A DNA stretch of 64,000 nucleotides from Proteromonas lacertae (taxonomy: Eukaryota): contig NGBS01000594.1 of the NCBI GenBank assembly GCA_002245135.1, forward strand, positions 1 to 64,000. Reading direction: 5' to 3'. A model generated the notes under the pieces. That model made no database searches and was not told the origin of the DNA. It saw only the letters and a program-made list of their open reading frames with translations. The translations under genes and the position numbers were made by a program. Positions 1 to 64,000 of this stretch are shown in pieces; the stretch's first letter is position 1, and every line of letters starts with the position of its first letter.

Positions 1-1234
1 GTTTCAGTATCTTCATCATTTTTATCACCATTTCATAAATTACAGAACTCGCAGTGATTTCTTTGATCTTGGGAGGATCTGGTATTTTTTATCTTCTTTC
101 ATGTTCTATTTCTATTTCTAATAATTTTTCTTTCTCTTCTTTTGTCATCATCTTTGCTTTTTCATTGAGATCTTTTAATGTTGAGCTTTCTTTAATCTTT
201 TATATAAGTAATAACTACTTTCTAATTTCTTTCTTAACTTCCCTTTCTTTCTCATCTTGTAAATATAATTCCATGCACTTGTTAACAAATTCATTGATTC
301 TTCACTATCACTCTCAATATCTGTTTTTGGATTTAAATTTGAAATTGATGAAGGAGGAGGGGGTGGATTATCGATTTCTTTTGTTTTGACTTCCTCAAGC
401 TTTTTCTCTTCTTCTTCTTCTTCTTCTTTATCTAATTTCACTATTTTTATCTTTCTTTCATCTGGTTTCCAAATAGAGATGGAGGAGGAGTTGATGGCGT
501 CCAGGAAGTAAAAATCTATGATGCCAAGCATTCTTACAATTAATTAATATGATATTATTAGCGCATAAAGAGAGTTATTTACAAATATATATAAATAATG
601 ACTATTTGTAAATTTTCCAGTAATAAATCGATGTTATTACTTCATGGCAAATTTGATGAAAATCATCCCGCCATTAAATACTGAGAAGATTAAATTCAAT
701 GAAATTTTGTATATATACTACACATTATATAGTCTATTAAAATTAACAATAATATTTAAGATACTAAAAAAATTACATGTCTTAAATAAGATTTAAAAAA
801 ATTATATATAGATTTTATAATTTTTTATATGCAACAGAAAGGAAAGATTTTAGTATTTTATCAAGAAATATTGTTGATAATTTTACAAAAGACTTTTTAT
901 TTATAAACTTAGTAATATATAGTCATATTAATGAACAGAAGTCAAATTAAAATGCGAGATGTGTTTAGGTTTTTATATAATACCAAATTTTCTAGATTGG
1001 AATAATAGTTCATTTTTAATAACACAAATACGTGAAAAGTGTAGAAAAGAACCAACAATCTTCAGATAATAATAATAATAATACTTTAATGAAATATTAT
1101 TATTATTATTATTTTATATATATATGTTTGTATGTATTTGTTGATTTATTGATTTTATGTTCAATTATATTGCAATTTTTGACAGTTTAAGGCGTATTAA
1201 TAGACTTTCCCTATATAAATTATTGAAAATCTAG

Positions 1235-1895
1235 TCGTTTAACGATGCTATTATTTCAAAAAAAAGATTTTAAAGCTGTGCATTTCTTTTCTTCTTTGAT
1301 TTTATAATTTTCAAATAGATTATACACATCATTTTCAGTAATATTAATTCTTTTATATACTAAACACCAAATTTCCATATAAAAATGTCTTATACATTTT
1401 CTTTCTAATATTTTATTCGCTCCATTTAACATATACAATTCATAACCCTGCATATCAACAGATGCAACATGTATTTTATAAGTGAAATAATGCAATAATG
1501 TATCTAATTTAACTGTATTAATTTCTCTTTAAATATAATTCTGATGCAAATTAATTAGTAAAGAACCTCCCCAATTCCCCTTTTCAATATTTATGATTTT
1601 AGAATTATCAATATTACTTAATCCTACTTTATAAAGAGTAATGTTTTTTATCCATTTTTTAAACACCTGCATCCATAAAAATAATCGTCATTTTCTAAAC
1701 CTGACAAAGAAATATAATCATTATCTGTCCTTACATACATTAAAAATTCTGATTCATTTTTATTCTTTATTTTAATTAATTCAATACTATCTCTACATGA
1801 AGGACATTCTACACTTTTTCTATCCCATTTGTATCTCTTTATGTCATTATGAAAAACAATTTGATATATATTAACAGTAGAATGAATATAAAAAA
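1235..1895 (-). pseudogene. FkbM-family methyltransferase pseudogene (mirror copy of 5790-6450)
   Basis: Reverse complement of 5790-6450. ORF 1256-1495 contains SVDMQGYELYML. Confidence 0.8.
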
Positions 1896-2499
1896 GAACA
1901 ATACAGAAATATAATATTACAGTTTATGTTTTGAATTATATATTAACAAACTGTTGAAATTTCAAAGCAAATTCAAAACAAAATTTACACCCTATTGATA
2001 AACTCAAGAGAAGTCCAGGATGATTTAGGTGCAATCTTTAGCAATGGCTTAGGTGGTAATGGTGGTGTTATTTCTTTAACAATTGGTTTTTCACGAACTA
2101 TTGGTGGTGGCTCAGCAATTTCATAATTTACTTTAGGTAATATTGGTTTAAGTGTTGGCTATATAATTTTTTTTAGGATTAGCCCAACTATGCTTACTGT
2201 AATAATAATCTTTATCATTATTAACATTATCTTCCATTTCTTTTAAGGTATCTTTGTTGATAATAACTTTTGGTACTGGTGTAATTTTAGTTTCATCAGT
2301 AACAACTTTAGCTAGTGATGTTACTTTATCTTCATCATTACTTACTTTAACTGATGGTGTAATTTTATCTTTCTTATATTTACCTTTGGTTTTGATACAT
2401 TAATTTTGATAACTTCATTATCATCATCAACATCTTCAAAAACATTATCATCATTAATCCAATATCATCAGCTAAATCCTTCTCAGACTTTAAAGGCTT

Positions 2500-2655
2500 T
2501 GTTGTGCGCCGTTGAGCCGGTTGCGCCGTTGAGCCGCTCTCATCATATAATTACTTTTAAAACAATCTAATATTATTTTTATCTTAGTTATAATGAGTTA
2601 TTAGCAAATATAAAGTTAGTTTGTCATATGACCTACATCTGTGATATACTTATTT
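2500..2655. repeat. Transposon end of the TGTTGTGCGCCGTTGAGC family (mirror of 5030-5185)
   Basis: tgttgtgcgccgttgagccg at 2500 matches the MITE end at 24758 and the reverse complement of 35659-35678. Confidence 0.75.
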
Positions 2656-3725
2656 ATGAACTTCATTATTCTTAATGAAGCAATGACTCTTCTCATAATC
2701 GTTTGAGTCAGGGAACTCTCTCTTGATACGGTACTTGATAAGCTTCTGACAGGGATAACTTTGATGAGTAAGGAACTGACGGAAGGAAGTTGTTCCTGAA
2801 CAACAGTAAGGGCAACAAAAGTAAGTGTTGCGGTTCTTCTTGCGGTGTCTTTGGAGTACGATCTCTTCATAAGGGCACTAAGACTCATGACTATCCAGAA
2901 GTGTCATTCATGGTAGAATAGATTCACATGAGGGTTGTTTAAATGCTTGTCTATCTTCGGTTAGTAGATTGGATCTGCGCAATGGATGTGGTTCTTCTCC
3001 TGTAACTGTTGAATCTTGTTATGATGGAAGCCTAAGTCCATTGGGTAAGTTAACATGTTATCATCAACCATTGGACGATCAGGATGAGTACCACAGGAAG
3101 GTCTTAAGAACATCGCAATGCAATAAAGGAAGCATCGATCGTCAGTGTTCTTTACTGTACAACAACACTTCTTATTAGCAATAAACTCTGATAACTTCGG
3201 TATCCTACAACATCCTCCTTGCATGCTATCGAAGACTGCTAACTTTACTTTGACAGCATCTTTTGTCTTGAAGATTACCCCTGACTTCTCTTGAGCTAAG
3301 TCCTTATTGAGCTTATCATGAATCGCTGCTTGGAATAGATCTTGGATGCTCTTCCTATCGATGAAGCTGTTAATTGAGAATGTATCGCACTTGACAATAT
3401 AGATCTTGTTGGTGCTTACTTTGAGGTTCATATGGGCAGTCAGTATCTGCTCCAATCTATCGTAGAATGGTTCATTGCCATAGCATAATTGATTGATGAA
3501 GGCTTCCGGATTATCTCTTAAGGTCATTTGAGGAGTCTCTATCTGGATTACCCTAGAGTACTCCATCGAGGACAACTCCTTCTCATGCATGTTGAACACT
3601 CTCTGATCCATAGGCAATGCTCTTGGATCATTAACCATCGGTGGAACTACTGCGTGATCTCTTCTCGGGCTCCTTGAAGTCCTTTGCTTCTTCGTCGGAG
3701 TATTATCGCTAGGTGATGATTCCAA
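2650..3725 (-). pseudogene. Polinton-type pPolB N-terminal module, decayed (mirror copy)
   Basis: Identical to 3957-5035 except for the first codons. Confidence 0.65.
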
Positions 3726-3956
3726 TCATGTACTTTTCCGAGGCCTTCTAACTTCACATCTTCATCTTCTTCCTCTTTTAAGAGTGCTCCTTTATGTTAT
3801 CTTGATCACAGCCAGGACAATACATGCTTATTATGACTTAGCGTTAGGGTTACGGTTCATGATTGGAATCATCGGAGAAGTCTACGATCGGATTCTACGT
3901 GAAGTGAAACACCTGATAGCTATCAGTTTTTAATTTCCAAGTACTTCTCAGGAAGT

Positions 3957-5035
3957 ATGAAGAGATCATTACCTAGCGATAATACTCCGACGAAGAAGCA
4001 AAGGACTTCAAGGAGCCCGAGAAGAGATCACGCAGTAGTTCCACCGATGGTTAATGATCCAAGAGCATTGCCTATGGATCAGAGAGTGTTCAACATGCAT
4101 GAGAAGGAGTTGTCCTCGATGGAGTACTCTAGGGTAATCCAGATAGAGACTCCTCAAATGACCTTAAGAGATAATCCGGAAGCCTTCATCAATCAATTAT
4201 GCTATGGCAATGAACCATTCTACGATAGATTGGAGCAGATACTGACTGCCCATATGAACCTCAAAGTAAGCACCAACAAGATCTATATTGTCAAGTGCGA
4301 TACATTCTCAATTAACAGCTTCATCGATAGGAAGAGCATCCAAGATCTATTCCAAGCAGCGATTCATGATAAGCTCAATAAGGACTTAGCTCAAGAGAAG
4401 TCAGGGGTAATCTTCAAGACAAAAGATGCTGTCAAAGTAAAGTTAGCAGTCTTCGATAGCATGCAAGGAGGATGTTGTAGGATACCGAAGTTATCAGAGT
4501 TTATTGCTAATAAGAAGTGTTGTTGTACAGTAAAGAACACTGACGATCGATGCTTCCTTTATTGCATTGCGATGTTCTTAAGACCTTCCTGTGGTACTCA
4601 TCCTGATCGTCCAATGGTTGATGATAACATGTTAACTTACCCAATGGACTTAGGCTTCCATCATAACAAGATTCAACAGTTACAGGAGAAGAACCACATC
4701 CATTGCGCAGATCCAATCTACTAACCGAAGATAGACAAGCATTTAAACAACCCTCATGTGAATCTATTCTACCATGAATGACACTTCTGGATAGTCATGA
4801 GTCTTAGTGCCCTTATGAAGAGATCGTACTCCAAAGACACCGCAAGAAGAACCGCAACACTTACTTTTGTTGCCCTTACTGTTGTTCAGGAACAACTTCC
4901 TTCCGTCAGTTCCTTACTCATCAAAGTTATCCCTGTCAGAAGCTTATCAAGTACCGTATCAAGAGAGAGTTCCCTGACTCAAACGATTATGAGAAGAGTC
5001 ATTGCTTCATTAAGAATAATGAAGTTCATAAATAA
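3957..5035 (+). pseudogene. Polinton/adintovirus-type protein-primed PolB N-terminal module, truncated pseudogene
   Basis: GGCCRIPKLSEFIANKKCCCTVKNTDDRCFLYCIA resembles the Polinton pPolB N-terminal motif (GSSYIxLPxxIxNKKAxINIKNxDxxCFLW). Past the TAA at 4722 the frame continues HVNLFYHE*HFWIVMSLSALM. A frameshift then gives YFCCPYCC...FLTHQSYPC (zinc-finger-like). No polymerase core is present. Confidence 0.65.
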
Positions 5036-5185
5036 GTATATCACAGATGTAGGTCATATGACAAACTAACTTTATATTTGCTAATAACTCATTATAACTA
5101 AGATAAAAATAATATTAGATTGTTTTAAAAGTAATTATATGATGAGAGCGGCTCAACGGCGCAACCGGCTCAACGGCGCACAACA
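5030..5185. repeat. Right end of a TGT...ACA transposon family (Ginger-like)
   Basis: Ends ...ggctcaacggcgcacaaca at 5185. 5093-5185 aligns with 35603-35678. 5044-5090 aligns with 25135-25181. Confidence 0.75.
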
Positions 5186-5789
5186 AAGCCTTTAAAGTCT
5201 GAGAAGGATTTAGCTGATGATATTGGATTAATGATGATAATGTTTTTGAAGATGTTGATGATGATAATGAAGTTATCAAAATTAATGTATCAAAACCAAA
5301 GGTAAATATAAGAAAGATAAAATTACACCATCAGTTAAAGTAAGTAATGATGAAGATAAAGTAACATCACTAGCTAAAGTTGTTACTGATGAAACTAAAA
5401 TTACACCAGTACCAAAAGTTATTATCAACAAAGATACCTTAAAAGAAATGGAAGATAATGTTAATAATGATAAAGATTATTATTACAGTAAGCATAGTTG
5501 GGCTAATCCTAAAAAAAATTATATAGCCAACACTTAAACCAATATTACCTAAAGTAAATTATGAAATTGCTGAGCCACCACCAATAGTTCGTGAAAAACC
5601 AATTGTTAAAGAAATAACACCACCATTACCACCTAAGCCATTGCTAAAGATTGCACCTAAATCATCCTGGACTTCTCTTGAGTTTATCAATAGGGTGTAA
5701 ATTTTGTTTTGAATTTGCTTTGAAATTTCAACAGTTTGTTAATATATAATTCAAAACATAAACTGTAATATTATATTTCTGTATTGTTC

Positions 5790-6450
5790 TTTTTTATATT
5801 CATTCTACTGTTAATATATATCAAATTGTTTTTCATAATGACATAAAGAGATACAAATGGGATAGAAAAAGTGTAGAATGTCCTTCATGTAGAGATAGTA
5901 TTGAATTAATTAAAATAAAGAATAAAAATGAATCAGAATTTTTAATGTATGTAAGGACAGATAATGATTATATTTCTTTGTCAGGTTTAGAAAATGACGA
6001 TTATTTTTATGGATGCAGGTGTTTAAAAAATGGATAAAAAACATTACTCTTTATAAAGTAGGATTAAGTAATATTGATAATTCTAAAATCATAAATATTG
6101 AAAAGGGGAATTGGGGAGGTTCTTTACTAATTAATTTGCATCAGAATTATATTTAAAGAGAAATTAATACAGTTAAATTAGATACATTATTGCATTATTT
6201 CACTTATAAAATACATGTTGCATCTGTTGATATGCAGGGTTATGAATTGTATATGTTAAATGGAGCGAATAAAATATTAGAAAGAAAATGTATAAGACAT
6301 TTTTATATGGAAATTTGGTGTTTAGTATATAAAAGAATTAATATTACTGAAAATGATGTGTATAATCTATTTGAAAATTATAAAATCAAAGAAGAAAAGA
6401 AATGCACAGCTTTAAAATCTTTTTTTTGAAATAATAGCATCGTTAAACGA
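5790..6450 (+). pseudogene. FkbM-family methyltransferase pseudogene, paralogue of 21940-22803
   Basis: Fragments ECPSCRDSIELIK, YFYGCRC/MDAG, NIEKGNWGGS, KIHVASVDMQGYEL and IRHFYMEIWC match ORF 21940-22803, with deletions and frameshifts. Confidence 0.85.
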
Positions 6451-7149
6451 CTAGATTTTCAATAATTTATATAGGGAAAGTCTATTAATACGCCTTAAAC
6501 TGTCAAAAATTGCAATATAATTGAACATAAAATCAATAAATCAACAAATACATACAAACATATATATATAAAATAATAATAATAATAATATTTCATTAAA
6601 GTATTATTATTATTATTATCTGAAGATTGTTGGTTCTTTTCTACACTTTTCACGTATTTGTGTTATTAAAAATGAACTATTATTCCAATCTAGAAAATTT
6701 GGTATTATATAAAAACCTAAACACATCTCGCATTTTAATTTGACTTCTGTTCATTAATATGACTATATATTACTAAGTTTATAAATAAAAAGTCTTTTGT
6801 AAAATTATCAACAATATTTCTTGATAAAATACTAAAATCTTTCCTTTCTGTTGCATATAAAAAATTATAAAATCTATATATAATTTTTTTAAATCTTATT
6901 TAAGACATGTAATTTTTTTAGTATCTTAAATATTATTGTTAATTTTAATAGACTATATAATGTGTAGTATATATACAAAATTTCATTGAATTTAATCTTC
7001 TCAGTATTTAATGGCGGATGATTTTCATCAAATTTGCCATGAAGTAATAACATCGATTTATTACTGGAAAATTTACAAATAGTCATTATTTATATATATT
7101 TGTAAATAACTCTCTTTATGCGCTAATAATATCATATTAATTAATTGTA

Positions 7150-7738
7150 AGAATGCTTGCATCATAGATTTTTACTTCCTGGACGCCATCAACTCCTCCT
7201 CCATCTCTATTTGGAAACCAGATGAAAGAAAGATAAAAATAGTGAAATTAGATAAAGAAGAAGAAGAAGAAGAAGAGAAAAAGCTTGAGGAAGTCAAAAC
7301 AAAAGAAATCGATAATCCACCCCCTCCTCCTTCATCAATTTCAAATTTAAATCCAAAAACAGATATTGAGAGTGATAGTGAAGAATCAATGAATTTGTTA
7401 ACAAGTGCATGGAATTATATTTACAAGATGAGAAAGAAAGGGAAGTTAAGAAAGAAATTAGAAAGTAGTTATTACTTATATAAAAGATTAAAGAAAGCTC
7501 AACATTAAAAGATCTCAATGAAAAAGCAAAGATGATGACAAAAGAAGAGAAAGAAAAATTATTAGAAATAGAAATAGAACATGAAAGAAGATAATAAAAT
7601 ACCAGATCCTCCCAAGATCAAAGAAATCACTGCGAGTTCTGTAATTTATGAAATGGTGATAAAAATGATGAAGATACTGAAACAAAAGTTAGAAAGCACA
7701 TTAAAAAGTATCAAGCAAAAGAAGAAAAAAAGTTGTTA
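7150..7738 (+). pseudogene. Decayed acidic/Pro/Lys-rich ORF of unknown function, interrupted by the Tc1 element
   Basis: Fragmented ORFs 7242-7508 and 7581-7738 end at the TA target site. Mirror copy at 1-531. Confidence 0.35.
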
Positions 7739-9392
7739 CAGATTGTTGCAATTAAATGTTGCTAAATTTCATAATACTTGTACGAGCCATCAAGTTTGGC
7801 ATTTCTGTAACGACTCTTTCCAAAAAACATATTTTTTGTTGCAAATCACTTATTCGAACCTCAAGTTCTAATTTTTTGTTTTACAATTCCTCACATAATT
7901 TCATCTCATAAACACACATTTAAAGAGAATTTCAGATATATAATTCTTTATTATTGTGAATAATAGACCTATATGTCTTCACCTCCCAAGACTTTTCTAA
8001 ACACAGAATGACTAACGTATTGAATGGTTTTATAACATTCTGCAGGTGTAATTGTTTTAAATGACTCCTTAATACGTATTAATACTTCATCTCTAGTTGT
8101 ATAGTGTGAACACTCTACTCTCTTTTTCCAGAAACCGAAGATATACTCAATTGGGTTTAATGGTGAGCTATAAGGAGTATTATATAAAATTCTGTTGCCT
8201 GAATTAAGTATAACACTCTCCATATCTTTATCGTGGTGTATAGAAGCATTATCTAAGAATATTACCACTGGAGCTAAATGCTTAACATCCTCAAGCAATT
8301 GTTTAATATAGACAGTAAAAACTGGAATACTATTATTACCATATATAATCTGATTATGCAACATACCAAGTTCACACGTTGAAGAAATAATTGTAATTTC
8401 GCTTGAATTACTTCTCATATGAACTATAGGAGTCTCTCCAATTGGTGCACGTGCACGTCCTGTAACAAGACCCATTTGCCAATGAGTCTCGTCTACATAC
8501 ACAGGTCTAAATCCACTCTCTTGGAATTGAATTAACTTTCGAACTACAGTTATTCTTTGTTGAATTAAGTCAGGTATATTATCTTTATTAGAACCTCTAA
8601 TTACAAAACGTTTTAATGTTATGTTAGGCAGTCCATCATCCATCATCCTTTTTGTTAAATGTCTATGGATATTTGAAGTGCTTACTGTTTTACCTGTTTC
8701 ATGTGCAATTACAGCTTGAAGTTCTTTAAGACTACTTTTGTTATTTTCTCGAATTTTATTAATTAATATCAAAGATTCTGATTCTCCAAGTATGCGTTGT
8801 CTTCCTTTCTTAGTTGCAGACTTATCAATATCACCTCCTTTGTTTAGAATTCTTAACAAGCTTTTTACTCTGGTGATGTTTATATTGGTCATACTGGAGT
8901 AGTACTCAGGAGTAGTTGTTTTACCGTGGTAAGCAAATAATCTTTTCATAGTTTCTAACTGAGATTGATTAACCTTTTGATATACTCTTTTTTCTGATTG
9001 TTCTTTAGCTTTAGCTATAGGTTTAGATTTTTTGGAAGATATAACTTCTAATAGTTCAACATTATCTGGTATTCCTGATATAGGCTCAATTACTACATCT
9101 TGTAAAACTTCAACCTCTGCTGATCTGCTTAAAAACTTGTTTCGACAGAAATCATCAGTTAAATTTACGTAACGAATTGTCTATAAATGTTATATGAATA
9201 TTAATATACCATTATAAACAAAGAACTATTTTATTTATAAAAATTAAGCTTTATTTATCTGTTTTTATAAAAATTAAAAGATCTTTGGAGGGATTAAGAG
9301 CTTGAGGTTCGAATAAGTGATTTGCAACAAAAAGTATGTTTTTTGGAAAGAGTCGTTACAGAAATTTAGCAACATTTAATTGCAACAACCTG
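7739..9392 (-). mobile_element. Tc1/mariner (IS630-Tc1) DNA transposon, apparently complete
   Basis: ~95-bp TIRs: cagattgttgcaattaaatgttgctaaatttc... at 7739 and ...gaaatttagcaacatttaattgcaacaacctg ending at 9392. TA flanks both sides (7737-7738, 9393-9394). The left TIR carries a 35-bp insert. Confidence 0.93.
7969..9212 (-). CDS. DD34E transposase (~404 aa; 29-nt intron 9181-9209 directly after the ATG)
   Basis: Motifs YVDETHW and FLDNASIH...PYSSPLNPIE with 34 residues between D and E. The frame is open from 9180 to 7969. ATG at 9210-9212 is followed by GTATATT...TTTATAG. Confidence 0.88.
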
Positions 9393-9852
9393 TAGTAAGA
9401 TAATAGTAGAATCAAAAATGGGTTTGGCTTGGCCATCCCATTCTCTTTTAATACTTCACATATGTATTGTCTTTATTTTTTGTACTATTTACAAGCTTGA
9501 TTTGATAGAGTTTTTATAAAATAAAAGAAAACTATCAATAATTCAGCCAAAAATAAATATAACCAAAAATAATAAAAAAAACTAATCTAGCTGTTGTATT
9601 TTTTTTATTTTTATTTCTCACTTTTTGAAATGTCTCTTTATCTATTGATTTTTATATCATAAATTTATTGCTACCTTATAGGTAATCAACAAAATTTTAA
9701 TTTTAGACTGATCAAATAACTTTTTCATAATTAAAAATCGAGAAAACAAAAGTCGAACGATTTCAATAAAAATAGTTGTTTTGTCTGAATTTTCATTCCC
9801 TTTATTTAGATCTTTCTCGCTAATTAGAGCAAATGAGTTCCCCAAAACAACC

Positions 9853-10758
9853 ATGTAAAGTCACTGTCAAAAAAAACTCCTGTTACAGAGTCTGAAAAAG
9901 AGAAAATTAGAGCTCTGGTAAATCAATCTTGTAGTATTGGAGAAATTGCCTTAAAAATGGCAAGAACCAAGAGTACTATTTGGAAGTACTTACAAATTAT
10001 GGGGTTGAAGACATCCAAAGCCATATTAAGTATTTCACCACCTAAGGTTAGAAAAGGGAGAAAACCAATTATTTTGAACTCTATCATTAGTGGGTAAGCT
10101 GTTAGAGATTATATCTTGAGAAGTCAAGTTAATGGCATTACAATTCAATCTGCCAAAACACTCAGAAATGTGTTGGTGAAGAACAGCTTAATCCCTCAGC
10201 AGTATCATTAAGTACAATTCGTTGAAGAAAGATTAATGACAGTATCTCAAAACATATTCTTGGATTATAAGACGATTATGTTCTCAGATGAGTCGATGAT
10301 TAGACTTAGAAATGTTAAAAGTGTTTGATGGAGTATCTCTGGAAAACCTATTATTAGGAAGCAAAGGATCAAAGGAAACGCAGGTCTGGGATGCCTTTTC
10401 AGAGTATGGATTCACTGATCTGATGGTTATGCAGAAGTCATTTGAACCCAAAGATGGTGTAAGTAAGGGAATAAATTCAGTTAGACAATGTTATTTCTTA
10501 CAAGACAGCACCAGCATGTATAAAAGTAGGTATACCACAGAATATCTTCAAAGGAACGGTTGGAAACCTATCAGAAATCCACCGTTTTCTCCAGACTTAA
10601 ATCCTATTGAAAAGATCTGGGCGACTCTAAAACACAAGATTAGTGAAGATGAAAACAATTTCAAAGACTTAGATAGCCTAGAAGAAGCTGCAAAAAGAAT
10701 TTGGAATGAAAAAATGAATCGAACGATATTTTTGAAACTGCTATTATTTAAAATATAA
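9853..10758 (+). pseudogene. Second Tc1/mariner transposase, decayed
   Basis: HTH-like EKEKIRALVNQSCSIGEIALKMARTKSTIWKYL, IMFSDESMI, and FLQDSTSMYKS...PPFSPDLNPIEKIW, with stops and frameshifts. Confidence 0.85.
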
Positions 10759-11560
10759 TGAATCATTATTTAAATTTTATTGTTTTGTTTATATATATAT
10801 ATGTATTGTATTGTTTTTATTATGTTTGACTTAATCAATAAAATGCATTTTAAAGATGTAATTCTTTTTCGAATCCATATACAATAAAAATTTATTAAAA
10901 ATATATTAAAAATAAATTATATCTATAAATAAATAAGTATTTGAAAATAAATAAAAATTAAAAATCATTATTTCCATTTATCAGTTTTTATATTGAAATT
11001 ACACATTTCATGATTAGAAAAATGAATAGAAATTCAATTAAATACATCTTATCAAGCCAAAAACTATGCTATTTTTCTTTCCAAATTTTCTTATCATAGT
11101 AATAAATTATAAGAACCAATCTATGGTAAAATTGGTTTATAACTAAAAATCATTTTTTATGATTTATATTTAGCAACAATATATCTTAATTAGAAAGTAC
11201 ATATTTTACACTTCAGTTTATCATATATTTATTTTAATAATAACGTTAATATATTATAAGATATTTATATTTAGAAATAAAAACAAATTTAATGATTTTA
11301 TTAATTATTGTCAGAAAATAGCTAAAACAATTTCTAATAAACACATTAAATCAGTTTCAAAAAATGATAAATACAAAATATTATTCAATCTGTCATTAAA
11401 AAAGAAATGCCTATATTTAATAAATTATATTATTAAAGAGAATAAATTATTTAAAAATGAACAGAATCATTTAAAATATAAAACATTTCCACATAGAAGC
11501 TATTATAGATTAAGTCCTATAATTAACAAAAGAGAATATATTCTGATAAATACCTACGAA

Positions 11561-12475
11561 ATGCAAAACTTCATATACACATATCAAAATCCATTAATTT
11601 GTGATAATAAAAATTTTTTATTAGTCACTGGATATTCAGCTGGACAAGGTATTGAGTTAAGAATTATAGCATCTTTGTTAGGATTAGCTATTGAAACAAA
11701 TAGAATAGCTATATATCATCCATATTATAAAACTATTCATACTGCAGGTGATTATTGTAATAATAAATCTAGAAATTGGGAATGTTTTCTTGAACCATTG
11801 ACAAATTGTTCTTTGCAGAACGAAAATATTTTATCTGCCGTGGAACTAGTATCCATACATCAATTAGATAAAATAGTTTATGTAGCTCAAAATAATATAA
11901 AGAAATATTTAAAACTAGTGCCACTTGCATTAAAAGATAAAATAAATTGTACTATAAAACTATCATATATATATAAATATTGGTCTATACAATCATTAAC
12001 ATATGTTATTAGGTTAAATAAACGAACATATCAACATATTGTTAATAAATATAAAGAAATAAATAATATAAAATATATGGAGTGTATGAGCGTTTGGATT
12101 AGGCATGGAGATAAAATTAAAGAGATGAATTTAATACCCACTAATCAATATGTAAGTGCAATTTCATTTTTTAAAAGTGTGGCAAAAACTAATTTTTTGG
12201 TGTATTTATCTTCTGATGATCCTAATGTATTTAATGAAGTAAATAAATCATATTCAATAGTATACTTACATTTTAATAGAAGTGATTACAATATGACAAG
12301 AGAATATAAAGTAAGAGGATCAACTTTAACATTATATGTTTTAGCCGATATTATGGCAGCATTGTCATGTAATTCTTTTTGTGGAACATTAAAGAGTAAT
12401 ATAATAAGAATAATTAATGAGCTAAGAATGACAGTAGGATTTCATTCTAATTCTCCATATTTTGAAATGGAATAA
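11561..12475 (+). CDS. Alpha-1,6-fucosyltransferase-like (GT23/FUT8-NodZ type); frame open upstream to about 11270
   Basis: Fucosyltransferase motifs VWIRHGDKIKE, VYLSSDDP and DIMAALSCNSFCGTLKSNIIRIINELR. Confidence 0.78.
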   Translation: MQNFIYTYQNPLICDNKNFLLVTGYSAGQGIELRIIASLLGLAIETNRIAIYHPYYKTIHTAGDYCNNKSRNWECFLEPLTNCSLQNENILSAVELVSIHQLDKIVYVAQNNIKKYLKLVPLALKDKINCTIKLSYIYKYWSIQSLTYVIRLNKRTYQHIVNKYKEINNIKYMECMSVWIRHGDKIKEMNLIPTNQYVSAISFFKSVAKTNFLVYLSSDDPNVFNEVNKSYSIVYLHFNRSDYNMTREYKVRGSTLTLYVLADIMAALSCNSFCGTLKSNIIRIINELRMTVGFHSNSPYFEME

Positions 12476-13448
12476 AATGCATTTTACTCTAATAATATTT
12501 ATTGCGGCAGTTATTATAACGATAACAATAATTATGAATAATGCTATTTATAATAAAAATAATATGTCAGTAAATAAATATATAGAATCTTGTATATCTT
12601 ATAACAATAATAAAAATCACTTGAATTATTTAATTGTGTATAAAACATATACTGGTTGTGGCTTAGGTAATAAAATACCAACAATAATATCTAGCATTTT
12701 CTTTTCGCTTCTATCTATATCAAAATTTTATATTTATGGATGGAAAGATATAACATCTTACTTTAAAATGCCAACATATTTAATAAATGATAATATCACC
12801 ATAAACAAGATAATAGAAATAAGAACAATTAATAATTCTATTAGAATGTTGCTAAATTATTATAAATCATTATCTATATATAAATATCATGGATTTATGA
12901 ATATTATATACAATCTATATAATGATTCAAATATAATTAGAACTTACAAAATTAATTCAATAGGATGGAATAGAATAATACAAGAAGTGTTTTTTAAACC
13001 ATGCATAGCAGTAGAACAATATTTAAAATCATTTCAACAATTAAAAAGAAATCATATAATCGTGGGAGTTCATATAAGAACTGGATTTTTAACAAATTTA
13101 TCAAAGATTACATTTTGGTATTCGTCAGATATTTATAAGAAATATATAAAAGAAATAAATAAATTAATTAATACAAACAAAAAAATAAAAATATTAGTTG
13201 TATCAGACTCTTACGCTTTAATTGGAAGAATATCAAAAGAATACTATAATAATTTATTCAACTATTCTGTACCTGGACCAGTGGTAAATCCACATTATTC
13301 AATGCATGGAAAGAATTATCAAAGCGGAATAAAACTACTAGCAGATAATTATCTTTTATCACTTTGTGATATAGCTATAGGTTCCCATAGAAGTACTTAT
13401 TTTTCATTAGCATGCTCTAGATCAAATGTAAAATGTATAAAAGTTTAA
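12462..13448 (+). CDS. GT-B fucosyltransferase-like type II membrane protein
   Basis: N-terminal hydrophobic anchor. Motifs GCGLGNKI, VGVHIRTG, LVVSDS and DNYLLSLCDIAIGSHRSTY. Confidence 0.75.
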   Translation: MKWNKMHFTLIIFIAAVIITITIIMNNAIYNKNNMSVNKYIESCISYNNNKNHLNYLIVYKTYTGCGLGNKIPTIISSIFFSLLSISKFYIYGWKDITSYFKMPTYLINDNITINKIIEIRTINNSIRMLLNYYKSLSIYKYHGFMNIIYNLYNDSNIIRTYKINSIGWNRIIQEVFFKPCIAVEQYLKSFQQLKRNHIIVGVHIRTGFLTNLSKITFWYSSDIYKKYIKEINKLINTNKKIKILVVSDSYALIGRISKEYYNNLFNYSVPGPVVNPHYSMHGKNYQSGIKLLADNYLLSLCDIAIGSHRSTYFSLACSRSNVKCIKV

Positions 13449-13450
13449 AT

Positions 13451-14150
13451 TTACCATTTTGAAAAATTACATTCTGGAGGATTAGATATATTATTTATTC
13501 CAAAAATAATGCTCCACATATATTCCATATAGTTTGCTGAAAGTTTATTATTTCTGCTTTCAATTACATATTGTTTTAATCCTTTTCTTAAATTGATATA
13601 AAATTGAAGTGAATGTTTTATTATTCTACTATTTTCAACAATAAATGTCGAACAACAAGGAAATATATGCTTGTATATATATAATTGTAGCATTGAAATG
13701 TTAATATATCCATGTTTCCTCATATATTTATCAATTTCATAGGTTTTGTTAAACATTATATTATAATGTCTTTTTTGACCAAATTTCAAATATAAACAAT
13801 ATAATCCTCCAAAATTTGTATTATCAAAATAGTGAATTCTTTTTAAGTATTCAATTCTGTTATAGATTTTTTCTAAATAATGCCATGATTTTGTATGATC
13901 ATGGACAAATATATATTTTTTGTTCTTTTGTTTATTATAATTTTTTATAATAAAATCTAACATTAAACCAGCTTCGCAAGAATCAAGATGATTTGTGCTT
14001 TTATTACACTTAAGAAAGATAGAACTGTAGGGTATTAAAGATGCTATTAAATTAGACTTATTATTTTTATTACATGAAGATATTACTACATATATGTTTG
14101 GTATATATAATATTTTGAAATGATTAAAATATTCTAAACAGAATATACAT
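13451..14150 (-). CDS. DUF3431-like protein (possible 5' frameshift near 14125)
   Basis: Motifs CEAGLMLDFIIKNY, IFVHDHTKSWH, PCCSTFIVENSRI and YMEYMWSIIFG. Confidence 0.68.
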
Positions 14151-14154
14151 GTTA

Positions 14155-15390
14155 TTATAAAATAGTTAATATAAACATAAATTTTATAAAGTATTTATCA
14201 TTTCTAAGACAAAATACATATCCTTTGTTAATAAATTTCAATTCATGAATAATTATTAGTTGAGTATTTATATTGATAAGATCAAGTATATCACCTTCAT
14301 TATTAATTATATCAACATGTAAAGATTGTTTAATCATATTTGAAGGAATTTTATTGGAATGCAAAAATGAATTTTCTCTATAATTCTTTCCACATTTCTT
14401 TTCAAAGTATTCCAAATTATACAATCTCACAAAAGTGCAATATGTATCACCATTACATGGAAAACGAGGAAAAATAATACTTCTGTTCAATTTTTTGCTA
14501 ATATATATCAATGTTGATAATACATTTGTTATATTTGAGGTATTTAAATAGAAGTATCTTTTACTGTAGTATAAATAATTAATTGATGTTGATGAATAAT
14601 AACCATTATTATCTAAAGCATATATTCCTAATTCTTTCATCCTATACATTTTAGCCACAATACCAAAAGTATAATCATTATGAAACCCTATTAGATTTAA
14701 GACATTTGAAGATCTATTATATAAGAAATTATTCTATTGAAGAAGTTATATCCATCCATAATAATATCTATATTCAATGATTTTACATGAGAAAAATTAA
14801 TAGATTTCATATACCTATTTGCTAAACTTTGTTCAGAATAGCTCCATTCATATGATGTGCAATTATTTTCAATTGAGATCAAATCATTTAAATAATTAAT
14901 AGTAAACTTGCTTCTCTTTAGTAGTCTATATTTATTCATAATATAAATTATATATACACTAATCCATAATTTAAAACATTACATATAACGCTATCACATG
15001 CTAATATTAAATCGATTGAAGAACTGAAATACTTTAATAGTTCATTAGGATTTTTGAAGAAGTATATATCAGCATCTAGTGCTAATAAATAATTTGTTTG
15101 TTTTATATATTTCATAAAAATAGGATGTTTTAGTCTCATTTTTTTAGCAAATCCAATTGTATGAATTTTATTTCCATATACATTCTCTTCAACTAATTTG
15201 GGAGAAATTTCAACTGGCAAATTATACCTTCTACATTTTTCATACATTTTGGATGATGTTGCAATTACTTTAAAATTTTGAATATTATAGTATTTAATTA
15301 CAGAAATATAAAAATTTCTCACTACATCAAAATAATATAAATAAAGTACTTGTAATATAGAACTTATGATACAACACTTGGTTTTTATAT
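14155..15390 (-). pseudogene. Nucleotide-diphospho-sugar transferase (GT77-like), with one intron, one frameshift and a truncated 5' end
   Basis: LALDADIYFFKNP (DxD). Removing a ~32-nt GT-AG intron near 14930-14960 gives LNYGLVLLKRS. Also SEQSLAN and GFHNDYTFGIVAKMYRMKELG, with a frameshift near 14725. Confidence 0.7.
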
Positions 15391-15406
15391 ACTTTTATCA
15401 TTATTA

Positions 15407-15426
15407 TCAGGGTTGTATAAATAGGT
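15407..15426 (+). repeat. Probable hAT-type terminal sequence (tcagggttgtataaataggt)
   Basis: Identical 20-mer at 35891-35910 upstream of a hAT transposase relic. Confidence 0.55.
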
Positions 15427-15599
15427 ACTTAAGGACGATCATAAACCTCTTTATTATCAAGCGCTTGATAAGTCGTTTAAAGAGAAAGTCTCTTCCAGTG
15501 GTGATAAAAAGAGAAAAGAAAGCAGAAGAAGTCATTTTGTAGGTATCGAAAGAGAAAGAAAGGAAATAAAAGAAGCCGGTCTACTAGTAGTAATGAAGT

Positions 15600-16030
15600 A
15601 GATGAAGATAATTATCAGTTGTAGAAGTTTTACCACAAAGAAATACGATGATTATGTAAAAGATGAAAAGACAAAGCACTTATTGTTTAAATGAATGAAG
15701 GTTATTAAAAGATGAAAAGAAGTACTATGGTATTATCAGAGATATGATAGATGCATTCGTAAAATCAATGAGAAATTTACAGTTACTAAAGAAGAACAGT
15801 TTAACTACATTCTTACAGTGATTGATCATTACAGTAATTTTACATGTGTATATCCATTAAAGAGAAAAACAAAAGAAGAAACAGTGAAGAATATGCGAAT
15901 TATATCAGAATTTTTGGTGCTCCTCAGATTCTTCAAATGGATAATGGTAGTAAATTCAAGAATGATTTGATGAGAAGTTTATGCAATGAATATTGAATTG
16001 ATGAAGTTCATAGTGCACCATATAGTAAGG
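15600..16030 (+). pseudogene. Ginger-type rve integrase fragment, paralogue of 27991-28707
   Basis: Translates to KYYGIIRDMI...YILTVIDHYSNFTCVYPLKRKTKEETVKN/IRIFGAPQILQMDNGSKFKN. Confidence 0.82.
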
Positions 16031-16281
16031 GTGCAGATATTATTATAGATGAAACATTAATCATACTGTTCAAAAATATCAACATCATCAATTACATATG
16101 AAGAAGAACAAGAAAGCCATGGTTTAAGCTTTGTAAAAAAGATCAGAAAAGTATTTCAGATGTTGTAGATCCATTGGTATTAGATCACAGTGAAGCTCCC
16201 ATCCATATTTGATATTGCATCATTATTTGACACAGAAAACTTCGATACTACATATAAATGCATTAAAATAATACCATTAGA

Positions 16282-16683
16282 TTATGAGTTAAAGAATATA
16301 ATACAAAAAAGGTGAAATAGAAGATGTGCAAAAGGACCTGTTACAAATAAATTCTTACACCAATTAAACATTTTCATATGTTCATCATATAAATTATATA
16401 TTCTATTAAACTCATGATTTGGCCAACCTACAGGAATTAATCTATATTGCATAATCAATGCTTTGTTAAATCTTTTCACTTCTTGATTCACATAGTTATT
16501 CAAATCATCTTCACTTATATCTTGAAATGGTATAACTTGATTCCTTCTATGTCTTCTTCTATGTCTTATTCTGTTCATATCAATTGGTACATTATCTTCA
16601 TCTTCTTCATCTTCATAATCATCATCATCTGTTATTTCATCTTCTTCATCATTTGAATTGTTAACTTGAGGTTGTGGTTGCAT
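16282..16683 (-). CDS. Hypothetical protein (acidic tract then RIRHRRRHRR), divergent from the capsid cluster
   Basis: 133-aa ORF with an ATG start. No recognised domain. Confidence 0.45.
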   Translation of the reverse strand: MQPQPQVNNSNDEEDEITDDDDYEDEEDEDNVPIDMNRIRHRRRHRRNQVIPFQDISEDDLNNYVNQEVKRFNKALIMQYRLIPVGWPNHEFNRIYNLYDEHMKMFNWCKNLFVTGPFAHLLFHLFCIIFFNS

Positions 16684-16762
16684 ATATATATAACAATATA
16701 TAAATTAAAGAATAATTCAAATAAAATTATATTTTAATATTTCTCAACAATTATAAAACATA

Positions 16763-17735
16763 ATGCAACCTAAAAATAGTAGTAATGTTTTAAGTAATAG
16801 AAGATCATTGTTTTTAACTACATCAGACTATGATTCAAAATTTTCAAATAGATGGACGAGATGTATTAATACTCCTACTATTACTGAAATATATCAATAT
16901 ATGAGTTTAATTACTGCAGTTATTCCAAATAAATTCTATACAGTACAAGATGAAGTAAATGATCATATACTTTTTAATTGTACTTAATACAGCTGCAGAA
17001 ATATGCAAATAAAAGATCCAGAAGAATGGTCAAAACCAAAAAACCAAAATGGACCTTATAATAAAACTATTGATATTAAAATACCTCAAAGAAAATATAC
17101 AGGAAAAGAATTATTAGATTTTTTTGCTAGAAATCTCTTAGATTTTACTTTTTATGCATTTGATAATGGAGTAATACAATTACCTGATGAAGGTTTTGCA
17201 AATAGATTTCCATTTCTTAAAGTAGATGATCAAATAGATATACTTCAATTTGAAAAAACTTCAGATAATAGATTAAGGTTATATTTTGTTTAAATAACGC
17301 ATTATGGAAGATATTACTTTACAGACTTTACTATAGAATTCCCTAACTTAGCATATAAGTTATTTGGTTTAGATGAAATAAATAAAAGTATATCAATTTA
17401 TCATGCAAATCATTTTAAGTGATGCATATTTCAGTAAAGATTTTAATTATTATTCTAATTTGTTACCAAATCAGCCTTCTTTACTATGGGTGTCATTTAT
17501 TCAAATTAGATGTGACTGGGTTAATAGTGGTGAGAATTCAATGGTTTTAGCAAATATACCTATAACTGATATAAATGCAGTTTATGCTACATTCGCTAAT
17601 CCACAAATTGAATGGACAACTAAAAAGATGCAATATCACGATTATCAACGAATGAATATATCAGTCTCTCAGCAAGATGGTTATGCAATTGATTTAAATA
17701 GCTTACCTATATATTTTGAGATTATTTTGTATTAA
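16763..17735 (+). pseudogene. Minor capsid (penton, single jelly-roll) protein of a Polinton-like virus; two in-frame stops and one frameshift
   Basis: Three ORF pieces carry the PLV/virophage penton pattern: AVIPNKFYTV, IKIPQRKYTGKEL, YKLFGL, IQIRCDWV..VLANIPI, ISVSQQDGYAIDLNSLPIYFEIIL. It lies directly upstream of the MCP and ATPase. Confidence 0.68.
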
Positions 17736-17789
17736 TAAATTTCTTGCTATTTTTAAGCATTTTTTGATTTTTAAAAAATAACATAAAAT

Positions 17790-18803
17790 ATGTCAATCAC
17801 TGCTGTACCTAATTCACAAAAACATGAAAGCATTGTGCCAGCTTATATACCTGTCTACAGTCATATTTTAGTTACACCTAACCAAAGCAGAAATGAGACT
17901 GTTTTATCTTTAAATTCAAACAGTGATGCTATTAAATTTGAAATATCTGGTGATAATTGTGTTAATCTATCTAAAAGTTACTTTGAATTTGAATTAGATT
18001 ATACTACAGGTCAAAAAAGAGATCATGCAACTTCAGGTTCAGGAAGTTGGAAATTACCTATTGCACCTGCAAATGATTCTAAATCAGGCAAAACATTAGA
18101 TCATATAAATTTAAAGAATTCAATGAATTTTGGAACTATCAAAGTATACAATAAAACTGGAACACTTCTATGTGATTTAGATAGTAGTTATAATGAATAT
18201 CGAGATTTAGCTCATCAAATTGCCAATCAGTATCCTTATGATATAAAAGATCCAAATTATTATCAATATTTATTTGATGGCTTAACAATTAGAAATAATG
18301 AAATTCTTGAAACAACTATATGTGATTTTAATACTACTTTAAAAGCAAATGGAGGTGTTTGGAATTATTGGGATGAAATGGGAACAACAGAAGATCCTAT
18401 TCCTTTTGATCAAGATCAAGATAGAATAATATGGCAAATTAATGATTTCGTTTATACTCATGATTATTTATATCCTGCAAAATATCAGACATGGGAATAT
18501 ATGAGAAATTATATTCAAAATACAATATTTGAAAGATGTTTTGAACAATCTTTTGCTTATAGATTCTTTGATATATTAAATTTCAGTGCTGACCGTTTAA
18601 CTGAATTAAAATTAAGAGCTGGTAAAGATTTATCGAGTGATTTAAAAATAACATTAGATTGTTCAAACCGTAACTTCGATGCTAGAAAAAATAATCCAGA
18701 TGATGATGATGAAAACAGAAATAGAACTATTCATCATAAATTCTACATAATTACTGGTAAACAATTGATTATTGGACCAAGGTGTGTTGAAAAAGTAGTA
18801 TAA
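17790..18803 (+). CDS. Major capsid protein (double jelly-roll, PLV-type), probably C-terminally truncated
   Basis: N-terminal pattern IKFEISGDNCVNLSKSYFEFEL and IKVYNKTGTLLCDLDSSYNEY is typical of PLV MCPs. It sits between the penton and the ATPase. Confidence 0.62.
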   Translation: MSITAVPNSQKHESIVPAYIPVYSHILVTPNQSRNETVLSLNSNSDAIKFEISGDNCVNLSKSYFEFELDYTTGQKRDHATSGSGSWKLPIAPANDSKSGKTLDHINLKNSMNFGTIKVYNKTGTLLCDLDSSYNEYRDLAHQIANQYPYDIKDPNYYQYLFDGLTIRNNEILETTICDFNTTLKANGGVWNYWDEMGTTEDPIPFDQDQDRIIWQINDFVYTHDYLYPAKYQTWEYMRNYIQNTIFERCFEQSFAYRFFDILNFSADRLTELKLRAGKDLSSDLKITLDCSNRNFDARKNNPDDDDENRNRTIHHKFYIITGKQLIIGPRCVEKVV

Positions 18804-18871
18804 GTAATAATTCTTTATTATTGACTTCTATTTTCATTTTTTGATTTCTCACTACATATTATATACACACT

Positions 18872-19555
18872 ATGTTTAAATTTGAAAAAATAAATAATAT
18901 ACAAATTGAGCCTGTTGATGGCGGTGAGTCATTTGATCCTAAGAAAATTCTGGGTTATGATTACTTTAATGAGCCTTTCTGCAATATTTTTCTTGTGGCT
19001 CGTTAGAACAGTGGTAAAACAACTTTGATATACAATATATTAAGACATATTATAGATCCAAAATATAAGAAAAAACAACATGTACATTTTTTCGTAGGTG
19101 CAATCAAACAAGATAGGATATATGATTCAATTAAAGAGTTATTAGATTATAATGAAATTAGTTATGATGAAAATGATTCATTATTTGAACCTTACTAAGG
19201 AGATAATTTAGTAGAGAAGTTAATGAAATCAATTGATGATACAAACAAAGATAATTATGAGTATGCAGAACATATTATAATATTTGATGATCTTAGTTTA
19301 GAGTTGAAAACAGCTAATAATATCATACCAATATTAATGAAAGAAAATAGACATTTAAAATCTAAAATTATAATTAGTAGTCAATATATTACTGATATGG
19401 TACCTTCAGCAAGATCACAAGTAGATTATTGTTTAACATTTTATGGATTGAGTAACAGAAACGTTACATATGACACCATTCTAAAGTTTCTTGATGTTTT
19501 TATTGATTTTGTTATTTTATTGTTTATTAATACAAAAAATGTTTATTGGGGATAG
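18872..19555 (+). pseudogene. A32/FtsK-like DNA packaging ATPase with two in-frame stops
   Basis: From ATG 18872: FLVAR*NSGKTTLIYNIL (Walker A), IIIFDDLS (Walker B), KENRHLKSKIIISSQY. Paralogous to 33941-34546. Confidence 0.88.
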
Positions 19556-20349
19556 ACAAACTATTAAACATAGATCAAACAAAATTAGCTTATGATATTG
19601 CTGATAAAATAAATCTAGTTGATGAAGCTAAATTAGCAACAGATATTGCATCTAAAGTTGTTATACCACCTTCATCAATAACACCAAAAGATAAAATAGA
19701 TATAACATCAAGTATAATAACTAGTGTAAATAGTAATACTACTAAAGAAGTAGATACAAAAAAGTTAGAATTAGAAGAATATTTGAAATCAATAAAAGAT
19801 ATAATCAATAAACAAGTACTTGTACTATGTGATTCAATAAACAATACAGTTAATAGTATACCTCGAAATTTAGTACCAAAACCTTATTGTTTACATAAAC
19901 AACATACTAGTTATACAGCGAAAAGAAGAATTAATGGTATATGGGATAGTGATGATAAAACATTTAAAATACCTACTAAAATAGAAATGTTTGAAAACTT
20001 TATGAAGATTAAATTATATGATGGTTTTACATGTAATTATGAAGGATGTGATGGTCATGAATTATATCTTAAACCTGGTAGAGAAGGTTTATTACAACAA
20101 TACTATAATAAAGTATTACAAATATACAATGGGAAATCATTCCCTATAAGAGCTACAAATGATAAAAATACATATCATACATTAACTAATAGACCATATT
20201 TTCAAATAACTCATATATTACAAAATGATAATAATCAACCTAATTTACATATAATAGTAAATGGTTACCCTCATCAAGATTATTTAGCAATACCAAGACA
20301 AACATTCTTCACAGACTATATAGATACAGGTGTTACAGATTTCTTTTAA
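19546..20349 (+). CDS. Virus-associated hypothetical protein (helical N-terminal stalk, beta-rich C-terminus; possible fibre)
   Basis: Follows the ATPase. Positional and sequence homologue at 33061-33761. Confidence 0.5.
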   Translation: MGIDKLLNIDQTKLAYDIADKINLVDEAKLATDIASKVVIPPSSITPKDKIDITSSIITSVNSNTTKEVDTKKLELEEYLKSIKDIINKQVLVLCDSINNTVNSIPRNLVPKPYCLHKQHTSYTAKRRINGIWDSDDKTFKIPTKIEMFENFMKIKLYDGFTCNYEGCDGHELYLKPGREGLLQQYYNKVLQIYNGKSFPIRATNDKNTYHTLTNRPYFQITHILQNDNNQPNLHIIVNGYPHQDYLAIPRQTFFTDYIDTGVTDFF

Positions 20350-20485
20350 TTTTTATTATGATTATTTTATTATGTTTATTATAAAATTTATTATATTTTT
20401 ATTATATTATGTGATTTTTATTAAATTACGCATATTTTTTAAACCCTGTCCCAAATCATTTTAAGATAGAGATTCGTTTTAAAAT

Positions 20486-20984
20486 TTAGACTATGTTTAT
20501 CGTAGTTTGATCATTGTTTCCTTTAACTTCTTCTTGTGCTTCTTCTTCCTCATCATCACTATCATCAAATATATAATTCTTCTTTACATAATGTTTAAAC
20601 ATAGGATTCTTCTTCAAATGAACACTTCCCATTCCTTCAGGTAGTGTTAAACCACTCAATATACTTATCGAACACTGCAAAATAATGTCTATTTAATCAT
20701 CTTGGTTTTACTGATGATTTAATATCGAAAAGCATCATATAATATCTCTTATCACTATACTTTGTCCACATCTTTTGATGGCAAATAGCACAGAATTCAT
20801 TATAAGACTTTATCTCTTCCTTAGGTAATGGACTATCTAAAACTGCACTTATGTTATGGTTAAAATATAAGTAAAACTTACATGTTCCACATATACACTT
20901 ATCTAAATAATCTTCATTATTTCTAAATGAACAAAAGAAAGCAAAGTTTATTGAAGCACACATATTTATATTTTTTTGATTCAA
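20486..20984 (-). CDS. Small Cys-rich and acidic ORF fragments, unknown function
   Basis: CICGTC and CAICH pairs in 20697-20984. Second piece at 20486-20680. Confidence 0.3.
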
Positions 20985-21939
20985 AACGGTTTTTCTAAAA
21001 TATCAGGAAAATCAAAGCTGTTTCTTTTTTCTGTTTATAACAACAGTTTCTCGTTAGAATTTGATTTAGTAAAAAATATAGAATACTGTAGATAATTCTT
21101 TAAATATATATTTTTGACACTATTTAAATTCTTTTGAATGTTTTTAACTACACTATATAAATCCATTAATAATTTGATAAATGAAAAAAATAACTTAAAA
21201 AAAAGTAAGAACGCATTCTGTAGCTTGGCCACCACACTATTTAATCACTAAGTCCTAGCTAGGCTACACAGGACACGCTACTTACTTACATAGAAATACA
21301 TTTCTTATTATATAAAGTAGCTACCCTGCCGGGGTAGAACAGGTAGCTACTTATCTATTTATACACTTTATTTCTACTATCCTACGCTACAAACTATTGA
21401 AAAAGCAAAATTAAAATTTGACCCATAAATTTATTCACACACTAAAATATATACACAATTTTAAATTCACCACTTGCTCCAGTATAACCCGTACTAAAAA
21501 CTAATTCACACTCAAAATGCTTATTCTTACCTGTAGAAGGCACCTAAGAATAGTCTGGTTCAGAAATCGAATTAACAGTGATATTCTTGTTGTTATACAT
21601 ATATAACCAACATTTTCTAAAAACTTCTTATCTTGATAGAATTTTATAACATTCTTCTAAGTTTATACTGATATTCATTTTTTCTCTTTGACTGAATCAT
21701 AAATATATACAAACAGAAAAATTGAAAAGAATGAAATTAATAGTTACTCACAGATGTAAGTTATATGACCAAGTAAGTATAAAAGTAACAATTGTTCATC
21801 AAAACAAGTAAGAATATGTATTTAGTTTGTCTGGTAGACAAACTGCCATCTATGAAATTATGACAAATGGCTCAAAAATTGCTTAAAGTATTTTTATAAT
21901 TGATAATTTCATAAAATAAATTATAAAAATATAAGTATA

Positions 21940-22803
21940 TCATTCTTTTATTGATGCAATTATGTCAAAAAATGAAGTTGATGAAGTACATTTAATCTTT
22001 TCTTTTATCTGATATTTATATTTCTCAAATAAATTATATATATCATTTTCAGTTATATTTTTTCTTCTATAGACTTCACACCATATTTCCATATAGAAAT
22101 GTCTAATTGTTCTTTTCTTTAATATTTCTATGCCACCTTGAAGTAGATTAAGTTCATAACCTTGAATATCAATAGATGCCAAGTGTATTTTGTATTGAAA
22201 ATTGTATAAGAGAGTGTCTAATGTTTCTATATTAATTTCTTTTTTGATATAATTCTGGTGTAAATCTATGAATGATGAACCACCCCAATTACCTTTTTCA
22301 ATATTTATTAATTTTGTTTCTTTCGTTTTACCTAATCCTACTGTAAATAATGTAATGTTATTTATCCAACTAGGATTAATAAGAAGCGTTTTTGTTAATA
22401 TGTGTAGATTATTGGGAATAGGTTCAATTGAAATTGTTTTTATTCCAATGCTTAACATCCCAAATGAACATATACCAATATTTGCTCCAGCATCCATATA
22501 ATAATCATCTTCATTCAAACCAGGTAATTCAAACCATAATTTTCTTATTCTTTTACAATCATACCAATCTCCAGTTGATTTTATTGCATTTGATATTATA
22601 TCTTTTTCTTTCCTAACATACATAGAAAAATTTGAATGTTTATTAAATACATTTACTAATTCTAATTTTTCTCTACATTCAAGACACTCTGTAAACTTTT
22701 TATTCCATAAATAATTGTTAATTGTATTACCTGATTTGTATAATTTAAAATATATTAAAACGATTAAAGATAAAAAAAGAAAAAGAAAAACATAACAATA
22801 CAT
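21940..22803 (-). CDS. FkbM-family SAM-dependent methyltransferase with N-terminal membrane anchor
   Basis: Motifs YMDAGANIG, SIEPIPNN and SIDIQGYE. Uninterrupted ORF. Confidence 0.9.
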   Translation of the reverse strand: MYCYVFLFLFLSLIVLIYFKLYKSGNTINNYLWNKKFTECLECREKLELVNVFNKHSNFSMYVRKEKDIISNAIKSTGDWYDCKRIRKLWFELPGLNEDDYYMDAGANIGICSFGMLSIGIKTISIEPIPNNLHILTKTLLINPSWINNITLFTVGLGKTKETKLINIEKGNWGGSSFIDLHQNYIKKEINIETLDTLLYNFQYKIHLASIDIQGYELNLLQGGIEILKKRTIRHFYMEIWCEVYRRKNITENDIYNLFEKYKYQIKEKIKCTSSTSFFDIIASIKE

Positions 22804-22818
22804 AACAACTGATTCTTT

Positions 22819-23715
22819 TTATTTAACCAAATACTTGTTAATATACATTTCATTATATGTACTAACAAATTTATTTTCCATTTCTCTACTATCTTTTATA
22901 CCTACAACATGAGCTAATTTTTGTGAGTCAATCTCCATAAAGCACCCACTAGTAATTCTAATAATTTTGTATTTACCAACTAAATAACAATGATAACCCA
23001 ATTCTTCCAAATATACAATAAGCGAAGAACAGCTTCTGTTACAAATTAATGTCTTAATCTTATGATATTCAAAATATAGATATTTTACTTTTCCGCTAGA
23101 TAATAATTTCTTTCCTGTAAACAACACCTCATCTTCATAACCTTCAACATCAATTTTAAGAAAGAATACATTACCATTTTTAACATAAATTTCATAGAAT
23201 TTATCTAAATTCATAAAGGTTACATTTGCCATAATTAATACTCTTGATACACCCATCATATCACCTGCATTATTATATTTCCATGTAACTGCACTTCTAT
23301 TAAATCCAATTGCTGTATGAACTGTTAGAATATGTTTTGAATGTTCATATTTCTTCTTAGTTGTTTCGCAATTTAAATCTAACGGTTCTGCTAAAAATAT
23401 ACTGTTTTGTTGATAATATTTATGAAACATATCAGTAATTTCACCAATATTAGAACCAATATCCAAAATACAATCATCAGTTGATATTGAAGGATATATT
23501 CTTTTAAAATTAGGGAATAATCTATCTCTCAAATCATTATCACTAAATACTTTTATATCACATGTATCGTAATATTTTTTATACTGTAAATAAAATGAGT
23601 CACATATCATTGTATTAAAATTTGACATATTATTTCTTTTATTTTCATTAATTTGATATAATGCTAAGAATATAACTATTGATGTTGTAATTATTATTGT
23701 TAATAAAATAGACAT
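22819..23715 (-). CDS. FkbM-family SAM-dependent methyltransferase with N-terminal membrane anchor
   Basis: Motifs ILDIGSNIG, LAEPL, LKIDVEGYE and LYFEYH. Confidence 0.9.
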   Translation of the reverse strand: MSILLTIIITTSIVIFLALYQINENKRNNMSNFNTMICDSFYLQYKKYYDTCDIKVFSDNDLRDRLFPNFKRIYPSISTDDCILDIGSNIGEITDMFHKYYQQNSIFLAEPLDLNCETTKKKYEHSKHILTVHTAIGFNRSAVTWKYNNAGDMMGVSRVLIMANVTFMNLDKFYEIYVKNGNVFFLKIDVEGYEDEVLFTGKKLLSSGKVKYLYFEYHKIKTLICNRSCSSLIVYLEELGYHCYLVGKYKIIRITSGCFMEIDSQKLAHVVGIKDSREMENKFVSTYNEMYINKYLVK

Positions 23716-24757
23716 ATTATATATTATTAAAGAAAAGATATTATATAATATTTATATATATAGTCTTATGTGTGCAATAGATATTTTTCCATATAATCAC
23801 CTTTTACAATGAAGGTTATATAAAAACTATAACATTTTTTTATCTCTTTAATAACTTTAGGATTTGTATAGTCACAACCAGCAGTTTCTTTAGTTAATAC
23901 TCCTAAGAATAAGCCATCACCATCTAATCCAAGATCATCATCCTCTACTAAAAATATGAAAAGAAGAACAAGTTAATATGAGCATTCCTTAAAAGAAAAA
24001 CATTGTAATATACTATTTTATCATTCCTTAAAATAGTCATTAAAATTTGATTCATTTAAATGACGTTCTATATTATCAATATATCCTAATTTCATATAAT
24101 TAATTTTATACTTCTTTATAGTTGTGCAATTATAGAAATAATCTCCTTTCTTTTGTTCATCTGTAGTATTATCATTCTTTTTCTTTAATGCTAATGCTAG
24201 TATTATATTATCATATCTTACTCTAACAACAACTATATTATTTAGTATTATCTTATCTTTATAAGAAAATGTATATTGAGTAAATATAAAATAATCTATA
24301 CCACATCCTGGATGATTAATATTGATGAATATATTTCTCCAATAAATATCTCCTCTTTTACCTACTATCAGCAATATAGCTGTTATTTCTATATATACTA
24401 CATGAAATATTATGCCTCTAATAGTATATTGCTACAACACCATTTCTTTTGATTATATTACTATATGCAACTGAGGTAATGTTGTCATGAATGAATAGTC
24501 AAATTTTTGGAATTGTTTATTACATAAAAATAATGTTCTAATTAAATTATTTATAAAAACAATCAAAAATATTATCAACAATTACTTATAAAACGTATTT
24601 CAATATATATCTTATCTCTGAGTAAGTTTTTTAAAACAACTCTTCTATGTTTGGATGTTTATTATCTTCCATAAAATAAAAATAGTGTCAATATTATTAC
24701 AAAATGTCCCTGCACCAAATGTTACCGTGTATATTGCTTATATTCTGATATGGTAAT

Positions 24758-25249
24758 TGTTGTGCGCCGTTGAGCGTTAAGAAGGTTTTTTTCAATTCTA
24801 ATATCATAAACAATAGTTTGTTTTCCAAAATAGTTACGTTGGCCTAATATCTCATAACAATAGTAGACATCGGAATAAAGGTTTTAAATAGAAAAGGAAT
24901 ACCTACTTATTGCATTTACCTGCTTAAAATTTATTTTGAAAAAACAGGCTTGAATGCGGCTTGAATAGATTTTTTATTTTTTCGTTTTTAAGTGTCTTAA
25001 CATCTAAATATGTGTGATTTAATTGCTTAAACTAATGTATTTTTTACTCTAGTAGTGATTGAAGAAAAAAAATTAAAAATAAAATTATAATTGTTTTCAA
25101 TATGTTGGGATAAAATTCAAAAAAATAAATTTCGCAGATGTAGCTTATATGACAAAGTAAGATTATATTTGCATATAACTCGCCATCAAACCACACACTA
25201 TCATTTTAGAATTGAAAAAAGTCTTCTTAACACACAACGGCACACAACA
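24758..25249. mobile_element. Non-autonomous MITE, TGT...ACA termini, ~48-bp imperfect TIRs, 5-bp TSD GTAAT
   Basis: gtaat|tgttgtgcgccgttgagcgttaagaaggttttttcaattcta ... tagaattgaaaaaagtcttcttaacacacaacggcacacaaca|gtaat. TSD at 24753-24757 and 25250-25254. Confidence 0.88.
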
Positions 25250-25736
25250 GTAATGACTACAAGGTAACATTTGGCACAGAGAATACTTATGTATCGTTAT
25301 ACTCATTATAGTTATTACACATAGTTGTGCCTAATTCTTTCCCTATCGTCCATCTATCAAATAATTATATAATAAAGAGAATGATATACTATTACAGTTG
25401 TTGTGCGCAGTTTGTCAGAGTTGGCCGTTTGTCTATCAGACACTTTCAAAACAAACTAAATACACAATTACACTTCTATTAATATAAACAGAAATACAAT
25501 CTTTAATCGACATGATTCTCAAAGCTACAACAAATTAATGTATTTCATATTTCAGTGCCTTCTATAAAAATCATTCATTTCAGTGTGTAGCCAATTACAA
25601 TATATTTTTAACGCTTAGCTTCTTTTGAATAATTTACAAAATTATAATTTATGTGTTGTTTTTTGTTTTATGTAATAGTATCAATGATTATGAAATGATA
25701 CACATAAGTCACAGAAGAAAATTGAGAAGTGAAAAA

Positions 25737-25794
25737 TGTCTCCTAGACAAACGGCGTATTTCTAAATCTTCTCACGCCGTTTGTCTAGGAGACA
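25737..25794. repeat. Perfect 21-bp inverted repeat with 16-nt loop
   Basis: tgtctcctagacaaacggcgt (25737-25757) pairs with acgccgtttgtctaggagaca (25774-25794). Confidence 0.9.
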
Positions 25795-26128
25795 CTTTTG
25801 ATTCTCATATTTCATATATGAGATAATCATAATATATTATTAACAAATATAACAAAATTGAAATCAGAAAATAAGTTGAAACAACATTCAACTCAAATCT
25901 TTTTCCAAAATTGTTTTTTGTTTTATGTGGAAGTGTGTACCTAACAAATACATTGTAATTATATAAAGATACTTTTTAGAATTTTTAAAGAAAATGAAAT
26001 TATTTAAATCTATAAATGTTTTTGTTGTTGTAAATGTAAAACAATTTCGCTTTTTCTTCGTTATTTAAACTTTCTATACCTTCAATTAGATCATCAATGA
26101 AGTATTTTATATTAAAACTTTCTATATT

Positions 26129-28790
26129 TTAAATCTTTGTTATTTCCAAATTATTCAATCTTGCTCCAAGAAAGAATAAACAGTAATATCCACAAGTTGC
26201 AGCATATGTTTGATGAACTTTTGTATCTACTATTTCATATGATTCTAATTCACGATTGCAAGAATAAAAGAGTTGTTTAATATTCTTTATTATTATATTT
26301 CTTGGTTCTTTGTTCATATAAATTGCTAAACTGTCATATATTCTAAACATCATATAGTCATTAGGAACATAATCTACTTCCCATAAACTCCAATGACTTT
26401 GATTTGGATCACATACTGGAAAATAATAAATTCTTTTTTCACTTATCTTTTTTTTATTATCCTTTTGCTTTTCATTTAAAAATACAACACCAGGATCAAT
26501 AACATTCTTATTGTTGTTGGAAATATAATGTAATAAAAACAGGAATTCATCTCCTTTTAGTTGATTGTTAATATTTAAATGACTCACCAATTCTTTATAA
26601 TTTACTTCATATTTCGGTTGTTGATGTTGTCCATAGAATCTTACATGACCAATATCATTATATTCTTTAATTTTCTTTGCAAACAACAAACTATCATGAG
26701 TGTGATCATCATATGTAATTGATGCAACACTAGTATCTTTTCTATTTACCATTTTACATGCATATTTTAAAGTCATTGAATTACGCTCTATCAGAAGGTG
26801 TATATAGGTTTTGAATAGATCAATCATTAGAATAATATCAACATCGCTTATATATGGATGATCTTCAGACATCTTTATCATTATCATTGCAGCAGCCAAT
26901 ATTTCTGTTGCTTCAGGAAAGTTAGTATTAACATTGGTCTTGACAAATACCTTCTGCATAATCATCTTCACCAAATGAATCTATAACTTCGATTGTTTTA
27001 TTATCATGATGAATGATAACAGTGTAATAATTGTTACTATCTTTAGCTCTAATTATGAATGCTTCCATCTCTTTATTCATTATCATTTGTTTATCTTTGC
27101 ATACGTAATAATGTTGATTTAAATTGTATAATTCCAATATGAAATGAATTTCATTTAATCCAAGTTGAATTTTTCCAATACTTTTTATAAATCTTTCAAC
27201 AAATTCCAAGTGATCATTAGTTAATGGATCCTTAATATCTTCTTCAGAAGTTCTAATACCAAATATATCATACACTGCATTCTTCTTTGGATTCATTACA
27301 ATTTGCTGAAGTCTTATTTCATAGGTGTTAATATCCTTTTTCTTAGGATTAGGATGAATCTATTAAATATAAATTATCATCAAATATACTAGTATTCTGT
27401 CTGATGTTTTCTTCATATTTTCTAATAATTCTGATGAAACTTCAAGCTTTATTAAAGGTGTAGATGATACTAATGGAATTTGCATGTTTTCATTTCTATT
27501 CATTAGATAGTAATAATTTAATAATATACACTAAATATTGCTTTTTATTAACTTTATCATCTTTAACTAATGCTAGACTCTTTTCATCTTGGCACATCTT
27601 TCGTTTCACAGCTGTAATAACCACATCTCCATGTTCTGGATTAACTAGTTTATTTCCTAATTTCTTAATGGAATCATCTCTCATTTTGTTATTATAATTG
27701 AAGTTTCTTTCGTCTATATAATCTTGAAACTGTTCTATGATATTTCCATTTTGTGTTATATCTTTTTTGATTCTTTCTTTATAATCTTCTTCTTCTTCCA
27801 TTATTGTTACTTCACTATTACCACCATCATCACTATTATCGCTATCATTACCATCTTCATCTACATCTATAACATTATCAGAACCACCATTATTGCCATT
27901 AACGCCATTAACACCTTCTTCTTCTTCATATTCACTGTCTGCTTTAACTTCTTCGCCATCACTATCATCATTACCATCATTATTATCACCTTATATATTA
28001 GTATAATCTGGTTTAAACTTCTTATTCTGAATCATCAACTCTTTCATGTCCATAAAGAATAAGGATCTTCCTTCACAATTTGTTCTTCTGCATCTATTAT
28101 TATTAATTATTTCTGTTATTCTTTCCAAGTATTCAGTCCAATAAACATCAGGATTATCAACCTTCATAGCTGCTATCTTTTCTTTAATGAATCTATTATA
28201 TCTCTCCACTTTACCATTGCACTGTGGGTGTCTAGGCTTGCTATGCGCAAATATAATACCATATTTACTAAGCATATCTTTCATTAAAGCATTTTTGAAT
28301 TCTTTACCATTATCCATCTGTATAATTTCAGGAGGACCAAAGATTCTTATAAAAGATTGTACATTTTTCACTGTTTCTTTATCTGTTTTGCGTTTCTGGG
28401 CATATAACATGATAAAATTAAAGTAATGGTCGATGACAGTTAAGATATAATGGTAGAGATCTTCTTCTTTTATGTTCGTGTAATCTTCATTACAATTGTC
28501 CATTTCTACAAGATCAATCAATACTCTTTCTCTAGGTCTTGTAACAACAATAGGATGTGTTGGTTGTACTCTTTTAGCCTCCTTAAGTTTAATACAATCA
28601 TAGCAGGTTGTCAAATAAGCTCTAATCATCTTTCTGTTAATACCATAATAACCATGAACTGGATCATTTATTTTGAGCATCCAAAAGATATGATATTGGA
28701 ATACCACAAACTAAATATTTTCTTCTAAACTTTTATTGCTCATGCCCATGTTTTTTTATGTATAGAAACCGCATATCTAAATTATCCCAT
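26129..28790 (-). pseudogene. Ginger-type transposase: HHCC zinc finger + rve integrase + acidic linker + Ulp1/C48 cysteine protease, disrupted
   Basis: YLTTCYDC, VLIDLVEM, IQMDNGKEF and HPQCNGKVERYN (DDE). The frame continues through a TAA at 27991 into 27801-27496. A 30-nt intron lies at 27360-27389. C-terminal SHWSL/IYDSL/HQTYAATCGYYCL is the Ulp1 H-D-Q-C signature. Confidence 0.78.
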
Positions 28791-28958
28791 TTAAAAATTT
28801 CGCTTTCTTTAACAATATTTAATTTGTTAATTGATTTATATATATATATCTGAATCTTCTTCTTCATTATTATTATTATCTTTTTCTCTGTATCATTCTC
28901 CTCTTCTTTACAAGATTAATAATAATAATAATAATAATAATATAAAGTGAAAAAAAAT

Positions 28959-29189
28959 TTAAATAGTCATTTTCCTTTGTTTAGTGATTTCAATAAGAGA
29001 CTGAATATCCTTAAGTGTCTTATCATGTTCTAACCCTTTATTCATTATGGCATCTATATTATTTCTAAGTTCTTCTATGTCCGTATTGTTTGGAATACAA
29101 TTGTGTGCCTTTAAGTATTTGAAAAGAGCCAAAGCTATCATATACAATACAAATACGAGAATCTTATATAAGAAAACAAAATTAATCAA
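28959..29189 (-). CDS. Small putative membrane protein
   Basis: Hydrophobic N-terminus followed by a short coiled coil. Downstream of the pPolB-like gene. Confidence 0.3.
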   Translation of the reverse strand: MINFVFLYKILVFVLYMIALALFKYLKAHNCIPNNTDIEELRNNIDAIMNKGLEHDKTLKDIQSLIEITKQRKMTI

Positions 29190-29214
29190 AGTAATGTATT
29201 TATTATCAATAAAC

Positions 29215-30635
29215 TAACTTACAAGACATTGGTTATTATGAATATATTCATCCTTAATGGATCTTGGTGATATTGGAGATAAGTCATAATCTGTGAGATT
29301 GACATTGTCATTGTCATTTTCAAGCTTGACATGATTCATATTAATAATGCTATCTAATAATTAATAAGTTTTTTCAAAAGATGGGTTTCTTTTCTCCTTA
29401 ATCTTGTTAACACACTCAAGAAATATTTTAGGTGTAATACGCACAGTCTCATCTACATCAGAAATACCTAATCTTTGAATTAATTTCTCTTTACTCTCAT
29501 CCCACCAACATCCATGTTTGAATCTATATTCCAAGTCTAATCTATACTGTTCATCGACGTATTTGAGTATATATCTGATCTCACTATAAGTTAGTTCATC
29601 TTCCTCTTAATCAATTGCAAATACTTTTATGTTTAAATCATAAGTTTGCTCTACTTTATCTATATCAGGATTATTAACAGGAGCTACTGGTATTGTAATA
29701 AAATCGTTACTAGGTTGTATTTGAGGTAAATGTTGCTTTTTTAAACATGAATTAATTGCTCTCCAAAAACAATCCATATTATCATTATCCTTATTTTCAC
29801 AAGGATCTAAACAATACTTATTATTAAATATATCAGGAATATGATAATTTCCTCCTGCTCCTGCCATAATTTGGTATTGATTAATATGAGTTTCCATTAA
29901 ATCCATATATTGGAATATTAAACCAGATTCTGGAGGAGAAAAGTCATCCTCATTAATAGAATGAAATAAGGAACGCATCTTTGCTGCTACTGATGCAGGA
30001 TTATCATGTTCTTTTATTAAAATATTTCTTGTATTATGAAATAAGGATACTTCCTCACTTGATTCATCTTACAAAGAAGCATAAACATACCAAAATACAA
30101 AGTATACTTTAATATTTTTCATTTCATGTGGTATTTCACTTATTCTTAAAGCAACATCTGTGTTATCAACAATGAAATTATAATAATCTTCAGGAGTAAG
30201 AAGATGAATATCCTTTAAATTAGTAACGTACTTCCTTGTTACTCCTTCAGAGGATTGTCTTTCTAATTCATACCTTTTTATTCTTTCCTCTAAATTTCCT
30301 CTTGGAGGATGAATTCTATCATCATCCATATCATCATCTCCTCCACCAAAATACATTCCATAATCAGGATTTATAATATGTACTCGAGGATTATTATTTA
30401 AATTCCTCATATAGGAGGTTTCACTTATTTTCCTTCTTTTACTAGTTGCATTAATGAAATATTGGGAAGTGCAATCCTCATTTTCTAGCATCTTTTCTAA
30501 TAAATGAGTTTTTGCATTTAAAGCATATTTTTTCTGCTTATCAGTATTCTTCCTTTTATTCATCATTTTATACTTATAAAAATTCAAAACTAAAAAGAAA
30601 ATAAAAAATGAATATACTTTAGAATAATTGGTCAA
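29215..30635 (-). pseudogene. Polinton-type pPolB N-terminal-like module with in-frame stops
   Basis: 30069-30635 and 29607-29978 are in the same frame. AGGNYHIPDIFNNKYCLDPCENKDNDNMDCFWRAI...DIDKVEQTYDLNIKVFAI matches the motif in 3957-4724. Confidence 0.6.
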
Positions 30636-30774
30636 TTAATATAATTGGTCAAATACAAACGTATACTAAATTTTGATTGGATAATTAAAAATCTACTTAA
30701 AAATCGTTACTTTTTTTATTTGCAATTTTCTTGCTATTTTTATCTATTATTAAAAATTTAACTTCTAAAAAATC

Positions 30775-31698
30775 ATGAGTTCTGGTAAAAAATACTTTAT
30801 TTCTAAAAAGTATGTAGAAGAGGAGGCTGAGGAGGATAACTCTACTATAACTAGTGATGAAGATGATTTAGAAAATTGTGAAACTGAACCAGTACCACAA
30901 AGTGAATATGAAAAGCCTTATATTAAGGATTATGAGAGATGGTGTAAGGAAAACAATGTTGATGAAATGGAAAGTAATCCTGAACCAAAGTATGAAGCTG
31001 AATTAGTGAGGAAAATCACGGGTGATAAACAAATGTTAGAAATGGGAAATATTCCTAAGTTAGAATCTGCAAGAGGATTAGTGAGTGATTACCTTCCTCC
31101 TCATTTAAATAGATGGTTAACTTTTATTGGACATGTATCTGAGATGATATTAGAAAAACCAAAAGAGGATCAGGAAGGATATTATTCTGTGAAGTTTACT
31201 AATGTTCAAGTAGCTAGGTTTGCAGGAAAGGATTGTGATGCTAGTGAATGGATAAAGTTAAAATCCTCTTGGTTATATGATATAGCTGATTATTTGAAAA
31301 CCTCTAAACATTTGGAGCATAGTATTGAAGTTGTCCTCAATTTATACAGGATCTTCATTTGGAAGAATGATGATAGACATAATCTTGTAGGAAATGATAA
31401 AACAGTATATGAGGATTGGACTGTTATGGAGGATAAGGATGTTGTTGTTCCTGTAGTAGCTTTAAAATATACCATCAAGAATAATACATGCTTTGTTAAT
31501 TTATTCATTGATGGAGATATTATGATTGTAAGTGAGGATTATGTTAAAGAAAAAGTTAAGGATAAGGTTGAGGAAAAAGAGGAAAAGAAGTTTAGTACTC
31601 CTAAAAGAAAAAGAGAAAGGTCCTTAAGTCCTCCAGTAGTGAAGAGAAGTAACATAGGAGGATTAACCATAAAGAAGGATCATAAGCATAAAAAGTAA
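30775..31698 (+). CDS. Virus-associated hypothetical protein (acidic N-terminus, basic NLS-like C-terminus)
   Basis: Intact 307-aa ORF between the pPolB-like gene and the integrase. Contains PKRKRER. Confidence 0.55.
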   Translation: MSSGKKYFISKKYVEEEAEEDNSTITSDEDDLENCETEPVPQSEYEKPYIKDYERWCKENNVDEMESNPEPKYEAELVRKITGDKQMLEMGNIPKLESARGLVSDYLPPHLNRWLTFIGHVSEMILEKPKEDQEGYYSVKFTNVQVARFAGKDCDASEWIKLKSSWLYDIADYLKTSKHLEHSIEVVLNLYRIFIWKNDDRHNLVGNDKTVYEDWTVMEDKDVVVPVVALKYTIKNNTCFVNLFIDGDIMIVSEDYVKEKVKDKVEEKEEKKFSTPKRKRERSLSPPVVKRSNIGGLTIKKDHKHKK

Positions 31699-31751
31699 TT
31701 AAAAAGATAATTATCATTAATTCCTTACTATATTCTTATTTTTGTTTTTCT

Positions 31752-33037
31752 ATGGATATTCCAAAAAAGACTTTACCAGAACTATATTTACAATACAACT
31801 ATTTATCTGCTAAAGATTTCATCAATATTTGCACTCACTATGGTTATAGCGAAGATGAAGCTAAGACTTTTGTATATTCTTCTCCAAGATATCAGTTAGC
31901 ATCAAAAAGAGTTCGTCCTAAAAAATTAAGGTATACTACTATTAAAGTACCAGGTACTTTTATGATTGATTTTGCATTCTTTCAAGGAAATGATGGTCCT
32001 CCATCCTTATTTATTATTAATGTTGTATCGAGGAAAGTATGGGTTTATACTTTAGCAAGTAGAAGTGGTTTAGCTTTTGCAGAAGCTTTTACAAAGTTTG
32101 TATTTCAGAATAGGGTAAAAGGAATTTTAGTGGGAGAGGAGGAATATATGATTTTCATTGCTTCTATCATTTGTGATAGAGAAGGAGTATTTATAAGTAA
32201 TGAATTTCAAAATTTCTGTAAAAAGTATAAAATAAAGATACATTATAAAGATACAGATGAGCATAATATCATGGGTATTTTAGATAGAGCAGTTAGAACA
32301 ATAAAGGATCTTATTTATTATAGAGGAAGCACATATGATCAAAAGAATTTAATAAAAACACAAGCTGATTTAAATAATTTTATCCAAATGATTGTAAAGG
32401 ATTACAACAATACTCCTCATTCAGGAATTAAAGGATATACACCAAATGAAGTATATGATGATATGAGTCTACAATATAATTCCTCCATGAATCGAGGAAT
32501 TATAATAGAAATCTTAAAGCCAAAAAAGGATCTCCGTTTAATGTTGGAGATAAAGTAAGAGTTAAAGAAAGAGCAAAATCAAAATTAGATAAATCTCATA
32601 GGTATAGTGATCAAGTATATACGATAAAGAGGAAAAATCCTTTTTCATATGATATTGATGTATATGATGATGAAGGAAGAATAACTACCAAAAGATCTAA
32701 GGAGTTTGAATTACTAAATGTATCAGATACACATCCATCCTTTGCTAAACAGAATGAACAGTATTACAGAACAATAGGAAAGGAAATGCAACAGTATACA
32801 AGAGATCTTGATTATGTTCCTCCTGGTGTAGTTGTTAATGATAAACCTCAATTACAACCTGTTGCTGAAACAGTTCCTGTTAATCCTGCAGAACAAGCAG
32901 TGCAAGATTATAAGGATAATAATGCTGCACTTGATTTTGTTAATAAAGTTAGAAGGACAAGATCAGGAAGGATAAGTAGACCTAATCCTTTATACTCACG
33001 TAGTTTATATTTTTATGCTTTTTTGTTTTCCCAATAA
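31752..33037 (+). pseudogene. Polinton/virophage-type rve integrase with C-terminal SH3-like domain; one frameshift near 32490
   Basis: FMIDFAFF, IICDREGVF, GILDRAVRTIK and YNNTPHSGI..TPNEV. The shifted frame gives FNVGDKVRV...RYSDQVYTI and runs into ORF 32786-33037. Confidence 0.85.
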
Positions 33038-33060
33038 ATAAAACTCATAATAAGAAATAT

Positions 33061-33761
33061 TACTTAAAAATTATCTCCATAATAAGTATTTCCTGTTTTT
33101 AAAATTTGAGATTGCCTTGGGATATTAAAAGGTTTACAATATGGCATACCCTTAAAACTAAAATCTTTATGATTTACAACGCCGTTATATTGAGGTTTTT
33201 CAGAGAAGTAAATTCCTTTAACATTTTTAGTATCGTTTTCTACAACTGTTAAAGTAAATACTAATCGTTTTTGATATACTGAAAATAAGAATCAAATTTA
33301 CTTTTATATAAATCATTAGGTATTTGCCATGACATTTGTGGATTATTATACATGTAAAAATCAATACTATCAAAATCTGTAGATTGAAAAGATACATATT
33401 GATCTGCTAATATTGTCATCATAATATAATTATTATAAAAATCTAATTGTATAGGAAACATTTTTTCTCCTACCATATTATTACCTTTAATAATTACCAT
33501 ATCTATAGTAATAAATTGAGTACCAAGTTTCCAAGGAAATCCTACTTTTAATTTAGTAAATAGTACATTCTCGTAAATTGTTAATATACCATTAACAGCA
33601 GCATTGAGATCTGTTTTTTTAGCAACATCTTTAATATCCTCCTTGCTAGCCAATGTTTGAATATCAGGCATATTAATAAGGATATCTTCTGCAGCATCTT
33701 GCACTTCCTCTCTAATTGTTTCGATTATTTTTTGAATGTTATTTATGTTATTACCCAACAT
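33061..33761 (-). pseudogene. Virus-associated hypothetical protein, homologue of 19546-20349
   Basis: IQLDFYNNYIMMTIL resembles KIEMFENFMKIKLY. The tail KGMPYCKPFNIPRQ resembles NGYPHQDYLAIPRQ. Internal stop at 33261. Confidence 0.5.
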
Positions 33762-33789
33762 TACAAAGAAAAATGTAAATGAATTAAAA

Positions 33790-34546
33790 GTTATTTTTCT
33801 TCCAATACTTTATCAAAATTTATCCTGAATTCGGATTTAGCTCTATCTATATAGAGGAAAGCATAAGGAGATGAATTAACTACTGCATTATACACTTTCT
33901 TAAAATCCTCAAAAGAATCTGGCCATAACTCCAAGGATTCTTATAAACTCCTTAAATTATCTTCAGTTAAACCTTTAAAGACTAAACAGTAATCAATTTG
34001 TAATCTGGCTTGAGGAGATAAATCAGTTATATACTGAGAACTAAATATTGTTTTGGACTTATAATGCCTATTGTGTTTAGTAATTGTATTAATAATAGGC
34101 ATCTTTAATTCAGAGGAAATATCATCAAATATAAAAATATTTTCAGGATAGGTCATATTACTCTTATCCACAGGATCCAAATCCTTCATCACCTTTTGTA
34201 AATTGTTATATCCTTCTTCTTCATTTATTAAAGAATCATATTTTTCATAGTATATACCATTATACTTTAACAACTGAAATATCTTTTCATATATAATATC
34301 ATTGTCCAATGTACTTACAAAAAAGAATACCTTTTGTTCTTCCTCAGAGGATAAGATGTTTTTCAAAATGTTATAGATTAAAGTTGTCTTACCTGATTTC
34401 TTTTTTGCTACAATAAATATATTGCTGAAAGGTTCCTCAAAGTACTCATAACCTAAAACACTCTTCGATGGCTTCTTTCTTTTCTTTGGTTTTTCCAAAG
34501 GTTCTACAGATAAGTTATTTATTATTTTAATATGATACATACACAA
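33790..34546 (-). CDS. A32/FtsK-like DNA packaging ATPase (premature stop at 33941)
   Basis: IFIVAKKKSGKTTLIYNIL, IFIFDDIS and KHNRHYKSKTIFSSQY. Downstream tail SPYAFLYID...FRINFDK. Confidence 0.88.
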
Positions 34547-34583
34547 AACAAAAGAAAAAAGAAAATGAAATATTTTAATGGAA

Positions 34584-35073
34584 TTATCTTATGCGTCTAG
34601 TTCTTCTTCTCCTTGATCATCCTCTTCTTCTTCTTCTTCTTATACCTAAACCTACTTTGCTTAAAGATTTAGATGCTATATTAGCAACTGTACTCCAAGG
34701 CTTTAAGACTGAATTAGCTATCTTAATTCCATTACTTAATACTTTATGATCATGCATGTATTTTCCTATCTTTTTAATAGTATCACCTAAACCTTTTCCT
34801 TTTCTTGGATGACCATATGAAATAGGATCACTTCCTTTAAAAGATCCTCCTCTTACTCTGCAACGTCTTCTTCTTCTTCTTCTGCCATATCCTTGTTTCT
34901 CAATAACATGAGAAATAGCATTGCCAGCATATGGTATTAACTTTGCTATTCCGCTTAAAATACCTTTTCCTTTTAACCAATTTCCTCCTCTGTACCTTCT
35001 TCTTCGTCCTCTTCTTCTTTTTTTTACTCGATGTGGCTTAAGATCCTTTTAATTTAAATGAGTATAACCCCAT
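34584..35073 (-). pseudogene. Arg-rich core/membrane-active precursor (adenovirus pX/pVI-like), not in the ORF track
   Basis: Manual translation: KPHRVKKRRRGRRRRYRGGNWLKGKGILSGIAKLIPYAGNAISHVIEKQGYGRRRRRRCRVRGG...RKGKGLGDTIKKIGKY...SKVGLGIRRRRRG*SRRRRTRRIR. Confidence 0.68.
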
Positions 35074-35602
35074 ATTAAAAAACATTGAGAAATATAAAAA
35101 TGACTTACAATTTAAAACAGTCAATAATGCTTATTTGTTTCAAAAGTTATTATCAAAGCAAACATCAATGGATCAATGGTATGATAAAGGTAGTTATTTA
35201 AAACATATCAAAATCCTTTCATTGATAAATTAAAGATCAAATGGAAAGGTAGAAGATGAATAAAATGAATTCAACTTATAGATTAAATGAAAAATAACAA
35301 GAAAAAGTATGAATCACTGGAAGATAATTATTTGGAGTTAAATAAGATTCCTTTATACAAAGATCTAGTACAATTTTTTTATCTCTATACAAAGATCTGA
35401 AGTTATTTATTAAAATTTAGTAGTTAAATTTACATTGAATTATTTATTTATAGAGATAATCAAATTTTGAACAAATTTAGGGGTAAAATTTTTCATATTT
35501 ACAGTACATATAAGTAGTAGTAATCGAATATATAATAATGTTACATATGTTGACGTAATAGGTGATATCGGCACAAGTTATATATATATCATTTTTACTC
35601 TC

Positions 35603-35678
35603 TATAACTAAGATAAAAATGATATTAGTTTGTTTTAAAAGTCATTGTATGATGAAATCGGCTCAACGGCGCACAACA
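35603..35678. repeat. Right end of the TGT...ACA transposon family
   Basis: tataactaagataaaaatgatattag...cggctcaacggcgcacaaca aligns with 5095-5185. Confidence 0.75.
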
Positions 35679-35891
35679 CTATCAACAGCAAATAGTGAAT
35701 TAAGTTAATACAATCTCATCAATATATGTAATCAATAGTGAATTACATTCATTTCATTTATATGAATGGAATACAATATTGTTCATCTTTATAAATATAT
35801 AATATAAAATTCGATATTTTTATAAAATCTCAAAGTAACAGTATATAATAATATACCACAATATATTATTAATTATTTGTATGATAACTTT

Positions 35892-36921
35892 CAGGGTTGT
35901 ATAAATAGGTCATGACCTTTCGGTAAAACCTATCTGTCATAGGTTTTGAAATTTTCTAGTAAATATTAGCTTACCTCTTTTGTAGTATATATCATTCTAT
36001 AAAATACCGAATTAACCAACATCCGATTAGTATTTACTGTTCTTGTAATTTGATTTTATACTTTGTAATGAGTAATATTATTACTTTATATATTTAATAT
36101 AAGTTTTAAAATGATATTAAAATTTTGAAAGAAAATATGACAAACATTTTGGCTTGTTAATAATGCAAATATTTGTTTTATAAGAGATAAATATGGTTTT
36201 AACATCACCAGTATAACATCAGATAATGCTAATAACATCGTGAAAGCTATACGAGATTTTTGTGGCAGTAACATAAGATGATTGAATCATACTCTACAGC
36301 TATGTATAAATTCTGCTATGATTAAGGATTGGATTATTGAAAAGTATTTTAAAATATTTACTGAATTAGCGCAACAATTAAAACTGTTGCAATATGAACA
36401 AAGTTAATGTAGTAGTTCCTACACTCACAACAACAAGATGGAATAGTATGTTTCTCTTGTTGAATAAGATATATGAGAATAGACAGATTCTAATTGATTA
36501 TAAGGAAATGAAATCAAAAGAATACTCAGATAATCTAGAAAAGTATAAGCAAAGTAAATTAATTGGAGTAATAAATGAGGAAAAAACAAAAGAAGATGCA
36601 CTTATTAAATATATTCCGAAGTCTGGAAATTTAGCTTATGTTATTCTTGAAAAAATGAAAGAAATTCTAAAACCTCTATACCAATTAACCATAACACTAG
36701 AAAATAGATCAATAACAATGGGTATGGCAATCCTGCATTATAAGAAAGCTATATACGAACTTAACACAGATGATTATCCTATGAAGATCAAAGAGTATGC
36801 AGAAACGATAAAGAAATATATGGTCGACAGGTTAGAAGTTATGACAAGAGATAGTGATATTCCTCTTCTTTGTGTTATGTTAGATCCTCGTTCAAAACAA
36901 TTCATTATAACTTTAGTATAA
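35892..36921 (+). mobile_element. hAT transposon relic: CAGGG-type end plus decayed transposase
   Basis: ITSDNANNIVKA (about 36213), TTRWNSMFLLL, ILKPLYQLT and MLDPRSK. The end sequence cagggttgtataaatagg is shared with 15408. Confidence 0.78.
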
Positions 36922-37041
36922 AAGTATTAATATCATAATCAAAACCACCATCACGTGTAGTATCTGTGTTTGTAGTGCAAGATGAATTGTTATTAAAATC
37001 AAAATTATCGAAATTTAAAAACAATACAATAACAGCAATTA

Positions 37042-40000
37042 TTATTTCTTATTTTTACCACATGTTTTTTTATGATTTTTCCAATCATTCGCTTGACAAT
37101 CTCTACTACAATAATACATTTCTTTACATTTACTACATTTCTTAAACTTTTCATTTAATTCTTCCATTCTTTTACAACTTGAATTTCCACACCTTTTCAA
37201 TAATCGAGTCTTCTTCTCTTTATTATCATATTCCAATATGTCTTTATTCTTTTCAATGAATGACTTATAATAATTACATTTCTTTGCAATTATATGAATT
37301 ATTGGAATTCCAGGAATAGTGTATTTATTATATTCTAATACTTCTTTTATTTGACATTTTGGATTTATTCTAACCCAATGTTGTTTCATAAAATGATTAC
37401 GCAATTTTTCTTCATTTTCACCTGGTTCAGCCATTGAATAAGGTTTTGTATAATATTCCATTATAAACACTTCAATATTACTAATATGATAAACATTACA
37501 AACATCCCAAGGAGCTGAAGGATATTTATTATCAGGTAATGCAACTTCAAGGTGTTTTATTAATTCATCATTTTCACATACTCTTTGAATGAAATCAATC
37601 TGACTATATTCAGGATATAACAATAAGAATGGGAAATATAATAAACCATCATCATCGATTTGTGGATCAGATATATATTGTTTCATATCTTCAAATAATG
37701 AAGGACCAACTAGATATTTTCTTTTTTTATAATATTCATGAACTATTTTTAATTGTTCTTTTCGAAATTTCTCTCTTTCTTCTTCTTCTTCTATTATTCT
37801 ATCTTCAACATCTTTTTCTTCACTCAACTGATAGAACAATACATATGGAATAAAATGAGAATAATATAAATCATTCATATTACATTCATTCATTACTTTA
37901 TCATCATTGAATATATACCATTTATTTTCATCAGGAGATTTGCATTTTGCAATATAATGACCAGATTCCATACTACCCCAATGACTTGTCATACCAATTA
38001 AATCATATATTCTTCTTTCTCCTCCTATTCAAAATGTAATTCATGAATATATATAATATACTTTCATTTGTTATGGATAATTCATCAGATCTATTCACAC
38101 TCTTTGATTTATCAGTTAGATTTAACTGAATGATTAATATTTTGGGGAATTTACTTAATAGTGTGATATGAATTGATGGTAGTGTACGATCGCAATTACA
38201 GCAACATCTATCAACAAAACTATAAGAGTATAATAACAAACAATTTTCTAACTCAACACTTGAAACATTTTCACCAATTCTTCTTTTAGGTACAGGAACT
38301 GATATACCAAAATTTTTAAAACTCTCATTTTCTATCAATTCACCACATGTAAGACAAGAAATTCTATTCAACATTTCCACTTCAAATACTTCACTAATTA
38401 CATTAGAATTATTAGTTGAAATGCCAAAACTATATTCTAATAATTTCAATAGCAATATTAAAAATTCATGTGCATCTTGTTGTTTATCAACTTCAAAATT
38501 ACTATTACATGTTATGGCTGATTTTATTTCTAATGGGTTTATTACTGTATTATTCTTATCATTAGTCCATAAATCTTTTAATAATTTAACAAATGTGTTT
38601 TTCATTTCATTATTATCATCATTTACTTCCAATTCTATTACATAATCTCTTAATGGTTTGATATGAACTAAGCATTGTAATATTGAGTTCATATAGCAAG
38701 TGCTACCTTCATTTACTAAACCACATGTATCACCCACATTAGGAATAGAAGTTTCATAGTAGATATTGTTTTCATCAATTGGCTGTAATTTTGGTTGTTG
38801 TGGTAGTGTTGGAAGATAATTATAATATGATAATATTCTTTCATTGATTATTCTATCTTTCTTTTTATTATGCGTATTACTATTCTTTTGTAAATCAATT
38901 GTTATAATTACATCTCCTGATTCTTCAATTTTGAAATCACTTCCATATACTGAATCTTTAAGTATTGATTTACAATATGTAATTTTTGCATTTTTAAACT
39001 GTCTATCACCTATATAATGTGAAACTAATACTTTTGATATAAAAGGTGATGATTCAGGTGATTTATCATTGGATACTGTAATATAATACATTCTTTTAAA
39101 ACACATTCTTTCTTGCAATCCACATATACATTCCTTTATTTGATCATCACAATCCAATACTTCTCGCTGATCATTTATTACATGTATAAAACAATTATTT
39201 AATAAGTAAATCATTTCTCTTTTCTCTAGAGTTGCTAAATGAACCAAACAGTATTTATTATCATTACTACAATAGATATCTCCATCAAACATATATATAA
39301 ACGGTTTTAATTCAATTTCATTTATCTCTTCAACTAATGTATTATTTCCTAATTTCAATTTATCACCATGATATAAACAATTGTACCAAACTAATTCTTG
39401 AAACAATAATTTAAATAACTGGGAAGTATTTCCTTCCTCATAAACTCTTTTAAATTTTTCATCAATTTCCTTAATATCATCTTCTCCTGCTCTATGCTTC
39501 ACACAATCATAAATATAATCAAATACTTCATCTGATATAAATTCCATTTCATGTTCATTAATTCTATCATAACATTTGGTTTTGGGATCTTTAAATGGAA
39601 TAGAATACTTCACTATATAATGAGATAATGTACTATCAAATGTGGTTGTTCTATTGGATATTTTATCTTTATTTTCATTTGATTCAGATGGATATAAATA
39701 TGTCCTTATAAATTTCATATAACCAAGTTTACCAACGATTCTTTTTATACCTTTTGAATATAATTTATCCCAATAATTTTCATCATAACATTCTTTATAA
39801 ATTGATGCATAATAGATATGTCTTGGAACATTTCCATATCTACTATTAAACTCTTTTGCTATATTTACCAAATCAGGAGGTAAACATTTTTCTTCCCATT
39901 CTTCAATTTCATCTTTACTAAATACATCCATAAAGTAATATTTTCTATGATAAGCATCAGTATTTTCTGTTAATGATTTATAATTTTTATCATCTGGTGA

Positions 40001-43000
40001 AGTAACATATAAGTATATATTACCTTTAGGATCATTATCTTGAACATCATAAGAATCACATATCACAATATCAAAGAATTTTCTTTCACTATCACATTCT
40101 ATTTTTTTTCTCTCTAAATAGTATTTATCACAAACTATTTTATCATCTTTTGTTTTTGCTTTAAGAACACATACAGTAATCTTATTGCCTTTCAATATTT
40201 CATTTAATTCTATAATTCTATTTAATATATAGATAACAAACGAAGTTTTTCCACAACCTGGATTTCCTCTCAACAAAACTCTCGTAGGATTGTCATATAT
40301 TTGGCATTGTTCAAAATAGTTAAGAAGATGTTTTGCGTAATCATCATTTATCTCTTCAGCTTTTTCATCATTCAGTGTAACACAAAGTGATTTAATATTT
40401 TCTATTACTTTTTCTTTATACTGTTTATAACAATATATTAAATATTTCAATTCATTCCATATATCTTTATAAACATCTCTAACATATACTATTCTATTAG
40501 GATATTGATATATATCACAATAAATTTTTATAGTTCTATCACTATCATTGTATTCTGGACTTGAATCTCCAAATATTTTACATAAAGAGTTTGTAACTAT
40601 TATTTATATAATTAATATATATATATATACTTTCTCGATTTTTACTATGAGCATTTAAATTACTCTTTATAAGATCTAAAAATGATTCTGTATTATTTAT
40701 TCTATTTTTATCTGTTTCGTCAATCTTTTCTTCAGTAATTGTATTATGTTCAAAGTCTTTTTGAAATGTATTTAATTTTTCTACTGCTAGATTCTTTTCA
40801 TCAAATACTAACTTCTCTTTTAGTTTTTCCCATTCTCCAATAATTCTTGATTTCTTTTCAACTAGAGATTCATTGGAATGATCTTCAATTACAGGTTCTT
40901 CTTTTGCTTTCTTTATTATCGTTTCACATATTCTATAATCATGTTTTATCTTTTCTTCTTCAACTTCATAACGTATTATATTTATTGAAAGATTTGAATA
41001 CCCTGTAACTTCTAAATCTATAGATTTATTATCACTAATAACTATATGTAATTTTTCTTCATTCTTTTGATGTAATGTTTCTGAATTCTTTTGATCTATT
41101 AAATATTTATTTAATTCATCAGAATTCATATTATAAGTTGAAAATCTTAATCTTTTAGATTTTATTGACATTATTAATTTTTGTGATTTATTCTTTTTTT
41201 CATTTCCTCTACCAGTTGATTTCATTTCATCCCATTTGTAAGTTTTATTCATTTCTTCTACTATTTTATTTTGGAATACTCCATAATGTCCAAAACCAGT
41301 ATCACCTTCTTCAAGTGATGATGTTACTTTATTCTGATTGTATGCAACAAATACAATATTGAATATTGGATTACATTTATCCAATTGATCTATAATAACT
41401 TCATTATTAATACTTGAATTGATTTCTTCTTTAATTGACTATAATAATATTAATAATACAACAATATACAGCAATAATATCATTCTTCATAGCTTTTTTA
41501 TCTTCATCATTCTTCTTATCATTATATATTACATCAATCAAATAATCTTCTAAGTCATGTAATATTTGTTCATCTTTTATGACAACTTCAACTGCATCAT
41601 TTTTCTTTTCAAGTTCTAATATTTCTATTTGTTCAACTACTTCTTGCAATTTATTTTCTAATTTCGAAATTTCAGATGCTAATGTTTTATTTTCTTCTAA
41701 TAATTCATTTGATGAATCACTACCATTTAATGAATTATCATTTTCATGTTTTCTTTTCTTTGGTATATTAGTAGTTTCTAATGTTTTATTTTCTTCTAAT
41801 AATTCATTTGATGAATCACTACCATTTAATGAATTATCATTTTCATGTTTTCTTTTCTTTGTTTTGTTTGAATCAATTCCTGATTCGCTTTTTCTTTTTA
41901 TTAAACTATATATACTTTCTTCTAATTCTTTCTTTTTCCCTTCTAATTCTACATCATTATTTGTTATTTTTGTAAAAGTTTTCTTCTCACTAGTATCTAA
42001 ATATTTCTTTTTATAATCACCATACATTTGAACTATGACATTATACCCTCTATAATAAAGTTCATTTATCAAAAACTATATAATTATATATAAAAATATT
42101 AATTATATACATAACTCTCACAAATTATTCTCTTTGATCTATCCATACTATTTATTATCTCTTTCTTTTTTTTCTCTGGGATATATCCATTATCATATAA
42201 CGCATTTGCAAGAATTTCTTTATCATTTTCATTATTACTCATATATTCATTTAGTCTTTTCAAATTACTGATTATATATGATTTATGATAGCTATATAAC
42301 ATCTATACAATAATAATTATAATAAATACATTTAGAAATGCTATCACAGTATTCTTAGTTGGATGATTATTAGAAATTGTCATTTGTAATCCAGTAATAC
42401 TATATTTGTTAATAATACATGAATCTATTGCTGGAAAATTAATTATTCTTCCAAAATCCACATAAATACCATCAAATATAAATCCATCAGAAATAAAACC
42501 ATCTTCTATTAATCCACTAATTCTATCACCTTCTATCTTTGCATTTGGTATTGTTAATCCGGTAATTACACAATCTTTAATTCTAGTATAACTCTTTGTT
42601 ACACCGTTAACTGTTATTTCACAGTCTTTTACTATTCCTTTTTTTATATCTAATGAATAATTGTCATTTATAATATATATAACACCAGTTTCAAGTTCTA
42701 CATAAGTAACTCTATAGTTGTTAATTCTACACTTACCAATTCTATTATTCTCATCCTCATTAAGATAATCAATAAATCTATCCATGTCGATATAAGTTAA
42801 TCTATATTCAGGTAGATTAACTGGAGATTCTTTACTATTTGTCTTATAATAACCATTATCTTCGAATATAATGTGACACATTCTTTCAAATATCAGTGGA
42901 TCTTTATTATTCATTATATCACCTTCAAATACTTCATATAATAATTTATAATCCTTACTATCAAAAAAATAATGACTTAATATGTATTTTTCCATTTCTT

Positions 43001-43898
43001 TTGATATATATCTCAATGTGTCAGGTATTATATTAAATTCATTTGTATCATATACAAATAATTTATCTTCATAATCAGGTGGAATATATAATGGTAATTT
43101 CTTAGTAGATTCTGTAATACTATTACCAAAATAGTCACCTATTCTTTCTGACGAATAACCGACTATAAAATTGCCATACACAAGTGCATTTTTGATTCTT
43201 ATTTCTTTACTATTATTACTTATTTTACTTCGATTAATTATCATCTCTAATTCTTCTCTAGTGAACTGAGGTATGTAGTATTGAATGGGACATCTCTTAT
43301 TTGCCATGATTTTATATTTATCTGCTTTTGGAGCACTAAGCATGATTATTATATTATCATCACTGAAATCATCTTCATGGATCACTTCATTATCGCATAT
43401 AACTATTGTTTTACCCTTTAAATCAGGTATTTCTTTATTTCTTGTAAGGAATTTATGAGTATTTGATAATCTATAATAATATTTTTCTGTCTCTTTCTCG
43501 CCAAACACTAATATGTTATATTCATCAAAATAACTGTCATTATTAAGACAATAAGCCAAAAAACAGCATAATGTAGTCTTTCCCAATTTTCTATTGCCAT
43601 AAATTAAAAAGCAATTCTGAAATTCTTTACCTTCACCTTCTTTCTTGGCTTCACCTTTCTTCCCTTCACCTTGGTTCTTGCATTTATTTTGATTCTTTTT
43701 AATTACACCTTTAATATCGTTATAAATGTTTACGTAACAACCTCTTACTAAGATCATAAAATCATCAGTAGATTTATCAGTAGAATCATCAGAAGAAGGA
43801 CAATACTTAAAATAATACACTCCTCCTACAATATTGTTAACTCTTTCCAACTTCAACTTGTTGATATCAGAATAACTTATTCCATAGTTAAAACTCAT
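37042..43898 (-). CDS. ~2230-aa multidomain protein: Crinkler-type NTPase+REase (x2), USP (C19) deubiquitinase, Cns1/TTC4 Wheel domain, MYND zinc finger; 6 exons
   Basis: Introns 42303-42329, 42076-42110, 41439-41469, 40597-40630 and 38025-38061 are all GT-AG and restore a single frame. Motifs: YGNRKLGKT; NFPAIDS..GLQMTISNNHP; RGNPGCGKT; YGNVPRHI; GLVNEGSTCYMNSILQCL; QQDAHEF; HWGSMESGHY..WYIFNDDKV; FPFLLLYPEYSQIDFI..APWD; CSKCKEMYYCSRDCQANDWKNHKKTC. Confidence 0.85.
41681..41860 (-). repeat. In-frame tandem duplication (99-nt period) encoding KKRKHENDNSLNGSDSSNELLEENKTL twice
   Basis: 41681-41760 is repeated at 41780-41859. Confidence 0.9.
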
Positions 43899-44478
43899 CA
43901 AAATAAAAGAAATGCAATAACTATACTCTTCAAATGTTTTAATAATCAAATGAAACGTATAGTTACAATCATTTCAATTTTCAAGCTTTTTGACAAGCTT
44001 TCTGAGAAAAATGCAAATAAAGGAATAAAGAAGGAAATGGAAGAATTTATATATATAGCAGATTTAGAAGTAATTTACAAAGTGAATATGATAGTATATT
44101 AGCAGATACAGAAAGTCATCAAGACAAAGTAATTACAGAATTAAATGCTAAGATTGCCAATGAACAAATCAAAAGTAGAGATACTTTATTAAATAACAGA
44201 GAATTGAAAGTGACAAGAAATAAAGCAGAAATCAACAAAATCAAATTCAAGAATTTCACAACATCAAAATGTGGTTTTATTAAGCAAATCCAAAGGTAAT
44301 TCAACCAGAACAATATCCATTATCATTAACGCAGATGGAAGAAGAAGAAAAATGCCTTTATTTCTGAATTAATAATAGATATTAACATCTCCTTAATTAG
44401 TAGTTATAAAGAAATAATAAAATATTTCTATTCAGAAAATAACAAAGTTCAAAATATAATACACTTTAAATAACAAAA

Positions 44479-45311
44479 TTACACTTTAAATAAATTAAGC
44501 ATTTCTTCTTCCATATCATGTAATTTTGAAGGAATAATCACACAGTGTAATGGTTTGCCAAAATCATATTTTATTAAATCTTCTATTCTTCCATAACCAA
44601 TTCTTTGATCAGATTGACCAATTCGAGCTAATCCCACTACTTTCAAATCTTTCGATAAAACACCTTCTTTCTTTGTTTCTTCTATTTCTAATAATTGTTC
44701 TAAACATTGATTCACTGTCATAAATCGAGGAGGTTCAAATTTCGTTATTCCTCTCATCATTGCTTTAAAATCAGGTTCTTTTACTTTTATATCTAATAAA
44801 ACTAATGTATGTAAATCTTGATCCATATTAGATTTTATTGAATCATAAAAACCATTTGGTTTCCAAGTATCTGTGAAAAATGGAACTGATATTGTATGAC
44901 CGAATCTGTATAGTTGTAATCCGCAACAACCAACTGCATTCATTATACTTGCATTATGGATTACTTCAACTTCTATCCCTTTCTCTTTAGCACGAATATA
45001 CAAATCAGAGTGGGTTGTTGCACCAAATGGATCACCAACTACCAAAAATGCTACTTTCTTATCTACTGCTGGGTTTAATATCTCCTCAGCGTGAGATTCT
45101 ACCATATCTCTATCAGCTATAATGATTTCATGGTTATAAAACTTTTCCTATTAACTATAAACTATAACAAAAATACTAAATTTTCTTTGCCAACACATAG
45201 AATTGATGTATATCCCTCTAAAAATATTTTATCACACGATTTGACAGCTTCTAAACCTTTCACTGTAATATCTCTTTCATCTCCCAATCCTAAACCAACA
45301 AAATACAACAT
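44479..45311 (-). CDS. DPH5: Diphthine methyl ester synthase
   Basis: [37 protein letters not shown] and HTLVLLDIK. One short intron near 45150-45177. Confidence 0.96.
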
Positions 45312-45465
45312 AAATGATGAGAAAAAAAGAAAATGTAATTCTAAAAAAGCTTGGCTTGCAAATACAATTTTTCATTCAAATCGAATTTTCAATTTTTCTA
45401 GCAACTGTTTGTTGTATTAAAGAAGAAAAAAGTATTTATCAATATTTATGAATATGATTAATAGA

Positions 45466-48073
45466 ATGAGTAAAATGTCAAATTCAAACCCTACAGAATT
45501 GCCTACAAAGTATGCAGCTGCATTTCGTCAAGCAATTGTATATTTAGTTATTGTAATGTATTGATTCATAGCAATGTTATGAAGAAAGATCCTTCAAAAG
45601 AGGAATTAAAGCCATAGAATCAGTATTAGAGCATTATCCAGAACATGGAGGTATTATTATGAATTTAATAGATTTTTAAAAATATTATAGAATCATTAGC
45701 AGTAAAAGGTATTTTATTAAACGGATTAAAAAGAAAAGAAGAAGCTTATGCCTTAGTAAAGCAAGGAGTGAGAAACAATTTAAAGTCTCATATCAGTTGG
45801 CATATTTATGGTTTATTATACCGTGAAGATAAGAAGTATAGTGAAGCAATTAAATGTTACAACAGTGCATTAAGATTTGATGCAGATAATCGTAATATAT
45901 TGAGAGATTTAGCATTATTACAATTACAAGTGAGAGATATTGCAGGATTCTTAGAAACAAGAAGATTATTATTGAGTAAAGATGGTGGAAGAATGAATTG
46001 GTATTCATTCGTATTTGCTAATCATTTGAATGGAAATAACCAGAAAGCAATTGATGTATTTATTATTTATTAATATTATATAGATTATTGATGGATATAA
46101 CAAGTCAATGCAAGATATTGGTGAATTTCATAAAGAGCCATCTTATGAAGAAAGTCAAATGTTATTATATAAAGCAGAACTATTAGAGGAATTAGGAAAG
46201 ATAGATGACGCTATAACTTTGTTGAATGATAATGAATCTAGAATCTTTCATAAAACTGAGTGTGAAAACCGATTAGGTGTATTATATCTTAAGAATAGAG
46301 ATTATGATCATGCATTAGCATGTTATTCACATTTATTATTAGACAATCCAAATAATTACGTTTATCATAATGGTTTTCAAATGAGTTTGTTGAAAACGAA
46401 TAGTTTTTTGGATTTGAAAAAGAATGAATTAGCTTGTTTAAATAAGAGTAAAATGACTGATGAACAGAGAAATACATTATATCCAAGTTATGATAATCTT
46501 TACAAAATGAATGAGAAAAATATTCAAAATCTTCGATTCTGTATGATCTTATCACCTATCAGTGAATTTAAACAATATTTAGAGAAATATTTACAATGGG
46601 GAATAAAGTATATTCATATATATATGTTAATTATATATTAATTATATTCAATAGAAGAGCAACACCAGCTTTATTCACAGAACTTCGTCCTATAATTAAA
46701 CTCAATGAAGAAAAAGGTAAAATCATATTAGAAGAAATTAAATCATATTATGAGATTGTAACATCCACAAAGAAATTGCCAAATGATAATGATAATGAAT
46801 TAGAACAAGATAGTGTATTAGCTACTTATATATTACAAGCCAATGTATATTATATATATTATATTATATTTTATAGTGTTTGGATTATCAACATCAATAT
46901 GATGAAGCAATTAGTATACTGGACAAAGGATTATTAATTGATGGTAAATATACAGATATAGGAATGTATAAAGCAAGAATATTGAAGCATCAAAGTATAT
47001 TATATATATATATAACTTTTTTTTTATTAATTATTACTATTTTAAATAGATAAATTAGAAGAAGCTGCTGAATTAATGAATGTATTCCGAGAATTTGAAC
47101 TATCTGATCGATTCTTAAACAACAAAACTGTTAAATATTACCTCAGATGTAACAATATAGAAAAAGCAACAGAATTGATTGGTTTATTTACAAAGAAGGA
47201 TGTTGATATCAATGTGGATTTATACACAATGCAAGTGATATGGTTTGAATATGAATGTGGTAATGCCTATTTCAGATTGAATAATATTCCAATGGCATTA
47301 AAGAAGTATCACTCAATAATTGATCATTTTAATACTTTTATTGATGATCAATTTGATTTCTTTGCTTATTGTGTTAGAAAGACGAATATTTCAACATTTA
47401 AACAGGTATATATATATATATATATATATATTATTATTTCTTTATTTATTTATTAATATAGATGTGTAAATTATTAGATGAGACTTACAACAATCCTTAT
47501 TATATTAAAGCAGTAATTGGATGTTGTAAATGTTATCTTTCATTGAATGAAAAGTATATTTATTTATTATAATTGTTATTAAATAGTCCAGTAAAAAAAG
47601 AAGTAGAAAAACGTCCAGAGGAAATGACCAAAGAGGAATTGAAAGCATATAAAGAAAAACAAAAACGTGAAGAAAGAAAACGAGAAAAAGAGAGAAAAAG
47701 AGAAGAAGAAAGAAAGAAAAAGAATAAAAAAGAAGAAGATGGAATAGAATATCCTTCTGATAAAGATCCAAAAGGATTGATATTAGCATCAGTTGATAAA
47801 CCATTAGATGAAGCTAAAAAGTTGTTGGACAGTCTGGAAAATTTAAATTCAAATTTGGAGAGAGATTTGATGGAGTTTGATGTGAATATGAAGAGAAAGA
47901 AGTATTTATTATGTTTGAAGTATTTGAAGAATGCTACAAAGATTGATAAGAAGAGTAATGATGTGGTAGAAAGGATTAAAATGTGGAATGATGTTGTGAA
48001 AAGTGAAGGATTTGAAGAAGGACTGAAAGGAAAAGTGATAAATGATTTTAATGAGTATTTGAAGAAACTCTAA
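45466..48073 (+). CDS. NAA15: NatA auxiliary subunit (TPR), multi-exon
   Basis: EHGESLAVKG, SHISWHIYGLLYREDKKYSEAIKCY, DRFLNNKTVKY, DDQFDFFAYCVRK and DKDPKG. Confidence 0.93.
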
Positions 48074-48299
48074 AAAAGCATGTTTTTTTTATCAATTTTT
48101 GATATATTTTCTTTTTTTGTTTGAAGAATTTAATAACAGTAAAAGAGAATATAGAAAAATTAGAATAAATTCATTTTTAGGAACATTTGTAACTATTGGA
48201 GTAATAGAACTTAATGGAAAAACAGAAGAAGAAAAGAAAGAATTATCAAAAGAATTATTCAATATCCGCTAATTACTGAACTTTTTATTTCAAACTCAT

Positions 48300-49430
48300 T
48301 TAAAATAAACAAACAGAGAATAAAATAAAATATGTATAAAATATAAAACATCAAAAATAAATCACCATAAATTTTTAAATAATACAACAGTATTTTCTTT
48401 TCAATTTATTCTATATATGTATAATAAAATAAAATATAATATATAATACAGGAAGACTGGATTTAATACAACAAAAATCATCAATGTTCAAATTATCTAA
48501 ATTTATACCATAAAATATATTCTGCTTCAATTCATTAGGGTAAAAATAAGTTCCATTATTTCTATAAGTTGTTTTGGCTGGGTAAAATATAAAGCCATTT
48601 TGATATTTAGATAAAACTATTAATTGAGTTGGATTATCGATATTAAACACTAAAAAACAGTTTTCTTTCATATATATTACCCATTTACCCCATTGAAATG
48701 TTTCAATCTTGTTTAATACACACATATCGTATTCTGGTAAATTTAGTGTAGAAGGGATAGGATGTAGCTTTTGCGCTGTTTTCGTTGCACTACTGTATAT
48801 ACAAGTATCTTCTGATGTTTTACATTTGTACCTAAACCAACCATTACTTGAAAATGCTAATTCTATAATAATCCCATTCTTTTGAGTGATGTAACAGTAA
48901 GAAGAAGAAACCTAATAATCATATAAATTATATAAAACAGGATACATCACTGATGATCTTGATATTGCCAAATTTACAAACTCCATTTGGTAATAAACAG
49001 TTATTTTGAGGTGGTTTTGATATTATGTTGCTGTTATTAGAAAAGATTAAATTAAGATTTATATATAGTACTCGCTAAATATTAATAATTCTTCCTGATT
49101 TCTAATAAAGGGGGTTGAGCTGAAGAGACGATAATTGTAATACCATCTGCAAGAAATATTAACGATGTATTCAATATATATAAGTACCCCATATTCTTTA
49201 TCTTCTTGGAAGCATCAAATTCTTTGAGAAATCGTTCTTTCCATATTTGCTCGTGAAGAAATGTCTTTTTCCAGCTAAATAAATGATGTGAATCAAAATT
49301 TCTACTAGGATGAAACTAATTTACAGTTATAGAGATCATCTGGTGGCAGATAATCTGATATTGACTATATTCCAATAGAGATAACAAAAATAAAATACAA
49401 GAAGGATGAGGGAATTGTCTAATGCCATTC
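48300..49430 (-). CDS. Multi-exon hypothetical protein (possibly F-box-like N-terminus)
   Basis: Short exon-like segments (EQIWKERFLKEFD; ORF 48411-48725) separated by GT-AG pieces. Gene model not resolved. Confidence 0.3.
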
Positions 49431-49598
49431 TAAGAGAAGAAAATGCTAAATGTGTAATTTAGGCGCGAAAATTTAAAAAAGTGATTGATTTGCGGTTTTT
49501 CTATTTTTCACACATAAGCAATCATTTAAACCTCGTAAAAATATAATGGATATTAATAATAGAATAATAATATATTAAAAAATAACATGATAAACTGC

Positions 49599-50982
49599 TT
49601 ATGGGTAATGAGAAGCTAATTGAATGGTTCCTTCTGTGTCGTTTACATATAAACCATTAATGAGATTATTGACGAAGTTATCTCTTTCATTTGAATCTTT
49701 AAATGTAGTTTCTGGTGATATATCTAATGGTTGGTTAAATCTTAAAATGATGGAGTCAAGAGCACTGTAAGCTTGAATTAAAATACTATGTCTATCAGGG
49801 ATCTCAACAACTTCATAAACGGTAATATAATATCTGCTATTCTCAGGTGGTAAATGTTTTTCAAGCTTTACTAATTCAATCTTTTGTGCTGGAGTTCTTG
49901 CTGGTGATGTTGATCTATTTAACTGTGGAATTCTATTCTCTCCCATTGTTGGATCAGTCTCTGGCTTGCAATATGGCTTCCATTTCAATATGGGTAAATA
50001 AATACCTTCTCTAGCATTTGTTAATGATTCTTTTCTTAAATATTCTTGTAATTGTCCTTCTAATTCTAATACTTTAACTCCTGATTCGTATCTTGGCATC
50101 ATTTCTTCAGGGATTCCCATGTATCTTGATTGGATCTTCGGAATTAATAATTCATAATTTAAAAAGGATGTATGTAATTTTCTGAATAATTTTTTACTTG
50201 GAGCATTTCTAAAGTATTCTGATTCTTGGATTAATGTAAATAAATAGTTTTTATTTTTGTAATAGAAGGGTAATGGTCTCCATAACTGTTCTCTCCATGT
50301 CACTATTGCTTCGATTATACTCAATGTAGTGAAACGGTACTTTTCTAATAAATCTAAAAATTTCTAGAAAAAACAATAAAAACGGTTAATAATTAAATAT
50401 ATATATATATACTCCTCTTTTTCCATCATTATCGCTTTGTTGGAATGTTGGTATTGTATCAATAACTTCATTATATAACTTTCCTCTTCTGGCAATTAAT
50501 TTAATGATTGATTTGGTTGCTATCTTATGTTGTTTTAATAATTGTAATTGATGTTGAATAACATACCAGTTGAATGGAGTGAATTCTTTACAGTATGATT
50601 CTACGAATAAGTTGGTATCTTTGACTGGGATAGCTAATTCTGCCCATAATTTGTAACATTGAGTTATAGCATCGTTGAAAAGTTCGTTTCCAGTGTATTG
50701 CCTAAAAGATAATTAATAATAGTTATACTCTGAAACTGGTTTATGTACTGCTTCTACAGAACGAGCAAGGCTTTGGGGATCTTGATCATAAGCACGGTTA
50801 GCAGGAGCTTCTAAACATTATAATCTAATTAAGCCATACTGTATATCTTTATTGATGGATCACCTCCCTATAAAAAGAATAACAACAAATGACAATACGG
50901 ATTTATTCATGTATGGAGATAAATTTGCACCAGATGCTATTAGTTAAACATAATTAAGCAAGTATATACCAGTAGTAGACAT
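49599..50982 (-). CDS. Uncharacterised multi-exon protein
   Basis: Exons include CYKLWAELAIP and TLSIIEAIVTWREQLWRPLPFYYKNKNYL. Short introns near 50365-50410 and 50700-50727. Confidence 0.6.
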
Positions 50983-51074
50983 TATTATAGTATTTTGGTG
51001 TTATTTAACGAATTAAAAAATAACGAAATATGGCAAGCTTTCAACCGAGCCTTAAAATCTATTTTGATAAAAAC

Positions 51075-52652
51075 ATGTCAACTCCTTATTTAAAAGAATT
51101 ACTTGCTAAATTACCTGAGCCAAAGTTGGTATGGAAGCATTTCCTCAACGTCACACAGATTCCAAGAGGATCCAACTTAGATCCATCATCTCGAGCAAAC
51201 AGTGTTAAAATTCAAACCGCGTTGAAGGAATGGACTAAAGCTATGGGATACGAACCATATCAAGACACAGGTGGCAATATTATTATCAGAAAACCAGCTT
51301 CTAAAGGTATTTATTTGTGTTTCATGATATTATAAATAAATAGGTTTTGAAAAAGCACCCAGTGTATGTGTGCAATGTCATATGGATATGGTAACATCAG
51401 CAGCAGAAGGAGTAAAAATAGATTTCTTAAAAGATCCAATTACACCCTATATTGATGGTGAATGGGTAAGAGCAAAAGGAACTTCCTTAGGAGCAGATGA
51501 TGGTGTTGGCTTAGGAGCTGCTTTGGCTTTATTAGAAGATAAATCATTAACTCATGGTCCATTAGAAGTATTAATAACAAGAGATGAAGAAACAGGTATG
51601 TATGGTGCTGAATCCTTAGAAGAAGGAGTAATAAAAAGTCAATTAATGATTAATATTGATTCAGAAGAAGAAAAATCTGTATGTATAGGATGTGCCGGTG
51701 GATTCACAGTAAATATGACATTACCAATCAACAGACAGAATATAAGTGGTTTAAAATATAAACATCTAACAATTAAGAATCTTCAAGGAGGTCATACTGG
51801 AGTTGATATAAACAAAGATCACTTATCAGCAATTAAAGTATTTGGAAGAATACTAGTGAATTTAAATAGTAAAATATACTTAGTAAAAATGAACTGTGGA
51901 GAAGCTGATAATGCAATACCTTCAACATGTGATTTGATAATTGCATTTAAACCAGAATATGAGAATGAGATAGATAATATGTTAAATAAACAATGGAGTT
52001 TTATAAAGGAGGAGTATTCAACTATTGAACCAAATATGACATTTTTAAATGAAAATATTGTTGAAAATAATAATGAAATAGTGATATGTTTGACTGATAC
52101 AATTAAAATATTTAATTTTTTAAATGTTTATCCTTTTGGACCAATCAGATTCAGTCCTGATGTAAAAGGATTAGTTGAAACATCTTTAGCATTACCAATA
52201 ATCAGCACAAATGAAAAAGAAGTGGCGTTTGTAAGTTCAGCTAGATCAAGTTCTAACTCACAAATGGAGTGGTTATATGATTACATAAAATCCATTTGTG
52301 ATTTAAGTGGAATTATTTTATCTGAAAGAATTGCTCCATATCCTGGATGGTTACCTGAACCAGAATGTGCTTTGACTAAAATTGTGGTTGAACAGACGAA
52401 ATTGGCCTATAATTGTGATAATCCTAAAGTTTATGCTATTCATGCTGGTTTAGAGTGTGGATTATTCCAATCTAAAATCAAGCATTTAGAATGTACATCT
52501 ATTGGACCAACTGTTAATAATCCTCATTGGTATATCTTTATTTTTTGTTATATTTTGTAAATAGTCCAAGAGAAGAGTTGAAAATCTCATCTGTTACTCC
52601 ATTCTATAAAACTTTGACTATGTCTTTAGAAAAATTAGCTCATTTGAACTAA
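51075..52652 (+). CDS. pepD: Aminoacyl-histidine dipeptidase (M20C, PepD-like), 2 introns
   Basis: QCHMDMV, GTSLGADDGVG, TRDEETGMYGA, INIDSEE, GGHTGVDI and IHAGLECG. Confidence 0.9.
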
Positions 52653-52750
52653 AAGCTATATATCTTGTTTGAAATGGGTTGTTTTATGTTTTAAAAAATT
52701 ATTTTTGCCGAATCGTGTGTGTTTTCAGGGTTGATTTTTAAAAAGTAACA

Positions 52751-54028
52751 ATGAAGCAAGAAAAGAAGATTATTAACTGGAACGCTTCTTGGGACGATTT
52801 GGTCGGCGAATATGAATTTTTGCGTTTCAATAAGTATCTTCTTCGTGGTTATAGAATCGGCTTACGAATGAAAGACTGTTTCTTTAGGTATGAGTATGAT
52901 TTTAAAAAATCTTAGTTTTGTCCACCTCACCAATGAATCAGTGAATATATGGAGCCATTTCTTGGGATTTATAGTGGTTGTAATGTTAATGATCCACTGT
53001 AATTCCATGCCAATAGAAAAAGTGGAGTCAAAGGATTACCAAGCAATAAGCAGACTTGGAGACAAGTTATTAGTGAATGGCCATCACGATTTACCAATTG
53101 TTGCAATTCTAACCTATCCAGAAGGTATAACCAATTTTGATGTAGATGTTAACAACACGTTAATCAATGTATATCAAAAGGCTAAGAATACAATGGAAGT
53201 TGATATAACAAAAGAAGATTGTGAAACAATAAGAAGCTATTTTCCACAATATTCAAAGTTAAATGATTCGCAAATATCAGATTTATTAAAGTCTGATTTG
53301 AACTATGAATTATCCGAGTTAATTCGAGATGAAATCAGTCATCAGTATTACAAGCCAAATAAAACTCCAATTAGTTTTGTATATTCCTATTTTATCTATA
53401 TAAACTGTAATAGAAGGTCAGTAAGATGCCAATCTACATTTATTTATTCTGCTCATTATTCTGTATGTTTAATAGCGCAATGTATCATATTTTCAACTGT
53501 GTAGATGAAGAAACTGATTTAAGATTCAAAACATTCGATTTAGTAGGAATATCAGTGTTAATCTGTGGCAGTTACTATCCGTTGGTATTATATGGTTTTC
53601 ACTGTGATACTAAAATACAATTACTATATTTAGTACCAGTTACATTCCTCTCAATCTTCTCACTTTGTTTGACTTTATCAAGCTACGGCTTGTCAGTTGC
53701 TGGTGATATTTTTCGTTCAATCACTTATGCAACAATAGGAATAATCGCATTTGTACCAATTACCCATTTATTACTAAGATATGGATTTGATAGTGAAAAT
53801 TTCCAATTTGCTGCTATGAAGTTGTTATTAGGAGGATTAGCCTTCTTTTTAGGTGCTATAGCTTATGTATTCCATTTCCCTGAAAGATTTGCACCGGGAA
53901 CATTCGATTATTTTGGAGCTAGTCATCAAATATTACATATTTTGGATGTTGTAGGAATTTTAATATTTTATGATAATTCCATTCATATGTATCATTGGTT
54001 GAGTAATGTCGAAGGAGTAATGTGTTAG
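52751..54028 (+). CDS. PAQR/adiponectin-receptor (HlyIII) family protein, copy 1
   Basis: NKYLLRGYR, NESVNIWSH, SAMYHIFNC and PERFAPGTFDYFGASHQILH. Two introns. Confidence 0.92.
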
Positions 54029-54234
54029 ATTTCTGTAACTAATATTAATAATTATTAAAAGACAAATAAAAAAGGATTTTTAACTTCATTTTACTTTTTA
54101 AGAAGATTTGTTTTTGTAATTTGAAATTTCAAAAAAGACAGTAAAAATAGATTATGTTTTTATATAATAAATCACTTTTATTAAATATAAGGATGATGAA
54201 TATGCTAAATTAAACATTGATCCTTTGTTCTTTG

Positions 54235-55515
54235 ATGAAAGAAGAAAAGAAGAAAATAAACTGGAACGGCAGTTGGGATGATCTGGTAGGTGAATATTCT
54301 TTTCTAAGAACTAATAAATATATACTCAAAGGCTATAGATTAGGTTTGCAGTTCAAAGACTGTATCTGGAGGTATTTATCTAATTAGAGTTATATTGTAG
54401 TTTAATTCATCTCAGTAATGAATCAATCAATATCTGGAGTCATGTAATTGGTGTCATTGTGGTTTTCATATGTGCTTTACATTGTTATTTTCTAAATGTT
54501 GAAAATATTGAATCTAAAGATTATGTACCACATAGTTTTATGGGACCAACATTGATTTCTAAAGGACATCACGATTTTTCAATGATGGCAATAATTATTA
54601 AACCAGAGATATTATCACAGTCAATACACTTTGATTTAGATAAATCCATATCCAAAATATATTATAAATGTGTTAAATCACCAGAAGAGCTTAATGAAGC
54701 TGATTTCAGTACAATCAGGTATTTATTCCCACAATATTTACACCTAAACAATACTGAACTTATGAATATATCACATGATATATTAAAAACTGATTTAGAA
54801 GAATATGTCAAAGATGAACTCAGTCAATCATTTTCAAAGCCAATTCATACTCCCATAAATTTCGTATAATTATTCTACAATATATTATCAATAGAAAATA
54901 CCAAAATATCCAATATTCATATTTCTATTCTCAGCATTCATTTGTTTAGCATTTAGTTCATTCTATCACTGTTATAATTGCATAAATGAAAAGGCACATA
55001 GTTTATATAAGAAATTTGATTATATTGGAATATCTATATTGATAGCTGGCTCATATTATCCAATAATAATATATAGTTTTTACTGCGATATAAATACTCA
55101 ATTTTTATATTTAATTCCAATCACTTTAAGTTGTTTTTCAGTGTTATATTTATCACTTTCTGAGTATGGATTATCTCCAAATGGAATAGTAATAAGGACA
55201 TTCAGTTATATGTGTAGTGGATTACAAGGGTTTATTCCAATTACTCATATATTGTTAAAATATGGTAAAAATAGTGAAAACTATTTATATAGTGGTCCAG
55301 GATTGATTGTAATGGGATTATGGTATATTATTGGTGCTGTTTTATATGCTTTTAAAATACCTGAGAGATTTAATCCTGGTAGATTTGATTATTATGGAAG
55401 TAGTCATCAGATATTTCATACGTGTGTAGTTATTGCTGTTATGATTCATTATCATACTAGTTATACGTTGTATAATTGGTTGAGTAATATAGAAAGAGTA
55501 ATTTGTAATTATTAA
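54235..55515 (+). CDS. PAQR family protein, copy 2
   Basis: NKYILKGYR, NESINIWSH and PERFNPGRFDYYGSSHQIFH. Confidence 0.92.
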
Positions 55516-55714
55516 ATTTGATTTTATGATTTTTTTAGTATAAGAATTTTTTAATATATTATATCAAATTAAAAAACACATATATTTAAAATATGAAAGT
55601 TAATTCAGTTGAAAAATAAAGAAAATAAAAATACGAAACGACTATATTATTGAAATAATTATAAAAATAAAATTCGTTTCATCTTCCGTTTCTTTTTTAA
55701 ATTGTTTTTTTTAT

Positions 55715-57615
55715 ATGTCAACAGATAAAGATAAGGAAGAAGTTGTTGCAATAGAAAGGCTGGAACTATCAGATGATGAAGATGATAATTTTAAGTATTT
55801 ATTATATTACAATCTTTTAGTTATGATGGAATTACTGAAGATTTTGGAGATTTAGATAATGAGGATGATGAAGAAGATTTTGATAATTTGTTAAGAACTG
55901 TAAATAAAGTAGAAGGACAAAAAGAGGTATATATATTTATATATTTAGTTTATACTTATTATAATTTCATAGAATGGTAATGAAGAGGAAATTACATCAG
56001 TACCGATAGAGAAGAGTTACGCTAAAGTTCATTTATTCAATATTGATGATTTTATAAGGAATTTTTTGGTTCAATATAAATTATACCAATCATTAGATAC
56101 ATTTAACACTGAATGGTATAATAATATAGCAAAAAACACAATTCAAAAGAATAAATTAGATCCAGTTCCAGATATTTATGTAAAGAACCAGCAATTGGAA
56201 ATAGAAATCCACGAACTAAAACTCGAATGTGAAAGACTCAAAAATATAGCAAAAACAGCGAAAGGAACTTGGGATAAATTCAGACGAGAAAGAGATTATC
56301 ATCGAATGAATCATCGAAGAGTTGTTCAAGAAAAAGAAAAATTATTAAACGACATAAGAAGGCTTGAAAAACAAGCCAAGCTATACGAGCCACAATTAAC
56401 AGATTTGAAGCAAAGGTATGATACAGCTTTGAAGGAGAAGATGATGATGAAGTTAGATAGAGATAAGATGAGAGCAAAAGTTGAAACAATGGAACAAGTT
56501 GTCAGTAAATATGAAAAAGTTGAATCTCCAAAGCAGAAAGTAGTAGAAAAGAAAACTGGAAAGAAGAGAATTGAAGATACAAAAATGCCGCCTGATAATG
56601 CAACTAATCCATATTTGACTGTTAATTATCCAGTTCCTGAAGTTGGTTCATTTACATTATTAAAGACATTCAAAGGTCATACAAGCAGTATTAGTTGTTT
56701 AGCATATCATCCAAAGAAACATGTATATATATAACTCTTTCTTTTATTTTCATTATTTATTTATATCTAATATGTATAGATATTAGCAACAGGATCAGAT
56801 GATTCTACCTTCAAATTATGGGGTATGCCAAATGGTGATATAATAATGGCAGGTGAAGGTCATGAAGATTGGATTGGAGGAATAGAAATCAGTCCAAAAG
56901 GAACACAATTAACAACATGTAGTGGTGATGGAACTATTAAGATTTGGGATTTCTTATCATCTCAATGTGTTGGAACGTATATATTTTAAATTTTATTTAT
57001 TTTAGATTGAAAGATCACACTCAAGGTGTCTGGGATATTGGTTATAATTATACAGGTGATTTCTTAGTAAGTGGTAGTTTAGATCAAAGTGTCAAACTAT
57101 GGGATCTAAATACCTGTAAATGCAGACATTCTTTTAGAGGTCATGTTGATAGTGTTAATTCAGTTTTATTCCAACCATTTAGTAATAATATTTGTTCAGG
57201 TTCTGCTGATAAGACAGTCTCACTTTGGGATATGAAGAGTGGCTTGTGTATTCAAACTTTTTATGGACATACAAACGCAATTAACAATGTTACATTTAAT
57301 TTGAAAGGTGATACAATAGCATCTTGTGATGCAGATGGAATAGTGAAATTATGGGATGTAAGAATGGTAGCTGAAAGATTTAGCCTTAATTCTGGTGAAC
57401 ATCCAATTAATAAGATATCTATTGATAGAAGTGGTAGGTATTTAGCTGCTGCTAGTGATGATGGTAGAATAAAGATATTTGATATTAATAAATGTGAATA
57501 TGTGAGTGAATTGAGTGGTCATGAGGATGCTGTGCAATGTGTATTGTTTGAACCTCATGGTAAGTATTTAATATCTGGTGGAAGTGATAATACATTTAGA
57601 TTATGGGGAATGTAA
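55715..57615 (+). CDS. SPAG16: Axonemal central-pair WD40 protein PF20/SPAG16
   Basis: IDDFIRNFL..TFNTEWY and the coiled coil WDKFRRERDYHRMNHRRVVQEK, followed by seven WD40 repeats. Confidence 0.9.
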
Positions 57616-57694
57616 TAATATTCAAAATAAAAGAGAATTAAATATATATTATTTATCATTTTTATATAGATGTGTGTGTATGTTTTTATTATTA

Positions 57695-59574
57695 TTATGG
57701 ACTTTCAGTAGTAATTTCACTTATATCACTTACATTTAATTCCATACTGTCATTTGTCTTATTGATAGTTGTATTATGATTATTATTAACATCATTTCCT
57801 CTTAGTAGCAATGTATCTACATTTTGAATATCATCATCTAAACACATCTGCAGTAATTCACTTCCAATTGGATCATCATTGTCAATCATCAAACATTTAT
57901 GAAAATTAATAATCGCCTTCTCATTATAACCATTCAAAAAATAACATAATCCCAAAGCTGAATAACTTGAACTAATTTTAGGATTTAACTTAATTCCCAT
58001 TTCAAAGTATTCTATAGCTTTCGCATAATCTTCTTTTATTCTATATATATGACCTAAGTTAATAATAGTGCATTCCCAATTGTTTAACAACCTTTTTGGT
58101 AATTTACTCACTATCTTCATCACATTCAAAAAACATAATTGACTTTGTTCATATTTATTTTGTCTATAATAAATCACACCTAACTCATTCCATAATAAAG
58201 GATTTGTAACATTTTCATCTTTTACACTTAACAAATATTGTTCACTTAAAACTAAATTATTTGTTTTCATATATTCTATTGCTAAATTGATTATAATATT
58301 GACATTTCCAGGATATAGTTTATGTGCTTCAATATATGTATTTATTGATTGATCACTTTCATCTTGGCAACTGTATAACAACCCTAAACTAACCCAACAT
58401 TCAGGAAATTCATTATTAATGAGATTGCATTTGCAATAAAATTCTCGACATTTAGTGTAATCTTTAATGAGATAATAATAACAGCCGATTGAGTAGTTGG
58501 TTAGATAATTCTCTGGATCACTAATAAATAAATAAATATATATATATATATATATATTATATACGTATCAATCAATTCCTGACATAATTTATACAATTCC
58601 AATTTATTATTTTCATATACATATATACCAATTTTTAACTTTATTAATTTTGTATTATATTTATCATATTTCTCCATTTTATTGATTATTTCCATTGCAT
58701 CACCTACATTGTATATTTTATAATTCAATTCGCTCTTTAATAACATCACATCTATATTGAAATTGTTGTTAAAAATATCATTTTCTATTACTTGATATAA
58801 TTGTTTGATATTGTTTGAATAATTAAAATTTTGCTCAATTTCAATTCGCATATAATAATCTCTTAACCAACTATCTTCATCAATATTGCTTGATTGAGCT
58901 TGGCTTGACTTATGTTTGTTCAAAATAGATTTTAACAAACCGATTTGATCTTTTTCAGTTAATAAATATTCGTGTATTAAACTATCATAAGAATCATAAC
59001 ATAATTCATCAGTTAAAAGTGATTTTTTATACCAATCAATTGCTGATTTACGGTTGTTTAGTTTCATTTGTATTTTTCCTTTTAAGTTGTATAATATTGA
59101 TAAGGAATTGATAGGTTCATCTTCTGAATTAAGAGTAATAATATATTCAGATTTACTATTGTCATCTTCAATTGGATCATTCCCTATGTAATACGTTAAC
59201 AATTTGTCAGCTTCATCATATTCCTTCATATTCATCTATGTTATTAAATGTAAATAATGTATTGTATACTAATGCATTTATTGCTAATATAATATAATGT
59301 GAGTTAGTTACATCGCTTTTTATCAACTGATAACTAGTAGAAGAATATATACTTTGAAAATACTTGACCAAGAATGTATAACATCTTTTATATTCTTTTA
59401 TTTCATACAATATTTTGCAATAAATGTAAATATCATTCATTTGATCAGAAACTGTAATCTAAATGTAAATTATTGGTGTTTTTATACTAATTTGTTTCCA
59501 TAAAATTCTGCAGCTTGATACTGTTTATTTTCAAGGGATAATATGGTTAAATTTCTCAGTCTATCCTGCAACAT
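57695..59574 (-). CDS. CDC16: Anaphase-promoting complex TPR subunit APC6/Cdc16
   Basis: QYQAAEFYGNKL, ESDQSINTY, LWNELGVIYY, WECTIINLGHIYR and AIINFHKCL. Multi-exon. Confidence 0.8.
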
Positions 59575-60133
59575 TTTTGAATTTTGAATTTTAAAATGAA
59601 ATTATGTTCGTTTCAACATATTTTGAAATGTTTTTTCTCATCGCATACTTGTTGTATTGTCGTAAAAATATTAGAATATTATGTTTTATCGCATGTATCA
59701 TGTTGAATATGGTATTAGATTTCTTTAATTATTGCAAATGACACACATTTACTCTAAAACACAGTATATGAGAATAAGGATGTAGTATATAGTTTATTCA
59801 TGTGTCTGATGTAATATATTATTATTTTAAACAGCAATATGTTATTCTGTGAAAATCTCGATAATGCGATGTTTCATAATCAAGATTGTTAATTTTTCTC
59901 ATTCTGTTTCATTCTAATAATAGTTCTGATGTATTTGGATAATGATTAATTCTGATTATTACTTTGATTATTATATGGAACCAATTTTAAGGCAATTAAA
60001 TATGTCTGCTAGTGCCGTACATAAAATTTTCTATATAATAAATACATAACATCATTGTGCTTATAAAAGAGTGTTTAAGAAAAGAAGAAGAAGGTTGTCA
60101 AGCTTAATCAAGTTTTTCATTTTGTTTTTTTTA

Positions 60134-61415
60134 ATGGAAGAACATAAGCTCAGATACGATGGTACATGGAATGATTTAGTTGGAAAATACTCATACTTGA
60201 GAACTAACAAGTATATCCAGAAAGGATACAGGTTAGGCTTCAAACTGATTCAAGTTCCTTTCTCGTATAATACATTAGATTAATTCTAGTTTGTTCCACA
60301 TGCATAATGAAACTGTAAACATATGGAGTCATCTTCTCGGTTTTTTGATAGTAACTGTTTTATTTTTTCATACTGCTTACCTTACTCCTGCCGTAGTAGT
60401 ATCAAAGGATTATGCACCAATCAGTCCATTTGGTCATTCACTTATAGAGAATGGAAGACATGCCTTTTCAATGATTGCATTATTGACACAACCAGAATTA
60501 ATGAAGAACAGCATACCATTCTATCATTATGAAGCTTTATCAGAAATATCACTAAAGAAAGTAGAAGATGTAACTCCTACAGATTTAGAAACAATTAGAG
60601 TGTATTTACCAGAATACTCCCATATGAGTGATGATAAATTAATAACATTAATAAACTCAACATTATTATTACAAAATTACACCAATATTAAATTAACAGA
60701 AGAAAGATTATTGGATTTATTATCTCATTCATATTATAAAACAACAAAAACTTCATATTTAGATGTATTTATATTTTTAATTATAATTTAGAATGTTCCA
60801 AAGTGGCCAATTTATATATTCCTCGCATCAGCCTTCATTTGTCTCTCTTTCAGTTCATTTTACCATTTAATCTACTGCGTCAGTTTCGAAATCCAGGAAA
60901 CCTATAAACAGTTAGATTATATCGGTATATCTGTATTAATAGCAGGATCTTTCTATCCAATTATCATTTATAGTTTTTATTGTTTTACTCCAATTTCTAT
61001 TTACTATTTAACTGCTATTACTACACTAAGTATTGGCACTCTGTTCTTAACATTGTCTACTTATGGTCTTTCTCCTGCTGGACAGACTGTAAGAACACTC
61101 ACTTATGCTTTAATTGGATTATTTGGTATAATCCCAGCAGTTCATATTCTAGTGAAGTATGGATATTTGAGTGAGAATTATCAGAATGTTGGTGGTGGTT
61201 TGATACTAATGGGAAGCTTGTATCTCATTGGAGCAGTGATGTATGCTACAAGAATACCTGAGAGGTTTCTGCCAGGATTTTTCGATTATATTGGAAGTAG
61301 TCATCAATGGTTTCATGTGTTTGTGGTGTTGGCTGTGTTGATTCATTACAATACTACTAATACTCTTTATTCTTGGTTGGCAAATGTTCAAACTGAATTT
61401 TGCCATTTAAATTAA
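60134..61415 (+). CDS. PAQR family protein, copy 3
   Basis: NKYIQKGYR, HNETVNIWSH and PERFLPGFFDYIGSSHQWFH. Confidence 0.92.
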
Positions 61416-61531
61416 TATGATCTATTATGTTTAAATTAAATTGAAATAATTTCTATTATTATAATATGTTTGTGAGATGAAAAAAACAAAGAAAAAGAAA
61501 AATACATGAGATACGTTGTATTGTTGTATTG

Positions 61532-62758
61532 ATGAATTTTTTTATTTTTGTGTTGATAATAAGTATAGTTTATTCTGCCAAATGTCCAAATGACTGTAAC
61601 AAGAATGGACTATGTGGACCACTAGGTGAATGTGAATGTTATTATGGATATGAAGGATATGACTGTAGTTTGAGTATAATACCAAAATAAGTATATCTAT
61701 GATAGGAAAATGTTCATATGGATATTATGATACAGATAGTGAGACAGAACTCGTGTGTAGTGGAAATGGGCTTTGTAATCAAGATACTGGTTTATGTGAA
61801 TGTTTCCCAGGTTATACTGGAGCTGTATGTAATGTAGTAGAATGTAAAAATCGATGTTCTGGACATGGAATGTGTGTATTATCTCATCAAACATACTTTG
61901 AAACAGATTCATTTTATCCTCAATTGAAGAAGTTAGTTGATAAGGATTATAAGACATATGGCGTTGGTGTATGTGTTTGTGATAGAGAATATTATGGAGA
62001 TGATTGTAGTTTAAGTATATTTATAGAATCATTATTATTATTCAATAGGAAAATGTCAACTTGGATATAATAAAGTGAAAGATAGTGATGATGGTGATGT
62101 TAATCAAATTATTATTGATATAACTGAAGGAAAAGGAACTACTTATATTGAATATACAGATCCATTTGATAGAAAGTGGTATTCCAGTAAATTGGTATTT
62201 GATGCAACTAATGGATTAAAACAATATGGTTATTATGAATTTACTGATAAAAAATATCCATCTGATTTAGATACTACTCCAAATCCTTCTGAACAATTAA
62301 AATGGTGTTATGTATTAAGCGATTTCTTTTATACATTACCGCCAGGAACAATTGATTTGAAAAATACAACATCATTAATACTCAATGAACATCAACAACT
62401 AACAAGTGGATGTAATATAGAAAATGATGGAATATATGTTCAGCAACCAACTACATCACCTACTAAAATTACTATTACTCTAACATTCGGTCCAAATCAA
62501 TCTGGAAGACAAGGTAAAGTGAGATTTTTAACAGAAAACGATAAGAATAACATAGAATCAGGTGAAGTAGATATGTCAATATTTGAGACAAGTGGAAATT
62601 CTTTATCTAATGCTGTTAATTATAAATACAAGGGAATATATCCACAGATATGTGGTGGGAATGGAAAATGTAATACAAACAGGGATAAAGGTGTATGTGA
62701 TTGTTTTGATGATTATACTGGTTATTCTTGTGAAGTAAAGCCACGAATAGAAGATTAA
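61532..62758 (+). CDS. Secreted EGF-repeat protein, tubular mastigoneme (Ocm/SIG)-like
   Basis: Signal peptide, [47 protein letters not shown], a non-Cys middle region and a single C-terminal EGF CGGNGKC..YTGYSCE. Two introns. Confidence 0.7.
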
Positions 62759-62890
62759 TTATATATATATATATTAATAATAATATAATTTATGATAATA
62801 TATTTGTTTAGCTGTTCTTTGGATATAATAAACAAACAATAATATAATTATACAAACTAAATTATAGAGAGAGAGAAAAATATTTAATTA

Positions 62891-64000
62891 TTATTTTGGA
62901 AAAATATTATTATAATTATTATACATTAATCCATTACTATTCTGACAAAATATATTATCACTATTATTATTATTATTCATGTAATTATTCATAAAAAGCT
63001 GATGTTGTTGTTGTTGAAATTCATCTAAGAAAGGAGTAGTTGGTGGAGGTGGTAAAGGTGGATAATAAGGAATATTATAACTCTTATTAATATACTGATT
63101 ATTATTGATATTACTATGATTTATAATAATTGGTGTTGCTATAGGCGATGTTATACAGATTTTAGTATTGACAGTTGTTGTTGTTGTTGTTGCTGGAGGT
63201 GGTGGCTGTTGTTGTATTGATTGAAATTGTATTATAGATGGAGGTTCAACAACTGCATTGGTGATAGTTTCTGGAAATATTCTATGATTTATATCATAAT
63301 TGATTGTTTTAATTGGTGTAATGTTTAAACTGGAGTTACTGCTATTATTATTATTTACAGTTGCATAATCTGATGGTGATGAAGAAACAACAGGTGTAAA
63401 AGATGATTTATGATTTATTGAAGGTATTAAATATTCATTAGAAGCAGATGAGGATGATGAACATGGAGGAATTATAAAGCTTAAATCATTAATGAATAAT
63501 CTATCTTCTAACCTATGTGTTTTCGGTTTAATTAGTAAAGAAGAAGAAGGTGTAGATTGTGCTAATGGAGGTGGAATTTGTTGTTGTTGTCTTTCATTAT
63601 TCCCTTCTTCTTCTTCTTCTTCTTCGTTATCTTCTTCTTCTTCTTCTCCTTCTTCTTCTCCATCTTTTCGTATTATAAAGTTGTTTTTACTATTTTTCAA
63701 ATGTAAAATTGGTTTGAAGTTTTCTTCAGTATAACTACTTGTTGCATTATTGATATTATGCTTTCTCATTTTGTGGATTCTCAGTGATGATGGCGCTGAT
63801 AGAATCTGTCCGCATATTTCACAGTATAATTTCTGACCACAAAACTGTAAATGAGCTTTTAAATCGGCTGGGAATGAAAATTTTTTGTTGCACCCTGGCT
63901 TTGGACAAGTCAATGTTGGAGCTACATGTGTACGTTGGAAATGCCTTCTCAATGAATGGTAAGCTGTGAATCCTTTTGCTGAATGATGAGCACAATTCGT
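62891..64000 (-). CDS. C2H2 zinc-finger protein with low-complexity tail (5' end outside the window)
   Basis: CPKPGCNKKFSFPADLKAH and CEICGQILSAPSSLRIHKMRKH. Confidence 0.85.
   Translation of the reverse strand, partial: TNCAHHSAKGFTAYHSLRRHFQRTHVAPTLTCPKPGCNKKFSFPADLKAHLQFCGQKLYCEICGQILSAPSSLRIHKMRKHNINNATSSYTEENFKPILHLKNSKNNFIIRKDGEEEGEEEEEDNEEEEEEEGNNERQQQQIPPPLAQSTPSSSLLIKPKTHRLEDRLFINDLSFIIPPCSSSSSASNEYLIPSINHKSSFTPVVSSSPSDYATVNNNNSSNSSLNITPIKTINYDINHRIFPETITNAVVEPPSIIQFQSIQQQPPPPATTTTTTVNTKICITSPIATPIIINHSNINNNQYINKSYNIPYYPPLPPPPTTPFLDEFQQQQHQLFMNNYMNNNNNSDNIFCQNSNGLMYNNYNNIFPK

What the first reader, a model, noticed from the sequence alone, without database searches (positions are those of the whole stretch)
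37042..43898. Intact giant Crinkler NTPase-nuclease x2 / USP deubiquitinase / Wheel / MYND fusion gene
Seen: six separate ORFs join via five 27-37-nt GT-AG introns into one uninterrupted ~2230-aa frame. Known: the P-loop + YG.VPR + NFPAIDS..LQMT pattern is the Crinkler CR-NTPase/REase effector module. The Cys/QQD/His boxes are a complete USP active site. Wheel is the Cns1/TTC4 co-chaperone C-terminal domain. Inference: a toxin-type NTPase-nuclease fused to a deubiquitinase, a chaperone-associated domain and a MYND finger, with a duplicated KKRK NLS-like motif. I do not recognise this architecture. It is intact although it abuts a virus/transposon graveyard, which suggests a nuclear conflict or anti-viral effector with captured host domains, or a domesticated CRN mobile element.
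Basis: partly seen in the sequence, partly recalled or inferred. Interest (0 to 1): 0.85.

Follow-up and report, generated by a model that had tools for sequence, protein, structure and literature searches.

The report
Crinkler-type nuclease fused to captured domains
In an unidentified small-intron eukaryote, six exons predicted to be spliced together form one unbroken 2,230-residue frame that joins two Crinkler-type modules (one keeps the DNA-cutting residues, the other the ATP-using ones) to a ubiquitin-removing domain and the tail of a host chaperone-helper gene, likely making a self-protecting DNA cutter.

Summary
The gene model holds. Five host-like GT-AG introns (27-37 nt) join six exons into 2,230 stop-free codons. 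Unnamed relatives support introns 1 and 4, and intron 5 splits the USP. No transcript was seen.

Both modules are Crinkler/RHS (CR)-family, but "NTPase-nuclease x2" is only half right. Module 1 keeps the nuclease motif and lacks the family's conserved lid arginine. Module 2 keeps all ATPase motifs, but its nuclease region no longer matches, as in its close relatives. The two are old, distinct types that also co-occur in one reading frame in a relative, in reverse order.

Wheel and MYND are not separate captures. The last 241 residues are the 3' half of a host TPR-Wheel-MYND (Cns1/TTC4-type) gene, 80-85% identical to 13 relatives, with a sharp join after the USP. No close module-2 relative shows the USP. 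There is no Crinkler header and no signal peptide.

Best reading: an intracellular, likely nuclear CR conflict element that recently gained a guard deubiquitinase and a host docking tail, paralleling Wolbachia CifB. One instance; function untested; a young passenger chimera is not excluded. New variant of a known kind.

The parts
42330..43898 (-). Exon 1 (523 codons): short N-terminus without Crinkler header or signal peptide, then CR module 1
43194..43757 (-). Module-1 P-loop NTPase: Walker A Gly-Lys and Walker B Asp kept, lid arginine not kept
   Evidence: CR profile E 1e-15
42330..42923 (-). Module-1 restriction-fold nuclease with Glu...Asp...Gln-x-Thr...His; core at 42345-42443; about 70-residue insertion absent from P0001
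   Evidence: 0 of 2000 shuffles reach its score
42303..42329 (-). Intron 1, 27 nt; the called ORF of relative P0001 runs out at the same position
42111..42302 (-). Exon 2 (64 codons), no family match
42076..42110 (-). Intron 2, 35 nt
41470..42075 (-). Exon 3 (202 codons): charged linker, likely coiled coil, with Lys/Arg clusters resembling a nuclear signal
   Evidence: sequence
41674..41868 (-). In-frame 99-nt tandem duplication, 84 nt identical, so recent
41439..41469 (-). Intron 3, 31 nt
40631..41438 (-). Exon 4 (269 codons): linker; one short stretch weakly like the N-terminus of P0002
   Evidence: 29 residues, 41%, pairwise E 0.008
40597..40630 (-). Intron 4, 34 nt; P0002 reads through an intron-like hydrophobic stretch at this position
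39431..40495 (-). Module-2 NTPase and helical region with all family ATPase motifs; AAA+/STAND-like fold
   Evidence: CR profile E 1e-25; model pLDDT 74.8; TnsC Z 10.3, rmsd 5.5, 250 aligned
39068..39421 (-). Module-2 nuclease-like region: helix-3 strands-helix-strand order and first Glu kept, catalytic Asp and Gln-x-Thr...His absent
   Evidence: 734 of 2000 shuffles reach its score
38062..38725 (-). USP, N-terminal part (Cys box, Gln-Gln-Asp box, two Cys pairs, box 4), in the same exon as module 2
   Evidence: Pfam UCH E 2e-32; USP2 E 6e-16
38025..38061 (-). Intron 5, 37 nt, splits the USP between box 4 and the His box
37831..38024 (-). USP, C-terminal part (His and Asn/Asp of the triad)
37042..37767 (-). 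Captured 3' half of a host TPR-Wheel-MYND (Cns1/TTC4-type) gene, 241 residues to the stop; Wheel Pfam core 37456-37647, MYND 37060-37182

Best explanation
This is one gene, predicted to be spliced from six exons, that encodes a header-less Crinkler/RHS-type protein likely acting inside its own cell, probably in the nucleus, as an ATP-controlled DNA nuclease that would guard itself with a fused deubiquitinase. Shown by sequence: the frame, the domains, the complementary loss of motifs in the two modules, and the host origin of the tail. Inferred mechanism: module 2 binds and hydrolyses ATP and assembles on DNA as TnsC/Orc1/STAND-like ATPases do; its dead nuclease fold helps to hold DNA or protein; module 1 does the cutting; the Lys/Arg clusters direct import; the USP removes ubiquitin from the protein itself or from nearby chromatin and so blunts host degradation; the Wheel-MYND tail supplies a ready-made docking surface. 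Inferred history: an old two-module CR element of selfish origin gained the USP and then, recently, the 3' half of the host Cns1/TTC4-type gene by recombination in a transposon-rich zone.
For: Frame and introns. Exon 5 has no Met before residue 222, after its P-loop, so module 2 needs upstream exons. CR family: Atlas nearest clusters are Crinkler/RHS for both modules at 0.92-0.93 (one source). The module-2 profile reaches a protein with a Pfam Crinkler header and one with RHSP. A profile of 20 distant CR proteins hits both NTPases. A nuclease-only profile hits module 1 (0 of 2000 shuffles) but neither module 2 nor any of the 6 module-2-type relatives tested. Both module types lie in one ORF in P0047, and P0001 and P0002 share the contig length 4,788. 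The tail is 85% and 80-81% identical to two groups of relatives that are 80-81% identical to each other; 177 of 188 positions invariant in them are kept; its branch is not long. The adjacent hAT-like remnant is broken while this frame is whole. No header, signal or membrane segment. Precedent: CifB has alternating active and inactive REases plus fused DUBs proposed as guardians or co-effectors (PMC11342252, section 12 read); a header-degenerate Crinkler-like selfish element is degraded through host ubiquitination (PMC12957317, abstract and passages).
Against: No transcript, protein or activity data. The full fusion was found once only: 0 of 47 CR-like proteins scanned carry UCH, Wheel or MYND, and no close module-2 relative aligns past residue 556 of exon 5, where the USP starts at 624 (21 of 22 aligned). 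The fusion may be too young to have been tested by selection, and an unaccelerated tail fits very recent capture as well as purifying selection. P0001's nuclease scores weakly on the profile (37 of 2000 shuffles). The USP lacks a conserved Lys-Arg-Phe after box 4. No terminal repeats or transposase tie the gene to mobility. The window holds a 3.7-kb 99.9% inverted duplication, which could reflect amplification artefacts in this assembly.
Confidence: 0.45

Rival explanations
1. Young passenger chimera: the two-module CR core is functional, but the USP and the Cns1/TTC4 tail were joined recently by chance recombination and add nothing.
For: The fusion is seen once. The tail is as close to relatives' housekeeping copies as they are to each other. 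Exon 3 carries a very recent duplication. The locus borders transposon and virus debris.
Against: Two in-frame, stop-free joins; the USP triad, the MYND zinc ligands and the whole Wheel are kept; the neighbouring hAT-like remnant has decayed.
Confidence: 0.25
2. Domesticated host defence or regulator: the host now uses the protein against Polinton-like viruses or transposons, or as a chromatin-linked deubiquitinase, not as a selfish element.
For: It lies beside integrases and a packaging-type ATPase and next to housekeeping genes; it has host-type introns. The review PMC5289972 (passages) reports the suggestion that some unsecreted CR proteins target invasive DNA. USP plus MYND plus an Hsp90 link is a host theme in USP19 (PMC13349892, passages).
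Against: Neighbourhood shows no function. The module-2 subfamily is split into many clusters under 50% identity and C-termini vary, unlike a fixed host gene.
Confidence: 0.15
3. Not one protein: two or more neighbouring genes, or an assembly chimera that joined a CR gene, a USP and the TTC4-type tail.
For: Introns 2 and 3 have no support from relatives; retaining intron 1, 3 or 4 would end the protein. No reads were available, and the window has a near-perfect inverted duplication.
Against: Only 27-37 nt separate the ORFs; 62 and 221 open codons precede the first Met of exons 4 and 5 (chance 1e-3 and 2e-11). The module-2/USP and USP/tail joins lie inside exons and are in frame. G+C by codon position is similar along the gene.
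Confidence: 0.1
4. Secreted Crinkler-type effector aimed at an animal host or at other microbes.
For: CR family membership; USP-type activity would suit host manipulation.
Against: No Pfam Crinkler header, about 47 residues before the NTPase, no hydrophobic leader, and 2,230 residues in length.
Confidence: 0.05

Closest known systems
Crinkler/RHS (CR) proteins, NTPase + helical region + REase type (Zhang et al. 2016, known to me only through PMC5289972 and PMC11342252)
   Same: P-loop NTPase followed by a restriction-fold nuclease with the family's motifs; profile matches to CR proteins.
   Different: No header domain; two modules of different type with complementary loss of catalytic motifs; fused USP and Wheel-MYND. 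The review lists trypsin, zincin and Ulp1-like peptidases among CR C-termini, not USP, in the passages read.
Wolbachia CifB (CidB/CinB)
   Same: CR-related REases, some active and some inactive, with fused deubiquitinases proposed as guardians or co-effectors.
   Different: CifB has four REases, no NTPase, Ulp1/OTU-type DUBs and a CifA antidote, and is bacterial. Here the gene is eukaryotic with introns and the DUB is a USP. Analogy, not membership.
Cns1/TTC4 Hsp90 co-chaperone, here a lineage form with TPR + Wheel + MYND
   Same: The last 241 residues are 80-85% identical to this gene in 13 unnamed relatives.
   Different: The TPR half is absent from the gene and from the whole window; a USP stands in its place.
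AACRNL and Tribolium Medea1 selfish CR-like elements
   Same: Header-less or header-degenerate CR-type genes acting in their own genome, near transposons; AACRNL is countered by ubiquitination.
   Different: AACRNL carries an ADP-ribosyltransferase; Medea1 has one NTPase-REase unit; neither is described with a USP or a co-chaperone tail in the passages read.
USP19
   Same: USP, MYND finger and an Hsp90 link in one chain.
   Different: In USP19 the MYND lies inside the USP and the Hsp90 link is through CS domains; there is no NTPase or nuclease. Here the MYND came with the Wheel.

Membership tests
CR (Crinkler/RHS) proteins | CR-type P-loop NTPase | tested here: met
   Profile of 20 distant CR proteins: module 1 E 1e-15, module 2 E 1e-25; links to Pfam Crinkler- and RHSP-bearing proteins. 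Pfam RHSP itself did not hit the window.
CR (Crinkler/RHS) proteins | REase with catalytic residues after the NTPase, module 1 | tested here: met
   Motif aligns; 0 of 2000 shuffles. Activity not tested.
CR (Crinkler/RHS) proteins | REase with catalytic residues after the NTPase, module 2 | tested here: not met
   Asp and Gln-x-Thr...His absent; -0.7 bits, 734 of 2000 shuffles.
CR (Crinkler/RHS) proteins | REase fold of the module-2 C-terminal region | tested here: inconclusive
   The order of helices and strands fits; the fold searches were filled by the NTPase, residues 8-366.
CR (Crinkler/RHS) proteins | Named CR-NTPase/CR-REase clade of Zhang et al. 2016 | not testable with these tools
   The paper and its profiles are not held.
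Canonical secreted Crinkler effector | N-terminal ubiquitin-like header or secretion signal | tested here: not met
   No PF20147 hit; about 47 residues before the NTPase; no hydrophobic leader; P0001 starts at a like position. An unseen upstream exon is not excluded.
USP (peptidase C19) | Cys box, Gln-Gln-Asp box and His/Asp box in order | tested here: met
   Pfam UCH over both cut-offs; alignments to USP2 and USP15.
USP (peptidase C19) | Lys-Arg-Phe after box 4 (ubiquitin-binding role recalled, not from a call) | tested here: not met
   Not kept in the alignment to USP2.
USP (peptidase C19) | Deubiquitinase activity | not testable with these tools
   Needs a Ub-AMC or di-ubiquitin assay.
Cns1/TTC4 co-chaperone | Wheel domain | tested here: met
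   Pfam E 9e-12; human TTC4 6hfo E 1e-6.
Cns1/TTC4 co-chaperone | TPR domain | tested here: not met
   13 of 13 relatives share the TPR-bearing half, exon 6 does not; no such half in the window.
Autonomous mobile element | Terminal repeats, target-site duplication or own transposase | tested here: inconclusive
   No flanking repeats found; no genome was held to count copies.
CifB | Four-REase core with a cifA partner | tested here: not met
   Two NTPase-linked nuclease regions in a eukaryotic gene with introns.

The most novel reading that the evidence does not exclude
A eukaryotic nuclear-genome counterpart of Wolbachia CifB: a selfish two-part CR machine in which one module supplies the ATPase and the other the nuclease, which arms itself by capturing host genes, here a deubiquitinase that shields it and the Wheel-MYND half of an Hsp90 co-chaperone that docks it on host machinery, with exchangeable C-termini across the family.
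Probability: 0.2. Interest if true: 0.85.

Novelty: new variant of a known kind. Interest (0 to 1): 0.6.

Why it matters
If expressed, it is a natural CR protein in which ATPase and nuclease are split between two modules, so the idea that the NTPase controls the nuclease can be tested with single loss-of-function changes. It would also test, in a eukaryote's own gene, the guardian-deubiquitinase idea proposed for CifB. It shows a datable capture of half a housekeeping gene by a conflict gene, with a sharp breakpoint. If the fusion is a passenger, the value shrinks to a new CR subfamily and an unusual TPR-Wheel-MYND form of Cns1/TTC4.

Tried and rejected
No whole genome is held, so paralogues and the parent TTC4-type gene could not be sought. 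No RNA holder was listed, so no reads were laid.

Zhang et al. 2016 is not held. Its text and supplements may list tandem CR modules or USP fusions, which bears on novelty. Ten paper searches were run. Those aimed at this architecture listed nothing that describes it by title or abstract start; Crinkler + deubiquitinase + restriction endonuclease gave 0 papers.

No related locus in JGI metagenome contigs or viral contigs; no plasmid match; no informative NCBIfam, PHROGs, PADLOC or PDB-sequence match for the CR modules. The single-sequence model of exon 5 was unusable (pLDDT 31.7). Fold searches did not test the module-2 nuclease region. The complex prediction of module 1 with module 2 gave no answer (score 0.00, alignments not used).

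Rejected: a recent tandem duplication (p-AU 4e-6); an old duplication within the lineage is not rejected (p-AU 0.20). Rejected: insertion into the native TTC4-type locus, as no TPR half lies in the window. Stop codons made by polyadenylation, a Blastocystis trait recalled from memory, were checked with the recalled 8-base motif: 6 sites on both strands, about what composition gives by my hand estimate; one lies inside the USP coding region.

Rows dropped: P0063, an ordinary AAA protein; three fragments of 48-77 residues left out of the Pfam scan (44 of 47 new hits scanned). Exact base coordinates of single motifs were not computed; coordinates come from domain ranges. Earlier scan notes held no look-alike.
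Full report
Observation. Exons 43898-42330, 42302-42111, 42075-41470, 41438-40631, 40596-38062 and 38024-37042 (minus strand) give 2,230 residues without a stop; the introns are 27, 35, 31, 34 and 37 nt, start GTA, end TAG and are very A+T-rich. Housekeeping genes to the right show introns of the same form. A scan for such sites gave 8 on the gene strand, among them all five introns, and 0 on the other strand; shuffles put the chance of five right-frame junctions near 1e-10, a rough estimate. The frames are open for 62 and 221 codons before the first Met of exons 4 and 5, which argues against separate genes. Intron 5 splits the USP between the two Pfam UCH hits. Relatives add support that I read from protein ends: P0001 ends in an intron-like tail where exon 1 ends, and P0002 reads through an intron-like stretch where intron 4 lies, with upstream sequence in the same frame that is weakly like exon 4. 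Introns 2 and 3 have no such support. No genome or RNA run was available, so splicing is predicted, not seen.

Host. The window is about 25% G+C, reads in the standard code and has tiny introns. I infer a protist and did not identify it. Left of the gene lie a broken hAT-like remnant (label from recalled motifs; stops and frameshifts), two integrases and a Tc1-type transposase, and a packaging-type ATPase (weak hit). Right of it lies a methylase I read as DPH5 and other housekeeping genes.

The CR modules. Pfam names neither module. The Atlas puts both nearest to Crinkler/RHS clusters at 0.92-0.93. Word searches found 1 relative of module 1 (P0001, 32%) and 2 of module 2 (P0002 43%, P0003 37%), all unnamed Logan proteins; P0001 and P0002 share the contig length 4,788 and are probably one locus. 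A module-2 profile found 49 proteins among 1.84 billion, 17 at E 1e-10 or better. Distant hits include one with a Pfam Crinkler header, one with RHSP and an Acytostelium protein; one hit (P0063) was an ordinary AAA protein and was dropped. A profile of 20 distant hits, without the window or its close kin, matches module 1's NTPase (E 1e-15) and nuclease core (E 8e-4), and module 2 from its NTPase to the first nuclease helix (E 1e-25). A model of module 2 (pLDDT 74.8) is nearest to TnsC, archaeal STAND-like ATPases and Orc1/Cdc6 (top Z 10.3, rmsd 5.5, 250 aligned).

Complementary loss. Module 1 keeps Glu...Asp...Gln-x-Thr...His as in CR nucleases and scores above 2000 of 2000 shuffles on a nuclease-only profile. 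Module 2 does not (734 of 2000 shuffles reach it), nor do the 6 module-2-type relatives tested (225-1823 of 2000); P0001 is weak (37 of 2000); two single-module relatives, P0043 and P0045, score like module 1. Conversely, the arginine in the helical lid after the ATPase core (sensor-2-type by my knowledge of AAA+ enzymes) is kept in at least 90% of 24 rows of the family alignment and in 10 of 10 module-2-type rows that cover it, but not in window module 1 or in the module-1-type part of P0047. P0001 is ambiguous there, as two alignments differ. Module 1 keeps the Walker A Gly-Lys and the Walker B Asp, so it may still bind nucleotide. The module-2 nuclease region keeps a helix, three strands, helix, strand order, but no fold search tested it. 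The two types form separate clades. The window's two modules are not sisters (p-AU 4e-6); an old duplication in this lineage is not rejected (p-AU 0.20). P0047 holds both types in one 1,041-residue ORF in the reverse order, so the pairing is older than this gene and not tied to order.

The added domains. The USP has Cys, Gln-Gln-Asp and His/Asp boxes and aligns to USP2 and USP15, but lacks the Lys-Arg-Phe that follows box 4 in USP2. Its source was not traced. It begins in the same exon as module 2. None of 47 CR-like proteins scanned has UCH, Wheel or MYND, and 21 of 22 close relatives that aligned stop matching by residue 556 of exon 5, before the USP at 624. These are ORF calls that introns or contig ends can cut, so the absence is suggestive only. 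The tail is the clearest new result: a search with exon 6 found TPR-Wheel-MYND proteins at 83% and 79%. The match starts abruptly after the USP. Over 241 residues the tail is 85% identical to 9 and 80-81% to 4 relatives, which are 80-81% to each other; 177 of 188 positions invariant among them are kept and the branch is not long. All 13 share the TPR half, which is absent from the window. Wheel and MYND therefore arrived as one captured half of the host's Cns1/TTC4-type gene. Cns1 is an Hsp90 co-chaperone for eEF2 (PMC7994586, passages).

Mechanism. With no header, signal or membrane segment and with Lys/Arg clusters, two of them from a recent in-frame duplication, the protein likely stays in the cell and enters the nucleus. 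I infer that module 2 is the ATP-driven switch and scaffold, module 1 the cutter, the USP a guard against ubiquitin-dependent removal, and the tail a docking surface. The review PMC5289972 (passages) reports that in CR proteins the REase is thought to carry toxicity under NTPase control. CifB gives a parallel of active plus inactive REases with guardian DUBs (PMC11342252, sections 12 and 19 and passages read). AACRNL shows host ubiquitination countering a selfish Crinkler-like gene (PMC12957317, abstract and passages). None of these steps was tested here. Confidence 0.45; rivals are a young passenger chimera (0.25), a domesticated defence or regulator (0.15), separate genes or an assembly join (0.10) and a secreted effector (0.05).

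Verdict. It is a CR-family protein by NTPase and by the module-1 nuclease, not a canonical secreted Crinkler, not a TTC4 and not a CifB. I found the architecture in no database search or paper search named above, but the defining 2016 survey and its supplements could not be read. New variant of a known kind; interest 0.6.

Noticed in passing
window 1-7683: 3.7-kb inverted duplication at 99.9% (1-3720 against 7683-3965): a hairpin end, a terminal repeat or an amplification or assembly artefact.
   Followed up: no
window about 17400-35050: Polinton/adintovirus-like remains: two integrases (27991-28710, 31692-32558), packaging-type ATPases (33941-34588, 19199-19555), an Arg-rich core-like ORF (34617-35048) and a protease-like ORF (26129-26980). 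Labels other than integrase are recalled or weak.
   Followed up: partly
window 11174-15394 and 21940-24431: Cluster of long-ORF glycosyltransferase-like and FkbM methyltransferase genes among the mobile debris.
   Followed up: no
P0005-P0018 (relatives of 37042-37767): These organisms have a Cns1/TTC4-type co-chaperone with a C-terminal MYND finger (TPR + Wheel + MYND); I do not know this form from elsewhere.
   Followed up: partly
P0047; P0043 and P0045: P0047 holds both module types in reverse order; P0043 and P0045 are single modules with both ATPase and nuclease motifs and may show the ancestral state.
   Followed up: partly
window about 42610-42850: Insertion of about 70 residues rich in Val, Ile, Thr and Cys, with a short internal repeat, inside the module-1 nuclease; absent from P0001.
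   Followed up: no
window 44479-45147: The DPH5-like gene (an eEF2-modifying enzyme) ends 580 nt upstream of the gene whose tail comes from an eEF2 co-chaperone; probably coincidence.
   Followed up: no
window 35597-35673: A 77-nt repeat about 90% identical to copies at 2522-2598 and 5087-5163; possibly a transposon end.
   Followed up: no
window 52872-55515 and 60279-61415: Three similar membrane-protein genes that I read as AdipoR/haemolysin-III type from memory.
   Followed up: no
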